Origin: Fidelibacterota bacterium
GTDB taxonomy: Bacteria > Fidelibacterota > Marinisomatia > Marinisomatales > JAHJCW01
DNA length: 64,000 nt
Direction of reading: 5' to 3'
NCBI GenBank assembly: GCA_042564205.1
Contig: JBHPLN010000002.1
Coordinates: 48,454 to 112,453 of the forward strand
Shown: one piece after another, positions 1-64,000 of the stretch
Numbering within the stretch: the stretch's first letter is position 1
How the letters are laid out: every line of letters starts with the position of its first letter
Made by a program: the position numbers and the translations under genes
Notes under the pieces: model-generated
Databases searched by the model: none
What the model was told of the DNA's origin: nothing
The model's input: only the letters and a program-made list of their open reading frames with translations

Positions 1-408
1 GGAATATGGTTCATGTATTTCTTGGGTTATAATATGAGCGTTGCTGTTGGTGTGGGTTTCATTGCTCTGGCGGGAGTTGCAGCAGAAACTGGTGTGGTCA
101 TGCTTATTTATCTTGACCAATCTTATAAGCAGCGAAATAATATTGGGAATATGAATACAGAAGAAGACTTGTATGGCGCCATAATGGAAGGAGCTGTCGA
201 CCGCGTAAGGCCTAAATTAATGACTGTTACAACCACAATAGTGGGTTTGCTCCCAATTCTCTGGGGACACGGGACCGGTTCTCAGGTTATGAAACGTATT
301 GCTGCCCCCATGGTAGGTGGGATGGTTTCTTCTACTGTGCTTACCTTATTAGTAATTCCGACAATATATTATTTATGGAGATCAATGGCGCTAAAAGGGA
401 GAGATTGA
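1..408 (+). CDS. C-terminal fragment of a CusA/CzcA-type heavy-metal efflux RND permease (5' end lies outside the window)
   Basis: Frame 1 is open from base 1. The translation VAVGVGFIALAGVAAETGVVM...VDRVRPKLMTVTTTIVGLLPILW...IAAPMVGGMVSSTVLTLLVIPTIYYLW is typical of the last transmembrane helices of HME-RND pumps. Confidence 0.8.
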   Translation, partial: GIWFMYFLGYNMSVAVGVGFIALAGVAAETGVVMLIYLDQSYKQRNNIGNMNTEEDLYGAIMEGAVDRVRPKLMTVTTTIVGLLPILWGHGTGSQVMKRIAAPMVGGMVSSTVLTLLVIPTIYYLWRSMALKGRD

Positions 409-874
409 ATAAAAATGTTTGAGGTAAGGGAAATAATATGTAATATTCGACTGAACGGTCGAAATACAAACTAAAGGTTCCGGCGAAAGAATTTGTAGGT
501 TATTTAAAAATTTTAACTGTTCACTCCTAAAGAGTTGTGGGAGTCGGCACATTGAATTAGATTTTAAGTACTGGCTCCCACGCTAATCATCTAGATCTAA
601 ATATTCCTAATATTTCATTCACTACTATTTATGCTGGATGATTCTGCATCATATAAGTACTTACTGGTTGATTTCAAACACAATCTATTATTTAGTTTAA
701 GAGATATTGCTGACTGTTTATAACAACTTCTGCAAATAGCAGTATTTCTCCTCTATAAATTCAATAATGCACAATATATATAATATTTATACGTTAAAAT
801 TTAAAATTTTTACAATTGGCACTGTATTTGTAACTGTTTAATCAAATGTATCTATTAGTAGCCAAGAGAGCTGG

Positions 875-1765
875 ATGAAATATTTGACATTTCATGGTAT
901 TGTATTTGTACTGATATCATTTTTTCTAATTAGTTGTGAAAATGGTTTGGCACCGCCAAGCGATATTACTGATGCCAACTCGAACGATATTACCGATGAT
1001 TGCTCTGCAAAAATTGGTGATTTTATTTGGCTGGATGATGATTTGAATGGTTTGCAGGGTGAGAACGAGACGGGACTTGCAGGGATAATTATGTATCTAT
1101 TGAATGCAGATAGTGTTGTCATAGATACTACTGTATCTGATACAAACGGATTTTATCAATTTAAGGAGTTGTGCTTTAATGATTATTATGTGCAATATGA
1201 TTCTGAGAATTTAAAAATAGAGTACAAGTCAACTATAACCCTGCAAGGCAATGATTTTCAGAAAGACAGCAATCTTAATCTAGCAGCTGTTACAATTGAG
1301 GATAAGTTTACAATAGTTACAGATGTAGATTTTGGTTTTGCAGTCGACCAGGATGAAGAAGACAATGGAGAGGATAATGTAGCAGAGGAGGACGGTGATA
1401 ACGATGATAATGGCGAAAATGATGAAGACGATAATGAAAGTGATGAGACTACGAAAGAAGAAGCATATGGTAGCATGATTGAGGCTTATAATATTATTGT
1501 AGAAATATATGCGTTAATTGAGTCTACTCCGGATGATACTGATTTATATGATGTATGGATTGCCCTTGCGTACGCTATAGAAAAATTAGCTGCTGCAAAT
1601 GAAGCATATGAAAGCGAAAATTATGACACTACGAAAGAATTAGCTGATGGGGCAGCTGCACTAGCTGAAGAAGCACTTACCCTATTACAAACAATTTTAA
1701 ATGAAGCCAGTTATAATGAGGAAACCGAAAACAATAATAATGAAAATGATGCTAACACTGAGTGA
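875..1765 (+). CDS. Acidic secreted lipoprotein with an SdrD B-like beta-sandwich, a D/E/N-rich tract and a helical module; paralogue of 34802..36151
   Basis: Signal peptide ends in the lipobox FLISC. GDFIWLDDDLNGLQGENETGLAGIIMYLLN...SDTNGFYQFKELCFNDYYVQY is an SdrD-B/Cna-B type motif. It is followed by DQDEEDNGEDNVAEEDGDNDDNGENDEDDNESDE and an EKLAAANEAYESENYD helix resembling the modules of the 34.8 kb protein. Confidence 0.6.
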   Translation: MKYLTFHGIVFVLISFFLISCENGLAPPSDITDANSNDITDDCSAKIGDFIWLDDDLNGLQGENETGLAGIIMYLLNADSVVIDTTVSDTNGFYQFKELCFNDYYVQYDSENLKIEYKSTITLQGNDFQKDSNLNLAAVTIEDKFTIVTDVDFGFAVDQDEEDNGEDNVAEEDGDNDDNGENDEDDNESDETTKEEAYGSMIEAYNIIVEIYALIESTPDDTDLYDVWIALAYAIEKLAAANEAYESENYDTTKELADGAAALAEEALTLLQTILNEASYNEETENNNNENDANTE

Positions 1766-1770
1766 TAATC

Positions 1771-2802
1771 CTATACGTCCAACTGAGGCAAATACGGTTT
1801 GCTAGAGGTATCCTGTAATTTTACTAATCGAGATTTTAAATCTGGCACAAATCGCAAAATATTAAAATTATCTGCTTGATTTAGTTGATTATTAAAATTA
1901 TCAAATAATCCCCGATAATCACGATCATCCAACCAACCATCGCTGTATATATTTTTTTTGTTTAGAAATTCTTCACGAGATTTAATTTTGTAATGATTTA
2001 TTTGAAATAATTGGCTGGCGGCGTCACCACGAATAACATTCGGATTACCCGTGAGTATTCTATTAATTATATCCTTAACTGAAAATCGATAAATAAATCG
2101 ATGCACGTTTGAAAATTGATATTTTTTTGATATATAATTAACGTTACCAATGCTTTTCACGTTGACCAGTTTTATAGCTGCTAAATCATTTGCTGTTCTT
2201 GTATAATTTGCAAGCACTAATCCCGGTGGTTTAGATTTGTGACCATTATTACCGAAAAGGGTCCAATTAATTTCTATCCCTTTGGTATTTTTTTCCTTAA
2301 GGTTTTTAAGAAGCGAAACAATATTATCTACCTTTTTAGATGCTGGAAATATGAATTCATCAATATCTAATTGTATCAGATATTGCAGATGGGTCCTGAA
2401 TCGTAATAAGCAATCCCCGTAAGCTAACTGCTGAATAGTAAGGGTATCGATTTTATTGTCTTTGTCCTTAAGGCCCTTTCTATGGGGAAATGGGATGTGT
2501 GTTACAATACCACTTTGCTTATAGGGTTCAAGCAATTCAGCACTACTTAATTCTTCTCCATTATCATAGAGGAAGAAATGCTCAACTCCCATCAATCGAT
2601 GAAATTCAATCCATTCCAGTAAATAGGAATCCTCACCTTTAAAAATTGCCACGATTGACAGAAAATACTTTTCATTTTTTGGTAAAATATCCGCATTGGA
2701 TAGACCATAAATTTTGCGGATTTTTCGCGACTGAGGATGATGTACAAACCATCTACGGTACCCCCATTTAAATTTTAAAAGAAAAGATTTTACCAGTATC
2801 AT
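1771..2802 (-). CDS. Glycosyltransferase family 92 (DUF23)-like protein
   Basis: LSIVAIFKGEDSYLLEWIEFHRLMGVEHFFLYDNG ... YGDCLLRF ... LIQLDIDEFIFP fits the GT92 pattern (EWIeyH, YDNxS, DxDEF). Confidence 0.6.
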   Translation of the reverse strand: MILVKSFLLKFKWGYRRWFVHHPQSRKIRKIYGLSNADILPKNEKYFLSIVAIFKGEDSYLLEWIEFHRLMGVEHFFLYDNGEELSSAELLEPYKQSGIVTHIPFPHRKGLKDKDNKIDTLTIQQLAYGDCLLRFRTHLQYLIQLDIDEFIFPASKKVDNIVSLLKNLKEKNTKGIEINWTLFGNNGHKSKPPGLVLANYTRTANDLAAIKLVNVKSIGNVNYISKKYQFSNVHRFIYRFSVKDIINRILTGNPNVIRGDAASQLFQINHYKIKSREEFLNKKNIYSDGWLDDRDYRGLFDNFNNQLNQADNFNILRFVPDLKSRLVKLQDTSSKPYLPQLDV

Positions 2803-2912
2803 GATATGTTATTATCACAAAATAAATGTATTTATCATCAATCGTTCTCACATAAAATTACAAAAAGAACAATCAATGATTTATTATACTAATCTTTAAA
2901 CAATAATTAGAA

Positions 2913-3575
2913 TTACTTCTTAGCAAGAGCACTGAGTCTGGCCTGAACCTCATCTACTATTTTTTGTTGGTTGGCTAACTCTTTTTGCACTTTTTCCTGT
3001 TTTACACGGTTTTCCTCAATTTCCTTATTTGCCTTCTGAATTTTCTTTTCAGCTTTTTTAATATCTTTCACATAATCATCGTGTGCACCCTGCAGCTTTT
3101 CAAATTCTGATTTAATCTTTTTTAACTTGCCATTTTCTTTTTTTAGTTCTGCTTTCACCTTGTCTTTGAAAACCTTAAAGCTGAAATCGTCCAGGAATTT
3201 TTGAGTATTTGTGTACGCATCGGTATTACTTGATGCTGCTGATAAATACTCGCCGCCAAGATTGACCCACAGTACAAACTTTACATTCTTATTACTTTCG
3301 GAAAAAGTTGCGTACAGGTCAAAGGTGCCAGTGCTTGCAATAGCCGGTATTGAAACACCTTTTGAGACCCACTCTCCCTTTGATTTTTTCACTTTTCCGT
3401 ATTTGTCAAGGTAACTTTTCCAGGATTTCTCGACCTGTTTATCAGAAACATCTTGTAATGTTATGCCCAAACCAGGATGAGAACCTTGGCTCATAGGTTT
3501 GGTCTGTTCATAGACCTGCGACCAGGCGAAGGTCAATAATAGCGGGAATAATAGTAATTTAGTTAACTGTTTCAT
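2913..3575 (-). CDS. Secreted hypothetical protein with a K/E-rich C-terminal coiled coil
   Basis: The second in-frame ATG gives the signal peptide MKQLTKLLLFPLLLTFAWSQ. The C-terminus KVKAELKKENGKLKKIKSEFEKLQ...KKAEKKIQKANKEIEENRVKQEKVQKEL shows a heptad-like charge pattern. The ORF-track start at 3620 is an alternative. Confidence 0.5.
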   Translation of the reverse strand: MKQLTKLLLFPLLLTFAWSQVYEQTKPMSQGSHPGLGITLQDVSDKQVEKSWKSYLDKYGKVKKSKGEWVSKGVSIPAIASTGTFDLYATFSESNKNVKFVLWVNLGGEYLSAASSNTDAYTNTQKFLDDFSFKVFKDKVKAELKKENGKLKKIKSEFEKLQGAHDDYVKDIKKAEKKIQKANKEIEENRVKQEKVQKELANQQKIVDEVQARLSALAKK

Positions 3576-3703
3576 AGAAACCCCTGTTGCTGTTGTTTTA
3601 ATTTCGGATAATTGTTTCATAGAATGTAATTGGATTAGCAGAACTTTAAAATAAAAACCAAGAGAATAAAAGGATAATTAAAAGTTTTACCGATTAAAGT
3701 TCT

Positions 3704-4846
3704 CTAAAGACGAATAGGATAGTTCAATGAATTAATCTTATCCTTGGTGTATTTAATCACCTCAGGTGTGTGTTCCTTGAATAATGATCCATTTAACATC
3801 TGACTGCCAATTCCAATTGATCGGTTGTTGATCTCAATTACGCGCACTTGTTCATTATGATCAACACATATGTCCACCCCTAAACAGCGATGATAATAAT
3901 GCTGTCTGGCAATTTCTTCTGATACACGTATAAGCTCATCAATATGCGGAACTTTTGGAAAATCTTTATATAGTGTATCGGTCCCCGGGGGCGAAAAGGT
4001 TTTTTGTCCGAGCCCATTCACTGCAAAATCACCAAGAGTGCCGTCAGTACCTATGTTTATATACGTACCACCTGCGTGTGTGTTGTCAAATATGGCACCT
4101 CTTACACCCACTTTCAGAAGAATTTCATCGGTATATATTGAATTATTTTTTAAAGTGCGATAAGAATTTATCCTAATGCAATTAAGCGAACTCTCATTGA
4201 ATTGGCTGAAATACTCTGATTGATATATATATTCTTGCACAATGAAGTCTTGATCAAATATTTTTTCCAGGATTGTCATATTAACTGAATCCCTCTTTAA
4301 ATCAAATGCGTGGATCTCACGTCCGCCACCACTTTGAAGTGATGGCTTGGCAATAATTTTAGTATAGTCAATTAATGCCTTTTTTAAGAAGGTATCGATC
4401 TCATCTTTGGCTAGCCATCGATAATCTTTATCGTAATACTGGCCGTCCATATTTCTAAGAATAGTTATAGGAAATGAAAGATTGGAAAAATATTTATCAG
4501 AAAGATTCTTATCTCTGATTGCCAAACCCAATTCTTCTCGGTTCAAACAGGGCTCAATCAATACGTAGTATAAATCTTCTGGCACATAGTTAATATCTTT
4601 AATATTCGAAACTGATGAATAAACATGATACCATTGAGGATTGACGCGCTTAACTAACGTTGTCCATAAACTGACATGTTGATGCACATCATATTTATGC
4701 ACCTTACCCAGTGCTTTAGTTATATTATTTATTTTATTTTTATAATATTGCCGAAATCGCAGGTGGTGGATATAATTGTATGATTTTTGGATTATCTTTT
4801 TTATAAAATGAGTAACGGTAACAAGTTGAATCATTGTTTTCCTCAC
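3704..4846 (-). CDS. ATP-grasp fold protein (sugar-transfer-associated ATP-grasp type)
   Basis: KVGVRGAIFDNTHAGGTYINIGTDGTLG ... HYYHRCLGVDICVDHNEQVRVIEINN resembles the C-terminal half of ATP-grasp ligases (conserved E-x-N at the end). The specific subfamily is a guess. Confidence 0.5.
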   Translation of the reverse strand: MRKTMIQLVTVTHFIKKIIQKSYNYIHHLRFRQYYKNKINNITKALGKVHKYDVHQHVSLWTTLVKRVNPQWYHVYSSVSNIKDINYVPEDLYYVLIEPCLNREELGLAIRDKNLSDKYFSNLSFPITILRNMDGQYYDKDYRWLAKDEIDTFLKKALIDYTKIIAKPSLQSGGGREIHAFDLKRDSVNMTILEKIFDQDFIVQEYIYQSEYFSQFNESSLNCIRINSYRTLKNNSIYTDEILLKVGVRGAIFDNTHAGGTYINIGTDGTLGDFAVNGLGQKTFSPPGTDTLYKDFPKVPHIDELIRVSEEIARQHYYHRCLGVDICVDHNEQVRVIEINNRSIGIGSQMLNGSLFKEHTPEVIKYTKDKINSLNYPIRL

Positions 4847-4982
4847 TTAAGTTATTACAACACAAAAATTTAAGATAATTTTATTTATAGAAATTATTCT
4901 AATTACCAATGTCTGTCCAATAAATCTTAATGCTGTGTAAATTTTATTCTTAAAAGAACAGTTGAATTGTTATGGAGAAAAA

Positions 4983-5558
4983 ATGAAAGTATCACTTGGA
5001 GGAAAACCACTTATTTACCCTACTCCCGTTTTTGTCATTGGGACTTATGATAAGAAAGGGAAACCAAATGTTATGACGGCCTCTTGGTCGGGGATATGTT
5101 GTTCTGATCCACCCTGTCTGGCTGTATCCTTGAGGAAAGCCACCTATACTTATAACAATATGGTGGAAAAGAAAGCATTTACTGTAAATGTTCCGTCTAA
5201 GAAATATGTAAAAGAAACAGACTATTTTGGAAGTGTTTCCGGTAGAAATTTGGACAAATTATTCGATACAAAGTTAACAGCAATTAAAAGTGAAATTGTT
5301 AATGCACCCTATATTAAAGAGTTTCCTTTAATACTGGAATGTCAGGTTGTACACAAATTTGAATTGGGTTTGCACACTCAATTTGTTGGCGCAATAAAAG
5401 ACATCAAAATTGATGAAAGTTGTCTTAATAGCGACGGTAAACCATCGATTGAACTTGTGGATCCATTTGTATATGCACCTGGAAAGGGAGGGTATTACAG
5501 TATTGGTGAAAGACTCGGCACTGCTTATACGATTGGAGATAGATTTAAACATCAATAG
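4983..5558 (+). CDS. Flavin reductase-like (FMN-binding split-barrel) protein
   Basis: PTPVFVIGTYDKKGKPNVMTASWSGICCSDPPCLAVSLRKATYTYNNMVEKKAFTVNVPS is the flavin-reductase domain signature. The start is moved to the ATG at 4983, which is preceded by GGAG; the track start at 4962 is a TTG. Confidence 0.75.
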   Translation: MKVSLGGKPLIYPTPVFVIGTYDKKGKPNVMTASWSGICCSDPPCLAVSLRKATYTYNNMVEKKAFTVNVPSKKYVKETDYFGSVSGRNLDKLFDTKLTAIKSEIVNAPYIKEFPLILECQVVHKFELGLHTQFVGAIKDIKIDESCLNSDGKPSIELVDPFVYAPGKGGYYSIGERLGTAYTIGDRFKHQ

Positions 5559-5672
5559 TGGTTAATGAATCTATCACACATATTTTTTATTGGATAGTGC
5601 ACACCCCTTTCTCCCAATTATTGATTGGTCGCATTAACTATTTGTAGAATCCCAATTACATTTGGAGATTTC

Positions 5673-6239
5673 ATGAAAAATCAAACTGTTTCTGTCAATA
5701 ATTTCGTTTGTCGGCAAGTTGAAGGATCGGGGAAATCATATTCGCCAATATATTCATTTGACGAGATTGCACAACATGCAGAAAATCAATTAAATAATGG
5801 TCATTTTATTTCTGGCTATAGAGACGGTGTAATTATTGTTTCAGCCGGGGAAAAGATTGCACAACAATTTGTATGTCCATTGGTTCGTATCAAAACAGAT
5901 ACACCGCTAACCGCTAAGTATATTTCACGCCGCGGTAATGAAGAGGCGGTTATTCAAATACGTGCCCATAAAGGTAAGCTACTGTACGCAAGTAAGGTGG
6001 AATTAATTCTATATAGCCACAGCGTGTTAGCCGAGAATGATGAACATTCTACGGGTGCGGATTGGGAATTAATTGCTTTTCACGCCATTCCTGAAGGAGT
6101 AACTAAATTACCGATGCAACCTACTACGATGATACGGAATCAATTAAATATGGAAGGGGGAACAGCTGCTCAATATTCATCAGAAGAGTGGGCCGAAGCA
6201 GTCCTATTTTGGCAGAATTATGCAGCGCTTGAAAAATGA
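5673..6239 (+). CDS. Conserved hypothetical protein (possibly DUF3228-like)
   Basis: A 188-aa soluble ORF with no catalytic motif that I recognise. The ATG at 5673 is preceded by GGAG. The family assignment is from memory only. Confidence 0.45.
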   Translation: MKNQTVSVNNFVCRQVEGSGKSYSPIYSFDEIAQHAENQLNNGHFISGYRDGVIIVSAGEKIAQQFVCPLVRIKTDTPLTAKYISRRGNEEAVIQIRAHKGKLLYASKVELILYSHSVLAENDEHSTGADWELIAFHAIPEGVTKLPMQPTTMIRNQLNMEGGTAAQYSSEEWAEAVLFWQNYAALEK

Positions 6240-6442
6240 AATGCAATACTCGAAATTTTATAGTCAATGGAGTCTATCTTTAGATTTATCCACAATTTGA
6301 TTTCTTCTAAAAGGAAGACTAATTTAAAGAATGGTAGTAGGGATAAATTTACCAGTTAATTGATATTGTAATATCCATATCAAGTTTTACCGGGTATGGC
6401 CTAAGATCACCAGCTAGGCATTATTATCAAAAGGGGAGGGCA

Positions 6443-7282
6443 ATGTCTAATTTTGTAAAGAAATTTCCAGCGATTTCTATGTTTATCCTTGCCATGACCA
6501 TTGGGGGAAGTATGATTGCTCCCATGGTTGCTGGCCTGGTTCCGTCAGATTCCATGTTTTTACTTATTGCTGCTTACAGCGCAAGCTTGGCTGGGATTAT
6601 TCTAACCGCAGTCGTAAGTGGGAAAGCTGGTCTGCGGAAAATGTTCCGCAGGTTGTTCATCTGGCGCGTTAACATTGGCTGGTGGGTTTTTGCCTTGTTA
6701 GCCTTTGCTCTTTTGTATTTAGGGGGATTGGTTCTGGCAGCTATATTCAGTGGCTCAACGCCGAGCCTTAATCTCACTAAACCGCTATATATGTTTATTC
6801 CTTTATTCATCATGAAATTCTTTCTTGATGCCGGACTAGGCGAGGAACTTGGCTGGCGCGGATTTCTCTTGCCGCGGCTGCAAGCGCGGTACAGCGCCCT
6901 AATTGCCAGTATCATCGTCGGGATCGTTTGGGGATTATGGCATCTGCCGCTGTTTATGCTTGAGGGAATGTCTCCAACCTACGAATTTGGGCAAGCTATT
7001 GGTGTCATTCCTGCCCTGCTTGCGTACACAATTTTTATTGTGATTCCCTATGCAATTTTATTCACATGGATGTACAACAATACAAAGGGCAGTCTGCTGC
7101 TGGTCTTCGTGTTTCATTCATCACAAGCATGGTTCGAACTCTTTAGGGATCCTAATAATTTATTCGGCCCCTACCTGGGCTTTGCGGCGATTTTGACCGT
7201 CACTGCTATTATTGTAATCATCAGCAGTGGGACAAAGAATCTCTCACGAAAAAATGAGCGAATTATACTTCAGGATGTATAA
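6443..7282 (+). CDS. CPBP-family intramembrane glutamic endopeptidase (CAAX protease-like)
   Basis: Polytopic membrane protein with GEELGWRGFLLPRL (EExxxR motif) and WGLWHLP (HxxxH/N region). Confidence 0.8.
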   Translation: MSNFVKKFPAISMFILAMTIGGSMIAPMVAGLVPSDSMFLLIAAYSASLAGIILTAVVSGKAGLRKMFRRLFIWRVNIGWWVFALLAFALLYLGGLVLAAIFSGSTPSLNLTKPLYMFIPLFIMKFFLDAGLGEELGWRGFLLPRLQARYSALIASIIVGIVWGLWHLPLFMLEGMSPTYEFGQAIGVIPALLAYTIFIVIPYAILFTWMYNNTKGSLLLVFVFHSSQAWFELFRDPNNLFGPYLGFAAILTVTAIIVIISSGTKNLSRKNERIILQDV

Positions 7283-7364
7283 ACACAAGCAGTCACAATA
7301 TTCAATTCACAGTTTAAAAGGAATTCACTAAACTGCGATAACGATTAAAGAAGGAAATCAAGGT

Positions 7365-8273
7365 ATGAAAAACATGACAAAACGCATCATACGCAGTGTA
7401 CTATTAATTGCTTTTTGTATACTTTCCGTTCAATTAAATAGCGTTAATGCACAACAGATTTTCGGATTATCTGTTGGTTATGAAACCTTTCCATATGCCA
7501 AACTTGTAGAACCAATTACAGGGGCACCAGACTTAGAAATTCAAGCTACATCATTAAGCCTTGGAGCAGCGCTCCCATTTGGTTTTGCGGAAGGGAAAGT
7601 CATAGTGATGAATCAGTTCAATTATAAGCGAACTGAATTTAATTATCATAATTTGCCAGATGACGATAATGATATCGAAAAAATACACTCCATTAGTTAT
7701 ACAGCATTTATGATTGATTCACTTTCGCATAAGTGGAAGATGGTAGCAATCACAACACCAGGATTGGCTTCAGATTTTGAAGGAGATTTGACAATTGATG
7801 ATTTTACTTTTGGGGCAGTATTCGGTTTTATAAAACGAATCAACGAAAAACTTGACCTAGGCTTTGGTCTTGCATATATGCCTGACTTCGGTGAACCATA
7901 TCCAATGCCATTTGTTTACACAGATTGGAAAATTAATCCAAAAATGAATGTTAGTGGAATTTTACCTTCAGATTTGACTTTATTGTATAAGTTTAATCCA
8001 AAAATTGACCTAGGTCTAACACTTAAGATCGATGGTAATCGCTATCATGGTGATCCAAAAAAATTCGGAGTTGATAATCCCTTATTAAAATATTCTGAAG
8101 GTACATTATCACCAACTGTTAATGTTCATTTTTCAAAATGGATTCATTTGAATGTTGAAGGGGGATTTGCATTTTATCGCAACTTCGAATTTTTTGACGG
8201 AGTTAATCAGGTACAATCTCTTGATTTAGAACGAACAGGCTATGTAAAGACAATGTTAGTAGTTGGTTTATAG
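7365..8273 (+). CDS. Putative outer-membrane beta-barrel protein (hypothetical)
   Basis: Signal peptide ...SVQLNSVNAQ, then alternating hydrophobic/polar strands throughout with G/Y/F-rich turns. Confidence 0.4.
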   Translation: MKNMTKRIIRSVLLIAFCILSVQLNSVNAQQIFGLSVGYETFPYAKLVEPITGAPDLEIQATSLSLGAALPFGFAEGKVIVMNQFNYKRTEFNYHNLPDDDNDIEKIHSISYTAFMIDSLSHKWKMVAITTPGLASDFEGDLTIDDFTFGAVFGFIKRINEKLDLGFGLAYMPDFGEPYPMPFVYTDWKINPKMNVSGILPSDLTLLYKFNPKIDLGLTLKIDGNRYHGDPKKFGVDNPLLKYSEGTLSPTVNVHFSKWIHLNVEGGFAFYRNFEFFDGVNQVQSLDLERTGYVKTMLVVGL

Positions 8274-8309
8274 GAATATTTAACTAAATGAAATAATAGG
8301 AGAGATATA

Positions 8310-8801
8310 ATGCTCATTAACAAACATAAATATGCACTCGTATCCTTGACAATCTTATTGAGCTTAAATTTTGTGTGTTATGCTCAAACTAAACCAGTTC
8401 AGATTGCACTGTTTGCTCCGGCGCAGATACACCCGGAAGAAACGGAGATCGCCGGATTCCGCTGGAATATCATTTATGGAAAAAACACAACGGTGTCTGG
8501 CGTCGATGTCGGATTTGTAAATCATACAACTGCTGGTTCATCAATTGGATTTCAGGGCGGATTCATAGGCATTAATGATGCTAATTTTACCGGCTGGCAG
8601 GATAATACTTTTAATATTACTAAAGGCAATTTTGAAGGATTGCAGGCCGGTCTATATAATTATGCTAATAACGCAACGGGTCTCCAGCTTGGATTAATCA
8701 ATTATGCGAGAAATCTACATGGAGTTCAAATTGGGTTAGTGAATATTATTGAACAGGGTGGAGCATTTCCATTTTTACCAATAATAAATTGGTCGTTTTA
8801 A
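8310..8801 (+). CDS. Small secreted/outer-membrane-associated protein with degenerate G-x-Q-x-G-x-x-N repeats
   Basis: Signal peptide ...NFVCYAQ. Repeats include GFQGGFIGIN, GLQAGLYNYAN, GLQLGLINYAR and GVQIGLVNII. The protein ends in a C-terminal aromatic residue (INWSF). Confidence 0.4.
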   Translation: MLINKHKYALVSLTILLSLNFVCYAQTKPVQIALFAPAQIHPEETEIAGFRWNIIYGKNTTVSGVDVGFVNHTTAGSSIGFQGGFIGINDANFTGWQDNTFNITKGNFEGLQAGLYNYANNATGLQLGLINYARNLHGVQIGLVNIIEQGGAFPFLPIINWSF

Positions 8802-8841
8802 AGATTCTTTAATCTAATTTAATTAAACAATAAATATTGGT

Positions 8842-8880
8842 CGATACAGTCCGTAATAAGACATATTACGGACTGTATCG
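8842..8880 (+). terminator. Perfect 17-bp stem/5-nt loop hairpin between 8310..8801 and the patatin gene
   Basis: cgatacagtccgtaata-agaca-tattacggactgtatcg. No U-tract follows. It overlaps the GTG at 8880 that the ORF track used as the start. Confidence 0.4.
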
Positions 8881-8894
8881 TGCAACGTAAGATT

Positions 8895-11297
8895 ATGCAA
8901 AGATTGGTAACAATATTCACGTTGGTTTCCGTTTTATCAAGTCAATCAATTGATCTTGGTACAAAACCAAAAATTGGATTAGTTCTTTCTGGTGGCGGAG
9001 CATATGGATTCGCCCACATTGGGACATTGAAAATGATTGATTCATTAGATATTCCAATTGATTATATAGCTGGAACTAGTATGGGGGGAATTGTTGGCGC
9101 ACTTTATGCCATTGGCTATGACGGTAAAGAGATAGAGCATTTAGCCAGGACTACAAAATGGAATGAAGTTTTCTCAGACGCCCCAACTAGAAAGGTTCAA
9201 CCATATTTCGCAAAGAAAGATGATGGTAAGTATCAAGCGGTTTTCACCATCGCTAAAAATAAAATCCTACCACCAAGCGGGTTAATTAAAGGGCAGAAAA
9301 TATCACTTCTTTTATCGGCATTGACTTTTTCATATGAAAAGATGTTTGATTTTGATCTTCTTCCTACACCATATCGGTGTACTGCAGTAGATCTATTGAC
9401 CGGTAACGAAGTCGTTCTAAAGCAAGGATCGCTGGCAAAAGCAATGCGCTCGACAATGTCTATACCGACCGTTTTCAATCCAGTAGCTTGGGGGGATTCG
9501 CTATTAATTGATGGCGGATTGTTAAATAACTTACCGGTTGACGTGGTAAAGGATATGGGTGCGGATATTGTTATTGCTGTTAATGTTGGGAGAAAGCTTA
9601 AAAATAGAAACGAACTTCAATCAATTTTAGCAATTCTTGAGCAAACAGTGACAATTCCTGCTACTATCAAGAAAGAAAAAAATCTTCAAGAAGTGGATAT
9701 TTTCATTGAACCAATGCTTGATGATTTTTCCCCAGTAGATTTTTTTGGGAAGAAAAGGGATGGTATTTTATATCAAGGAGATCTAGCTGCACAAACAGCG
9801 AAATTAGATTTAATAAAGTTAAAAGAACGCCATTTCCCCGACACAGAGGACAGTTACTATAGATCACTTGATTATCCAATCAAGATTCATGGTATTAATA
9901 TCAGTGGCAATACAACTTTACCATTCCAATCCGTCTATGAAATAATCAATATTAAACCTGGAGACTACTTTGAAATTGACACTTTAAAGGCACGCATACG
10001 AAATGCTCGTCATACAGGACTATTTGAATTAATTGATTATGATATTCAGCCAATCAATGAATCGCGCATTAAACTCAATCTGCGTGTGAAGGAAAAAGAA
10101 AAACCAAAAATTCATCGAATAAGCATCCGCGGAAATGAACTTTATTCATTCAGTTTCCTTTATCAAAAATTAGGATTGAGTCCTGGGCAGAAATTTTCCC
10201 CAGAATTACTTGAAAATAGAATAGGCGAATTATATAGTTTGGGATATTTTGAGACCATTAACTATGAGATTACTCCTTTGGATAATGGAAAAATTCATTT
10301 AACTGTAGTCGTAGATGAAAGCCCACAAAACAATTTATCTGTGGGATTGCATTATGATGAAACCAATAAATTTGTTGGATCACTTAAAGTTGTGAAAACA
10401 AATGCATTACTAAAAGGACTTCGTTTTGAAGGTACCCTGCAATTAGCAGGATTAACAAAATTGTCGGGAATTTTATACTATCCCTCCAATGCAAATAAAT
10501 TTTCTTTATATCCGTATTTACGCAGTACTTATCGAGATTTACCTATAAATATATTTGATCAAATGGGAAATAAAATAGCTGCCTACCATGATCGCTCAAC
10601 ATCAGCGGCACTTGGTGTGGGATTCGCAGCAGGCAAAAATTGGGATACAAAAATAGAATTTAATACAGAATTTATGGATATTAATCCTAGCATTGCGCTC
10701 CGGGACAGTTCGTTTTTTCCAACCTGGAAAGATGAGTTGCATACCTTCAGAATTTATTCGAATATTGATAAATTAGATAATGTTCTTAATCCAAAGGACG
10801 GCTTCAAATTTCAAACGCATTATGAACAAAGCTTTACTCAATTGAGGTCTGACCTTGATTATACCCGCATATCTGTTTCATTGGATTACTATAAGACTTT
10901 TAGTGATAAATATACCTTACGGTTCCTCGCACAATATGGTTACGGAGATTCTAGCTTACCAGTATACAAGTGGCACTATATAAGCGGACCGCAATTATTT
11001 GTTGGATTGGAACCAGCTGAATTGGGGTATTATCGCACGTCATTATTTCGAACAGACTACCAATATCGAATTAGCAATAATCTTTCTGTTAGTGCCATTT
11101 ACAATTTTTCACCAAATTACAATGGGGATTTTTATCCTATAGAACGTCGAACAATTAGTGGAATGGGATTGGGATTAAAATATTCTACTGCTTTTGGTCC
11201 AATAGAATTGATTATAGCGCGAGGAGACCGCTTAATGCCGAATAAAGATAAAACATACAAGAATGTTTATTACCTTAGTATGGGGTACAAGATATAA
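8895..11297 (+). CDS. Patatin-like phospholipase fused to POTRA and an Omp85-type beta-barrel (PlpD-like, type Vd autotransporter architecture)
   Basis: GLVLSGGGAYGFAHIGTLK (oxyanion G-G-G-x-[KR]-G-like region), GTSMGGIVGALYA (GxSxG), DGGLLNNLP (catalytic Asp). A POTRA-like IHGINISGNTTLP and IHRISIRGNELYS follow, then a long beta-strand-rich C-terminus. The start is set at the ATG at 8895, downstream of the hairpin. Confidence 0.8.
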   Translation: MQRLVTIFTLVSVLSSQSIDLGTKPKIGLVLSGGGAYGFAHIGTLKMIDSLDIPIDYIAGTSMGGIVGALYAIGYDGKEIEHLARTTKWNEVFSDAPTRKVQPYFAKKDDGKYQAVFTIAKNKILPPSGLIKGQKISLLLSALTFSYEKMFDFDLLPTPYRCTAVDLLTGNEVVLKQGSLAKAMRSTMSIPTVFNPVAWGDSLLIDGGLLNNLPVDVVKDMGADIVIAVNVGRKLKNRNELQSILAILEQTVTIPATIKKEKNLQEVDIFIEPMLDDFSPVDFFGKKRDGILYQGDLAAQTAKLDLIKLKERHFPDTEDSYYRSLDYPIKIHGINISGNTTLPFQSVYEIINIKPGDYFEIDTLKARIRNARHTGLFELIDYDIQPINESRIKLNLRVKEKEKPKIHRISIRGNELYSFSFLYQKLGLSPGQKFSPELLENRIGELYSLGYFETINYEITPLDNGKIHLTVVVDESPQNNLSVGLHYDETNKFVGSLKVVKTNALLKGLRFEGTLQLAGLTKLSGILYYPSNANKFSLYPYLRSTYRDLPINIFDQMGNKIAAYHDRSTSAALGVGFAAGKNWDTKIEFNTEFMDINPSIALRDSSFFPTWKDELHTFRIYSNIDKLDNVLNPKDGFKFQTHYEQSFTQLRSDLDYTRISVSLDYYKTFSDKYTLRFLAQYGYGDSSLPVYKWHYISGPQLFVGLEPAELGYYRTSLFRTDYQYRISNNLSVSAIYNFSPNYNGDFYPIERRTISGMGLGLKYSTAFGPIELIIARGDRLMPNKDKTYKNVYYLSMGYKI

Positions 11298-11517
11298 GGA
11301 GAAATCGTTCTTATGTACTTGAACAGTAAGAAAATTTTATAGTGGTTTATTATAATGCGACCACTTGACATTAAATGCACGGATAAAGGAATACCAATAA
11401 TATTGCATGATCAGATGATAAATGTTAGTAAGAAAAAGCGAAGTAAATAATTTTAAACTCTGTATATCATTAGTTATGATAGTTATGGATTTTTAAGCAA
11501 CAATTAGGGAGAGTAAT

Positions 11518-12999
11518 ATGATGAAACATACTAGACTAATCTTTTTGATGTTAACTACCCTGTATAGCACTATACCAGGGCTGAATGCACAGACAATTAC
11601 ACTTGATGAATTCATGAATCAGCTAAGATTAGCTCATCCTGTATTTGAAAAAGAGGAACTCACGGTTCAGATTGACAAGGAAATACAGATGGGTTATTTA
11701 GGGGCAAAGGATTGGTTAATTTCATCAGGGCCCTATTATTCGCGTCTAAATCCACTTCCACCAGGATCTTTTACACCTGATAGGATAGATCAATTAAATT
11801 TTGGTGCAGTTGCACAAAGAGCTTTTTGGAAAACGGGGGGACGACTATCATTTTCTTGGTCCTCGGATCGCACAGATCAAATCGGACTTCAGAACATAGT
11901 TCTTCCGCTTGGTGATTTGACTGGTAATCCCGCAATACCAGATATGGTTTTTGAAACAGGACCATCGAAATATTATCAAAATGCACTTGCAGTTACCTAT
12001 ACACATCCATTGTTGAAAAATAGAGGTGGATTTTTAGATCGACTTCAATATGATTTAAAGCAATATGACATCGATTTTTCAGAGGTTCATGTTATAGAAA
12101 ACCAGGAGGGTTTTTTGGCCGAAGTTGCTGCAAAGTTCTTAGATTGGGTTTTATTGACTGAGCAGAAACAGATTATGCAAGATAGACTGAAGCTAAATGA
12201 AAGTGAACTCGCCAGAACCAAGGAAAAGAAAGAGGCGAACCTCATTGATGAAGTTGACGTTCTGCGTGCAGAAGATGCACTTCGTATTGCAAAACAAAAC
12301 CAAATTCTACTCGAATCTCGGTGGAGTGCCTTACAATCTGAATTAGCAGTGTTGTCAATGAATAGCGACATTTTTGAAATGAGTCCTGAATTTGATATTA
12401 ACAGTTTTGAGGATATTATGACGTTTGAAGAAGCCAGTACCTATCTAAATGGCAATTCACGACCGATTAGAAGCCTCCAAGTTCGCTTGGACCAACTAAA
12501 ATATGCTCAAAAGGGATATGAAGAAATTTCAAAACCGGATCTCTCTTTTATTGCACAGCTAAATTCAAAAAATCTCGCCGAAGATTTTGGTGAATCCATG
12601 AAACTGAAAGAAAGGGATGCTTATTTAGGATTTCAATTTAGTTTTCCATTAGGCAACCGTACAGCCAAATCTCAGATGACCCAAAGTGAACTGCAAACGC
12701 AGAGGCTTGAGAAAGAATTATTGGATTTGAGCTTAACTCTAACTTCCACGCTTATCAATATTTACGTTCAGATTGAACAAATGGAAGAGGTTCTGAGACT
12801 CAATGAGGAACAAATTGAATCCGCAAAGAAGAGAACAGAAGAGGAGTTGAAGTTATACAACCAAGGTCGCGGTGAGATGACCTTTGTGATTCAAAGCCAA
12901 GACAGTGAGGAAAATTCGAAACTCACATATGCGATTAATGCTGTGACTTATCATAAATTAATTATTGTGTACAAATCATTAATGGATCAACTACTTTAA
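11518..12999 (+). CDS. TolC-family outer membrane efflux protein
   Basis: Signal peptide ...PGLNAQ, then two long helical-repeat halves (LRAEDALRIAKQNQILLESRWSALQSELAVL ; ...LNEEQIESAKKRTEEELKLYNQGRGE) typical of OMF proteins. It sits directly upstream of the RND genes. Confidence 0.8.
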   Translation: MMKHTRLIFLMLTTLYSTIPGLNAQTITLDEFMNQLRLAHPVFEKEELTVQIDKEIQMGYLGAKDWLISSGPYYSRLNPLPPGSFTPDRIDQLNFGAVAQRAFWKTGGRLSFSWSSDRTDQIGLQNIVLPLGDLTGNPAIPDMVFETGPSKYYQNALAVTYTHPLLKNRGGFLDRLQYDLKQYDIDFSEVHVIENQEGFLAEVAAKFLDWVLLTEQKQIMQDRLKLNESELARTKEKKEANLIDEVDVLRAEDALRIAKQNQILLESRWSALQSELAVLSMNSDIFEMSPEFDINSFEDIMTFEEASTYLNGNSRPIRSLQVRLDQLKYAQKGYEEISKPDLSFIAQLNSKNLAEDFGESMKLKERDAYLGFQFSFPLGNRTAKSQMTQSELQTQRLEKELLDLSLTLTSTLINIYVQIEQMEEVLRLNEEQIESAKKRTEEELKLYNQGRGEMTFVIQSQDSEENSKLTYAINAVTYHKLIIVYKSLMDQLL

Positions 13000-13081
13000 C
13001 TTCATCTTCTGAGATTATTTTTCATCTGTATTACCAGAGGACTGATATTCGGCAAACTGATCCAATAGGGAGATAATTTAA

Positions 13082-16000
13082 ATGAAATCATTCATTCGTT
13101 TTTTCGCGGAACGCCATTTATTGGCAAACCTAATCACCTTTATGATCATTCTATTAGGAATATTCTCGTTGATGAAAATAAAACGGGATATGTACCCAAG
13201 TGTGGACCTAGACACGGTGATTATTACAACACGCTATCCAGGTGCCTCTCCTAAAGATGTCGAATTGAATGTTACCAACAAAATCGAAGATGAGATAAAG
13301 GTTATCGATGGAGTTGATAAGCTAACTTCATATTCCATGGAAAACATATCAGTGATCAACATAGAAATTGATCCTGACGCCAAAGATAAAAATGAAGTTA
13401 AGCGTGATATCAGGGACGGTATTAGTAGAGTTAGCGATTTCCCCCTGGAGGTTACCGATGCACCATATATCAATGAGGTGAAATCTGAAAATTTTGAGAT
13501 TTTGTGGATTGGTATGAGCGGAGATTTACCCTATTCTGAAATGCGCCAATTAGCCAGAATATTTGAGAAGCAACTAAAACAAATCAAAGGCATTTCGAGA
13601 GTGAATAAAACTGGCTACCTGGCTCGAGAAATCAAAGTTGAAGTATCGGGGGAGGCAATCGAAGAATACCAAGTTCCAATGAGAGAAATTGTTTCGGCAA
13701 TACAATTACGAAATGTTCGAGCAACAGGAGGATCTTTTGAATCCTATACAAGTGATAAAACAATTGTCGCACTTGCACAATTTGAAGAGCCGCTGGAGGT
13801 AGGTGATGTTATAGTACGTTCAACATTTGAAGGGCATCAAATTGCCATTAATGATCTTGCCTATATCAGTGATGATTTTGAACCTGAAAAAACACGGTTC
13901 CGCATGAATGGAAAGCCAGTAATAGCTTTCACAATATATAAGAAAGAATCGGCTGATATTATACGCCTAATTGATGAAATCAAAAAATTTGTTGATTCAG
14001 AAAAACAATTTCTACCGGAAGAGGTAGAACTTATGTATTCATCAGATGAATCACGATACGTTAAAGCACGGATTGGTGTGCTTACTAATAATGGTTTAAT
14101 GGGCTTGGGTCTGGTTATTGTAGTTCTCTTTTTATTCCTGAATCTGCGCACTGCATTCTGGGTTGCAATGGGGATTCCGCTTTCACTCATGGGTGTTTTC
14201 TTTCTATCACCATTTTTCGGTGTTCATATTGATATCGTTTCTTTAATGGGTTTAATCCTTGTAATTGGATTGATTGTTGATGATGGGATAGTTGTTGCCG
14301 AGAGCATAGCTAAGCGGCAAGAAGAAGGTGATTCACCTGTCGATGCAGCTGTCAATGGTGCTTATGGAGTTCTCCGTCCTGTATTCGCAACTATTGTAAC
14401 AACAATCATAGCCTTTAGTCCTTTCTTTTTCATGTCTGGAATGATGGGTAAATTTATGTTTCCAATCCCGGTTATTGTTATTCTGGCGTTACTGATTTCT
14501 CTAGCTGAAGTATTTATTATAATGCCTGCGCATATTACCGCTGGAAGATCTAGAAAAAATTACAAAACCAGTCGGCAATGGTTTGATGTAGTAAAAAATA
14601 GATTCCAACGCTTTATTGTTTATGTATTAAAGCTCCGATATATAGTTGTCCCGATTTTTATGATTTCATTAATAGGTGCTTTCTTGTATGCAGCAAATTA
14701 TATGCAATTTGTACTTTTCCCCAGTAATACTGCTGAAGCATTTTTTGTTACGGTTGAGTTACCAACGGGGTCGTCACTGGATGCGACCTCAGATAAAGTT
14801 TCTGAGATTGAAACGTTAATAAATAATCTTCCTGAAGGTGAGTTGGATTCCTATTGGACAATTATAGGAAGTCTTGGCGGAGGACAATGGTTTACCCCAG
14901 GTGAGAGTGAAAATTGGGCGTTTATGGCTGTAACGTTATCTCCTTTTTCAAAACGCAATAGAAATGCAGATGAAATTGTGGAAGCTTTAAGAGTAAAAAC
15001 TGACGCATTAAGCGATATTGATGCAATTAATTTTTTAACGGACTCTGGCCCACCAGTTGGGAGACCCATAGCACTTCGAGTTGTCGGAAATGATGATCAA
15101 ATGCGAAAAGCATTGGCAGATTCTGTAGTTGCATTTCTCAACTCAATGGAAGGCGTTACAGATATAAATCGCGATGATAAATTGGGTAAAGATCAGGTAG
15201 AAATTAAAATTGATTATCCACGGCTATCCCAATTTGGACTCACTGTGGCTGATGTTGCCCAAGCGGTTAGGCTGGCTTATGACGGTTATGTTGTTTCGCG
15301 TGTGCGATACGGAGATGAGGATGTACACTTCCGTGTACTCCTTGAAGAAGACATTAGAAAAAGACCAGAATATTTGGGCGAATTAAAAATTCCTAATTTG
15401 CAGGGGCGTCTAATTCCCTTAAAGGAAGTTGCGGAATTTATAACTGGGCCCGGTCCCTCAAGTTTTTTCCATTATGACGCAGAACGAGCCATCTCAATTT
15501 CTGCTGATCTAGCAAAAAATAGTGATCTAACACCGCTGGAAGCAACCAATGCTGTTATTGACAATTATAATATTACCAGAGATTGGCCTGGAATGCGATT
15601 TGTGATGGGCGGCGAGGCGGAAGAAACACAAGAATCAATGATGAGTTTGGCAATTGCTTTTGGCTTAGCAGGACTTGGGATATACATTGTTTTAATTCTG
15701 CTTTTTAATTCTATAACACAACCAGCACTCGTCATGTTTGCAATTCCTTTTGGTATGGTGGGCGTTGTCGGTGCATTTGCTTTACACGGCGAACCCTTAG
15801 GATTTATGGCTATGTTGGGCGTCATTGGCATGATGGGGGTGGTCGTGAACGATTCTCTTATCCTGGTTAACTTTATTAACGCACATAGAAAAGAGGACCC
15901 GGATAAGAAATTTATACGCATTGTCGCCGAAGGCACCTCAAGCCGTCTTCGTCCGATTATCCTTACGTCTGTTACAACAATAGTGGGCTTGATGCCAACT

Positions 16001-16210
16001 GCTTACGGTTTTGGCGGGGATGATCCTTTTATTGCTGTTATGGCTTTAGCACTTGGCTATGGTATCCTTTTTGCAACTCCATTGACTTTGCTGTTACTAC
16101 CATGCTTATATATGATTCAGCACGATATCGGAAAACTTGTCAGACGAATTCCTGGGCTCAGGCATTTCTACTTCATTCAGGATAGTTCTGGAGTAATGGT
16201 TGAGAATTAA
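13082..16210 (+). CDS. RND efflux transporter permease (AcrB/HAE-type), paralogue 1
   Basis: 1042 aa with a 12-TM topology and two large periplasmic loops. Conserved elements are GIPLSLMGVFF, LVIGLIVDDGIVVAESI and RLRPIILTSVTTIVGLMPTAYG. Confidence 0.9.
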   Translation: MKSFIRFFAERHLLANLITFMIILLGIFSLMKIKRDMYPSVDLDTVIITTRYPGASPKDVELNVTNKIEDEIKVIDGVDKLTSYSMENISVINIEIDPDAKDKNEVKRDIRDGISRVSDFPLEVTDAPYINEVKSENFEILWIGMSGDLPYSEMRQLARIFEKQLKQIKGISRVNKTGYLAREIKVEVSGEAIEEYQVPMREIVSAIQLRNVRATGGSFESYTSDKTIVALAQFEEPLEVGDVIVRSTFEGHQIAINDLAYISDDFEPEKTRFRMNGKPVIAFTIYKKESADIIRLIDEIKKFVDSEKQFLPEEVELMYSSDESRYVKARIGVLTNNGLMGLGLVIVVLFLFLNLRTAFWVAMGIPLSLMGVFFLSPFFGVHIDIVSLMGLILVIGLIVDDGIVVAESIAKRQEEGDSPVDAAVNGAYGVLRPVFATIVTTIIAFSPFFFMSGMMGKFMFPIPVIVILALLISLAEVFIIMPAHITAGRSRKNYKTSRQWFDVVKNRFQRFIVYVLKLRYIVVPIFMISLIGAFLYAANYMQFVLFPSNTAEAFFVTVELPTGSSLDATSDKVSEIETLINNLPEGELDSYWTIIGSLGGGQWFTPGESENWAFMAVTLSPFSKRNRNADEIVEALRVKTDALSDIDAINFLTDSGPPVGRPIALRVVGNDDQMRKALADSVVAFLNSMEGVTDINRDDKLGKDQVEIKIDYPRLSQFGLTVADVAQAVRLAYDGYVVSRVRYGDEDVHFRVLLEEDIRKRPEYLGELKIPNLQGRLIPLKEVAEFITGPGPSSFFHYDAERAISISADLAKNSDLTPLEATNAVIDNYNITRDWPGMRFVMGGEAEETQESMMSLAIAFGLAGLGIYIVLILLFNSITQPALVMFAIPFGMVGVVGAFALHGEPLGFMAMLGVIGMMGVVVNDSLILVNFINAHRKEDPDKKFIRIVAEGTSSRLRPIILTSVTTIVGLMPTAYGFGGDDPFIAVMALALGYGILFATPLTLLLLPCLYMIQHDIGKLVRRIPGLRHFYFIQDSSGVMVEN

Positions 16211-16401
16211 TTGAGGATAGACAATAAACTCTAACAATATAACATATGTGGCAATGAACTAGTGACTGTTATTCAGTACCTAAATAGCAAAGGGCAAGCA
16301 TACTTTACCACGCTATATATGCTATTTTTAAAATAAATGAATAAATGGACCAAATTCTTCCCAACAAGTACGGTTATAATTCAATCTAAAGGAGCACCAG
16401 T

Positions 16402-19400
16402 ATGAAATCTTTTATTCGATTCTTTGCAGAACGTCACATGTTAGCATACATAATTACGATAATGATCATATTGCTTGGATTGGGTGCTCTAATCGATATA
16501 CCACGCGATGTATATCCAGCGGTTGATTTTGGTATCGTGAATATCCAGACTTATTACCCAGGGGCATCACCGGAAGATGTAGAATTAAATGTTACAAATA
16601 AGATTGAAAAAGAAATCCAAACGGTGACCGGAATTGAACGAGTCAATTCATTATCTATGGAAAATGTATCAATTGTAAATGTTTTCCTGGATATAGATGC
16701 CAAGGATCCCGATAAGATTAAAAATAATGTAAGAGAAGCAGTAGGGAGAGTCACAGAATTTCCCAAAGAAGTTACTGATGCGCCCCTAATCTCCGAATTA
16801 ACCCATCAGTCAGCTAATTCAATTATTGAAGTCGGATTGACGGGTGAACTGCCCTATGGCGTAATGCGTGAGCAGGCCCGTCTATTTGAAAAAAAATTGA
16901 AGAAGATCAATGGTGTATCGCGACTTGAGCGTGTTGGTTATCGTGCACGTGAGATAACAATAGAGGTGGATCCTGATGCCGTAGAAGAATATCAAATTCC
17001 CATGCACGAAATAATTGCAGCTATTCAAAGTCGAAACATACGAGGAACTACGGGCTCATTTGAATCCTATACTAGCGAAACAGATCTAGTAACATTGGCC
17101 CAATTTAAGGAACCTACTGAAGTAGGTGATGTCATTGTACGGTCAACTTTTGATGGTCCAACCATAAAAATTAAAGATTTAGCAGTTATAAAGGATGAAT
17201 TCGAAGAACAGCGACTCCTCACCCGCGTGAATGGGCTATCGGCAATTACATTTAGGGTTTATATGAAAGAAGGTGCCGATGTTATTCGAACCTGTGATGC
17301 TATAAAGGCTTTAGTAGGAGTTGAACAAGAACAAATGCTGGGAGGAATTGATTTGATTTATTCAAATGATACTTCCAGATATATTCGCAATAGTTTTGAC
17401 GTCGTACTAAAAAACGGTGTGATAGGTTTGATTCTGGTGATTATTCTACTACCTATATTTTTAAATTTTCGGACCGCATTTTGGGTTGCAATGGGGATTC
17501 CAGTAGCATTTTTGGGAACGGTCTTTTTGATACCACGATTTGGCGGTTATCTGGACACAATAACGTTGTCAGGTATGATATTGGTTATCGGCATTATCGT
17601 TGATGATGCTATAATTATTGCCGAAAATATATCCAAAAGAAGAGAAATGGGTGATGAACCAATCGACGCTGCAGTAAATGGTACCTATGAAGTGTTCAAA
17701 CCCGTTATAACAACCATTCTCACAACATTCCTGGTGTTTGCCCCAATGTTCTTTATGCCAGGTGTGTTCGGTAAGTATATCATACCAATTCCACTAGCTA
17801 TTAGTATAGCATTATTTGTATCACTAATCGAATCAGTTGTTGCTTTACCGGCTCATTTAGTTACAGGAATGAAGCGCCGCCCAGTTGGTTCAACGGGTCG
17901 AACATGGTTTAAAGTTCTCAGTGGAAAATATCAAAATATAGTAAAGCGATTTTTAAGGCTAAGATATGTTTTGGTTCCTGTTTTTATTGTGTTCTTGATT
18001 GGTTCCCTATGGTATGCCGGTAACTTTATGAAAATGGTACTATTCCCATCTGGAATGGCACGCGAATTTTATGCTGTTATTGAACTTCCTGTAGGATCGC
18101 CATTACTGACATCAAGTGAAAAGATGATGGAGTTAGAAAAAATTATCGCTGAATTACCGGAAGATGAACTGGATTCGTATAACACATGGGTTGGCATGAA
18201 TATTATGATTGGCGCAGAAAGTGAAAATTATGCAGCTTTATCTGTTCTACTTTCTCCATTTAATAAACGCGATCGCAGCGCAGAGGAAATAGTCGAAGAA
18301 GTACGAATTAAATCCGAGGCAATACAAGGGATTGAGGATATCTCTTTTTCAATCTCAACCGGTGGACCACCAGTCGGAAAACCGATTAGCCTGCAAATTG
18401 TAGGTTCAGACGATGATTTACGTAAAGCCCTGGCAGATTCCGTGGCAACATTTTTAGGTACAATTGATGGAGTAAAAGATATTAGTCGAAATGACATCGG
18501 TGGTAAAGATCAATTAGCAATTAATATTAACTATAATAAACTGGGACGATTGGGACTTACCGTTGCAGACATTGCTCGCAATGTGCGCCTTGCGTTTGAT
18601 GGGGAGATTGTTACGAATGTACGCTATGGTGACGAAGATGTAGCTTTTCGTTTAATTGTCGATGAAATAGCACGAAAAGATCTTGATTATATTGACCAAG
18701 TATTAATTCCTAATCGGCAAGGTAGAATGATCCCTTTGAAAGACGTTGCCTCGCTAATACCGGGTCCTGGACAACCGGACATCAGGCACTTTAATGGGGA
18801 ACGTACCGTAACAATAGAAGCCGATGTGGTGCAAGATCTGATTACACCTTTGGATGCTACAAATGCTGTTCTTGATAAATATGATATGAATAAGGACTGG
18901 CCAGGGATTCAGCTAAGCCTGGGAGGTGAAGTTTTTGAAACGCAAGAATCTATGACCGGCCTGTTCCGAACGCTCGTTATTGCTTTATTGGGGATATTCT
19001 TTTTACTAGTGCTTTTGTTTAATTCTTTGGCACAACCATTTTTAGTAATGGCGGCTATACCATTTGGAATTACCGGCGTTATCATAGCCTTTGGTTTTCA
19101 CGGTGAACCCTTTAGTTTCATGGGTATTATGGGAATAATTGGATTGTCGGGAGTAGTGGTGAATGATTCACTAGTACTTGTTAACCATATTAACGATATA
19201 AAGAAAGCCAAACCTAAAGTAAATATAATTGATATTATTTCTGAAGGTACTGCTGACCGTTTACGACCGATAGTTATGACAACAGTTACCACAGTGGCTG
19301 CCCTTCTCCCTCTGGCATACGGTATTGGGGGAACAGCTTTATTCATGGCTCCAATGGCATTGGCGTTGGGCTGGGGACTTATTTTTGCTACACCGCTTAC

Positions 19401-19479
19401 ACTGGTATTGGTGCCTTGTCTTTATCTAATAGGACAAGATATGGGTAGAAGAACAAAAAAAGTGACCGTAAAAAAATAG
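16402..19479 (+). CDS. RND efflux transporter permease, paralogue 2
   Basis: 1025 aa, collinear with 13082..16210 (same N-terminus MKSFIRFFAERH, LVIGIIVDDAIIIAENI, RLRPIVMTTVTTVAALLPLAYG). DNA codon usage differs, so the duplication is old. Confidence 0.9.
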   Translation: MKSFIRFFAERHMLAYIITIMIILLGLGALIDIPRDVYPAVDFGIVNIQTYYPGASPEDVELNVTNKIEKEIQTVTGIERVNSLSMENVSIVNVFLDIDAKDPDKIKNNVREAVGRVTEFPKEVTDAPLISELTHQSANSIIEVGLTGELPYGVMREQARLFEKKLKKINGVSRLERVGYRAREITIEVDPDAVEEYQIPMHEIIAAIQSRNIRGTTGSFESYTSETDLVTLAQFKEPTEVGDVIVRSTFDGPTIKIKDLAVIKDEFEEQRLLTRVNGLSAITFRVYMKEGADVIRTCDAIKALVGVEQEQMLGGIDLIYSNDTSRYIRNSFDVVLKNGVIGLILVIILLPIFLNFRTAFWVAMGIPVAFLGTVFLIPRFGGYLDTITLSGMILVIGIIVDDAIIIAENISKRREMGDEPIDAAVNGTYEVFKPVITTILTTFLVFAPMFFMPGVFGKYIIPIPLAISIALFVSLIESVVALPAHLVTGMKRRPVGSTGRTWFKVLSGKYQNIVKRFLRLRYVLVPVFIVFLIGSLWYAGNFMKMVLFPSGMAREFYAVIELPVGSPLLTSSEKMMELEKIIAELPEDELDSYNTWVGMNIMIGAESENYAALSVLLSPFNKRDRSAEEIVEEVRIKSEAIQGIEDISFSISTGGPPVGKPISLQIVGSDDDLRKALADSVATFLGTIDGVKDISRNDIGGKDQLAININYNKLGRLGLTVADIARNVRLAFDGEIVTNVRYGDEDVAFRLIVDEIARKDLDYIDQVLIPNRQGRMIPLKDVASLIPGPGQPDIRHFNGERTVTIEADVVQDLITPLDATNAVLDKYDMNKDWPGIQLSLGGEVFETQESMTGLFRTLVIALLGIFFLLVLLFNSLAQPFLVMAAIPFGITGVIIAFGFHGEPFSFMGIMGIIGLSGVVVNDSLVLVNHINDIKKAKPKVNIIDIISEGTADRLRPIVMTTVTTVAALLPLAYGIGGTALFMAPMALALGWGLIFATPLTLVLVPCLYLIGQDMGRRTKKVTVKK

Positions 19480-19773
19480 GTTTATTGGGCTAATAATTTT
19501 TAGTTAAAAATTTTATAGTCAATGCGGGAGTGTAAATATTTCTTTAGTTCTCAGGTTGATTGCTTTTAATTCGATTTTAATATTAATCGTTTATTACTGA
19601 TATACCTGATATAATTATTATAAATACCTTGGTTGTACAGTATTCCTATTTGCAACCCTGTGTCATTGTTAGCATATAGGATATTTTAATTATACTGGAT
19701 AATAAGATTGATTTATAATATTAATGATGTCTAATTTTATTGAGACTTATTTACAATAATGTAAAAAATATAA

Positions 19774-20187
19774 ATGCTTGAGCTAAAAGAAATTCTGAAA
19801 AATCAAGGTTTCCGCTATACAAAACAACGTCAAGCAATTTGGGATGAATTACAATCGACGCAATCTTACCGTGATGTAGAAGAAATTTACGTTTCACTTC
19901 GAACTAAAGGGTCGATTGTATCAAAAGCATCGGTTTATAGCACAATTGAATTATTAGTGAATAATAATTTGTTAAGTAAGTTGAAAATTGGAGATGGAAA
20001 GGCAAGATTCGAGTATCGTGAAAGTAAAATGCATTATGATTATCTAATATGCACTGAATGCCAAAAAATCATTGAATTTCATGGGGATGAAATTGAGATC
20101 CTACAAAAGAATATTGCTGAAATAAATAATTTCAAACTGACGCACCATACACATCAATTATTTGGATTATGCAAGGATTGTCAATAA
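19774..20187 (+). CDS. fur: Fur-family metalloregulator
   Basis: N-terminal winged helix (RYTKQRQAIWDEL...), CTEC...CKDC zinc site and an HHTH metal-sensing motif. The stop codon abuts the feoA start. Confidence 0.85.
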   Translation: MLELKEILKNQGFRYTKQRQAIWDELQSTQSYRDVEEIYVSLRTKGSIVSKASVYSTIELLVNNNLLSKLKIGDGKARFEYRESKMHYDYLICTECQKIIEFHGDEIEILQKNIAEINNFKLTHHTHQLFGLCKDCQ

Positions 20188-20415
20188 ATGAACACTATAG
20201 CTGATCTGGCACCAGGCGATGTAGCTGCAATAGTTGGTTTCACGGGGGAAATGGAATTACAGAGCAGATTAGTGGAAATGGGATTTGTACCTGGAGTAAA
20301 AATAAGAATTGTAAAATATGCTCCCTGGAAAGGATTGGTAGAGTTAAAAATTAGAAATTATCATGTTTCGATACGAATGAGTGACGCAGAAAATATTAAG
20401 GTCGAAAAATTATGA
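20188..20415 (+). CDS. feoA: Ferrous iron transport protein A
   Basis: 75-aa SH3-like FeoA pattern (GDVAAIVGF...RLVEMGFVPGVKIRIV...IRNYHVSIRMSDAENIKV). Its stop overlaps the feoB start in ATGA. Confidence 0.85.
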   Translation: MNTIADLAPGDVAAIVGFTGEMELQSRLVEMGFVPGVKIRIVKYAPWKGLVELKIRNYHVSIRMSDAENIKVEKL

Positions 20416-22571
20416 ATGACGGTACCAGGCCAATTGTTGTTGAAAAATATGTAGCCATTATTGGGAATCCTAACTGTGGCAAAACCGCTGTATTCAATCA
20501 TCTCACCGGACTAAGCCAGAAAGTTTCTAATTATCCCGGAATAACAGTAGAGCGTAAAACTGGCATTCTAAAAGGTGATTCAGAGCGAAACATTCAGGTT
20601 CTAGATCTCCCGGGTACTTATAGCATAACACCGGAATCACTGGATGAAAGAGTAGTCGCTGAGCAGGTTATGGATTGGATTCATGGAATCAATAAGCCTT
20701 CCGCTATTATTTCAATTGTTGATGCTACCAATTTAAGTCGCAATTTATACCTTACATCCCAATTGTTAGACTTGGGGATTCCCATCATTTTAGCTCTAAA
20801 TATGATGGACCGTGTTAATGATAAATCTTTAATACCAGATAGAGATTTATTAAAAGAAAAATTTGGGTTGTCGACAGTCATACCGATATCAGCGTTGGAA
20901 GGTTGGGGAATAGCTGAATTAACTGATTCAATTCATCGTGCAATCACAAATCCAACACCGCAAAAAAGTCGATTTCTATTTGAATCACATTTAGAGGTTC
21001 ATGACTTACTGAAACCATTATCAGAATATTTAGGTCAGCAGTTCAATTACTCACCAAGACTGAGTAGAGTACAGGCCCTACGGCTGATCACGCGTCAATC
21101 AGCATTGGATTTATATCGTCCTCCGCATGCTGGTGAACACCAATTTGAACCGGGGATTATAGAGAGAATTGAAGAATTACGCACTATTTGCATTAAGGCT
21201 ATTGACGCAGCAGGATTAAATCATAGAACCCTTGAAGCTACCATAAGATATACATGGTTGGATAAGTTGCTGAAGCAATCTACTAGTTCTGAAGTGATTG
21301 GATTAAAAGAGCAAACACGAAGTGAAAAACTCGACAAGATTCTGACCCATCGGTTTGTAGGGCCAATTATTTTTATCGCTCTGCTTCTAATTATCTTTCA
21401 GTCAATTTTTTCATGGTCTTCTATTCCTATGAATTGGATTGATTCAGGCATAGCTAATTTGGGAAATTTAATTTTGAATTCAATGAATCCTGGGATTCTG
21501 CGTGATTTATTGGTAGAGGGAATAATTGGTGGCGTAGGAGCAATTCTAATATTTTTACCACAAATCCTCATCTTGGTTTTTTTCATGACCATATTGGAGG
21601 ATTCAGGCTATATGGCACGAGTTGCTTTTATGCTGGATAAATTTATGACAAAGGTTGGATTGCATGGTCGATCGGTTCTGCCATTGATGAGTGGTTATGC
21701 CTGTGCCATCCCAGGGATCATGGCATCCCGAACTATAGACGGTTGGAAAGAACGTTTAATAACGATAATGGTGCTTCCATTAATGAGTTGTAGTGCCCGA
21801 CTTCCAATTTATGTTCTCATGATTGGCGCTTTTATCCCTAAAACAAAAGTAATGGGTTTATTTAACCTACAGGGAATGGTTTTAATCCTGATGTATTTCC
21901 TGGGAACTGTCACAGCGTTAATAATCGCCAAAATTTTAAGCAAGTTTATTAAAGTTAAAGGTCAGTCATCATTTGTGATGGAAATACCGCCCTACCGCAA
22001 ACCTTTAATGCGGTCGGTTTTTCGCCAGGTTTATCTTCGGGGAAGACAATTTCTCCTTAATGCTGGTCGGATAATTTTGGCCGTTTCTATTGTATTGTGG
22101 TTCCTTGCATCTTTCCCAAAGGCAACTTCAGAAGATCTTGATTTAAACCCCATTCACACCAGTTATGCCGGGAAAATAGGTCATGCTATTGAGCCTGTGA
22201 TTAAACCCCTTGGGTTCGATTGGAAAATTGGGGTAGGGTTAATTACATCCTTTGCTGCACGCGAAGTTGTGATCAGCACCTTGGCAACGCTGTATAATGT
22301 CCAAGATGATGGCGATAATATGGTGAATCTTTCTAAATCAATGCAGACTGATGTTGATCCTAAAACCGGAAAACCAATTTTTTCTATTTTAGTGGCGCTA
22401 TCTTTGATGGTGTTTTATGTGTATGCCGCCCAGTGTATGGCAACGTTTGCAATTGTCCGGCATGAGACCAACTCATGGAAATGGCCATTCATTATGATTA
22501 CTTACATGACTTCTCTGGCTTATGTTGCATCCCTAATAGTATATCAGGTTGGTCGACTGATAACTGGTTAA
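20412..22571 (+). CDS. feoB: Ferrous iron transporter B
   Basis: The N-terminal GTPase has G1 GNPNCGKT, G3 DLPG and G4 NMMD. A polytopic permease follows with the gate motifs LPLMSGYACAIPGIMASR and PPYRKP. Confidence 0.95.
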   Translation: MNDGTRPIVVEKYVAIIGNPNCGKTAVFNHLTGLSQKVSNYPGITVERKTGILKGDSERNIQVLDLPGTYSITPESLDERVVAEQVMDWIHGINKPSAIISIVDATNLSRNLYLTSQLLDLGIPIILALNMMDRVNDKSLIPDRDLLKEKFGLSTVIPISALEGWGIAELTDSIHRAITNPTPQKSRFLFESHLEVHDLLKPLSEYLGQQFNYSPRLSRVQALRLITRQSALDLYRPPHAGEHQFEPGIIERIEELRTICIKAIDAAGLNHRTLEATIRYTWLDKLLKQSTSSEVIGLKEQTRSEKLDKILTHRFVGPIIFIALLLIIFQSIFSWSSIPMNWIDSGIANLGNLILNSMNPGILRDLLVEGIIGGVGAILIFLPQILILVFFMTILEDSGYMARVAFMLDKFMTKVGLHGRSVLPLMSGYACAIPGIMASRTIDGWKERLITIMVLPLMSCSARLPIYVLMIGAFIPKTKVMGLFNLQGMVLILMYFLGTVTALIIAKILSKFIKVKGQSSFVMEIPPYRKPLMRSVFRQVYLRGRQFLLNAGRIILAVSIVLWFLASFPKATSEDLDLNPIHTSYAGKIGHAIEPVIKPLGFDWKIGVGLITSFAAREVVISTLATLYNVQDDGDNMVNLSKSMQTDVDPKTGKPIFSILVALSLMVFYVYAAQCMATFAIVRHETNSWKWPFIMITYMTSLAYVASLIVYQVGRLITG

Positions 22572-22617
22572 ACAGATAGCAATTGACATAAATGATAATG
22601 AGATTTAAGGAGTAAAA

Positions 22618-22884
22618 ATGAAAGCGATGTGGTTAGCGTTTGGGGCAGTATTTCTGGCTGAGTTGGGCGATAAGACACAGCTTGCTATTTTAGCAATGAG
22701 ATCCAAGGGTTTCTCTGGTTGGGGATTATTCTTTGGATCGATGATTGCATTTTTAGTATTAACGGCGCTAGCAATTTTACTTGGTGGATGGATTCAGACT
22801 AAAGTCCCCGAAGATTTAATTACTAAAATTGCGGCCGGGGGATTTGTAGTCATTGGAATTCTGATGTGGTTCAGTAAAATATAG
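22618..22884 (+). CDS. Half-size GDT1/TMEM165 (UPF0016) family membrane protein
   Basis: 88 aa with 3 TM segments and the family signature ELGDKTQ. Confidence 0.75.
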   Translation: MKAMWLAFGAVFLAELGDKTQLAILAMRSKGFSGWGLFFGSMIAFLVLTALAILLGGWIQTKVPEDLITKIAAGGFVVIGILMWFSKI

Positions 22885-23041
22885 TAGTAGAAGTAAGTAT
22901 CCGGATAAATGAAGGAAAAATCGATATAGATCTGAAAATTATTGGTTCGCGTGCTGATTATTTAGGTGGTGTGTTAGATTAGCTGATTCGTCTACAACAA
23001 TCAGTAACCAACATTGATTATTAGTTTTTCTTCACTTATAA

Positions 23042-23059
23042 TTGATAAACTTATATCAA
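23042..23059. promoter_or_regulatory. Inverted repeat TTGATA-N6-TATCAA upstream of rubrerythrin (candidate operator)
   Basis: ttgataaacttatatcaa lies about 90 nt upstream of the ATG at 23151. The regulator is unknown (a PerR/Fur-type factor would be plausible). Confidence 0.25.
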
Positions 23060-23150
23060 GAATTTCACGTTACTAATGCAAGTCTCGATTTGGGTTGGTA
23101 CTAGTAAATCGTGTTTAAATCATAAATATTAATATATGGAGGAAAATCGA

Positions 23151-23567
23151 ATGGAATTAAAAGGATCCAAAACACACAATAACTTAAAAGCTGCTTTTGC
23201 TGGGGAATCCCAGGCAAACCGACGCTACCTGTATTTCGCTCGACAAGCGGATATTGAGGGATACTCCGAAGCAGCCGGTGTTTTTAAAAATACAGCTGAC
23301 GGTGAAACCGGGCACGCCTTCGGTCATCTTGAATTCATGGAAGAAGCCGGAGATCCAGCAACGGATATGCCAATTGGTGAAACTAGGGATAATTTGGCAG
23401 CGGCAGTAGCGGGTGAAACTTATGAGTACACGGAAATGTACCCAGGTTTTGCAAAAACAGCACGCGAAGAGGGCTTTGAAGAAATTTCGGATTGGTTTGA
23501 AACCTTAGCGCGAGCAGAAAAATCGCATGCTGGAAAATTCCAAGAAACATTAGATACATTGGATTAA
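23151..23567 (+). CDS. Rubrerythrin-family diiron protein lacking the rubredoxin domain
   Basis: [12 protein letters not shown]...[23 protein letters not shown] and AEKSHAGKF are the E/ExxH ligands of the ferritin-like four-helix bundle. There is no C-terminal CxxC pair. The start is set at the ATG 8 nt after GGAGG. Confidence 0.85.
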
Positions 23568-23580
23568 ACGATACAAGTGA

Positions 23581-23603
23581 GGGGTGATTATTTCACCCCT
23601 CGA
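23581..23603 (+). terminator. 9-bp GC-rich hairpin between rubrerythrin and the Fe-S gene (attenuator/stabiliser or weak terminator)
   Basis: gaggggtga-ttatt-tcacccctc. The downstream T-tract is weak (gattgattt). Confidence 0.45.
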
Positions 23604-23631
23604 TTGATTTCATCCTTGATGGGGTAATAAA

Positions 23632-25086
23632 ATGATTAATCATTCCGATACCAGTAATGCCGTTTATGATATCACAGAAAAACAATACTGGGACAATGCA
23701 TCATTCAATCAGGAATTAGACCGCGTTTTTGATATTTGTATCGGCTGTCGATTATGCTTCAAACTGTGTCCATCTTTTCCAACACTGTTTGAGGCTGTAG
23801 ATCAAATTGGCGATAAAAAACGTGTACAAGCAGTAGCAGAAGGTAGGGTTGAAGAAGAAGATGAAAACCGTGAATATCTGGATTTAGCGGAAGGTGAACA
23901 CGGTGTAGAAGCAAGTATTGAAGTAGAATTTCGTGGCGAAGTAACTGACTTGACTCACAATCAGAAATGGGAAGTCATTGATTTATGCTACCAATGCAAA
24001 CTCTGTGACCCTATATGTCCCTATACACCGGATAAGGAACATGAATTTCAATTGGACTTTCCCAAGCTGATGACCAGGGCACAGGCCATTAGATCGCAGG
24101 ATCAACATATTAAACCAAGTGATCGCTTTCTTTCGAATACAGATTTTTCTGGTAAAGTCGGCTCAATGGTGGCACCCCTTACAAATTTTGTAAATACTAA
24201 TAAATTTTTCAGAATGCTCATGCACCACGTGATTGGAATTCATAAAGATCGAATCTTACCGAAATTTCATGGTGAAACACTGGAAAAATGGTTTAAAAAA
24301 AAATATAATAATCCAATTAAACCAGAAGAAGTTGAGAATGAAAAAGTAGTGATTTTTGGGACCTGTTTTGTTAATAATAATGATCCCGAAGTCGGGAAAG
24401 CAGCCGTTGAAATATTAAAATATAATAATGTTAGCGTTGCCTATCCCAAACAACAGTGTTGTGGGGCCCCTTTTCTTTCACCTGGGGATTTTAAAGGATT
24501 TAAGAAACAAGCTGAACCCAACATAAGGGAATTAATCAAATGGGTAGAAAATGGATATAAGATTGTCGTGACCGGACCACCTACTTGCAGCTTAACGCTG
24601 AAGAAAGAATATCCATATATCTTTGGAAAAGATCCGCAGTTGGCGTCCCTGGTACAAAAAATCAGTGAAAATACATATGGCATTTCCGAATATCTCATGT
24701 ACTTGCATAAGAAAGAGCAGCTGCGAACAGATTTTAAAAATGAAATCGGTTCAGTGAACTACCATGTAAGCTGTCACTTAAAAGCTCAAAGTATGGGTTT
24801 TAAAAGTCGTGATTTGCTTCGTCTTATCCCCAACACTCAAATCCGAATGGTAAATCGTTGTAGCGGTATGGATGGCGGTTGGGGCATGAAAAAGGAGTTT
24901 TTCCAGGAATCATTAAAAGTCGGTGAAAAATGCGTTAAAGATTTAGACAAAAAAGATGCTGACATTACATGTTCCGATTGTACGCTAGCAGCCCTTCAGA
25001 TATATCAGGCAAGTGGTGAAAGAATCCAAGCTGAACATCCCATTGAAACCCTGCATCGAGCTTATGGATTAGCGGAAAAGTCTTGA
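23632..25086 (+). CDS. Heterodisulfide-reductase-related (HdrD/GlpC-like) Fe-S protein with CCG domains
   Basis: Two ferredoxin-type motifs (CIGCRLCFKLCP and CYQCKLCDPICP) and cysteine-rich CCG-type motifs (QQCCGAP, CSGMDGGWG). Confidence 0.8.
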   Translation: MINHSDTSNAVYDITEKQYWDNASFNQELDRVFDICIGCRLCFKLCPSFPTLFEAVDQIGDKKRVQAVAEGRVEEEDENREYLDLAEGEHGVEASIEVEFRGEVTDLTHNQKWEVIDLCYQCKLCDPICPYTPDKEHEFQLDFPKLMTRAQAIRSQDQHIKPSDRFLSNTDFSGKVGSMVAPLTNFVNTNKFFRMLMHHVIGIHKDRILPKFHGETLEKWFKKKYNNPIKPEEVENEKVVIFGTCFVNNNDPEVGKAAVEILKYNNVSVAYPKQQCCGAPFLSPGDFKGFKKQAEPNIRELIKWVENGYKIVVTGPPTCSLTLKKEYPYIFGKDPQLASLVQKISENTYGISEYLMYLHKKEQLRTDFKNEIGSVNYHVSCHLKAQSMGFKSRDLLRLIPNTQIRMVNRCSGMDGGWGMKKEFFQESLKVGEKCVKDLDKKDADITCSDCTLAALQIYQASGERIQAEHPIETLHRAYGLAEKS

Positions 25087-25123
25087 GAATTATATGAGAA
25101 ATTAAAAAGAATCGTTAAAGAGA

Positions 25124-25711
25124 ATGGAAAAACTCACGCTTGCCGATTTAATGAATATATATGAGTATGAGAAAGATAGAGATAAGTACAGACGTAGTAT
25201 AATAAAGTATAAATCAGAACGACGCATTCAACTGGGTCCATATATACTAATCACCTTCGAAAATCGAAAAACCATGAAATATCAAGTGCAGGAAATGATG
25301 CGGGCTGAGCGTATGGTGGACGATGTAAAAATACAACATGAATTAGATATTTATAATGCTTTGCTGCCGGATCAAAATGAGCTGAGTGCTACACTTTTTA
25401 TCGAGATTACGGAAGAAACCGAAATTCGTGAATTGCTGTATAAATTTATTGGTTTGACAGAAAATCAGACACTTTTTATTAAGATGGACCACGATAAAGT
25501 GTATGCCAACTTTGAATCTGGTCGCGAAGAAGAGGATAAAATAAGTTCAGTTCATTATATTCGTTTCAGGTTTACACATGAACAGATAAGTCGCATGCAA
25601 TCTGGTAAAACAAAACTCTCCATTGGGATAGATTACAAGGATTATCAGTATGACCGGATATTCTCAAGAATGGAAATAAAAAATATATTTAGTGATTTAA
25701 TTCCTGATTAA
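25124..25711 (+). CDS. DUF3501-like protein
   Basis: 195 aa, with size and context (downstream of rubrerythrin and the CCG Fe-S protein) as I recall for DUF3501. There is no motif-level proof. Confidence 0.5.
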   Translation: MEKLTLADLMNIYEYEKDRDKYRRSIIKYKSERRIQLGPYILITFENRKTMKYQVQEMMRAERMVDDVKIQHELDIYNALLPDQNELSATLFIEITEETEIRELLYKFIGLTENQTLFIKMDHDKVYANFESGREEEDKISSVHYIRFRFTHEQISRMQSGKTKLSIGIDYKDYQYDRIFSRMEIKNIFSDLIPD

Positions 25712-25749
25712 AATAGAGCAAATTAGTTTTATCTCCTAATTCCTGTAAA

Positions 25750-26421
25750 TTATTTTCTGGCTATCAAATTAATATCGATATTTTCTAAAATAGATTTGTC
25801 ATAACCCATCTTGATAACATTTAGCATTGCTTTTCCAAATAGCTCAGTAGTTGTAAAAATTTTGGGAAAGGATCTTAAAATCGGGTAGAAAGGTTTCATT
25901 AATACGTATGTGAAATTATAGATACCAGTCCTAGACTTAATGCCTTTCATCGGTTGAATGAGGGCTGGCCTGAACATATAAACTTTATTAAATGGTAGCT
26001 TTAAAAGTGCATTCTCAGTTTCCCCTTTTACTCGTGCCCACATAGATTTCCCCTTTTCAGTACTATCAGTTCCAGCGCCAGAAACGTAGCAAAATGTAAC
26101 CTGCGGATTAATTTCAACCATGGATTTTGCAAAACCAAGTGTAAGATCATAGGTTATCCTGCGGTATTCAGCCTCAGACTTACCGGCCGATGTTATTCCA
26201 GCACAAAAAAAGCACGCGTCATATTTAGCGATTTCATCCTTTAGAAGTGTTAGATTTTTAAAATCCGAGTGTATTATTTCTTTAATTTTATCATGTTGCA
26301 TGCCAATGGGATTCCGTGTGATTAGCAGCACTGATTCCACATCCGGGCTTTCAAGGCATTCAAGAAGCACACCTTTTCCAACCATGCCTGTTGCGCCGGT
26401 AATGATGGCGTTAATTTTCAT
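25750..26421 (-). CDS. NAD(P)H-binding, atypical SDR-like oxidoreductase
   Basis: N-terminal Rossmann motif ITGATGMVGKGVL. 223 aa. Confidence 0.75.
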   Translation of the reverse strand: MKINAIITGATGMVGKGVLLECLESPDVESVLLITRNPIGMQHDKIKEIIHSDFKNLTLLKDEIAKYDACFFCAGITSAGKSEAEYRRITYDLTLGFAKSMVEINPQVTFCYVSGAGTDSTEKGKSMWARVKGETENALLKLPFNKVYMFRPALIQPMKGIKSRTGIYNFTYVLMKPFYPILRSFPKIFTTTELFGKAMLNVIKMGYDKSILENIDINLIARK

Positions 26422-26635
26422 TTATTCCTCCATGGTTGTTTGACTAACAAGTTTGCTAAAAATTGAGATTAAATTTTTTTACCTGCATCAGACATGGTTT
26501 TTCAGCTTAATAATATTTTAGAATATAATATTTGGTGCTTAAAATGTATAAGCTAAACTGACTGTAAAAGTAAAAGAATGTATATTCGCAAATATTCAAT
26601 TAAATAACCGTTTAAAGAAGAGAACCTAGATAAGT

Positions 26636-27265
26636 ATGAAAAATATAAATATTAATACTTGGAGTCGGCGGAACCATTTTAAACTTTTTAGTAATTTTGA
26701 TTATCCACATTTTAATATTACAGCTCCAATTGATATTGAGAAATTTGTGGAAATTTGTAAAGCAGGAGATATATCATTCACGATAACATCCGCCTATCTG
26801 TTCGCTAAATCAGCGAATGAAATTGAATCATTCCGCTACAGAATTCGTGGGGCTGAGGTCGTTCTGCATGAAACGGTACATCCTTCCATCACGATTATGG
26901 CAAATAATCAATTATTCAGCTATTGTACTGTCAATTATATCAATGACTTCCCCCAATTCTATAAATCAGCCCAGGTAAAGGTAAAACGGATGAAGGTAGA
27001 ACCATCATTGAGCAATAAACCGGGACAAGACGAACTAATTTATATGACGGCCATTCCATGGATATCCTTCACTTCATTTGTTCACCCGATCCACCTGAAC
27101 CCAGTCGACTCGGTTCCACGTATTGCCTGGGGAAAATATTATAATGACAGCGATAATGTAAAAATGCCGGTATCAGTGCAGGTTCATCATGCTTTGATGG
27201 ACGGACAGCAAGTAGGAGAATTTTTCGATAAGGTTGAAACTAATTTTAAAAATTTTACATTATAA
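26636..27265 (+). CDS. Chloramphenicol acetyltransferase (type A CAT) family protein
   Basis: 209 aa with W..RNHF near the N-terminus and the catalytic-His region VSVQVHHALMDGQQVGEFF. Confidence 0.8.
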   Translation: MKNININTWSRRNHFKLFSNFDYPHFNITAPIDIEKFVEICKAGDISFTITSAYLFAKSANEIESFRYRIRGAEVVLHETVHPSITIMANNQLFSYCTVNYINDFPQFYKSAQVKVKRMKVEPSLSNKPGQDELIYMTAIPWISFTSFVHPIHLNPVDSVPRIAWGKYYNDSDNVKMPVSVQVHHALMDGQQVGEFFDKVETNFKNFTL

Positions 27266-27342
27266 GGATTACGGATTTATATAGATAATGGTCAGTTTTT
27301 AAGGATTTAGCGGTTGGGTGTAGGAAATAAAATTGCAATTGT

Positions 27343-27379
27343 AATAAAATAGGGTAAGAATTACTTACCCTATTTTATT
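27343..27379. terminator. Bidirectional intrinsic terminator between convergent genes
   Basis: A perfect 16-bp stem, aataaaatagggtaag-aatta-cttaccctattttatt, with A/T runs on both sides. Confidence 0.7.
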
Positions 27380-27408
27380 ACTACATAGATTAGTGAAAAA
27401 CGCCTGCT

Positions 27409-27867
27409 TTATTCCATATTTTGTGAATGTCCATCATAATAATGCTGGCCAGTATAAATTCCATCTTTATGCGCTTGAATCATATCAATCAATTCATTAT
27501 TATCCTCTTCAGGGGCACTCTCAGTAAATGATTTCAGGCCTTCACCCCAGGCTTTTTGAAAAGTCGCAAAATCTTTAGCAACATATTGTACGACAACATT
27601 CCATTCATCACCCCAAGCATGCGTGATATAACCCCAACTGATCAGTTTGCCTTCGTCGACGAGTTTATCGAAACCGGGAGCCCAATATTCATTTGTTAAT
27701 TCCACATAACGGCCCATATCAGCTAATGGAACCATGTTTTGTGATATTACGACTGTTGGCTTGACCTTTTTCTTTCCTTCATCGCTATCCTGGGCACTTA
27801 TGAAGCCCGGTATGATAATTAGCATTAATAATGCGGATGCAATTACCCTTTTCATTGTTTTATTCAT
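27409..27867 (-). CDS. Secreted hypothetical protein
   Basis: Signal peptide MKRVIASALLMLIIIPGFISAQ. No recognisable motif. Confidence 0.5.
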   Translation of the reverse strand: MNKTMKRVIASALLMLIIIPGFISAQDSDEGKKKVKPTVVISQNMVPLADMGRYVELTNEYWAPGFDKLVDEGKLISWGYITHAWGDEWNVVVQYVAKDFATFQKAWGEGLKSFTESAPEEDNNELIDMIQAHKDGIYTGQHYYDGHSQNME

Positions 27868-27869
27868 TG

Positions 27870-27894
27870 TTTCCTCCTATTGATTGCCTGCTAA
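27870..27894 (-). repeat. 25-nt leader, copy 1 (identical to 28622..28646), containing the ribosome-binding site
   Basis: The + strand reads tttcctcctattgattgcctgctaa; in sense it is TTAGCAGGCAATCAATAGGAGGAAA, 2 nt before the ATG. Confidence 0.8.
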
Positions 27895-27946
27895 TTAGAA
27901 ATAACACAGGATTATGTTTCTTTTTCATGGAATAAATGGCTTGAGC

Positions 27947-28306
27947 CTATCGCGCAAATCCACCGGCTGGTGACATAAATATCGGCTTGAATCCGCTCAA
28001 CGCTTCTCTTACCTGCTCGCTCGGATTACCGTAGACAACAAAGCGCGTTGCATCAAGAATCGCCATAAACCGTTCAGCAAATTTCTCGCCAAAGGCCCCT
28101 AAGTGTGTCAGCACTGCTTCGGAATCAGTATATCGTTCGTAAATAAAACAAGTTTTATTATCATTGCTAAGCGTCCATTCATAGTTTAAGGTATTAGGTT
28201 CATTTGTTTCTGTAGAAGCCACCATTTCCGTCATTAAATCCTGAAATTTTTCAAATTCACCAGTTTTAATTGTTAGCTCAAGAATCCAGTAAACATTGGT
28301 ACTCAT
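27947..28306 (-). CDS. ABM-domain (antibiotic biosynthesis monooxygenase/quinol monooxygenase-like) protein
   Basis: 119 aa. NEPNTLNYEW...CFIYERYTDSEAVLTHLG is the ABM ferredoxin-like pattern. Confidence 0.6.
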   Translation of the reverse strand: MSTNVYWILELTIKTGEFEKFQDLMTEMVASTETNEPNTLNYEWTLSNDNKTCFIYERYTDSEAVLTHLGAFGEKFAERFMAILDATRFVVYGNPSEQVREALSGFKPIFMSPAGGFAR

Positions 28307-28329
28307 TTTTCGCTCCTTTATTCTGTTTA

Positions 28330-28620
28330 TTAATTACCCCCTGCGACTTTTTTTACTACTGAAAATGCATCAGAAACTGGCCTTGTGTCGGCATAGCCAA
28401 GATCGATTATCGGGTCTAAAAATGCTTGAATGTTTTCAGCTTCATCAGTTTCTACAATCATGTAGAAAGTATGAGCGGCTGGATCTACATAAGCTCCGAC
28501 AATTTTCACACCAGCATTGTCAGCATTCGCTAACACCTTACCGACGGTGTTTTTTGCTTTTTCCGGGTCGTGAATCATACAAGTTTCCCAGGTATGTGTG
28601 TGCGTGACGTGAAATAACAT
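28330..28620 (-). CDS. Small hypothetical alpha+beta protein
   Basis: 96 aa (MLFHVTHTHTWETC...). Forms an operon-like string with the two downstream minus-strand genes. Confidence 0.5.
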   Translation of the reverse strand: MLFHVTHTHTWETCMIHDPEKAKNTVGKVLANADNAGVKIVGAYVDPAAHTFYMIVETDEAENIQAFLDPIIDLGYADTRPVSDAFSVVKKVAGGN

Positions 28621-28621
28621 A

Positions 28622-28646
28622 TTTCCTCCTATTGATTGCCTGCTAA
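28622..28646 (-). repeat. 25-nt leader, copy 2
   Basis: Identical 25-mer tttcctcctattgattgcctgctaa immediately 5' of the start codon at 28620. Confidence 0.8.
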
Positions 28647-28822
28647 ATAAAGAATATACTAAAATACCGCCTGGAGTATAACGCTAAAAACCAATTATAA
28701 AAACAATAATATCAACAGTATAAAGGACCTTAATATCCAATTATATTAAATTTCGTTTTACTGTTTAAACAGTTTTTATGATTGTAATCAATTATATGGG
28801 AAAAGGAGACACCGTAATCAAA

Positions 28823-29725
28823 TTAGGATGTTACATTTTTGGATTTTAATTGAACTAAAACAGCACCAAGTACTGCAATGAACATCCCGATACTTTCAGA
28901 GAATGTTATCTTTTCATCAATAAAAATCCAGGCAAGAATGGCTATCTGAAATAACATTGTACCATTGATTATGCTCGATTCAATTGCCGAAATTGTGCGA
29001 AGAGTATGGTTCCATAGAGTAAATGCAAAAGCGGTATTTAGGACTGCTAACCAAATCAATAAGCCCCAATTATTCATACTGATGGTTGGTATATCCGCTG
29101 TGATAAAGCCAATAATTAACAGTAAAGCAGCACCAAAACCCATGCTGATAAATGTTACAATCATGGGGCTGATATTTTTATTTCGATTTATATCCCGTCC
29201 AAGAATTGATGACCCTGCATATGCCAATACACCTACCATCATTACCGCCAGACCAGTACCTTGGCTTCCACTAAGTGTTATTGGAAAGAAATAAAATATG
29301 ACACCAATTATAAAAAGAACCGATCCCAACCACTTTAGTTGGGTTGGTTTTTCGTTCAGGAATACGATACCCAGTACTGCTACGATTAGGGGTGTAAAAT
29401 TGAGCATAAGCGTTACACTAACTGCCGGAAGTAATGACAAACCAACAAATAGTGCCCCTTGTGTCAGTGTATAAAAAATCAATCCTAATAGTAATAGTTT
29501 TCGCCACTGCCAAACGGTGAGATTTCTAATCTCATCTATATATTTCTTTTTAATTATAAAAGGGATAAAACATAGAAATGCAATAAAGTAACGTAAGCCT
29601 GCAAAGATTATTGGTGGAATTTCCGCTAACCCCCATTTGATAAGAATAAAGGATGTTGACCAAAGAAAGGTGACTAAGAGAGCCTGAAGGACTGCTATGA
29701 AATGATGATAAAGCCTTTTATCCAA
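28823..29725 (-). CDS. EamA/DMT-superfamily transporter
   Basis: 10 predicted TM helices arranged as two EamA-like halves. Apparent TTG start. Confidence 0.8.
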   Translation of the reverse strand: MDKRLYHHFIAVLQALLVTFLWSTSFILIKWGLAEIPPIIFAGLRYFIAFLCFIPFIIKKKYIDEIRNLTVWQWRKLLLLGLIFYTLTQGALFVGLSLLPAVSVTLMLNFTPLIVAVLGIVFLNEKPTQLKWLGSVLFIIGVIFYFFPITLSGSQGTGLAVMMVGVLAYAGSSILGRDINRNKNISPMIVTFISMGFGAALLLIIGFITADIPTISMNNWGLLIWLAVLNTAFAFTLWNHTLRTISAIESSIINGTMLFQIAILAWIFIDEKITFSESIGMFIAVLGAVLVQLKSKNVTS

Positions 29726-29836
29726 GTATTGGACCTTTTTTGTAGACGCAAATTACGAGGACAATTCATTATTTGTTTAAAATTATTGTCCACTTCTTAT
29801 TAGTGCGTTCATATAATATATATCAGCAAATTTGGT

Positions 29837-30367
29837 TTATTTAGCTTTATTGGATTTTCTTAATATACTTGGAATCAACATAGGTACTCTTTTCATATAA
29901 CTTTCATATTTCGTGCCAAATGCTTTAAGTAAAAGTTTTTCTTCGTATTTTGATATATAGTAATAAAATATAACTATAATAATCCATACAACTAGAGAAG
30001 CGATCGAAAAGGTTAAAATAATTAATCCAAGATAGAATAGTATACAGCCTAAATATATGGGATGGCGTACAGTATTGAATACCCCTATTTCAATTATTTC
30101 GGGTTTTTCACGCTCCTCGCCAAAGACTACTCCAAGCCCTTTTTTTATTGTGTAAAATGCGATAAATAATAAGGGTAATCCAATCATCAGTCTAATAATA
30201 ATTGGGGTTTTATCTAGTAACATAGTGGAGTATTTAAATAAAAATGAATCGGTAATCCATACTATTAGGAATGTCATAAATAATAATAATTGTCCAAGAT
30301 CTCCGAAAGAATGCTCACCAACCAGGTCTTTACGTTCATCATGTCTTGTTAGTTTATTATTTTTCAT
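29837..30367 (-). CDS. Isoprenylcysteine carboxyl methyltransferase (ICMT)/phospholipid methyltransferase-family membrane protein
   Basis: VRHPIYLGCILFYLG ... YEEKLLLKAFGTKYESYMKRVPMLIP is the ICMT/PEMT C-terminal signature. Confidence 0.7.
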   Translation of the reverse strand: MKNNKLTRHDERKDLVGEHSFGDLGQLLLFMTFLIVWITDSFLFKYSTMLLDKTPIIIRLMIGLPLLFIAFYTIKKGLGVVFGEEREKPEIIEIGVFNTVRHPIYLGCILFYLGLIILTFSIASLVVWIIIVIFYYYISKYEEKLLLKAFGTKYESYMKRVPMLIPSILRKSNKAK

Positions 30368-30492
30368 AACAACTCATCACATATTATTTGGTATCAAAAA
30401 CCTACGAAGTTTTAAAAGGGATTCTATAGCACTTTTTTACGCGGTATAAGTAAGCTATAGATAAGTAGGCAAAATATTACATGCTATCAGAA

Positions 30493-30864
30493 TCAGCTTA
30501 GTAGGGAGTCTTTTGCATTTTCTATATTCTCAAAAACTCTAAACCGGAAACCTCTCTTTGCTGTTAAGCCGGCAACGAATTTTACTTGCAGCGACATTTT
30601 TCTGGGTACTACAGCAAATCTGATATTTTTCATTTCCGGCCTGGATGTTAGATCCTTAGCAAATTTGGTTAATTCGAACATTCCTGGATACGAGTTTACC
30701 TCGGTCGAATCGACTAGTACTTTTCTACAATTATGAAGTCTAATGAGTTTAATAGCTTCCTCTACTTCATAAGACAGATCTTCCAAAGTTGTTCTGGGCG
30801 GTTCCTTTACAAGGATGAATTCGTCCTTAGAATAATATTTTACAACTGGTTTAATATCGCTCAT
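30493..30864 (-). CDS. Hypothetical protein, possibly STAS/SpoIIAA-like fold (tandem paralogue A)
   Basis: 123 aa, collinear with 30868..31245 (..CxxVLVDxxxxxSxPxxxxxxxxAKxxxxxxxxxxxxAxV...F.....A..). The fold call is a guess. Confidence 0.4.
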   Translation of the reverse strand: MSDIKPVVKYYSKDEFILVKEPPRTTLEDLSYEVEEAIKLIRLHNCRKVLVDSTEVNSYPGMFELTKFAKDLTSRPEMKNIRFAVVPRKMSLQVKFVAGLTAKRGFRFRVFENIENAKDSLLS

Positions 30865-30867
30865 GAT

Positions 30868-31245
30868 CTATAAAAAAAGCCAATCCTCTGCTGAATCCAT
30901 GTCTGAAAACCTGTTTATTAAAATGCCACGGTTGGTCATAAAATTCGCAAAAAAACCAACATTGCTCTTAATATTTTCGCCAGTTATCATAGCAATTTTT
31001 AATCCAGACAAATCCTTTTTCAAAAGAAACTCTTTTGCCATCTGCAGTATTGCAGGAAATGGCGGAATTGATCGTGATTTTCTTCCATCAAGCAGTACAA
31101 GATCGCAATCGTACTTTTCTCTTAATTTCTTGACTTTTTTTACCATCGCCAGCATAGAATCGGTGGTCGGATTTTCAAGAGCTTCAATGAATATGACATC
31201 ATTTCCAGATATTTTTTTGTATGTGACTTTTGCTAATTCCATCAT
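30868..31245 (-). CDS. Hypothetical protein, tandem paralogue B
   Basis: 125 aa, with the same pattern as the neighbouring ORF. A 3-nt gap separates them. Confidence 0.4.
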   Translation of the reverse strand: MMELAKVTYKKISGNDVIFIEALENPTTDSMLAMVKKVKKLREKYDCDLVLLDGRKSRSIPPFPAILQMAKEFLLKKDLSGLKIAMITGENIKSNVGFFANFMTNRGILINRFSDMDSAEDWLFL

Positions 31246-31519
31246 TTCAAAATGATTGAATTTGAGTAAATATACATTACGATAACAGGTAACGCAAATT
31301 ATTGAATAAAGGCATTATCATTGGATAATTGCCTTATACCATCGAAAACTAAAATCAAAAGATTAGACATTGTAGTCAATATTTTTTAGCAATATTATTG
31401 CATAAGATTTAAAGTCATAATTGTTTAATAATTTCACTGCAATTAAACTAGCTGATAGGTTTTCATTTACAAATACACCCTACAAATAAAACTGATTTGT
31501 ATACAAAATAACATACGGC

Positions 31520-34500
31520 TTGATAATTAAACGTACCAACACATTTGACGCGCTATTAATATTTATTTGTTTAACAGCGTCTTCTGTTTTATCTCAAACA
31601 ACAAACCTTGTTATTAATGAAATCTTAACATCTAATGCGCATGTTATCAATGATCCAGATTTCAAAAATTATACAGATTGGATTGAATTACATAATAACG
31701 GAAATAGTATAATAAATCTGAATGGATTTAGTATAACAGACAATTTGAATGACAAAACAAAATTTATTATAGAAGAAAATATTGATATTCAGCCTGGTGG
31801 TTATCTACTCATTTGGGCCGATAATCAAGATACGGCACTTCATACAAACTTTGCGCTTAGTAAGGATGGCGGTAGCATTGCAATATTTGATCGAATGGGC
31901 AATACAATTGATATCATATCATACCCATATCAAATAGCCGACGTTTCATATGGTAGAACATCAGAAAATAGTAATAATTGGGAATTTTATTTTAACCCTA
32001 CTCCTAATTATCCAAATAATTCTACAGAATATTCTACTTTACAACGATTGAAACCACCGGAGTTTAGTATAGAAGGTGGTTTTTACACATCAGGTTTTTT
32101 TCTGGAATTATTAACTTCTGAGGGAACCGAGATTCGTTACACCCTTGACGGATCCGAACCTGATAGAAACTCGCTTCAATATATCAATCCGATATCTATC
32201 TCTGATCGCATAGGCGAACCAAATGTTATTTCTGAAATTCCAACCAATGAGTTTCCAGTATATTGGTTACCCGAATGGCAGCCGCCTCTAGGAGAAGTGC
32301 AAAAGGCAACGGTAATTCGGGCACGCGCTTACGGTTCAGGGATTTTGCCAAGCGAAATTGCTACACGAACATTTTTTGTTGGCGAGGAAGTATCTGAAAA
32401 ATATAAAGAGGTTCCTGTTATATCTCTTGTAACTGATAATAAATATTTATTTGACGATGATATTGGTATTTATGTACCAGGCGCAAACTTTGAAGGGATT
32501 AAGGGAACGGCCAACTATAATCAAAGATGGTTACGGCCGGCCAATATTGAATATTTTGAAATGGGTGGTAATTTAGGTTTTAATCAGGAGTTTGAGATTA
32601 AAATTCAGGGAAATTCTTCCACCACAAGCCCGCAAAAATCTATACAAGTCACTGCACGCAATAAATATGGTAACAATTTTCTAAACTATCCATTATTTAA
32701 AAACTCAAAACATAGAGCTAATAAAATACCAGAATTCAAACATTTCATAATTCATGCATGGGGAGGGCAGTGGGATGCGGGAATGATTAATGATGCATTT
32801 TCGCAACTTAGTTATACTAATTCCACTCTGGATTTCCAAGATTATTACCCCGTGATTTTATTTATAAATGGCGAATATTGGGGATTACAAGCGGTACGCG
32901 AAGCGAATAAAAATCCTTACTACTTCCAAAACCATTATGGAATAAATGTAGATGATCCAGGAGTAGATATTCTTTATGAACTGGAGGGCCTTGTGGATGA
33001 AGGCGATAATAAACACTGGGAAGAAATGATTGCTTTTCTAGAAAAAAATGATATTACCCAAGATGAAAATTATAATATTGTAAAAAGCATGATGGATGTT
33101 AACAACTTTATAGAGTACATCGGTCACTGTGTTTATTTTGATAAGGCTGATTGGCCTGGTGCCAATGAACACTATTGGCGACCGAGAACTGCAAATGGTC
33201 GATGGAAATGGATTCAATACGATATGGATATGACTTTAAGGAGTATTTATAATAATGAAATACAAAATGTTTTAGATTCTAAAAAAACTAAAACAAAAGT
33301 TCATCCTATAGCTGCACGACTTATTAAAAATCAAGAATTCAAAAATAATTTTATCAATTGGTTTATGGACCGTATGAATGCTGATTTTAAACCAGACGTA
33401 TTAATAAAATTGTTGCATGAGATTCTTAATAACCTGTACCAACACATGGAAGAGCATCAGCATCGTTGGGCTCTTGATCCGGATTTGCTAGGTAAGCATA
33501 CAACCTTAAATCGCTTCTTTATAAATGAGCGACCAGCTTATAAGATCGCACACATTAAATCATATTTCAAAATTGACTCAACTGCAAAAATATTAATTGA
33601 TCGAAACAACTCATACGGCAGGATAAAAATTAACACACTGACTATTGATGAAAACACACCGGGAGTTAATGATAAACCCTACCCATGGATTGGACAATAT
33701 TTTGAAGAAATACCTGTATCTCTAACGGCAATCCCCGATACTGGATACCAATTTCATCACTGGCAAATAAATAATGATTCAACTTTAAAATCTTCAGTAA
33801 TTGAATTGTTTTTAAATAAAGAAACTACAATCGAGGCTGTTTTTGGGAAACAGGATACAGTCAAGTCTATCTATATAAATGAATTATGTGCTTATAACGA
33901 CGATTTGATAAAGAATGAATTTGGTGAACAGAATGATTGGATAGAACTTTTCAATGCAGGTAATCGAACAGTTGATTTAAGTAAACTGTATCTAACAAAC
34001 GACTTTACACAGCCACTTAAATGGCGATTTGAAGTTAGACCGGATTCGCAAACATTTATCAATCCCGGGGAATATAAAATTGTGTGGTGTCATGATGATA
34101 CTAAAGAGACGGAAAGTCTTCGCACAAACTTTTCGCTAAATGACGACGGTGAACAATTGGGAATTAGTCAGATAGTAGCAGATGATACCATATTTATTGA
34201 TTCATTGACTTTCCTCGAGCAGTTTCTGAATATATCATTTGGACGAATTCCGGATGGGACAGGTGAATTTGAATATTTGACCGTACCAAGCCCTGGTTTT
34301 AGCAATATAGATGCCACTATTAGTACTGATGAACTTAAAAAGTATCGGCTCTTTCAAAATTATCCCAATCCTTTTAGTCACCACACCAATATAGAATTTT
34401 TTCTGCCAGATTTAACAAACATTGAATTAATTATATTTAACTTATTAGGAGCAAAGGTGAGATCATTAATAAATGGAGAAGAGGCTATCGGGTACAATAA

Positions 34501-34615
34501 AATATTATGGAATGGAAAGGATGATGCAGGAAAACAAATTCCGAGTGGAGTCTATTTTTATCAATTACGAATTAACAATAAACAAATTTCAAAAAAATTA
34601 TTGTACATTAAATAA
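31520..34615 (+). CDS. Secreted CotH-kinase-family protein: LTD, chitobiase-C-like domain, CotH, LTD, T9SS C-terminal domain (paralogue 1)
   Basis: Lamin-tail domains are LVINEILTSNA...YTDWIELHNNG...ITDN and IYINELCAYN...NDWIELFNAG...LTND. EIRYTLDGSEPD is the CHB_HEX_C-like domain. The CotH core is PQKSIQVTARNKYG...INGEYWGLQAVREANKN...WRPRT..RWKWIQYDMD. The T9SS tail is FQNYPNPFSHHTNIEFFL...GVYFYQL. Apparent TTG start. Confidence 0.8.
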   Translation: MIIKRTNTFDALLIFICLTASSVLSQTTNLVINEILTSNAHVINDPDFKNYTDWIELHNNGNSIINLNGFSITDNLNDKTKFIIEENIDIQPGGYLLIWADNQDTALHTNFALSKDGGSIAIFDRMGNTIDIISYPYQIADVSYGRTSENSNNWEFYFNPTPNYPNNSTEYSTLQRLKPPEFSIEGGFYTSGFFLELLTSEGTEIRYTLDGSEPDRNSLQYINPISISDRIGEPNVISEIPTNEFPVYWLPEWQPPLGEVQKATVIRARAYGSGILPSEIATRTFFVGEEVSEKYKEVPVISLVTDNKYLFDDDIGIYVPGANFEGIKGTANYNQRWLRPANIEYFEMGGNLGFNQEFEIKIQGNSSTTSPQKSIQVTARNKYGNNFLNYPLFKNSKHRANKIPEFKHFIIHAWGGQWDAGMINDAFSQLSYTNSTLDFQDYYPVILFINGEYWGLQAVREANKNPYYFQNHYGINVDDPGVDILYELEGLVDEGDNKHWEEMIAFLEKNDITQDENYNIVKSMMDVNNFIEYIGHCVYFDKADWPGANEHYWRPRTANGRWKWIQYDMDMTLRSIYNNEIQNVLDSKKTKTKVHPIAARLIKNQEFKNNFINWFMDRMNADFKPDVLIKLLHEILNNLYQHMEEHQHRWALDPDLLGKHTTLNRFFINERPAYKIAHIKSYFKIDSTAKILIDRNNSYGRIKINTLTIDENTPGVNDKPYPWIGQYFEEIPVSLTAIPDTGYQFHHWQINNDSTLKSSVIELFLNKETTIEAVFGKQDTVKSIYINELCAYNDDLIKNEFGEQNDWIELFNAGNRTVDLSKLYLTNDFTQPLKWRFEVRPDSQTFINPGEYKIVWCHDDTKETESLRTNFSLNDDGEQLGISQIVADDTIFIDSLTFLEQFLNISFGRIPDGTGEFEYLTVPSPGFSNIDATISTDELKKYRLFQNYPNPFSHHTNIEFFLPDLTNIELIIFNLLGAKVRSLINGEEAIGYNKILWNGKDDAGKQIPSGVYFYQLRINNKQISKKLLYIK

Positions 34616-34801
34616 GGATTACATCTCGTTACACTGTCGCATATAAGAAATAAATGTTTTATATGATTCACTTCTCAAATTAACTAATAAGTGGAATATA
34701 TTTTGTCGACGATCATTTTTATATAATTATACTACTTGGAAAGTGGCATAGTTCTTGTAGAATTATCATTAAAATGTTAAGAATAACCAATTGGAGTAAA
34801 C

Positions 34802-36151
34802 ATGAGATTTAAATCGACCCTATTAAAGATATTGCCGCTGATACTGCTAGCACTATTAATCACGCAATGTGAAGAAGCACTCAATCCTGTTGTAGAGCCC
34901 GAAAATTCATCAATTGCCGGAATCCTTGAAGACTGTTTTAACAATATTAATGGCATAGTTTGGTTGGACAGTAATCAGGACGGAGTAATTGACCCCGAAG
35001 AAGTATTATTTGAGGGAGTAGACGTTTTCTTAGTTGATGCTGAAGATGCAACACTCAGCGTAATCACTGATGAAAATGGATATTTTGAATTTACTGGGCT
35101 ATGTGCCGGTTCTTACGAACTTGAATTTGAAGTACCTGAAGGATATGATCATCTTTCACCTGACGAAGTTGATTTATTATTAGAATTACCAGACGAAATA
35201 ATTAATGTTAATTTGGCCCTATATGTAGAGGAAGAAACAGGTGATGATGATGACGACGATGATGACGACGATGAATTATTAGAAGGGGATGATGACGACG
35301 ACTGCGCAATAGAAGAAGGAGTGGCTCGCACGGCTATTGATGGCGCGAAATCAGCAGTGGGAGACGCGAGGGATTTATATGGTCTTGATATATCAGGGCT
35401 AGACCTGACCGAAGTTTTTGAAAAATTGGACGAGGCGGACGAGAAACTCGCTGAGGCCGAAGAAAAATTTATCGAAGGGAAATATTGCGATGTACTAGAT
35501 AAAGTTGAAGACGCCAATGATAAAATGGCAGATGCTCTTGAAAAATACGATGACATCTTGGAAGGAGATCTTGAAGGAGATGATGACGACGATAATAATG
35601 AAAAAGTAACCATTTGTCACAACGGACATAACCTAACGATCTCCGTTTCAGCACTTCAGGCGCATTTAAATCACGGTGACTACGAAGGAACCTGTGTTAA
35701 TGGTGAAAATGAATGTGTAGAGACTTTTGAAACCGTCAGTGCAGCCATTGTACTAGTACAAGATGCATTAGATGATGCAAATTCTTTTTTCAGTGGTGAA
35801 TTCCTGGGCCTCGACTTAGAAGAGGTCTTTGAAAAACTGGCCGAGGCAACTGAGAAACTTGAAGATGCTGAGGAAAAACTTGCTGAAGAAAAATATTGTG
35901 ATGCGCTTAAAAAAGTTGAAGACGCCGATGACAAAATAGATGATGCTTATGAAGAATATAACGAATTACTTGAGGAAGATCTTGAAGGTGACGACGATGA
36001 TGACGATGATGACGATGATGACGATGACGACGACGACGATGATGAAGCAACAACTACAGTTTGCCACAATGGTAAAACTAAAACAATTCCCGTTTCTGCG
36101 TTAAATAACCACCTTGGACATGGAGATACTGAAGGAGAGTGTGTAGATTAA
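34802..36151 (+). CDS. Poly-Asp acidic secreted (lipo)protein: SdrD-B-like domain plus two copies of a helical module, each ending in a CHNG...HGD..G.C motif
   Basis: The signal peptide ends in ...LLITQC. NGIVWLDSNQDGVIDPEE...TDENGYFEFTGLCAGSYELEF is the SdrD-B type domain. D9 and D18 runs are present. The duplicated block is GLD(I/L)..EVFEKL.EA.EKL..AEEK...(G/E)KYCD.L.KVEDA.DK..DA.E.Y...LE.DLEGDDDD followed by (I/V)CHNG....I.VSAL..HL.HGD.EG.CV. Confidence 0.65.
   Translation: MRFKSTLLKILPLILLALLITQCEEALNPVVEPENSSIAGILEDCFNNINGIVWLDSNQDGVIDPEEVLFEGVDVFLVDAEDATLSVITDENGYFEFTGLCAGSYELEFEVPEGYDHLSPDEVDLLLELPDEIINVNLALYVEEETGDDDDDDDDDDELLEGDDDDDCAIEEGVARTAIDGAKSAVGDARDLYGLDISGLDLTEVFEKLDEADEKLAEAEEKFIEGKYCDVLDKVEDANDKMADALEKYDDILEGDLEGDDDDDNNEKVTICHNGHNLTISVSALQAHLNHGDYEGTCVNGENECVETFETVSAAIVLVQDALDDANSFFSGEFLGLDLEEVFEKLAEATEKLEDAEEKLAEEKYCDALKKVEDADDKIDDAYEEYNELLEEDLEGDDDDDDDDDDDDDDDDDDEATTTVCHNGKTKTIPVSALNNHLGHGDTEGECVD
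35244..35270 (+). repeat. GAT/GAC trinucleotide tract (Asp9)
   Basis: gatgatgatgacgacgatgatgacgac-gat, in frame within 34802..36151. Confidence 0.9.
36000..36053 (+). repeat. GAT/GAC trinucleotide tract (Asp18)
   Basis: 18 consecutive Asp codons (gac gac gat gat gac gat gat gac ...). Confidence 0.9.
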
Positions 36152-36180
36152 TTTATTCGTTTTCTACTGCCCATTAACTA

Positions 36181-36215
36181 AATCCCCCATAACAACAAAT
36201 ATGGGGGATTTTTTT
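36181..36215 (+). terminator. Rho-independent terminator of the acidic-protein gene
   Basis: aatcccccata-acaacaaa-tatgggggatt followed by a T7 run, 30 nt after the stop codon. Confidence 0.8.
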
Positions 36216-36228
36216 AGCATAAAAAATC

Positions 36229-36272
36229 TAACCAATCCTAATTTTTCAAAGGCATATAAATAAAGTTGAGGT
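36229..36272 (+). repeat. Intergenic repeat family, solo degenerate copy M
   Basis: taaccaatcctaatttttcaaagg...aaagttgaggt. It shares AACCAATCC-ATTTTTCAA-GG and a GTTGAGG end with the 55-64 kb copies. Confidence 0.45.
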
Positions 36273-36434
36273 ATTAATTCCCAAGTAGGGGATACCTAAT
36301 CGTCAGTTTTTAACGATTATTATAATTTTGGAACATTATAATGGGGTAAAAATTGGATAACTATTTTCACATTTAAATGATACAATAATTATTTACTATA
36401 GAAGATATAAATTAAATTATTATATACACATTGA

Positions 36435-37214
36435 ATGCAGAAATCATATGAGGACTTAATGAAAAGAAAGAAGATCTTAATTGTAGGTGGCTTGGGGGAA
36501 GTTGGCCAGATTCTTTATAAAGGGCTTAAACCAAACTATGATATCTATATTTCCGATATAATAAGTAAAAATCGTGTAGAAATAGAAAATTATATCCAGA
36601 TTGATATTACTGATTTTGACCAGGTAAAAAAGAAAGTTTCTAAAGATATGGACACAATTATTAACCTGGCTGGTCTTCCACAACAGGATGCAATTGTATC
36701 ACATGACAAATTCAAACAAATGTGCGATGTCTATGTAATTGGTTCCTATAATATTTTTCTTATCAGTAAAATGTTTGGAATAAGGAAAGTCATTTTCTCT
36801 AGTACTAATCATGTCACCGGCGATTATGAATCTAATGGATATAGTAAGCTAAATCGCAGAATTTCTACGTCTGATTATCCATTATCAGATAGCGCATACG
36901 GTGCGTTGAAACTCTGTTCAGAACTCATTGGATATGTTTTCACGCAAGAACGATCTTTAAACGTTGTTTCTTTAAGAATAGGTACCTTAAAAAATAATGA
37001 AAAAGAAATTTTAAAATGTGACAACAGAGCACGAAGAACACTTTTAAGTAATAAAGATGCAATTAATCTATTTACTCAAGCGATTGAAACGCGTGTCAAA
37101 CATGGTGTGTATTATGGAGTGTCAGATAATCTAAACCGACCATGGTCAAATGATACTGCCAAAACTGAAATTTCTTACTCGCCCTCACAAAGCGCAAATG
37201 AATTAATTGAATAA
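36435..37214 (+). CDS. NAD-dependent epimerase/dehydratase-family SDR (uronate-dehydrogenase-like)
   Basis: ILIVGGLGEVGQ Rossmann motif, SSTNHVTG, and the YGALK catalytic YxxxK. An alternative start is the ATG at 36459 (preceded by GAGGA). Confidence 0.7.
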   Translation: MQKSYEDLMKRKKILIVGGLGEVGQILYKGLKPNYDIYISDIISKNRVEIENYIQIDITDFDQVKKKVSKDMDTIINLAGLPQQDAIVSHDKFKQMCDVYVIGSYNIFLISKMFGIRKVIFSSTNHVTGDYESNGYSKLNRRISTSDYPLSDSAYGALKLCSELIGYVFTQERSLNVVSLRIGTLKNNEKEILKCDNRARRTLLSNKDAINLFTQAIETRVKHGVYYGVSDNLNRPWSNDTAKTEISYSPSQSANELIE

Positions 37215-37225
37215 TCTATAATCTT

Positions 37226-38521
37226 CTAATTCTTTAATGTTTTATGTGTCTCTATTGCCCACTTTTGTATTTCTTTTCCACGATCTGTTTTAATCAAATT
37301 ATCAAATTCATTAGGATCATTATTTAAATCAAAAACTGCTAGTCTGTGTTCAGGAAAGCCCCGTAATCCATAAATATTTTGTGAAGCGTCATCAATTATA
37401 CCGGTGGAAACAAATTTAAATCTATCTTCCCTTACCATGCTTATACATCCACCACCCAGAACATTTTCAGCGAATCGTACTCTATCTTGAAATCTTCCTG
37501 ATCTAAAATTTTGCAGCGTGCTTATCCCATCCATATTATCACTAGGGATGTTAGCAAGGTCTAGAATGGTAGGGCAAATATCAATGGATCTACCAATTCC
37601 TTCCATGGCTAATGACTTATATCCAGGGATCCGCCACATTTGCATATTGGCATACAGGACCTCGTATGGATAATTACCATGTGACATACCCTCAATCATG
37701 TTATGTCCATCTATCATTACCTCCCTGTGAGGCAATTTGTCTCGAAAATGATCAAAAATTTCACCATGATTGCTGTAAATAAGATATGTAACATCTTTTA
37801 AATCCTTAGTCTTATTTACGATATCAGCAATAATAGTGTCGGCTTTGTTAAGTCCTGCTGTTCTTAATTCTGCGAATTCATCTGGTTTTATAATCGCGAG
37901 TAACCTGGCGGCAGCTGGCAGCTCTGCCCAACTCCGGGTTTTTTTACTTAGTTTATTTTTAAGCAGTCGCTTAATCGTTGTAAATGTGTTTTTATCTGCC
38001 AGTTTCAAAAGAAGTTTTTCATTTGTCCAGGGCCGGTGTGTGTGGCGAAGGAAGATGTGGGCATAAAATTTTTTTGATTTTCTAATTTTATTTATCCATT
38101 CCTCTAAACCCATTTTATAGGGCGAATTAAATTGTTTTAACCTATCTGGCTGATCTTTTAGCCAAATACCTTTCATGCCGCCCTGAACGGCCCAGGAACC
38201 TAAATTATCCTTGTTTGTTACTCCTATACTGGTAAGTATTTCATAGCCGCGTTCTTGGAGATTCTCGATCACAGTTTTAGGTAGGTGCCCTGTGCCGTCA
38301 GTTTCATATCCACTTTCTATTAATTTTGAGCCACAAAATCTTGCAGTCCAAACTCCCGTCATTTCAGCATTGAGTGAATCGCCCTGGTGGTGTCCTTGCG
38401 CTCTACTGTGTGGTATATAGATTGTCGATTCGCGCCATTTATCTAGAAAAGGAGTAGCGCGCCGTTTGCTGTGAAAATCGCGCATGTCAAGACAGTGTAA
38501 ACCAATGATTATAAAATTCAT
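37226..38521 (-). CDS. Sulfatase-like hydrolase/transferase (alkaline-phosphatase superfamily)
   Basis: LPKTVIENLQERGYEIL, LIYSNHGE, NMQMWRIPGY and GRSIDICPTILDLANIP match conserved sulfatase-family blocks. A canonical C/S-x-P-x-R site is not evident. Confidence 0.55.
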   Translation of the reverse strand: MNFIIIGLHCLDMRDFHSKRRATPFLDKWRESTIYIPHSRAQGHHQGDSLNAEMTGVWTARFCGSKLIESGYETDGTGHLPKTVIENLQERGYEILTSIGVTNKDNLGSWAVQGGMKGIWLKDQPDRLKQFNSPYKMGLEEWINKIRKSKKFYAHIFLRHTHRPWTNEKLLLKLADKNTFTTIKRLLKNKLSKKTRSWAELPAAARLLAIIKPDEFAELRTAGLNKADTIIADIVNKTKDLKDVTYLIYSNHGEIFDHFRDKLPHREVMIDGHNMIEGMSHGNYPYEVLYANMQMWRIPGYKSLAMEGIGRSIDICPTILDLANIPSDNMDGISTLQNFRSGRFQDRVRFAENVLGGGCISMVREDRFKFVSTGIIDDASQNIYGLRGFPEHRLAVFDLNNDPNEFDNLIKTDRGKEIQKWAIETHKTLKN

Positions 38522-38555
38522 GATCCGATATTTCTCAAGTTAATGAGAGTAATAA

Positions 38556-39176
38556 TTAAGCATCCAAACCGCCAAATTTTCTCCGGAATTTATAATATGC
38601 GCGATGTAGTAAAGTTCTATCCTTGGGTTTTTTCCCTATATCAACTTTTTTATTAAAATGAGGAAATTTACTTTTTAGTATTTTTTTATTTAGAAATGGG
38701 CACAGCTTTTCCCAACCCTCGCCGCGAGAAAAGTCCATTATCAATAAATCATCAGGCCGATCTTTAAAATATTCCCGAACTTCCTGATTATGATCTTCAT
38801 AACGTTTAATCCAGAGCGCTTCGTTGCCTTTTGGAAAGCCAATTCCATAAATCCATTTGTGTAATGGACTGGAGGAGGTACTAAAATGATCAACGGTACT
38901 AATTATCCATTGTTCAGTTGGTCGTTCAGTTAAAATAAATTTGTTACCGGGGAATTTCTGATCCATTTCTTTGTAAATAATTGGCCAGGGATTGTCTTGA
39001 AAAGCGTCATATCTATTTACGTATGATTCAGCTTGTTTATATACATTATATTTTATGTCAGGGTCATCTACACCAAAATAACCCATGACTTTATATCCGA
39101 GATATGTCAGTGCTACTGAAAGAGAAGAAGTGCCTGTTTTATGAAAACCAATACCAAAAACTTTTATATCATGCAT
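38556..39176 (-). CDS. Sulfotransferase-family protein
   Basis: The N-terminal PAPS-binding 5'-PSB loop is FGIGFHKTGTSSL. 206 aa. Confidence 0.7.
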   Translation of the reverse strand: MHDIKVFGIGFHKTGTSSLSVALTYLGYKVMGYFGVDDPDIKYNVYKQAESYVNRYDAFQDNPWPIIYKEMDQKFPGNKFILTERPTEQWIISTVDHFSTSSSPLHKWIYGIGFPKGNEALWIKRYEDHNQEVREYFKDRPDDLLIMDFSRGEGWEKLCPFLNKKILKSKFPHFNKKVDIGKKPKDRTLLHRAYYKFRRKFGGLDA

Positions 39177-39186
39177 AGGAATAGTA

Positions 39187-40299
39187 TTATTCCTGTATCT
39201 TTCTAATAATTGTATCGTTTAGTGCCATATGCTCTTTGTGGAGTTGGCTATGAATTTCTCCAGCTTTTACCTTTTTTATAAATTCACTTAATTTATCGAG
39301 ATCACCTTCCCAATAGTGAGGATAATTATTACGAAAATTTTCTATTACCTTGTGTGGATTGTAGTTTCTTTTTATTCTAATAATTTCATTTTTCAGTAAT
39401 TCTTTTTCATTATTATAAATTATAAAATTAGAAGACAAATTTTCCTCCCATGGCAAATAAATATCTTTGATGTAGTGTGAACCGGCCCAATGCTCATATG
39501 GCGAAAAAATATAAGAGCCACACGCCTGTAATTCACAAATAGGCAATCCAAAACTTTCTCGATGGGCAAGAAAACAAATCGCTGTTTTTCTATAGATACT
39601 TCTTATCTCATCCAGTGTATATTTGCGATCAAGAATCAAGTAATCAGTATTTGTCTCTTCCAGGGCTTCTATCTGAATTTTTCTTTCAGGGAGAAAATTC
39701 TTTCTTTCGAAATCGAGTAATGCAATAAATTTCTCATTTTGTTCAGAAAAAAGCGTTCCATCGTTTAGGTCAGCACCAATCACAGAACAGGGATGAGCTG
39801 CTTTCGGCATAGGAAATTCATTTACTACTGAAAGCATTAAATAGTAATCGTAACGTTCCAATCCATAACCTATCCCTGGTAAAATATTGTGGACTGGATT
39901 ACCATTTAATATCCAATCAATCCATGGTCCGCGTGTTCCTAAGTAATGAAGGTCGTAGTTTACTATTGGAGTGTTTAAATTTTTTCTAATAATGTCTAGG
40001 TTTTGCATATAGGTTTTAAGAAAGGAACTGGGCATATTAATTACAGCTACTATAATGTCATATTTTTTTAGCTTTCTACAAAACACAGTTTTGCAATATG
40101 TTTCTTTAATAATCTTTTTTGCTAGATTAGTATAATTTATTTTACCTGTAGCAGTACGATGGTTCGGATTGGTGAGCCACTTATGACCATCATATAAAAC
40201 ATCGGAATCCACATTCAATTTACTTAGCATAGAATGCAAACCCCGTGCAAGCGGGTTAATAAAATCGGTTTTATTATTTGCAAGTATGGCAATTTTCAA
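39187..40299 (-). CDS. Putative GT-B glycosyltransferase (GT1/GT4-like C-terminal half)
   Basis: AICFLAHRESFGLPICELQACGSYIFSP resembles the E-x-F-G...E-A-x-A-x-G-x-P motif. Confidence 0.5.
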   Translation of the reverse strand: MKIAILANNKTDFINPLARGLHSMLSKLNVDSDVLYDGHKWLTNPNHRTATGKINYTNLAKKIIKETYCKTVFCRKLKKYDIIVAVINMPSSFLKTYMQNLDIIRKNLNTPIVNYDLHYLGTRGPWIDWILNGNPVHNILPGIGYGLERYDYYLMLSVVNEFPMPKAAHPCSVIGADLNDGTLFSEQNEKFIALLDFERKNFLPERKIQIEALEETNTDYLILDRKYTLDEIRSIYRKTAICFLAHRESFGLPICELQACGSYIFSPYEHWAGSHYIKDIYLPWEENLSSNFIIYNNEKELLKNEIIRIKRNYNPHKVIENFRNNYPHYWEGDLDKLSEFIKKVKAGEIHSQLHKEHMALNDTIIRKIQE

Positions 40300-40367
40300 T
40301 TGAGGGTCTCTACTTTCTAAGTAAATTATCCAATAACTGGTTTATATAGTTAGATGGAGTATAATAG

Positions 40368-41900
40368 TCATTGGGAGTCAATTCTCCTTTCAGCAAAATA
40401 GACGTTATCACCGTAATGATGATTGATATCGAAATTTTTAGTGGCATTTTGGAAATTATTTGTGCACCCCATCCTTACCCAGTCGTGTAAATCTATTATG
40501 ATTGTCTTGGTATAATCTATCCAGTGCGAGGCATCTTCAAAAACTTCTTTCTCTGATCCCACTATATTGATTTTTAGTAGATCTATGCTCGCCAGGTTAT
40601 ACTTACGGATAATACTATCAATTGTTACACCTCGCACCATTTCTAAAATATCAACTGCATTTATATTGCTTTTCTCTAGTGTCTGAAATCCCCAATTGCC
40701 AAAGCCAGGAACAAGCGCAAGTGAGGTATTCTTTTTCCATAAAGCGACTTTTACTGGTATTATATTTTCGTAGTTAGCAGTATTTATTTTTAGAAGATTA
40801 AAATTCGATTCTTCAGGTTCCAATGCAATAATTTTGGCCTCTGGATAATGGTTTGCAAAATAAATAGAAGTCAATCCAATATTAGCACCGGCATCAATTA
40901 TTAGGCGAGGGTAATCATTAATTTTACATCTGTAAGTATGCTTTTTAAACACACGCTTAAAAACCTCGATATCTGTGGTTAAAAGTCTAAGACTTACAGG
41001 GTGTTTGATATCTGGGATACTAATGTTCGTATAAGTTTGATTTTTAATAAACTTACGCTTTGTAAGAAAATAAATTCCTTTATATCCAAATAACTTGTAG
41101 TAGTATTTCAAGTTATTAATTCGACCTATATTAAATTTTTTAAATAATTCCAACTTCACTTTTATCTTTTCTACCAAATATGAGAAATCTTGTACGGTTG
41201 ATGGCTCAAGTAGTTTATAACCCCAATAGTGCAATGCACCTATATCATCTTTAAAGACATCATTAATTTCAAGAAAACTTTTTCTTGAAAGATTCCTAAT
41301 ATTTTTATCATTTAAATTTGTAATAACACGCTCAACAAGTCCATCAATCGATTGCAGTTTAAACGTTTTATGATAGTTTAACTCCCCTATTTCTGGTATA
41401 AATCGTTTAATTTTCTCACATATAATTTTTGTATTCTCAGCAAGCTCTTCGTATGTAAATGATATACAGCGGGGTAGATTATTGACATTATCAATTTGCT
41501 TTCTGAGATTTTTCAAAGTAAATATGGCCGATTCTTTTGCATCCCATCCATAGTGTCTCATTAAGCTCTCACAATTGGCATAAGGATTTCTAACCATAAT
41601 TACTGAATATAAAGGCTTAAAATATTTCACAATATCATGAGTTCTGATCAAATTAGCTGGACTTTTCTCTAATAATAGTGGTTTGGTGGGATCCCAATAC
41701 CGTAACCATACATTCTTGATGGTTTCCCAAGGAAGATCATAATTAGGATTCCACGGATCAAAACGCATCCTATTTCTAACTTCTGGAAGAAATTGGCCCT
41801 CCGTGACGAATGAAGAAATATTATCCGATGTGGACATCAATTCCCACAGAAGGGTTGATCCTGAATAAGGCGGAGAAAAAATAAAAACAAAAGCACTCAT
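40368..41900 (-). CDS. Fusion protein: N-terminal sulfotransferase plus C-terminal FkbM-family methyltransferase
   Basis: FIFSPPYSGSTLLWEL (5'-PSB loop) and VIMVRNPYANCES (3'-PB-like) in the N-terminal half. RLIIDAGANIGLTSIYFANHYPEAKIIALEPEESNF (FkbM motif) in the C-terminal half. Confidence 0.65.
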   Translation of the reverse strand: MSAFVFIFSPPYSGSTLLWELMSTSDNISSFVTEGQFLPEVRNRMRFDPWNPNYDLPWETIKNVWLRYWDPTKPLLLEKSPANLIRTHDIVKYFKPLYSVIMVRNPYANCESLMRHYGWDAKESAIFTLKNLRKQIDNVNNLPRCISFTYEELAENTKIICEKIKRFIPEIGELNYHKTFKLQSIDGLVERVITNLNDKNIRNLSRKSFLEINDVFKDDIGALHYWGYKLLEPSTVQDFSYLVEKIKVKLELFKKFNIGRINNLKYYYKLFGYKGIYFLTKRKFIKNQTYTNISIPDIKHPVSLRLLTTDIEVFKRVFKKHTYRCKINDYPRLIIDAGANIGLTSIYFANHYPEAKIIALEPEESNFNLLKINTANYENIIPVKVALWKKNTSLALVPGFGNWGFQTLEKSNINAVDILEMVRGVTIDSIIRKYNLASIDLLKINIVGSEKEVFEDASHWIDYTKTIIIDLHDWVRMGCTNNFQNATKNFDINHHYGDNVYFAERRIDSQ

Positions 41901-42345
41901 GTTTTCTGGGTTTCTATTCTGGCAAACTTATAATTATACCTATAATAAAAAGTACTATTATGGGTTTTTATTCCTCATGAAGTTTACCAAGTAAGGAGTA
42001 GAATTAGGGACTATTTTATTTCTAGATATCAAAGAAAGCATCACTAATCTTTCCATTTGAGATTTTTCCACTTGTGCTCCCAAATGTTTAACAAAAGGCT
42101 CTATTAGGAATAGAAAGAAATCAATTCGACAAAAATGATCACTTATTTAATACGTAGTTATTATATAGCCGAATTTATTTTTCATCTTTTGGGCAAATAT
42201 TTGTCTTTTGAGTGGGTTGTTTTATGATTTTCATTACCTTATATTTACAATTAATTCCGCTCTTAGATGGCATTACATGTCATAAACACGTTATGTAGTT
42301 GAGAAACGGTGGGTTATCACTATAAATAGAATACTCCTTATTGTA

Positions 42346-45300
42346 TTGGTCATTACCCTACACCTTTTACCGGGGCAAAATTCCTCGATTGTAATATCTG
42401 AAATTATGACATCGAATGCGGCTTCAGTTTTAGACCCAAAATTCAGAAATTTTTCCGACTGGATTGAGATTAAAAATGCTGGTATTGCTCCGATTAATTT
42501 AAACGGATATTCAATTTCTGACGATTTGCTCAATCCTCAAAAATGGATCGTCACGATTAATAAAATAATTAAACCAGGACAATATGCGATTATTTGGTTT
42601 GATGAAGAAAACAATGAGTTGCATACCAACTTTACTCTTAAAAAATCTAACGGAATCTTAGCGGTATTTGATACCGAACAGGTACCAATAGATTCGATTA
42701 GTTATCCCGAACAACTGACTGACATTGCTTACGGAAGGAACCCGGATGATCCTAGCCAGTGGCAGTATTATTCATCCCCGACTCCAGGACAAGCCAATGG
42801 CAATGATGGCATTATGGAAATCCAGCAATTGACACCACCCGACTTTTCCCGGTCAGGTGGTTTTTATGATGCAGAATTTTTCTTAGAGTTAACTACCGAT
42901 GAACCCAATGCCGTTATCCGCTATACTCTAGACGGTTCGATGCCGGATTCAAGTTCAATGATATATTCAGATCCAATTTTTATTAAAAGTAGAATTGGTG
43001 ATCCTAACATAATTTCTGAAATCCCAACCGGAAGGCTTAACGATGGCCATTTTTTCCCCGGTTGGAATCCGCCTGACGGTGAAGTATTTAAGGCAAATGT
43101 CGTTCGTGCCCGCACTTTTCAAACGGGGGATATTCCCAGCACAACTGTTACAAACACCTATTTCGTAGATACTGAAATTCACGAACGCTATGCAACAATA
43201 CCGGTTATTTCATTGGTTACCGATAACGAACATTTATTCGATGAAAAAAATGGTATTTATGTAGTGGGTACAAATGCTGATACCATAGATATTATCCCTG
43301 GAATATCAAATACATCTGCTTCTGATAGCATTAAAATATATGCCAATTATGACATGCCCTGGGAACGGCCGTCACATATTGAATTCTATGAAACTAACGG
43401 TGATTTGGGATTTGCAATGGATATTGGGGCAAGAATCGCAGGTTATCATAGTCCGCGTAGCCCACAAAAGGGATTGCATATTATCGCCCGTACGAAATAT
43501 GGAAAAGATCGAATAAACTATCGACTCTTTCCAGATGGCAGGACAGATGCTAAAAATCTGAATGAATTTAAAAGATTCACAATTAGATCCTGGGGTCAGA
43601 GCAGAAAATTCGCGTTAATTCAGGATGCATTTTCACAAATGGCGTATAGCAAATCAGGACTTGATTTGCAGGACTACCGTCCGGCTATTGTTTTTATTAA
43701 TGGTGAGTACTGGGGACTTCATGAAATTCGAGAAAACAATAAAAATTCATGGTATTACCAATCCCATTATGGTATTGATAGAGATAATCCCGGATATGAC
43801 ATTCTCCAGTTCAGGGGAAATTTTATATTGGAAGGGGATGGACAGCATTGGAATGATATGATGAGTTTTCTATCGACTCATGATTTGAGCAAAGCTAATA
43901 ACTACAAATATCTTGCGAGTCTAATTGACATCGACAATTTCATCGATTATGTCGGTCATTGTGTGTACAGTGGTAAACGTGACTGGCCAGGTAGCAACGA
44001 AGCTGCATGGAGACCCAGGACAATTGGTGGACGCTGGTGCTGGATTCAATATGACATGGATGTTTGCTTCTCGCACTGGTGGGGTGGTTATAGTGCCAAT
44101 ATGGTCGACCAAGTTTTACATGGATTTAACCAATATGAACCACATACAATACTAGTAAGACTCCTAGAAAATATTGAGGTTAGAAATAAATTTATACAAT
44201 GGTTTGCAGATCGGATTAATATGGAATTCAAACCAGAAGTTTTAGAAAATTATCTTGACGATGTAGTGGCGGAGATCGAACCATACTTACCCGAATATCA
44301 AGCGCGCTGGCAGCTAAATTACAATTGGTACTCGGAAATTGACGCAATAAGATCTTTCATTCGAAAGAGACCAGAATTCATAATTAATCAATTAAGTAAT
44401 GAATTCAATTTAACAGGGATGGCAGAGCTAGAATTAGGAATCGAGCATTCTGATAATAATGTAGTCAAAATAAATACACTGAGTGTTACTGAGAATTTAT
44501 TATCTGACAGTACGGAAAGTTGGAGCGGTAACTATTTTAAAGAGATCCCATTCACAATAGTAGCCCTACCTGCAGATGGGTATGAATTTGTTGGCTGGGA
44601 ATGCGTTACAACCGGTAAACAAGCTATTAATGACACCATTTCATTCGTTCTTCTTGAAGATACAAAACTTATAGCAAGATTCAGACCCAAAGAGGAAATC
44701 ACTGGTGTTGTTATTAATGAATTTTCAGCCAATAATCAAAAAACCATTTTTGATGAGTTTAACGAATTCGACGACTGGATAGAACTGTACAATGCCGGTG
44801 ATGATACAATAGATATGGGCGGGATTTATATCACTGATGATCTAAATGAGTTAACCAAATGGGAAATACCTAGCGAAGATTATCAACAAACATTCATACC
44901 ACCGGGGAAACACCTTTTATTGTGGGCAGACAACGATCCAGACCAGGGACCATTGCACTTGGATTTTCGATTGAATAATGCTGGAGAACAGATAGGATTA
45001 ATTCAAATTTGCGGAATTGATACTATGGTACTGGATACAATAACATTTCAGTTGCAAAGCCCGGATCTATCATATGGACGTTATCCTGATGGATCAGAAA
45101 AATGGGCGTTCTTCACTGTTCCAACTCCGGGCGTAACAAATAATAACACCAGGACAGTCATTACCCCTGGTAATAATTATCTTGGCCAGAATTTCCCCAA
45201 TCCATTTCAATTCACGACTACGATCCAGTTCTATATTGCAGATACCGAAGAAGTAACGTTAGATATTGTTGATTTATTGGGGTGTAAAATCAAATCACTG

Positions 45301-45447
45301 ATTAATAAAAAATTAGCCCAAGGATTTTACTCAATTAATTGGGATGGAAAAATTTCCGAGGGGAACGACGCTCCTAGCGGGATATATTTTGTTACTCTGC
45401 AAGCTGGGAAGTTTAGAAAATCCAAGAAATTATTAGTGCTTAAATAA
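42346..45447 (+). CDS. CotH-kinase-family protein with LTDs and a T9SS tail (paralogue 2); start codon uncertain
   Basis: Collinear with 31520..34615 (IVISEIMTSNA...FSDWIEIKNAG; VIRYTLDGSMPD; PQKGLHIIARTKYG; INGEYWGLHEIRENNKN; VVINEFSANN...DDWIELYNAG; GQNFPNPFQFTTTIQFY...GIYFVTL). See the finding on the missing signal-peptide start. Confidence 0.8.
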   Translation: MVITLHLLPGQNSSIVISEIMTSNAASVLDPKFRNFSDWIEIKNAGIAPINLNGYSISDDLLNPQKWIVTINKIIKPGQYAIIWFDEENNELHTNFTLKKSNGILAVFDTEQVPIDSISYPEQLTDIAYGRNPDDPSQWQYYSSPTPGQANGNDGIMEIQQLTPPDFSRSGGFYDAEFFLELTTDEPNAVIRYTLDGSMPDSSSMIYSDPIFIKSRIGDPNIISEIPTGRLNDGHFFPGWNPPDGEVFKANVVRARTFQTGDIPSTTVTNTYFVDTEIHERYATIPVISLVTDNEHLFDEKNGIYVVGTNADTIDIIPGISNTSASDSIKIYANYDMPWERPSHIEFYETNGDLGFAMDIGARIAGYHSPRSPQKGLHIIARTKYGKDRINYRLFPDGRTDAKNLNEFKRFTIRSWGQSRKFALIQDAFSQMAYSKSGLDLQDYRPAIVFINGEYWGLHEIRENNKNSWYYQSHYGIDRDNPGYDILQFRGNFILEGDGQHWNDMMSFLSTHDLSKANNYKYLASLIDIDNFIDYVGHCVYSGKRDWPGSNEAAWRPRTIGGRWCWIQYDMDVCFSHWWGGYSANMVDQVLHGFNQYEPHTILVRLLENIEVRNKFIQWFADRINMEFKPEVLENYLDDVVAEIEPYLPEYQARWQLNYNWYSEIDAIRSFIRKRPEFIINQLSNEFNLTGMAELELGIEHSDNNVVKINTLSVTENLLSDSTESWSGNYFKEIPFTIVALPADGYEFVGWECVTTGKQAINDTISFVLLEDTKLIARFRPKEEITGVVINEFSANNQKTIFDEFNEFDDWIELYNAGDDTIDMGGIYITDDLNELTKWEIPSEDYQQTFIPPGKHLLLWADNDPDQGPLHLDFRLNNAGEQIGLIQICGIDTMVLDTITFQLQSPDLSYGRYPDGSEKWAFFTVPTPGVTNNNTRTVITPGNNYLGQNFPNPFQFTTTIQFYIADTEEVTLDIVDLLGCKIKSLINKKLAQGFYSINWDGKISEGNDAPSGIYFVTLQAGKFRKSKKLLVLK

Positions 45448-45465
45448 ATCAAATGTGATATTCTG

Positions 45466-45520
45466 ATTTTTCGAAGGTTTTCTGAATTCAGTTAATTTTA
45501 AAAGTGGAGTGGTGTTGGAG
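45466..45520 (+). repeat. Intergenic repeat family, copy K
   Basis: atttttcgaaggttttctgaattcagttaattttaaaagtggagtggtgttggag, starting 19 nt after the CotH-2 stop codon. Confidence 0.55.
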
Positions 45521-45618
45521 TTGCAACGGGGATGCTTATTACTGTAGAAATATATTTGTTTTATTTAATAACATAAATACAATAACAGCGCACATTTTTT
45601 AACGTTCAGGAGAAATCA

Positions 45619-46068
45619 ATGCCTAATGCAACAACACGTCGGTATATAATAGCCCTTTTTTTTATCACGGCAATTATCGGGTGCGAAAACCAATCAAATA
45701 AATCTAACAACAATAATAAAGTAGATATGCCTACAAAGTATGATTGGCAGTTGGTATCGGAAGTCGGAGGGAATGATGTAACTAATACTAAATTCATATA
45801 TGTTGAGCCAACCGCGTTTACCGATGAAGATTTCATAAAAGCCATAATTAAATATATTCGTATGGATAATAATTATAACTATTTACTTTTCTTCGACAAT
45901 AAACAATTAACTCCATTGAACCTCCCTTTGACAGATGAACAGATGCTGCATTTCAGGGCACGCTATGCCTACAATCCATCTTCTAATTTTGAAGAGTTCG
46001 CTTATTATGAAGTAATTATTGAAGCCAGTTCACCGCCCACCATGAAAAAGATTGTGAAGGAATATTAG
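45619..46068 (+). CDS. Hypothetical lipoprotein
   Basis: Lipobox ITAIIGC. AGGAG lies upstream of the ATG. Confidence 0.5.
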   Translation: MPNATTRRYIIALFFITAIIGCENQSNKSNNNNKVDMPTKYDWQLVSEVGGNDVTNTKFIYVEPTAFTDEDFIKAIIKYIRMDNNYNYLLFFDNKQLTPLNLPLTDEQMLHFRARYAYNPSSNFEEFAYYEVIIEASSPPTMKKIVKEY

Positions 46069-46132
46069 ATGCTACTGAAGAATTATATTGTAATATGAAG
46101 CTAAAATGTGAGCATCAGATGGTCATTACATT

Positions 46133-46183
46133 GCCATTTATTCAACGGTTTTTCTGATTATTATTTGGAAATACCAGTTAGGA
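46133..46183 (+). repeat. Intergenic repeat family, copy A
   Basis: gccatttattcaacggtttttctgattattatttggaaataccagttagga, between convergent genes. Confidence 0.6.
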
Positions 46184-46245
46184 TAAAATGGATCTATAAT
46201 ATTACAGTTCTTTTAGAGAAAATTCAGTATTTCGAAATTTATGTA

Positions 46246-46980
46246 CTAGCTCAATAAATATTCCTCTTCAATATACTTATACCAACCCAATTCAAATTCC
46301 AGTACAGTTATTCCCAGTGTAGTCGCAATATCACCATTGTTTTCTACTAATTCTATTACGGTATTCATTCCCCATGTATTTATGACATATTCTAGAAGTA
46401 CATATCCGAGGCTATAGATAAAATGATTACTACTGTTATAATCTGTGTTTAATTCCTGAAGAGTTGGATAATCACCCGAAACCATATAAGGTAGGATTAT
46501 AGGATCAACAAATTCACGGGTTTCATAGAGCGCAACAGCCTCCCAGAGCCATCTTGGATTATTAGGAATTGTGTTATTAATCTGCATGGAAACCACATGG
46601 GCAAACTCATGTATCGCGGTTAAAGGCGCTTGATTCGTAAAATAAATTCGAATTTCTTCAGTACTTATTATATAACCAGTGGCTCCTGTATAGCGGGTAC
46701 CAATGTCAGCTTCCATCGCATTTAAAAACTCGACATAATCCGCCCAAATTTTTACTACCACTAATGGCATTCTCTGAACTTGAAGATCATCAATGATTCT
46801 TATGTAATTCTCTTCGAGTGCACGATTAATATCAGAAATATTTGATACAATCAAGCCATCATATAACACAAAATCGGAATGCACAGTTTCAACAATTTCA
46901 TTGTATTTCGTCTGATTGTTACACGAATGCAAACATAAGAACAATAATGTGATTGTCAGTAAATATATTGACTTAATCAT
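46246..46980 (-). CDS. Putative secreted zinc metallopeptidase (HExxH)
   Basis: Signal/lipobox LFLCLHSC. AIHEFAHVV (HExxH), with a downstream WEAVALYE glutamate. Confidence 0.5.
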   Translation of the reverse strand: MIKSIYLLTITLLFLCLHSCNNQTKYNEIVETVHSDFVLYDGLIVSNISDINRALEENYIRIIDDLQVQRMPLVVVKIWADYVEFLNAMEADIGTRYTGATGYIISTEEIRIYFTNQAPLTAIHEFAHVVSMQINNTIPNNPRWLWEAVALYETREFVDPIILPYMVSGDYPTLQELNTDYNSSNHFIYSLGYVLLEYVINTWGMNTVIELVENNGDIATTLGITVLEFELGWYKYIEEEYLLS

Positions 46981-46990
46981 TCTGAAACGA

Positions 46991-47593
46991 TTACTTATAA
47001 ATTTTTATAATTTCCCCGGTTTCACTACCTTCAACGCTCCTCACATATCCTGCGACCACTCTTGCCATTGGAATAGGTATAAAGCCGGGGAAAAACACCC
47101 GATATTTTTCATATGCATCTGCAACTAAACCAGGTGACACAACATTTATTCTGATACCATTCTCTAATTCTAGCGCCATAGCTTTTGTAAAACTATGTAT
47201 TCCACCGTTAACCATTGCCGCGCTCGTTGTCATTTTTACAGGTTTATCTGCAAAGATACCGGTTGTCAAAGTGATAGAGCCATAGGGATTTAAGTAATCT
47301 TTGCCAATTCTTACTAAATTTACTTGCCCCATTAATTTACTTGTCAAACCAATGTAAAAATCTTTCTCGGACAAATTATCAATTAATTCCCACTTCGCTT
47401 CTCCTGCCGCACATATTATTGCATTAACATTCCCAAGTGATTCAAACATCTTCAAGATTGATTTTGTATCAGTAATATCCACAAATACATCGCTATTTGT
47501 TCTACCAGCAATTATGACACTATGTTCATTTAAGAAATGATCAGATACTTTTGATCCTATGGTTCCATTACCACCAACTATTAGAATTTTCAT
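46991..47593 (-). CDS. Short-chain dehydrogenase/reductase
   Basis: MKILIVGGNGTIGSKV Rossmann motif; 200 aa; NVVSPGLV near the C-terminus. Confidence 0.75.
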   Translation of the reverse strand: MKILIVGGNGTIGSKVSDHFLNEHSVIIAGRTNSDVFVDITDTKSILKMFESLGNVNAIICAAGEAKWELIDNLSEKDFYIGLTSKLMGQVNLVRIGKDYLNPYGSITLTTGIFADKPVKMTTSAAMVNGGIHSFTKAMALELENGIRINVVSPGLVADAYEKYRVFFPGFIPIPMARVVAGYVRSVEGSETGEIIKIYK

Positions 47594-47711
47594 ATGATAT
47601 AATTTATTTATTAATATTTGATGATTATAGAAGTAAAAGTTAGTTAATGAGTTTTGGCAGGATTAATAGTGACCAGCCCCCATTGTTTGAGCAACTGTAA
47701 ATACTAATTCC

Positions 47712-48932
47712 TCATAGATTAAGATTATCAATTATCAAATTTGTTACTTGAAATCTAGTTTGAGTCCCAACGCATTGGGAAAAATAGACAAATATAATGT
47801 CTTCATCAGGGAAAGCACCCGCAGCGGTTCCACCTACTCCAGTATGTCCCATATAGGTTATGCTGTTTGTATTATTTGGATCGCTTGTAAAAAACAAAAA
47901 TCCATAAGGAAAATTTGCTGCCAAGCTTTGAGGAGAAGGCTCTAAAGCTAACAGTGCTAATTCTTGTGAAATTAATGTTTCGTCCACACCTAAGACAGCA
48001 TCCGCCCAGGCAGCAAGAAATTTTGCATAGTCAACTGTCGATGAGAAAGCTCCAGAGCTACCATAAAAAATATTAATGCCTGTTTGTTCCCCCGGCTCCC
48101 AAGTCTCTATATAATTCCCGACCGGATATGGATCACATTGATAAAATGTACTTATTATATCATTCCGATAATCGGTTACATCATACTGGCAGAACGAATG
48201 ATCCATACCAAGTAAACTGATTATATTTTGATTGATGTATATGTCGGTTCTTACTCCTGTTAAATAATTAATGATATAGGTTAGGGTTGATGCACTAGCC
48301 ATACTATATAGAAACTCTGTTCCCGGCAGGGAGTTTAAGGGTGTTATAGCAATTGTATTAATTAATTCGTCTATGGATTGAAATTGTGTTATACTACCAG
48401 TAATCCCGGGATTAGCAAAACCAGCCGTATGTTGTAATAGTTGGCGAATGGTAATATTATGTTTATCTGTACTACGAAATGCGTCAATATAGTCTGAGGC
48501 CCTATCATCCAAATTCAGCAAACCATCTTCTACCAACTGAAGAACGGCCGTTCCAGTAATCGGCTTAGTCATTGACATTATTTGGCATATTGTACCATTC
48601 TCAAATGGCGTCTCTTCATATTCATCCTTCCAACCTATACTATTATGGAAAACTGTTTGCCGATCTTTAATAATCAGCAATTCTGCCCCTGGCATTTCTC
48701 CTGCTTCAAACCAATTTTCAATTACATTCCAAATTGCATCTAAATCGGATTGATTTATACCCACTTCCTCGGGTAAAACTGGTGGAAATGCCTGAGTAGG
48801 AGTAACATTATCAGAATTATCTTTTGAGCTACTTGGATTAGAACAGGTGGCGAAGAGTACGGAAATAAGTATCATTAAACATAGGCTGTACTCATTAAAT
48901 AAATTCGATACTAATCTCTTTAAGCGGGACAT
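47712..48932 (-). CDS. Beta-lactamase-family serine hydrolase lipoprotein
   Basis: S-x-x-K motif in QIMSMTKPITG. The start is set at the internal ATG, giving MSRLKRL...LISVLFATC (lipobox). The track start at 48971 is an alternative. Confidence 0.7.
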   Translation of the reverse strand: MSRLKRLVSNLFNEYSLCLMILISVLFATCSNPSSSKDNSDNVTPTQAFPPVLPEEVGINQSDLDAIWNVIENWFEAGEMPGAELLIIKDRQTVFHNSIGWKDEYEETPFENGTICQIMSMTKPITGTAVLQLVEDGLLNLDDRASDYIDAFRSTDKHNITIRQLLQHTAGFANPGITGSITQFQSIDELINTIAITPLNSLPGTEFLYSMASASTLTYIINYLTGVRTDIYINQNIISLLGMDHSFCQYDVTDYRNDIISTFYQCDPYPVGNYIETWEPGEQTGINIFYGSSGAFSSTVDYAKFLAAWADAVLGVDETLISQELALLALEPSPQSLAANFPYGFLFFTSDPNNTNSITYMGHTGVGGTAAGAFPDEDIIFVYFSQCVGTQTRFQVTNLIIDNLNL

Positions 48933-49033
48933 ATATACCCCAATTATAATTAGATTTTGATAATTAGACATAAAATTATTATTTCAGTTGTCATTTAGCA
49001 GGGTAGTTAATCCAGTAGTGTTTAATATGCAAT

Positions 49034-49075
49034 TATTTCTGATTGCAATAAATCTGAAGGGCAAATGTGGCTGGT
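49034..49075 (+). repeat. Intergenic repeat family, partial copy L (right half)
   Basis: tatttctgattgcaataaatctgaagggcaaatgtggctggt; compare copy D, cgccgattgcaatcaatcaaaagggggtgtgggggttgag. Confidence 0.45.
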
Positions 49076-49083
49076 AATAAGAC

Positions 49084-50097
49084 CTATTCAGTTGTTTTCT
49101 TAACTATTAATAACAATTCACTCCCCCCAAGTCCATCTTCATATTTTTTTAAAAAGGGTCTAAGGGCTATATATATTACATAAGTTAATATTTGGATTGT
49201 TTGTAAAAGGCAATTTTTCATAATTGTCAATAATGAAGTAATAAATGGTAGTTTAAACTTATGTAATCTGTTTATTAAGAAACCAAATAATCTATTCATC
49301 GTGTTACGATATATTATAAACGGTTTGAATAATTGAATATACTGGCCGTTCCAAGTATCTCGCGAAGTAGCTTTCACAATGTTTAAATTGGACGGCAATA
49401 TTTTGCTTATTGAATGAATTGAAAAACAAAATACATGTACTGATGGATCACCTAACCAATCCCACTTCCAGCCTCTTTTGCTTAACGCTTTAGAATGATA
49501 ATTTGGAACAGTAATAATACCGTATCCTCCCACTTTCAAATTTTTAGCCACAGCATTTAAGGATTTAACTGGATTAATCATATGTTCTAAAGTATGCCAC
49601 ATTGTAATGAAATTAAACTGAGAGTCAAAGTTTTGATAATCTTCAAATTTGCCATTTATAATAGAAATATTCTTTAACGAATAATCTGTAACCAGCTGTG
49701 AACCCATTATATCAATGCCGTATGCATTAAATCCCCGCATTTTAGATTCCTTCAGAAACCATCCATAACTGCAACCGACATCCAACAGTGTACCACGATT
49801 AAAATCGTCATTTAATTCTTTAAAGATAGATTTTAGTCTTCTAAAACGATGATATGCCTGCAATCGCTTAAGAAATCTATTTTCTTTAAAATATCTGTTA
49901 GCTGGGTAATGTAGGTATGTAGTAATAATATCATTAGCAGTGGGGATAGGGCGGCTAAACAGTACTTCACATTTAACACATTGACCGTATGTTCTTTCAG
50001 TATCGTTTTCTTTTGATTGCCATATTTGTCCGGGATAAGCGAATTCGGCTCTTTCACTACAAATTGGACATTTGATTAGATCTGTATTACTTATCAT
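49084..50097 (-). CDS. Class I SAM-dependent methyltransferase with an N-terminal zinc ribbon
   Basis: CPICSERAEF...CVKCEVLF, then motif I LLDVGCSYGWFL. The C-terminus is hydrophobic. Confidence 0.75.
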   Translation of the reverse strand: MISNTDLIKCPICSERAEFAYPGQIWQSKENDTERTYGQCVKCEVLFSRPIPTANDIITTYLHYPANRYFKENRFLKRLQAYHRFRRLKSIFKELNDDFNRGTLLDVGCSYGWFLKESKMRGFNAYGIDIMGSQLVTDYSLKNISIINGKFEDYQNFDSQFNFITMWHTLEHMINPVKSLNAVAKNLKVGGYGIITVPNYHSKALSKRGWKWDWLGDPSVHVFCFSIHSISKILPSNLNIVKATSRDTWNGQYIQLFKPFIIYRNTMNRLFGFLINRLHKFKLPFITSLLTIMKNCLLQTIQILTYVIYIALRPFLKKYEDGLGGSELLLIVKKTTE

Positions 50098-50176
50098 AAC
50101 CAGTTAACTGTTGTTTGAAGTATAATTAATTAATCCAACTATAAAAACAATAATATCAATACCCTATAGGGTCTTA

Positions 50177-50275
50177 TTATCCATTTTGCCTTTTCGCAGG
50201 AACTTTTTCAACAGGTTGCTCCCATAGTTCAATTTTATTCCCATCAGGATCTAGGATGTGTACAATCTTTGTTTT
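50177..50275 (-). pseudogene. Remnant of the C-terminus of a VOC/glyoxalase-family gene
   Basis: The minus-strand translation KTKIVHILDPDGNKIELWEQPVEKVPAKRQNG* carries the typical VOC C-terminal DPDGNxIEL motif. An in-frame stop lies immediately upstream and no N-terminal part is present. Confidence 0.4.
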
Positions 50276-50488
50276 TCATCTTTATTCATTTGAAACCTCA
50301 GTTATTAATTAAGGTTAATGGTAGTGATCTAATAAACTAACATAATTTATAAGACAATTAATGATTCTACATAACAGAACTCCACAATGGATATAATTAA
50401 ATTTCTAATAATTACTGATTAAATATCAATTCAATCCAATTACAAATTATTTGTATTTAATTTAATAGCGAAATAATTGCGAGGATAA

Positions 50489-51700
50489 GTGCGGCACATT
50501 TATATATTCCTTTTCATGGTGCTTTCCATTTCAGCACAAACAAGAGTTGCATGTATTGGGCATAGTAATACTGAAGGGGCCGGCCTACCACTAGAGTCAA
50601 CTTACCCTTACTTACTTGAACAATATCTTGGTTTTGGATACGACGTACAAAATTTTGGTTATGGCGGTTCGCATGTCACTAGCAATGTATCTGGACAAGA
50701 TTACTATTTGTCAGAACAACACCAAAACTCTATCAATTGGAATCCTGATATCGTTGTCGCAATGCTTGGTGCTAATGACGTAGCAAATATATGGCAATCA
50801 GTGAAAGATATATTTATTAGTGAGTATTCAAAAGTTTTAGATGTATATGAACCGAACACTAAGTTTTATATTGTATTTCCTCCTCCCAACTTACATAGAC
50901 CAGATTATAATTATAATATGCAAGAAGCGATTAGAATGATGCGCGATATTGCAGCTGTTTATGATGCAGTCACGATTAATGTGTTTTCTGGGATAAGTTG
51001 GAATGATGCGTTGTATATTGGTGACCATGTTCATTTAAACGAATTTGGAACGGATGAAATGGCTAAATTTATCGGGTATTACGTTAAACTGAATTCCCCC
51101 ATATTTGTACCCGCCGCTGTGCCACCAAACAATTTTTCTGGTTACTATAATCCAGACTCCAATAAGATATATTTAACATGGGATCGTGTTGAATATGCTA
51201 ATCATTATACTATTTACAGAGGAGTAAATGAGTATTGGGCACCGATTTATCTCGAACTTTCAGGTGATTATACTTCCGCTATAGACTCATCAATTTCACC
51301 CGGCAATACCTATATTTATGCAATTAGCTGCCTAGTCTGGGGACAAAGAAGTGAACGCTCTTCATTAATAATCATTGATACAGAGCCATTAGGCACTGGT
51401 GAGAACAATGATCTAAAACTCGAGAGATTCAGTTTATTCAATAATTTTCCTAATCCGTTTAATTCATTTACTACGATTGAATATTATCTGCCACAAAGCT
51501 CTGATGTAATTATTTCTATTTTTGATCTACATGGGAATATAGTTTATAATAACAAACACCTCAATCAGAGGATGGGGTTGAATAGTTTTAAATGGAATGG
51601 TATGGATAATTGGAATACGGTAGTCAGTGCTGGTATTTATTTTTACCAGATTAAAGGCGGTACGTTTTTTCAAACAAAAAAAATGATCCTGTTAAAGTAA
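50489..51700 (+). CDS. SGNH/GDSL-type hydrolase with an Fn3-like spacer and a T9SS C-terminal domain
   Basis: RVACIGHSNTEG (block I), GANDV (block III-like) and GDHVHLN (DxxH block V). The T9SS tail is FNNFPNPFNSFTTIEYYL...GIYFYQI. GTG start preceded by GAGGA. Confidence 0.7.
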   Translation: MRHIYIFLFMVLSISAQTRVACIGHSNTEGAGLPLESTYPYLLEQYLGFGYDVQNFGYGGSHVTSNVSGQDYYLSEQHQNSINWNPDIVVAMLGANDVANIWQSVKDIFISEYSKVLDVYEPNTKFYIVFPPPNLHRPDYNYNMQEAIRMMRDIAAVYDAVTINVFSGISWNDALYIGDHVHLNEFGTDEMAKFIGYYVKLNSPIFVPAAVPPNNFSGYYNPDSNKIYLTWDRVEYANHYTIYRGVNEYWAPIYLELSGDYTSAIDSSISPGNTYIYAISCLVWGQRSERSSLIIIDTEPLGTGENNDLKLERFSLFNNFPNPFNSFTTIEYYLPQSSDVIISIFDLHGNIVYNNKHLNQRMGLNSFKWNGMDNWNTVVSAGIYFYQIKGGTFFQTKKMILLK

Positions 51701-51774
51701 TAAGCCACTGCATGTTTTTTGTTAATTGATCACAATAATAAGGAAAGAGTTTTTATTACGTTTATTAAATGAGT

Positions 51775-54700
51775 TTATTTTATATATAACATTTTTTCTT
51801 TCAGCATCGTATCATTAATACGTAATTGATAAACATATATACCGCTTGAAATATTTTTTCCATTGTTGTCTTTTCCATCATAAGAAATCTCATGATAGCC
51901 AGACATTTGTTTCTCACTTATTAAAGTTTTAACTAATCCACCCCTTAAATCGAATATCTTAAGACTAATGTTATCAACAGCTGAATTAAAGAATGGTATT
52001 ATTGTATAGGTATTAAACGGATTTGGATAATTTTGATAAAGTCGAGAGCCAACACCGTCATTCTCAAATATTGACGATGACTTATTATTACTGCCAGGAC
52101 TTGGAGGTATAAAATATTTCCATTGGTCTATTCCACTTGGGACCCTACCATAGGAAACATTACTCCACTGTTGAGGAAAGGTTATTGAATCGATAAAAAC
52201 CGTGTCATCGCCAACTATTTGAATGATTCCTAATTGTTCACCTTCTTTTTGTAAAGAAAAATTGGCGTGATTTGATCCTTCATTAGTCTCACCGTCGCAC
52301 CATATCAGGCTGAATTGTTGAGGGAATATAGTATCTGATTTGGTATTTGATTTGGGGAATTTCCATTTTGTTAAATTAGAAAAGTTATCCGTTAAGTATA
52401 AGCTTGGCAACAAGATGGTGTCTTCACTTGCATTATATAGTTCAATCCAGTCATCATAATCACCTTTAGTATCTATATTGCTATCACGGTTATCTGCTAA
52501 CAACTCGTTAATAAACAACGATGAATGTAAAATTTCGGGTTTAAAGACTGCAGTTACAGAAATTTCATCATCAAGTATTACTGATATTGAATCAGATTCT
52601 GAATATAAATCGCCTTCCCAATGACTGAATGTGTAACCCACATTTGGTAATGCAACTAAATCGATTGGTAAACCAATAAAATAATTGCCGCTCCATGGAT
52701 AGGGGCTATCATCAACTCCATTAGTACTTTCATCAATAAAGATGGTATTGAGTTTTATAATTCCAGCGTTAGATGATCTGTTAACTGTAATAGTACTTAA
52801 ATCATCAAGGTCAAAATGGGATTTTATGTGAGCCATAATATATTTCGGTCGTTCGGAAGCAAAATTCCGTAAAAATGACGTATATTGTTTAAAATTACCT
52901 CTTGTTGGTACCCATCTATTGTTGTGCTCATCAAGGTATGGGTACAAGCCATTTAGTAACTTATTATGCAATGCTTGAATTATTTCTGGCTTGAAATCGG
53001 AGTTTAATCGATCCCTGAACCAATTTATGAATTTGAATTTAAAGGATTCATTATTAAACAAATGAACAAACACCTTATGCGGTCCACGGTTTTCAACGCC
53101 TCCATATAGAGTATGTTCAAACATGTCATATGGAATGTTATAAAAGGCCAAATCCATGTCAAATAGAATCCATTTCCATCGACCCCCGTCAGTTCTTGGC
53201 CTCCAATAACCTTCGTTTGAACCGGGCCAATCAAATCTTGAGAAATAAATGCTTGTTCCTACATAATCGATAAAATTTTCTACGTCAATCAATTTTTCTA
53301 TATACTGATAATTTTCAGTTAATGAAATATCATTATTGGATAAATAATCAAACATATTATTCCAATGTGTTTTATCACCTTCATCAACATCAGGTTGACT
53401 TGCTCCCCCACGGAGAATATCAACCCCCGGATTATTTCTATTAATTCCGTAATGCTCTTGGTAGTAATCTGGATCTTTATTGGCTTCACGAACTTCTTGT
53501 AAACCCCAATATTCACCGTTAATAAATACAATTACCGGATAATAATCTTGAAAATCTAACTGTGTTTTTGCGACGCTCAATTGACCTAATGCATCATTAA
53601 GCATTCCTTGATTCCAAGCGGTACCCCAGGCCCTAAGAAGAAAGCGACCGTGCTGTTTTATTTTATTTGCTCTTAATTCTGAATCCGAAAAAAGTGGATA
53701 ATCAATTACATCGATTCCATATTTCTTTCTAGCAATTATATATAACGCTTTTTGAGGGCAGGTTACACTTGTCCTACCTTGTATCCTAATATCACATTCT
53801 TGGTTAAATGCAGATTCCTTATTTTTTGTGAAATATTCAATGTTAGCTGGTTTTGTCCATTTAGAATTATAATTGCCCGATCCCATTACACCAGTATTCT
53901 TATCCCCGGGTACATAGATTCCAGTGGCATCATTAAATAAGTGTTTTTCGTCTGAGACTAGTGAAATAATGGGTATATCGATATAAAAATCACTAATCAT
54001 TGGATGAACGAAGTATGTGTTTGTAATTATATCGCTTGGAAGTTTATCAGTGTGATACGTTTTTGCTCTAATGACAGTTGCTTTAAAGACCTCTCCATTT
54101 GGCGGCCGCCAATTTATATGCCACGGGAAAGGATCTCGATTTGTGGGTATCTCCGAAAAATAATTTGGATCACCAGTCCTGTCTGCTACATAAATTGGAT
54201 TTTCATATAAGAACGAAGTTTGGTCGGGCTCAGATCCATCAATAGTATATCGTATTTCAGCTCCCGGTTCAGAGCTCAATACTAAGTGAATGTTTGATGA
54301 GAAAAATCCACTATGTTGGGAAAATTTCGGTGTTTCTGAAATGTTTAGTTCTGAATACCCAACTGTGCTATTTTGCCTATTCGGTGTCGGGCTTGAAAAA
54401 TATATCCATTTGTTTAAATCATTCGGCTTCCTGCCATAGGAAATATCAGGTTTTTGAATCGGATAAAATATGGTATCAACAACGTTACCATCGGCTGTGT
54501 AAATTCCAACGAATTCACCATCCGCATCCAGGTTAAAATTTGTATGGTTACCATTACTTTCGGCATCTGCCCACAGAATCAAATAATTCAATGGTTCAAT
54601 TACTAAATCTGTATTTATTATATATTTTTGGGGATTATTCGGATTGTCAGTCAAGGTATATCCATTGAGATTTATTGGATTGCCACTACTATTATATAAT

Positions 54701-54843
54701 TCTATCCAATCTGAAAAATTGCGGTATCCAGGACTATAGTTTACATGAGCGTTAGACGCTAACAATTCATTTATACGAAGCTCAGGAATTTGTGCAGTTA
54801 GATGAGCAAAAAAACAAATCGAAATAAAAAGGTGTTTTATCAT
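51775..54843 (-). CDS. CotH-kinase-family protein with LTDs and a T9SS tail (paralogue 3)
   Basis: LRINELLASNA...FSDWIELYNSS; EIRYTIDGSEPD; PQKALYIIARKKYG; INGEYWGLQEVREANKD; LFINELLADN...YDDWIELYNAS; YQNYPNPFNTYTIIPFF...GIYVYQL. Confidence 0.8.
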   Translation of the reverse strand: MIKHLFISICFFAHLTAQIPELRINELLASNAHVNYSPGYRNFSDWIELYNSSGNPINLNGYTLTDNPNNPQKYIINTDLVIEPLNYLILWADAESNGNHTNFNLDADGEFVGIYTADGNVVDTIFYPIQKPDISYGRKPNDLNKWIYFSSPTPNRQNSTVGYSELNISETPKFSQHSGFFSSNIHLVLSSEPGAEIRYTIDGSEPDQTSFLYENPIYVADRTGDPNYFSEIPTNRDPFPWHINWRPPNGEVFKATVIRAKTYHTDKLPSDIITNTYFVHPMISDFYIDIPIISLVSDEKHLFNDATGIYVPGDKNTGVMGSGNYNSKWTKPANIEYFTKNKESAFNQECDIRIQGRTSVTCPQKALYIIARKKYGIDVIDYPLFSDSELRANKIKQHGRFLLRAWGTAWNQGMLNDALGQLSVAKTQLDFQDYYPVIVFINGEYWGLQEVREANKDPDYYQEHYGINRNNPGVDILRGGASQPDVDEGDKTHWNNMFDYLSNNDISLTENYQYIEKLIDVENFIDYVGTSIYFSRFDWPGSNEGYWRPRTDGGRWKWILFDMDLAFYNIPYDMFEHTLYGGVENRGPHKVFVHLFNNESFKFKFINWFRDRLNSDFKPEIIQALHNKLLNGLYPYLDEHNNRWVPTRGNFKQYTSFLRNFASERPKYIMAHIKSHFDLDDLSTITVNRSSNAGIIKLNTIFIDESTNGVDDSPYPWSGNYFIGLPIDLVALPNVGYTFSHWEGDLYSESDSISVILDDEISVTAVFKPEILHSSLFINELLADNRDSNIDTKGDYDDWIELYNASEDTILLPSLYLTDNFSNLTKWKFPKSNTKSDTIFPQQFSLIWCDGETNEGSNHANFSLQKEGEQLGIIQIVGDDTVFIDSITFPQQWSNVSYGRVPSGIDQWKYFIPPSPGSNNKSSSIFENDGVGSRLYQNYPNPFNTYTIIPFFNSAVDNISLKIFDLRGGLVKTLISEKQMSGYHEISYDGKDNNGKNISSGIYVYQLRINDTMLKEKMLYIK

Positions 54844-54935
54844 ATAAGCTTTAATAATGACATGAAAATTATAAGTTCAATTATTCATATTGGAAACACT
54901 TAATATATAAATTATAAAGAAGAATCATTAATAAG

Positions 54936-54982
54936 TGAGCCCAAAGAGATTCGAATCTCGAACCAACGGATTATGAGTCTGC
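54936..54982 (-). pseudogene. Degenerate tRNA 3'-half-like fragment (CAU anticodon-loop-like, T-loop-like, acceptor-like)
   Basis: The minus strand reads GCAGA-CTCATAA-TCCGT..GAGATTCGAATCTC..TGGGCTCA. There is no matching 5' acceptor or D-arm, and the T-stem is non-canonical. Confidence 0.3.
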
Positions 54983-55033
54983 TAGATTTATAAAGATGAA
55001 AATTAATCTGTATCCATAATTGATGTTTTTACA

Positions 55034-55062
55034 CAATCAGAAGGGGGAGTGGGTTTGGGATG
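55034..55062 (+). repeat. Intergenic repeat family, partial copy J (G-rich half only)
   Basis: caatcagaagggggagtgggtttgggatg is nearly identical to the right half of copy F (caatcagaagggggagtggtgaatggggatg). Confidence 0.6.
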
Positions 55063-55132
55063 TAAATATCACTTTCACTGTATGGTTATACAATTATTTA
55101 TTAATTTGTGTCATTCTACAGTTCTATATCTG

Positions 55133-55900
55133 ATGATATCAAATTGGAAAATATTACTTCTGCTTATATTCGCTGTAGCAATACTATCTTGCAATCTGAA
55201 GAAAAATACTGATAACAATGAAAGTGACGATTATCCCTGCAATTTAAATATGGATAACTATGATTTCTCATTTGGAATTGACTATGATATACCTGAAAAA
55301 TACCTGATTCCTGGGGAACAGTCTGATTTAGAAGACACATATTTTGAAGAATTAAAAACATTATTTGATACACCTGAAAAAACCATTTCTACAATGATGA
55401 ATATATGCAACTGGTTTAATCATAACTTTTCTTTTTCTAACGCGGGTGGCAGTATGATAGGTAAAAAAACTGTTAATGAACTATATGAGACTAAAACATA
55501 TTACGGTTGTCATTCTGCAGCGCTCGTTATTTCAAGCATATTACGGGAATTTGGATTCCCTGCAGTGATGATTGAAACGGCTTCTATTGATTGGGCATAT
55601 GACTATAATGATAATCCTAATCTGGCTTTTGGAGGGCATGTAATGACTGAAGTATATGTCGAAGATAAATGGATTTTACTTGATAATAACTGTCAATACA
55701 TTGAAGACTACAGTTATTTGAATCCTTTTATTTCTACTGCTGGTAATAATCGCGGATTATTTGTTTACGCGAAAGGGATTGATACCTGGGATTATGGTGT
55801 TAGAGATGAATCGGATACACATAGTATGATGATAAATTTTGCGGATAATCTTGGATGCTTTGAAGAATATTTCAATACTGTGAATTATTATTGGGATTAA
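55133..55900 (+). CDS. Transglutaminase-like (Cys-His-Asp) lipoprotein
   Basis: The internal ATG gives MISNWKILLLLIFAVAILSC (lipobox). The putative triad is YYGCHSAAL, GGHVMTEVYV and LLDNN. The track GTG start at 55049 lies inside repeat copy J. Confidence 0.6.
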   Translation: MISNWKILLLLIFAVAILSCNLKKNTDNNESDDYPCNLNMDNYDFSFGIDYDIPEKYLIPGEQSDLEDTYFEELKTLFDTPEKTISTMMNICNWFNHNFSFSNAGGSMIGKKTVNELYETKTYYGCHSAALVISSILREFGFPAVMIETASIDWAYDYNDNPNLAFGGHVMTEVYVEDKWILLDNNCQYIEDYSYLNPFISTAGNNRGLFVYAKGIDTWDYGVRDESDTHSMMINFADNLGCFEEYFNTVNYYWD

Positions 55901-55920
55901 TTATTTCTATATTGTTACTA

Positions 55921-55953
55921 GCCAATTCATTTTTTTCAATGGTTTTGCTGATT
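55921..55953 (+). repeat. Intergenic repeat family, copy B (left half)
   Basis: gccaattcatttttttcaatggttttgctgatt, starting 21 nt after the stop codon at 55900. Confidence 0.55.
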
Positions 55954-56063
55954 AAATAATTCGATATGGTAAATCTAGTATATATCCTAAATTCATTCAG
56001 AGGTACGCACTAGCTGAACCAATAGATATGTGCGTAATTATTAATTATTAGGGAGGGGAATAT

Positions 56064-56432
56064 ATGTCACTCAAAACCGTATTTACTCTAAATGCAATAG
56101 TAGCAGGCTTCTTTGCAGTAATCTGTTTATTAATTCCAACTACAATGCTTTCTTGGTACGGACCTCATTCAACAGAAGCAGTAGTTATGATGACTCGCTA
56201 TTTTGGAGTAGGATTATTGGCATTGGCATTATTGACTTATTTTCTTAAAGATGCTGCGCTTAACAAGGATGTAAAATCAGTAATCTTGGCAATACTTATA
56301 AGCGATATTGTGGGGGTTATTGTTTCTCTTTGGGCAGTATATACGAAAGTAGTCAATAACATGGGTTGGTTAACAGTTATTATTTATGGATTCTTTTCGA
56401 TAGCTCTTTACTTACTATATAGGAAGAAATAG
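56064..56432 (+). CDS. Small 4-TM membrane protein (hypothetical)
   Basis: 122 aa with four hydrophobic helices. GGAGGGG lies upstream of the ATG. Confidence 0.5.
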   Translation: MSLKTVFTLNAIVAGFFAVICLLIPTTMLSWYGPHSTEAVVMMTRYFGVGLLALALLTYFLKDAALNKDVKSVILAILISDIVGVIVSLWAVYTKVVNNMGWLTVIIYGFFSIALYLLYRKK

Positions 56433-56463
56433 GAGTCGAATAAAAAAGCATATTGTTAAGATG

Positions 56464-56497
56464 GGGCAGATAAACAACTAATATTATTTATTTGCCC
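56464..56497 (+). terminator. Hairpin downstream of 56064..56432
   Basis: gggcagataaa-N12-tttatttgccc (11 bp, one G:T pair). No clear U-tract. Confidence 0.35.
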
Positions 56498-56530
56498 TGT
56501 CATATCACTAAATTGTAAAACGTACCTACT

Positions 56531-56585
56531 TTCCAATTCCGTTTTTTCAACGGTTTTTCTGATTTTAATTAGCCAGATGGGAGAT
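56531..56585 (+). repeat. Intergenic repeat family, copy C
   Basis: ttccaattccgttttttcaacggtttttctgattttaattagccagatgggagat, between convergent genes. Confidence 0.6.
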
Positions 56586-56612
56586 ATAGCTGAAAGAATT
56601 ATCTAAGGACAG

Positions 56613-57338
56613 TTATTGATGATAAGACTTCTTAAAGATTTGATGAACATAGTAACGTAATAAGGATATTTTTGGCATCCTAAACTTTAGATTATTTGAA
56701 ATTACTATTGCACATGGATCACATATTCCACAGGGATAGTTAAGTTTTGGGAAATGACAGAACCATGTCTTTAACAATAAATCATAAAAGCCGTGCTTTT
56801 GTGCAAAACTACCCATCTCGAGTTTGTTCATTTCCAAGAAGTAAAATTCTGCCTTTTGAAAAAGACGTAAATAAAACGGCTCTGGATTTTTCTTTAGACT
56901 TGCGAATTGACCATTATCCGTAAGCTGGGTAATTAAAGGTTGGTCAACGGGCAAATATCCAGTTATTGGTTTCTCCCATGTATACATTAATGCGGTATGT
57001 AATTCTTCTGCCCAAAGAGCGATAAATTTATACTGACTCCCAATATTGTAATATTTTACATATAGTCTATGCCATTCATTTATTTCATTGTTTTCTATTA
57101 CGTCCAAATCCGATTTGTAAATCATTGGTTTGATTAAATGCTGTAATTGAGGATATTTAATTCTAAACTCTGTAATAATGTCTGCCATTGCTCTTAATTC
57201 GTGCCCAGTAGATTCCCGTTTATGGTCCATTAAATAGTAGGGCTGAACAGAGATGTTTTTTATGATTACGCTGTATAGGAGTGTAAAGGTGGAATCCCAT
57301 CCGCCAGTCCAGAGCAAGTTAATTTGATTTCTGTTCAA
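56613..57338 (-). CDS. QueC-like PP-loop ATPase (7-cyano-7-deazaguanine synthase family-like)
   Basis: LLWTGGWDSTFTLL (SGGxDS-type PP-loop) and a C-terminal Cys cluster CHFPKLNYPCGICDPC. Apparent TTG start. Confidence 0.55.
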   Translation of the reverse strand: MNRNQINLLWTGGWDSTFTLLYSVIIKNISVQPYYLMDHKRESTGHELRAMADIITEFRIKYPQLQHLIKPMIYKSDLDVIENNEINEWHRLYVKYYNIGSQYKFIALWAEELHTALMYTWEKPITGYLPVDQPLITQLTDNGQFASLKKNPEPFYLRLFQKAEFYFLEMNKLEMGSFAQKHGFYDLLLKTWFCHFPKLNYPCGICDPCAIVISNNLKFRMPKISLLRYYVHQIFKKSYHQ

Positions 57339-57388
57339 AATTATCTACCTGAAAAAATTAATCAATAATTACGATTTAATACTTTAAG

Positions 57389-57453
57389 CAATCCCCTTTT
57401 TTCAACTTAATCGCCGATTGCAATCAATCAAAAGGGGGTGTGGGGGTTGAGTA
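57389..57453 (+). repeat. Intergenic repeat family, copy D (full length)
   Basis: caatccccttttttcaacttaatcgccgattgcaatcaatcaaaagggggtgtgggggttgagta. It ends 4 nt from the stop of 57458..57934. The left flank 57358-57391 is 30/34 identical to 57967-58000. Confidence 0.7.
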
Positions 57454-57457
57454 AGCG

Positions 57458-57934
57458 TTACTCTTGTTTCGACAGATTATAACCTAATTGTTCCATCCAA
57501 TCTAATCTATCATACGCAATCCACTCGTCAATCAGAATTCCTTCTTCCATATGTAATATGCTAATTCCATTGCTTCTGATTTGATTCTCACCATTATCGT
57601 TAAACTGAGTTGCGTTGAGAGACCATCGTATAGCAATAACATTGCTTGAATTAAAGTGTTCTTCTACGGTCAATGTGAAATTTGGGTATGCTTTTCGAGT
57701 TTGAGTAATATGTTCTTTGAATCCATTAATACCTAAAATGGATTCAGTTGAATGGACGTATTTAAGCTCAAAATCTTCCGATATTGTAGTCTCGATATTT
57801 GTGAAGTCTCCAGTATTCCACATATCGAGGTAATTTGTAAATAGCTTATCATAATTGTCTGAAGTATTCATATTGGAACAGCCTCCAACTGCTATTATTA
57901 TGATTAATAAGAAAATTGCAGATTTATTAGTCAT
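57458..57934 (-). CDS. SnoaL-like/NTF2-fold lipoprotein (ester-cyclase-like)
   Basis: Lipobox AVGGC. YLDMWNTGDF...HITQTRKAYPNF...EGILIDEW is the SnoaL-like pattern. Confidence 0.6.
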   Translation of the reverse strand: MTNKSAIFLLIIIIAVGGCSNMNTSDNYDKLFTNYLDMWNTGDFTNIETTISEDFELKYVHSTESILGINGFKEHITQTRKAYPNFTLTVEEHFNSSNVIAIRWSLNATQFNDNGENQIRSNGISILHMEEGILIDEWIAYDRLDWMEQLGYNLSKQE

Positions 57935-57995
57935 ACTATGTAATCCCTAAATAATTCAGAAAGAATTTAATCAATAATCACAATTTAATATTTTA

Positions 57996-58059
57996 ACCAA
58001 CCTCCTTTTTCAAACGAAATACCACTTTCAATCAAACGGAAGGGGCGTGAGGGTTAGGA
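57996..58059 (+). repeat. Intergenic repeat family, copy E (full length, diverged)
   Basis: accaacctcctttttcaaacgaaataccactttcaatcaaacggaaggggcgtgagggttagga. Confidence 0.65.
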
Positions 58060-58120
58060 AAGTGAATCTATTTATATTGTGATGCGGCTTTTTATGACAG
58101 GCGTACAGCGATAATGATTC

Positions 58121-59350
58121 TTATTTTTCTACTAATTGCTGCACTTCATTAAAAACCCTCATAAAGTTACCACCCCATATTTTTTCAATATCTTTATTAG
58201 CGTACCCTCTTTTTACCAACTCAATTGTAATATTTCTTATCTGACTTACGTCAAAGCAATCTTTCAATCCACCTCCGCCATCAAAGTCTGTACCTATTCC
58301 GACGTGATTTATTCCGGCAACATCTACAATGTGGTCTATATGGTCAACTGCATCTGATACCGTTGCCAGTATGGGGGGGTGTGTTTCGTCGATTGCATTC
58401 CATTCACCATAGGCTTTTTGCTGCATCTCATAAGATAAATCATTCCAATTATTATATTTTTCTCTAAGGGCTTTTCGTGCTTTTATTCTACTTGAATCTT
58501 GTTCAATTATTTTGACATAATTACTTAAAATACACATTTGTATAACCCCTCCATTTTCCGAAAGTTTTTTAAGCATGTCATCAGTAAGATTCCTTGGATT
58601 ATCACAAACAGTTCTGGAGCATGAATGTGATGCAATCACGGGGGCTTTTGATAATTCTATAATATCATAAAATGATTTATCCGATACGTGTGAAATATCA
58701 ATTATCATTCCAAGGTCATTCATTTTTGTTACTACTTGCTCACCAAAATCACTTAAACCATTGTGCTCTAGCGTATCAGTTGCAGAATCACAAATTTCAT
58801 TATTACTTGTATGACAGAGCGTGATATACCTGGCACCGAGGTCGTAAAACTCCTTAATGTTGTCAACAGTTGTCCCAATTGGATAGCCGTTCTCCATACC
58901 AATGTAGATTGCTTTTTTTCCTTCTTTTTCTAATCGATAAGCATCAGCAGGAGTAAGTGCTATTTCGGCAATTTCAGGATTTTCTGCAATTTTTTCATAT
59001 ATTATATTGAAAATTGAAAGTGCTTTTTCTTTTGCCCTTATATTAGCTTCAATAGCTCTCTCACCCTGTCCCACAAAAACTGCAAAGAAGGCAGCATCTA
59101 GTCCGCCTTCTTTCATTCGTGGAAAATCAATTTTACTATGGGTTTTTACAGGGTTGTTTTTCATGTAAATATCAAATTCTTGATTTAATAAACGAAAGGG
59201 CGTATCTACATGTGTATCCAAAGTAAGTACATCATTGTGAATTTTATTGGCTTTGGTTATTATTTTATTATTTACAGTATTTTCATGTATTGGTATACAG
59301 GAAATCAAAAACACGGAAAAGAAAATTAATGATAAAAACCTTTTTTTCAT
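58121..59350 (-). CDS. Membrane dipeptidase (peptidase M19 family)
   Basis: DTHVDTPFRL, DISHVSDKSF, ASHSCSR and GIGTDFDGGGG are the conserved M19 metal-binding blocks. N-terminal signal/lipobox FLISC. Confidence 0.85.
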   Translation of the reverse strand: MKKRFLSLIFFSVFLISCIPIHENTVNNKIITKANKIHNDVLTLDTHVDTPFRLLNQEFDIYMKNNPVKTHSKIDFPRMKEGGLDAAFFAVFVGQGERAIEANIRAKEKALSIFNIIYEKIAENPEIAEIALTPADAYRLEKEGKKAIYIGMENGYPIGTTVDNIKEFYDLGARYITLCHTSNNEICDSATDTLEHNGLSDFGEQVVTKMNDLGMIIDISHVSDKSFYDIIELSKAPVIASHSCSRTVCDNPRNLTDDMLKKLSENGGVIQMCILSNYVKIIEQDSSRIKARKALREKYNNWNDLSYEMQQKAYGEWNAIDETHPPILATVSDAVDHIDHIVDVAGINHVGIGTDFDGGGGLKDCFDVSQIRNITIELVKRGYANKDIEKIWGGNFMRVFNEVQQLVEK

Positions 59351-59357
59351 TTCAACC

Positions 59358-59420
59358 CCTCATTACAATTTAATCTCCCAAAACCTACTAAATCTTAAAA
59401 TGAAATTCTACAGCTTGTAT
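59358..59420 (-). repeat. 63-nt shared 5' leader, copy 1 (upstream of the dipeptidase gene)
   Basis: cctcattacaatttaatctcCcaaaacctactaaatcttaaaaTgaaattctacagcttgtat is 61/63 identical to 61751..61813. It includes the RBS (sense strand ...TAATGAGG). Confidence 0.85.
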
Positions 59421-59462
59421 CGTGTTATTTATAAATAGAAATAGTTGAGGAGTGGGCTCACA

Positions 59463-59487
59463 GGGATTCGAACTCCGAAGCACAATA
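59463..59487 (-). pseudogene. tRNA 3'-end-like fragment (T-arm plus acceptor strand)
   Basis: The minus strand reads CGGAG-TTCGAAT-CCCTG-TGAGCCC-A. There is no anticodon arm or 5' half. Confidence 0.3.
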
Positions 59488-59555
59488 AATTTGGCAATAA
59501 TAGGTTACTGTATAGAATACCCATTGATAATGGATTATTTGTAGATTTATCTGTT

Positions 59556-59798
59556 ATGTATAAAAAACAAGAAAATCTTACAATTTCAATCGTTAGTCAT
59601 GTCCGAAGAAATCAAGTCATGGGCGATACATTGGAAGGAATTGCGGGTTGGTTGCGAGAGAAGGAGCGGATTAATTGCACTACAGCTGATGTTGCATCTT
59701 CTTTGGAAAGGTTGTTATTGGATGGAACCATAAAGGAGAATGTGACGAGAGAAGGGACCATATTCTATAAGGTTCGTGACAAAGACAACCAGAATTAA
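59556..59798 (+). CDS. Small hypothetical protein, possibly winged-helix-like
   Basis: Only the C-terminal part of track ORF 59445..59798 looks protein-like (GIAGWLREKERINCTTADVASSLERLLLDGTIKENVTREGTIFYKV). The N-terminal part overlaps the tRNA-like fragment. The start is uncertain (59556 or 59619). Confidence 0.3.
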   Translation: MYKKQENLTISIVSHVRRNQVMGDTLEGIAGWLREKERINCTTADVASSLERLLLDGTIKENVTREGTIFYKVRDKDNQN

Positions 59799-59855
59799 TT
59801 TAATCTACATTGTGATTAATATTGTTTTTAGAATAGATGAGTAGTGACTGTTCAA

Positions 59856-59927
59856 GCCCATTTCTCAACGGTCCTTCCAATTCCAATCAATCAGAAGGGG
59901 GAGTGGTGAATGGGGATGTAAAGTTAT
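59856..59927 (+). repeat. Intergenic repeat family, copy F (full length)
   Basis: gcccatttctcaacggtccttccaattccaatcaatcagaagggggagtggtgaatggggatgtaaagttat. Confidence 0.7.
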
Positions 59928-59992
59928 GCGAAACTGAATTGGAATACTTTACCAATTGCAGTGGCCAGTTAGCTTGAGATGTTATCGAATGA

Positions 59993-60397
59993 TTATTTCC
60001 TTATGAATAGTAAAATGGCCAATATCACGAGAATTACCAGATCCATAATCACAAGATTGTTAAGCATTATCCCATGTTCCGGTGTCAGCATGAAATAATG
60101 GCGGAAAACAGTAAATGGTATAATCTGTAAAAGAATAATTCCAGCAACCAAAGCAACAACAGCCCACGGTCTCTTGAGCCACAGTCCAATTGCTACCACG
60201 ATGCCGAATACCAGTAAAACAACATCCAAGATGCGAATAGGAAGGGTCATTTCACCACCCCACGGATTGCTAACAAAGCCGAGGACACTGCCTAAATGTA
60301 CCAAAGCACTAAAAGCTAATATGATCGAAATTATACGTAGGTAAATACCTGTCCACTTACGACTTACGGCATCTTTTAGAATTGCAATCGAGTCCAT
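59993..60397 (-). CDS. 4-TM membrane protein (hypothetical)
   Basis: 134 aa with four hydrophobic helices. Confidence 0.5.
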   Translation of the reverse strand: MDSIAILKDAVSRKWTGIYLRIISIILAFSALVHLGSVLGFVSNPWGGEMTLPIRILDVVLLVFGIVVAIGLWLKRPWAVVALVAGIILLQIIPFTVFRHYFMLTPEHGIMLNNLVIMDLVILVILAILLFIRK

Positions 60398-60506
60398 TTT
60401 ACTCTCCCAATATATTATTCAAAGATTCCCTATTTGATCAGCCCACGCAGATTGATCCACTTTCAAAGTTAGTATTATAACAATGTGTTAAATCAATTTG
60501 ATAATT

Positions 60507-61091
60507 TCAGCGATTTATTTGCCAATCTGAAATAATAAAATCTTCCTCCATAATTTTCCACATTTTTTTAATGTCACAGCGCATAACAATTAGATCTTGT
60601 TTTTTACCCTTTCCATCAGTGACATAATCCTCAAAAATCGTCTCTTTTTCAAAACCTAACTTTTTAAAAATCTTGAGTGCTCCTTTCTGGGGGCGCATGA
60701 TTTTTACTACTATATCCTGTAATTTTTCCTTAAATGCCAGATGCCATAATTCTTTAGCCATAAGTAATCCTAAACCTCTTCGCTGATACTCTGTTGCTAT
60801 TATTAAGCGAATTTCACCCTGGTGTTTTTTCCAATCTCTTTGAGGTAGTTCAAGGCTACCATCAGCGATAATTTTATTTTGTGCAACTGCGATTAGTCGC
60901 TTAACCGAACCGTCTTCTTGAGTTTTATAACGCGCTTCGATGACACCTAATTTTGTTACGTCAGTTCGTAGATAGTTACGGTCTTCAGAAGATAAATTTT
61001 TAAAGAAATGATGTGATTCTTTTATATCAAAATTTTCCATTCGTCGTATAATTAGTTCAGTTCCATCTCGCAATCGAAAAGTTTTCTCCAT
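60507..61091 (-). CDS. GNAT-family N-acetyltransferase
   Basis: The acetyl-CoA motif A is EYQRRGLGLLMAKEL. The start is set at the ATG preceded by AAGGGAG; the track start at 61121 is an alternative. Confidence 0.75.
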   Translation of the reverse strand: MEKTFRLRDGTELIIRRMENFDIKESHHFFKNLSSEDRNYLRTDVTKLGVIEARYKTQEDGSVKRLIAVAQNKIIADGSLELPQRDWKKHQGEIRLIIATEYQRRGLGLLMAKELWHLAFKEKLQDIVVKIMRPQKGALKIFKKLGFEKETIFEDYVTDGKGKKQDLIVMRCDIKKMWKIMEEDFIISDWQINR

Positions 61092-61160
61092 ATTAACTCC
61101 CTTACTTGTGAATAAATGCAAAAACTAATACCATAAGGTAGTAGAATAGAATTTGAAACA

Positions 61161-61184
61161 CAACCAATCCCATTTTTCAACGGT
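61161..61184 (+). repeat. Intergenic repeat family, partial copy G (left half; abuts the stop of 61185..)
   Basis: caaccaatcccatttttcaacggt; compare copy I, cacaaccaatctcattttttcaacc. Confidence 0.5.
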
Positions 61185-61745
61185 TTATCTAATTTTTATA
61201 AAGCGTGGTACTTGTATACAATATTGCTTGTAATCTTCTCCATAGATTTCAAGTAAATATTCTTCCTCAGTTATAGCCATCATATAAGAAACTATTGCAT
61301 ACACTATTATCCATCCTGCTATATATATTGATGGATATGAAACAGCGAAACCGATTAGAAGGATGCCATATCCACTAAGTTGTGGATTTCTACTGAACTT
61401 ATATAAACCATCAGTTTTTAGTGTTTTAGATTTCAGACCCATAGAACGATTATATCCTAATGGAATAATCGAACTAAGCACTATTAATAGTCCTGTAATA
61501 ATTAAAAATAAAGATATGTAGTACAATATCTGATTATCGGATAGTTGAGGTAAATACGGCCACCTAACAGGAATGAATACATACATTGAATTGGCGTGTA
61601 AAGCAAAAAAGAGAAACTCTAAAAAGGAAGTTAGGGGTGAAAGCTTCCCTTTTTTGATATATTTATTCCGAACATAAATTCTGAAGAGTACGTAACCTCC
61701 TAAAAGTAGTAAAAGATATACAACCACATAATTAACGACCATCAT
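61185..61745 (-). CDS. ICMT/PEMT-like membrane methyltransferase (second copy of this family in the window)
   Basis: LYKFSRNPQLSGYGILLIGF ... EEEYLLEIYGEDYKQYCIQVPRFI. The start is set at ATGATG, preceded by GAGGGAA. The upstream part of the track ORF lies in the shared leader. Confidence 0.65.
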   Translation of the reverse strand: MMVVNYVVVYLLLLLGGYVLFRIYVRNKYIKKGKLSPLTSFLEFLFFALHANSMYVFIPVRWPYLPQLSDNQILYYISLFLIITGLLIVLSSIIPLGYNRSMGLKSKTLKTDGLYKFSRNPQLSGYGILLIGFAVSYPSIYIAGWIIVYAIVSYMMAITEEEYLLEIYGEDYKQYCIQVPRFIKIR

Positions 61746-61750
61746 AATTC

Positions 61751-61813
61751 CCTCATTACAATTTAATCTCACAAAACCTACTAAATCTTAAAACGAAATT
61801 CTACAGCTTGTAT
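61751..61813 (-). repeat. 63-nt shared 5' leader, copy 2 (upstream of the methyltransferase gene)
   Basis: 61/63 identical to 59358..59420. Confidence 0.85.
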
Positions 61814-61832
61814 TGAGTAAGTGTATTCACCA

Positions 61833-61896
61833 AATCCGTTTTTTCAACCAAATTCCCAATTCCAATCAATTAGAAGGGGGAGTGGGGGGTTGGATT
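61833..61896 (+). repeat. Intergenic repeat family, copy H (full length, best preserved)
   Basis: aatccgttttttcaaccaaattcccaattccaatcaattagaagggggagtggggggttggatt. The outer inverted repeat is TCAACC/GGTTGG, and AATTCC units face G-runs. Confidence 0.75.
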
Positions 61897-62069
61897 AACA
61901 AACCCAACACACATTATTGCGATATTTATACTAAAATGAAGCTATTAATCTATTCGCCGTTCTAACTCCGCAACTTGTACTAATAAAGCTTTTACTGCTT
62001 CCACTAAAAGTGGAATTAATTTGTTGTAATCTATCCCACGCCCCTTAATGCTATTTTCTTCGTAAACGA

Positions 62070-63290
62070 TTATCCCTCAGATTCTACAGATTCTAATCGC
62101 AAATTTAAATCATCAATCATTTGCTGTTGATCCTTGATGGCTTCAATCAATATCCCAATCAAGCCATTGTATTCAATATGCTTCATTAATTTTGTTTCGC
62201 CGACATTATCGACTAATTCAGGAAAGGTTTCTTCAACTTCTTGAGCTATTAAACCATAATGTACTTTGTCATCAAAACCAGTTGATTCATTAGTGCTTTG
62301 GTTTTTCCATTCATATGTGACACCTCTCAAATGCTTCACACCTGATAAAGCGTTTTGAATTGTATCAATATTTTTCTTATACCTAAAGTCACTTGAGCTC
62401 CAGACTTGTGTCCCTCCTGAACTTCCCTGTACATATAACATTTTAGTAGGAGATGTTGTACCAATACCTATATTGCCTCCACTTTCAATAAATAACCGTG
62501 TATTTCCATCAGTTTGTAAATGCATATCTGCCCAACCTCCCGCAGCATTAGCATTAATTTTAAATCCGTTACTACCACCTTGATGAAATATTTCACCAAA
62601 TACTGATGGATACGTTGGATCTTTCCCTATTCTGATTCGGTTATCAACATGAAGTCTTGCCCGCGGTGCAATAGTTCCAATTCCCACAAAGCCTCCCATT
62701 ATTGCCATTTTGTTATTTTCGGTTACGTTAGTTCCATTTTGGTCATTTAAGGCTATTGCAACAGAATAATCACCTGACGCTTTTATTTCTCTTCCCATCG
62801 CGGTTGAATGACTTCCGCTTGCTGTTGTTCTATCACCCATCGCGGTTGAAAATATTCCGCTGGCTGTTGTTTCAGCACCCATCGCGGTTGAAAATGGTCC
62901 GCTTGCTGTTGTATTTATACCCATCGCGACCGAATAATTCCCAATGTTTCCATCATCCCATTGAGTACCATCTACCCAGCCTACTCTGAACGCTGCCTTT
63001 TTTGGATACCACATCATCCTTGTTCCTGAACCTTCAATCGGAATAGTGCCGCTACCAAGAGTACCAGTAAATAAAACACCTCTGTTGCCATCTACGTGCA
63101 GTCTAGCTTTCGGAGAATTAGTGCCAATACCAACTCTTCCACTACCCTGTACGCTGAATAATATTTTATCATTTGAATTAAGTACGTCAAAATGGGTAGT
63201 TGCGTCGCTGGTACCAAGTGTATTTGTAATTCCGTTCTGTGCGTTAATAAAAGCAATACATACTATTAATAAACATATAATTGTTTTCAT
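62070..63290 (-). CDS. Secreted tail-fibre-like protein with a C-terminal S74-type intramolecular chaperone domain
   Basis: Signal peptide ...AFINAQ, then 14-aa repeats (TTASG.FSTAMG). The C-terminus SDFRYKKNI...LRGVTYEWK...HYGLIAQEVEETFPELV is typical of peptidase-S74/tail-fibre chaperone domains. Confidence 0.65.
   Translation of the reverse strand: MKTIICLLIVCIAFINAQNGITNTLGTSDATTHFDVLNSNDKILFSVQGSGRVGIGTNSPKARLHVDGNRGVLFTGTLGSGTIPIEGSGTRMMWYPKKAAFRVGWVDGTQWDDGNIGNYSVAMGINTTASGPFSTAMGAETTASGIFSTAMGDRTTASGSHSTAMGREIKASGDYSVAIALNDQNGTNVTENNKMAIMGGFVGIGTIAPRARLHVDNRIRIGKDPTYPSVFGEIFHQGGSNGFKINANAAGGWADMHLQTDGNTRLFIESGGNIGIGTTSPTKMLYVQGSSGGTQVWSSSDFRYKKNIDTIQNALSGVKHLRGVTYEWKNQSTNESTGFDDKVHYGLIAQEVEETFPELVDNVGETKLMKHIEYNGLIGILIEAIKDQQQMIDDLNLRLESVESEG
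62794..62935 (-). repeat. 42-bp tandem repeat (about 3.3 units) encoding the 14-aa TASG-STAMG repeats
   Basis: cccatcgcggttgaa recurs at 62794, 62836 and 62878, and cccatcgcgac at 62920 (period 42). Confidence 0.85.
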
Positions 63291-63299
63291 AATGTCATC

Positions 63300-63854
63300 C
63301 TATTTAATTAACGAAATCTTACTTGTTTTTATTTCCTCTCCTGCAATAATCTGATATATATACATACCTGCAGGTGCTATACTGCCATTTTGAATTAATC
63401 CATTCCAGGTAATCTCATACCATCCAGCCTTCTGCCTATTGTGAAACAAAGTTGTCACCTGTCGTCCCATCAGGTCATATATCATAATCGTGACTTCACT
63501 TTCCTCTGGAATGCTATAATGAATTGTAGTAGATGGATTAAAAGGATTGGGATAGGCTGGCTTAATACTAAATTCAACTGGAATCGATTCAGCACCGTCT
63601 AATTCAACCGGTAATGTTACTGTCCCAGTTCCAGTAGGTGTTAAAATCGTTTCACAGTCACTTTCATTGACTTGCCCATAATCATAAGCAGAGAACGATG
63701 AGCCCCCCTGTACAATTATCTCATCAACACAAACTTTTGAACCCTCAAATATCTCTACAATTGAATTACCATCGACATTAATGTTGGACGTTTGTGCAAA
63801 GATGTGACCAAGAGGAAAATAAATAAGCCAGAAAATGAAGATTGGTCTTAACAT
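63300..63854 (-). CDS. Small secreted protein with a T9SS C-terminal sorting domain
   Basis: Signal peptide ...GHIFAQ. The tail is KPAYPNPFNPSTTIHYSIPE...GMYIYQI. 9 nt upstream of the tail-fibre-like gene. Confidence 0.65.
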   Translation of the reverse strand: MLRPIFIFWLIYFPLGHIFAQTSNINVDGNSIVEIFEGSKVCVDEIIVQGGSSFSAYDYGQVNESDCETILTPTGTGTVTLPVELDGAESIPVEFSIKPAYPNPFNPSTTIHYSIPEESEVTIMIYDLMGRQVTTLFHNRQKAGWYEITWNGLIQNGSIAPAGMYIYQIIAGEEIKTSKISLIK

Positions 63855-63921
63855 CGTCTACCCCTATAAATAATTATAAAATAATATATACTATTAAAAT
63901 GTAATTCCAGCACTAAAAAAT

Positions 63922-63990
63922 CACAACCAATCTCATTTTTTCAACCAAATCCCAATTCAATCAATCAGAAGGGGAAGAAAAGGTGATTTA
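63922..63990 (+). repeat. Intergenic repeat family, copy I
   Basis: cacaaccaatctcattttttcaaccaaatcccaattcaatcaatcagaaggggaagaaaaggtgattta, at the right edge of the window. Confidence 0.65.
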
Positions 63991-64000
63991 CATTGTTGTT

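Follow-up and report, generated by a model that had tools for sequence, protein, structure and literature searches.

What is the short repeat that, always in the same orientation, separates small genes in this 64-kb stretch of DNA (the window) from an uncultured member of the Fidelibacterota (Marinimicrobia)? The initial annotation had offered two readings, an attC-like cassette array of the integron/CALIN type and a portable terminator-plus-promoter unit.

Composition of the array

Members of the 70-100 bp repeat family are present at all nine positions reported in the initial annotation, all on the + strand, and the consensus given there is correct. The nine copies are not equivalent, however: only five are full (D, E, F, H and I), and A, B, C and G are partial or decayed. 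The features of the locus are as follows.

49031-49070, +, decayed copy between methyltransferase and beta-lactamase-like genes, found by profile search
54936-54985, -, tRNA-like 3' fragment, left border of the array
55034-55082, +, copy A, leftmost in the array; core (G-rich) and right end only, no left block
55133-55900, +, cassette gene, transglutaminase-like lipoprotein; reversed relative to most cassette genes
55921-55985, +, copy B, decayed; left block, then degenerate remainder
56064-56432, +, cassette gene, small membrane protein; reverse orientation
56531-56600, +, copy C, decayed full copy
56613-57338, -, cassette gene, PP-loop ATPase, weakly QueC-like
57385-57466, +, copy D, full
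57458-57934, -, cassette gene, SnoaL-like lipoprotein
57993-58083, +, copy E, full, core divergent
58121-59350, -, cassette gene, M19 dipeptidase
59357-59425, -, 69-nt leader preceding the M19 dipeptidase gene
59446-59484, -, further tRNA-like fragment, flanked by the dipeptidase leader and the winged-helix gene
59556-59798, +, cassette gene, 80-aa winged-helix (wHTH) protein; reverse orientation; also in the L005 and L019 arrays
59851-59939, +, copy F, full, between convergent genes
59993-61091, -, two-gene cassette, 134-aa membrane protein and GNAT acetyltransferase
61161-61199, +, copy G, left block only
61185-61745, -, cassette gene, PEMT/ICMT-like methyltransferase
61750-61818, -, another copy of this leader, preceding the PEMT/ICMT-like gene
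61827-61918, +, copy H, full, best family-profile match
62070-63854, -, two-gene cassette, T9SS C-terminal domain protein and tail-fibre-like protein (YadA head and Peptidase_S74)
63924-63990, +, copy I, full, right end decayed
about 64504-64552 (window-equivalent coordinates), copy J, seen in L014

The full copies matched the family profile with nhmmer E-values of 1e-14 to 1e-19 and copy C with 0.006; copy B is missed by nhmmer and is recognisable solely through copy C (71-75% over 63 nt). The truncated right end of copy C (GGGAGATATAGCTGAA) is shared with the copy adjoining the QueC-like gene in L019. Copy G is overlapped by the stop of ORF 61185-61772, and the end of copy D lies 5 nt from the stop of the SnoaL-like gene, as first noted. 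The array runs on past position 64000, where the 99%-identical contig L014 contains at least one further copy (J). A profile search of positions 1-55000 returned nothing convincing besides the decayed copy at 49031-49070, and the SDR and beta-lactamase-like genes adjoining that copy are repeat-flanked cassettes in L010.

Pfam agreed with the original gene calls, and 8 of the 11 ORFs are indeed on the - strand. The leader mentioned in the initial annotation is real (69 nt, 94% identity between its two copies). It carries an invariant TAGAAT and a GAGGG Shine-Dalgarno sequence, and it forms a repeated module of its own, distinct from the main repeat.

On the + strand, a full copy has a left block (AACCAATCCCATTTTTTCAAC), followed by a variable spacer in which a unit of about 7 nt (CAAATTC or CCAATTC) occurs once or twice. 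Next come a nearly invariant 25-nt core (AATCAATCAGAAGGGGGAGTGGGG) and GTTGG, and then a right extension that is less strictly kept. The element is thus longer than first described, continuing rightward as GTTGG-GTWAGTAAAG-N6-10-TACAYTGTA. Six copies start abruptly at TCAACC, with unrelated DNA further left, and the conserved left extension reported for copies D and E was recovered (80% identity over 60 nt). Conservation is 95-100% in the internal core, whereas GTTGG is found in only about 75% of copies and the terminal GTT is not invariant. The tests run gave no explanation for the near-invariance of the core, which counts against reading the repeat as a recombination site.

The 25-nt core, allowing up to 3 mismatches, occurs three times against 0.00 expected by chance. 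Profile searches over 198 kb gave 34 matches, all on a single strand within each locus and none outside arrays. One metagenome scan for the repeat identified four contigs only, a scan of 185,579 species genomes yielded chance matches only, and no copy was found in the roughly 55 kb covered from more distant relatives (L012, L013, L018 and L025). It is a low-copy, clustered element, not scattered like REP or MITE elements; the initial annotation had named scattered copies as an argument against the attC reading, and the clustering favours a cassette array.

Module content in close relatives

Relatives at 75-99% identity also contain this repeat, and there too its copies are clustered and share one orientation. 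The small genes that they separate are different ones: GIY-YIG, nucleotidyltransferase, SDR, PNPOx-like, S9 and M23 peptidase, lipocalin and esterase genes, where the window array instead has transglutaminase-like, SnoaL, GNAT and PEMT genes. The shared genes (M19 dipeptidase, QueC-like, wHTH, SDR and beta-lactamase-like) are in another order than in the window. The dipeptidase gene, next to SnoaL and wHTH genes in the window, has other neighbours in L007 and L010 (PNPOx and S9 peptidase in L010), and in more distant relatives it occurs without any repeats. Similarly, the QueC-like gene adjoins SnoaL in the window but ORF98/wHTH in L019, where the cassette is 86.6% identical at the nucleotide level and has different neighbours. 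L005 and L019, although 96% identical, have different modules between one and the same pair of sites. Gene content between the co-oriented repeats thus differs among close relatives and genes recur in other orders, which supports the cassette-like array initially proposed; variation not bounded by the repeats, the other counter-argument named there, likewise came out in favour of a cassette array.

The clearest event comes from L007 and L010, which are 99-100% identical: L010 has exactly one extra beta-lactamase-like gene together with one repeat. The junction of this indel lies within the repeat, where the spacer meets GGGGATTGG, and so maps to the core. The two also diverge abruptly directly past the dipeptidase stop codon. 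In the L005/L019 and window/L019 comparisons the breakpoint is at the left block, and breakpoints at no fixed nucleotide are the pattern expected of homologous recombination or gene conversion between repeats, a point against a dedicated recombination site. When loci are compared, the left block travels with the module on its left and the right end with the module on its right, while the spacer usually follows neither of them. Direct observation yielded no circular cassette and no empty site, which also weighs against such a site.

Three relatives have an array or a repeat-like copy immediately 3' of a tRNA gene: arrays are flanked by tRNA-Ser (L010) and tRNA-Phe (L019), and a weak, partial repeat-like copy follows tRNA-Ala in L026. 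Two to three direct GGATACA-type repeats separate the tRNA from the first site in L010 and L026, and such repeats are also present in L005 and L006. At the left border of the window array, an inverted TATGGATACA motif is found at 55009-55021, beyond the tRNA-like fragment.

A possible expression module

The strongest competitor, which we consider possible but doubtful, is that the repeat is a portable expression module and that genes are shuffled only incidentally, through homologous recombination between shared signals. Its C-rich half (- strand) would terminate or stabilise the transcript from upstream, and its TTGAAAAAA-GGGATTGG half would be the promoter of the downstream gene. Spacing fits: - strand genes have the left block 47-82 nt before their start codons, and the core is 0-176 nt past the previous stop. 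Copies D and E read TTGAAA-N17/18-TATTAA and copy H reads TTGAAA-N16-TACACT, all promoter-like, but the -10 region is outside the conserved part and is itself not conserved, and a generic sigma70 scan showed no excess of sites (38, with 44.9 expected). Common 5' leaders occur at unrelated genes (the 69-nt leader with its invariant TAGAAT; the D/E extension; copy I, which resembles L010 14855), and the several breakpoint positions inside the repeat fit homologous recombination.

In the sense direction the repeat has no hairpin plus U-tract of a terminator, but an A-tract instead. Canonical terminators exist in the lineage, after tRNA-Ser in L010 and after a 56-aa ORF in L014; among the repeats, decayed copy C alone is terminator-like, and on the + strand.

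Gene context also speaks against this reading. All copies keep one orientation whether the neighbouring genes are tandem, convergent (copy F; L010 7598 and 13970) or divergent (L010 9194 and 14855), which argues against a terminator/promoter module: orientation tracks the array, not the adjoining genes. Full copies occur between divergent gene starts, where a terminator would have no 3' end to act on. The left block is retained in copies between convergent gene ends and in copies that have no gene start on their left, but it is missing upstream of - strand lipocalin, SDR and ParB-like genes. Moreover, the invariant 25-nt core far exceeds what a promoter or terminator requires. The terminator-plus-promoter alternative of the initial annotation is thus poorly supported.

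Comparison with attC sites

It is unlikely that the locus is a true sedentary chromosomal integron or CALIN, with the repeats as lineage-specific attC sites, sequence-homogeneous like Vibrio VCRs, and IntI beyond the window or elsewhere in the genome. The layout is right: sites recur every 0.6-2.1 kb in one orientation, each unit holds one or two small genes of unrelated function, 71% of genes point one way in our tally, and a site stands close behind the stop codon. The - strand reads RYYYAAC (ATCCAAC, ACCCAAC or ACTCAAC) and GTTGAAA 55-60 nt apart, and six copies end sharply at GGTTG(R), the expected position of the R' junction. Complete integrons have also been reported in the neighbouring Chlorobi and Ignavibacteriae (PMC9024848).

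The fold, however, is missing. DNA folding of the repeats gave -2 to -9 kcal/mol, in summary -5 to -7 kcal/mol, with mean z-scores of 0.0 (+) and +0.4 (-), so the hairpin is neither stable nor conserved, and RNAalifold returned 0 pairs. By the same pipeline, five real attC bottom strands gave -14 to -35 kcal/mol (z -1.3 to -4.9), with end-to-end pairing in four of them. The stem drawn by hand in the initial annotation is not significant: half its pairs are G:T, 82.5% of cells pair only when G:U is counted, and covariation equals that of shuffles. The + strand, said to fold clearly better, does so only marginally (-6.5 versus -5.2 kcal/mol; z about 0 on both strands). The element is conserved in sequence, not in structure. 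No second (L-box) site pair is visible by eye. In attC sites the terminal motif is kept over internal sequence; the repeat, with its conserved core and less conserved GTTGG, is the reverse. A crossover between the G and TTGAAA of GTTGAAA cannot yield the L007/L010 event.

The complete L010 and L019 arrays are flanked neither by IntI nor by an attI beside an integrase. Judged by the direction of most genes, the distinctive terminal site of L010 stands at the array's 3' end, the wrong end for attI. With no fold, no L-box pair seen, a variable GTT and no integrase found nearby, we rejected attC in the defining sense.

An improbable alternative: a selfish, non-autonomous repeat

We regard as very improbable a selfish MITE/REP/BIME-type repeat in an already variable island, with no part in moving genes: the 70-100 bp size, intergenic position, partial and decayed copies, a singleton in L004 and short inverted ends (ACCAATCCC ... 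GGGATTGGT) in some copies fit, but copies are not dispersed (none in the 55 kb of window outside the array or the distant relatives, and very few contigs in collection scans), orientation is strictly uniform in every array, there is no stable palindrome or visible target-site duplication, and no case was found of the repeat alone gained or lost between strains, the single clean indel being gene and repeat together.

A candidate cassette-junction site

The best explanation, to which we give about an even chance, is that the repeat is a bipartite cassette-junction recombination site of a strain-variable, integron-analogous array. The sites delimit one- or two-gene modules of unrelated function that differ and are reordered among close relatives. 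Tyrosine and serine recombinases usually bind inverted half-sites; the core is asymmetric with no obvious inverted half-sites, which counts against a recombination site. So does the lack of a recombinase among the 40 ORFs scanned in the window, which agrees with the initial annotation, and within about 5-10 kb of the fully sequenced L010 and L019 arrays.

A cassette-junction repeat would probably work in double-stranded form and through its specific sequence, not as a folded single strand, and the agent would most likely be a recombinase whose gene lies elsewhere in the genome. Ordinary recombination driven by homology between the conserved blocks of 20-30 nt probably also occurs and could account for all events seen so far. 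On this reading the array is analogous in function to an integron or CALIN but not a member of that group. In this uncultured bacterium the repeat may be a gene-shuffling site other than attC, with modules gained, lost and swapped, as the comparisons suggest, by recombination within its spacer/core region.

Copies of the repeat in the window and in relatives

A repeat search of the window found the family at every position given by the initial annotation, always on the + strand, and aligning the nine sites (copies A to I, from left to right) reproduced the consensus proposed there. As a count of copies, nine held in part. With a profile built from full copies, D, E, F, H and I matched strongly (E = 1e-14 to 1e-19), while A, C and G were weak or partial (E 0.002-0.016) and B gave no match, being detectable in the repeat search through its similarity to copy C alone. 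Copy A is the G-rich core and right end and nothing more, copy C is a full copy that has decayed, and copy G is the left block alone, overlapped by the stop of ORF 61185..61772. The 25-nt core occurs three times in the window at up to 3 mismatches, against 0.00 expected. The 55 kb outside the array (55034-63990) contain no convincing copies; the sole candidate is a decayed one at 49031-49070, also on the + strand. Gene calls were borne out by Pfam, with 8 of the 11 ORFs on the - strand as described. Repeats, leader and tRNA-like fragments had no Rfam match, either at the gathering threshold across the whole window or at E<=5 across the array.

The layout of the repeat, read on the + strand, was derived from 23 distinct copies of the window and relatives. 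A left block (AACCAATCCCATTTTTTCAAC), 70-90% conserved and missing in about a third of copies, is followed by a spacer of one or two units of about 7 nt (CAAATTC, CCAATTC, GGTTTTT and others), the most variable part. The core, (A)ATTYC-AATCAATCAGAAGGGGGAGTGGGG, is conserved at 90-100% per column. GTTGG or ATTGG follows it in about 75% of copies, and a looser right extension reads GTWAGTAAAG-N6-10-TACAYTGTA. Six copies have a sharp left edge at TCAACC, beyond which the DNA is unrelated. In one orthologous copy of two strains that are 96% identical (L019 9290-9320 and L005 4700-4725) the core carries dense substitutions, CAATCATATTGTGTGGGAAGTGG versus CAATCAATCAGAAGGGGGAGTGG, a patch that far exceeds the local divergence. 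A second subtype was also found; in L010 and L019 it is located at the 3' end of a gene whose product carries a T9SS C-terminal domain.

Second subtype of the repeat in relatives
L010 16206-16294, L005 5441-5546, L019 7483-7590: two or three TTTCAAC, then GGGTACGGTTCGGGGAAATCAAGTGRACTTTYAAAGTTGAGT replacing the G-rich core

Scanning species-representative genomes with the core pattern gave three chance matches and nothing else, and a scan of viral contigs gave no match. A metagenome scan returned four contigs (L004-L007). Protein look-ups added a strain 97-99% identical to the window (L008, L014) and an 85-88% relative with two long contigs, L010 (111 kb) and L019/L020 (104 kb) (for L010 and L019, JGI 3300033142, contigs Ga0366826_1000007 and Ga0366826_1000013); more distant relatives were added as well (L012, L013, L018, L025, L026). 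In these 198 kb the profile matched 34 times, clustered in each locus and on one strand throughout, and L012, L013, L018 and L025 contained no copies. These matches describe a low-copy, clustered and unidirectional family that is restricted to a narrow lineage, and the scatter in both orientations expected of REP or MITE elements, a check proposed by the initial annotation, was not seen. About 950 nt to the right of position 64000 could be read through a 99%-identical 4-kb contig (L014). Here the array runs on: copy I is followed by a gene for a 150-aa membrane protein, by a further copy (J) and by a small gene in reverse orientation that has a canonical terminator.

Modules between repeat copies differ between close strains

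The modules of relatives encode GIY-YIG, nucleotidyltransferase, ParB-like, SDR, PNPOx-like, S9 and M23 peptidase, lipocalin and esterase proteins. Shared genes have different neighbours. The dipeptidase gene lies between the SnoaL and winged-helix genes in the window and between the S9 peptidase and PNPOx genes in L010, and the QueC-like gene (86.6% identical) is beside SnoaL in the window and beside ORF98 and the winged-helix gene in L019. L005 and L019 are 96% identical over ORF98 and the winged-helix gene, and the modules between the same two sites differ. SDR and beta-lactamase-like genes that are outside the array in the window (47-49 kb) are repeat-flanked modules in L010, the latter gene being inverted relative to the window. 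At 73-82% identity, dipeptidase genes are found in ordinary chromosomal contexts lacking both repeat and leader.

Left of the array, window 46246-51700 carries accessory-type genes, for a peptidase MA-like protein, an SDR, a beta-lactamase family protein, a methyltransferase and a GDSL lipase. Two of these are repeat-flanked in L010 and a decayed repeat copy lies among them; this stretch could be an earlier portion of the array that has decayed. Elsewhere in the window, ORF 27409..27867 has a 75%-identical homologue within the L005 and L019 arrays, and a CAT-family acetyltransferase and a second PEMT/ICMT-like gene are present (26636-27265 and 29837-30367). Three tandem 42-nt repeats in the tail-fibre-like gene (62779-62928) are YadA-head-type coding repeats. 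PADLOC detected no defence system, just a weak QueC match and one nucleotidyltransferase match.

One insertion or deletion could be mapped between near-identical strains. L007 and L010 are 99-100% identical, and L010 carries an extra beta-lactamase-like gene together with one repeat. The single L007 site is a hybrid, with left block and spacer from one L010 copy and the right flank from the other, which places the exchange between the spacer and GGGGATTGG. This rules out a crossover at the GTTGAAA end and is compatible with one in the core or at the GTTGG end. The pair does not prove a crossover in the centre of the repeat. Its only discriminating SNP (GAATGG, L010 9194) is a private variant, which leaves everything from AATCAATCAG to ATTGG as the crossover interval.

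We also compared by eye ten copy pairs that share a neighbour. The left block went with the left-hand neighbour in 5/5 pairs and the right end with the right-hand neighbour in 5/5, and the spacer went with either side in only two or three pairs. Boundaries between L005 and L019, and between the window and L019, fall in or at the left block, and another L007/L010 boundary lies directly after a stop codon. No one crossover position fits the L007/L010 indel, the left-block boundaries and the six TCAACC starts together. For the events seen, such scattered breakpoints favour homology between the 20-30-nt conserved blocks. The strict polarity, sharp TCAACC boundaries and invariant 25-nt core favour a specific enzyme. 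We propose, with moderate confidence, that the repeat is a cassette-junction recombination site that is read as double-stranded sequence and serves for the exchange of modules.

Promoter, terminator and leader signals

The repeat might instead be an expression module, as the initial annotation also considered. A sigma70-type promoter has -35 and -10 hexamers 16-18 nt apart ahead of a gene start. TTGAAA is a conserved part of the left block, but the position of the -10 is outside the repeat and variable. A promoter scan gave 38 sites against 44.9 +/- 6.6 expected, no enrichment over the region, and among the copies flagged only H and B. The left block is missing upstream of three - strand genes and is retained in copies with no gene start to their left. 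Intrinsic terminators combine a G+C-rich hairpin with a U-tract directly behind it on the transcribed strand. Read in the direction of most genes, the repeat offers a weak hairpin and then an A-tract, while canonical hairpin and U-tract terminators are used elsewhere in the lineage. The sole terminator-like match at the repeat is decayed copy C, on the + strand. Repeat orientation is constant between tandem genes, at convergent ends (copy F; L010 7598, 13970) and at divergent starts (L010 9194, 14855), and it is thus a property of the array, not of transcription units. We regard an expression module as a doubtful explanation.

The core on the + strand (AGAAGGGGGAGTGGGG) resembles an exaggerated Shine-Dalgarno sequence and its complement an anti-Shine-Dalgarno, and no conserved start codon or ORF lies downstream. 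Strong G-rich Shine-Dalgarno sequences (GGGAGGGG, GAGGGG) are used by genes throughout the window, for example at 56050-56063 and 59351-59362. A separate 69-nt leader lies directly upstream of five different, unrelated genes (window 59357-59425 and 61750-61818; L006 1471-1537 and 3489-3570; L010 9905-9967). Its copies are 83-94% identical, with an invariant TAGAAT and a GAGGG ribosome-binding site and without a conserved fold. The leader is probably a portable promoter/5'-UTR module distinct from the main repeat.

Comparison with integron attC sites

The array was originally likened to an integron or CALIN, and several features are shared. As there, co-oriented sites of about 60 nt surround one- or two-gene modules of unrelated function, genes mostly face one way, the site often sits directly behind a stop codon, content is varied and reordered between close strains, and arrays occur without an adjacent integrase. 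RYYYAAC- and GTTRRR-like motifs are present at the site ends.

An attC site is defined by structure more than by sequence: one strand folds into a conserved imperfect hairpin with paired R and L boxes and extrahelical bases. With DNA parameters, the mean folding energy of 12 full-length copies of the repeat was -6.5 kcal/mol for the + strand and -5.2 for the - strand, with mean z against dinucleotide shuffles of -0.01 and +0.36, respectively. Trimming the left arm did not alter the outcome. The better folding of the + strand, on which the attC proposal had leaned, thus shrinks to -6.5 versus -5.2 kcal/mol with z about 0 on both strands. RNAalifold predicted 0 pairs across 20 copies. The hairpin drawn by hand in the initial annotation reaches 82.5% paired cells only if G:U is counted; half of its pairs are G:U, and its covariation is that of shuffled alignments, 250 of 500 of which score at least as high. 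The bottom strands of five real attC sites from class 1 integrons of a plasmid collection, folded identically, gave -14 to -35 kcal/mol and z of -1.3 to -4.9, and 4/5 paired end to end.

Folding of attC bottom strands used as controls (folding energy; z against shuffles)
aacA4 attC, bottom strand: -22.5 kcal/mol; z -4.9
arr-3 attC, bottom strand: -35.3 kcal/mol; z -4.5
aac(6')-29b attC, bottom strand: -25.1 kcal/mol; z -2.5
VIM-2 attC, bottom strand: -14.0 kcal/mol; z -2.1
OXA-1 attC, bottom strand: -16.8 kcal/mol; z -1.3

The ends of attC are an inverse core, RYYYAAC, and a core, GTTRRRY, with an essentially invariant GTT at the crossover, and cassette boundaries there lie at G|TT of the R' core. 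Motifs resembling these can be read on both strands of the repeat (- strand, ATCCAAC, ACCCAAC or ACTCAAC ... GTTGAAA; + strand, TTTCAAC ... GTTGGRT), but they are short, lie in sequence of low complexity and show lower conservation than the interior. In the outer helix the share of paired cells reaches 72%, and GTTGG or ATTGG is kept in about 75% of copies. On inspection of the alignment no inner integrase-site pair (L''/L', or 2L/2R) was visible about 5-6 nt from the outer one. The sequences found there, compared with the 2L/2R consensus, are TCCCAAT / GGGGGAG (+) and ACTCCCC / AATTGGG (-), which are not core-like and are complementary only via G:T.

A complete integron carries an IntI-type tyrosine recombinase with attI and Pc adjacent at the head of the array. 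The statement that the window lacks an integrase stood, since none of 40 ORFs scanned encodes a recombinase of any family, and neither IntI nor any other recombinase was found within about 5-10 kb of the complete L010 and L019 arrays. An attI-like special site beside tRNA-Ser (L010, L005) was considered and rejected; the same variant occurs in L019 with neither a tRNA nor direct repeats next to it, and is therefore better called a second repeat subtype. A CALIN consists of two or more neighbouring attC sites in the absence of a nearby integrase, and its sites must score as attC in the IntegronFinder covariance model. Spacing, co-orientation and integrase absence are CALIN-like here; folding, taken in place of that model, did not speak for attC (z about 0).

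The array further differs from integrons in that its sites show no visible L box or sign of extrahelical bases, and in that their interior is the conserved part and their ends are looser. The single mapped strain-level junction lies in the spacer or core, where the right-hand GTTGG is possible and the left-hand GTTGAAA is excluded. Many modules have common 5' leaders, and arrays or repeat-like copies adjoin tRNA genes, not intI/attI. The VCRs of the Vibrio superintegron are nearly uniform in sequence within a lineage and form large chromosomal arrays of mostly unknown or accessory genes. The many near-identical copies within one lineage recall them, but VCRs are long imperfect palindromes with stable folds beside intIA/attIA, while the copies here fold with z about 0 and no integrase was found. 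Because the copies showed neither a stable nor a conserved fold of the kind that defines attC, we do not file the repeat as attC. It is integron-like in logic and not in the defining features that were examined, and a true integron or CALIN is unlikely.

Other mobile modules and repeats

In the pdif modules of Acinetobacter plasmids, small modules lie between short, double-stranded, sequence-specific sites and the recombinase is encoded elsewhere. The small modules bounded by short sites are similar here. However, pdif sites are 28-bp XerC-spacer-XerD sequences that alternate in orientation around each module, whereas the present sites are co-oriented, 70-100 bp long and without dif-like half-sites. 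A selfish dispersed repeat is very unlikely: short intergenic copies, some of them decayed, do recall REP, BIME and MITE elements, but those are palindromic and dispersed genome-wide in both orientations, whereas this repeat is unstructured (z about 0), clustered and unidirectional, with four contigs in the metagenome scan, none beyond chance in the species-genome scan and one strand per locus.

tRNA genes and direct repeats beside the arrays

In relatives a tRNA gene (tRNA-Ser in L010, tRNA-Phe in L019, tRNA-Ala in L026) faces the first repeat, or in L026 a weak repeat-like copy, with its 3' end, as expected of a tRNA-targeting integrative island. The L010 array starts about 110 nt past tRNA-Ser with its terminator; three TATGGATACACTTTT direct repeats and the variant subtype come before it. 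About 100 nt separate the end of the L019 array from the tRNA-Phe 3' end. In L026 two CYGGATAC repeats follow tRNA-Ala, and then a weak partial copy (nhmmer E 6e-4) that was not recovered with the 20-copy profile. Two or three YGGAYACA direct repeats at a 14-15-nt period lie beside repeat copies (L010 16306-16350; L005 5555-5585 and 1938-1965; L006 2643-2671; L026 4270-4295 and 6660-6690), and between the intact tRNA gene and the first copy in L010 and L026. These look like arm-type integrase binding sites; no integrase was seen.

ARAGORN found no intact tRNA in the window. Two tRNA-like fragments are present, the first followed by an inverted TATGGATACA at 55009-55021 that adjoins copy A.

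tRNA-like fragments in the window
54936-54985, - strand: tRNA-like 3' fragment (T-arm and acceptor) at the left border of the array
59446-59484, - strand: tRNA-like 3' fragment (T-arm and acceptor) between the dipeptidase leader and the winged-helix gene

As candidate scars of island insertion the fragments were rejected, as none of tRNA-Ser, tRNA-Phe and tRNA-Ala matched convincingly. The loci compared, far borders included, contained no second copies of the 3' ends of these three tRNAs. Strain-variable cargo directly 3' of tRNA genes, tRNA-like fragments within and at the edge of the island, and GGATACA-type direct repeats that resemble integrase arm sites are shared with tRNA-anchored islands such as the Prochlorococcus tycheposons. 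In those islands partial copies of a tRNA form the repeated junctions, usually with an integrase present, whereas the present junction repeat bears no relation to tRNA, an integrase was not seen and the 3' end of the flanking tRNA is not duplicated at the far border. For lack of that duplicate, an integrative-island origin is plausible only.

The 80-aa winged-helix protein (59556-59798) has a predicted DNA-binding domain (pLDDT 84) and only nine homologues among 5.8 billion proteins. On the fetched contigs their genes lie in or beside these arrays or adjoin tRNA fragments, and one homologue is assigned to Candidatus Neomarinimicrobiota (NCBI), that is, phylum Fidelibacterota of the FCB group. 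A role as excisionase was not adopted, the matches being generic (Fur, PadR and RTP-type, E about 3e-3) with no Xis-specific sign.

Interpretation and significance

If modules are exchanged at the repeat as a double-stranded site, that site would be bipartite, with the left block, a spacer of 7-nt units and the invariant 25-nt G-rich core, and single-gene modules would enter, leave and change order there. The recombinase responsible would be encoded elsewhere and might also recognise the GGATACA direct repeats by tRNA genes. More tentatively, the tRNA-anchored arrays, with neither attC folding nor IntI, could represent a new, non-integron cassette-recombination system of Fidelibacterota.

To our knowledge, no platform for stockpiling and shuffling single-gene cassettes is well understood except integrons, which are defined by IntI and the folded attC sites. 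If sequence-conserved sites without a local integrase do the same, the shuffling of gene cassettes would have more than one origin, and tools that search by structure (IntegronFinder, HattCI) would overlook part of the cassette metagenome. Marinimicrobia/Fidelibacterota are abundant and uncultured, and as far as we know essentially nothing has been described of how this phylum exchanges genes; the array is a concrete hot spot of strain-level gene flux among them. Even as mere substrates of homologous recombination, the repeats would still explain how strains swap accessory genes for peptidases, acetyltransferases, methyltransferases and surface proteins.
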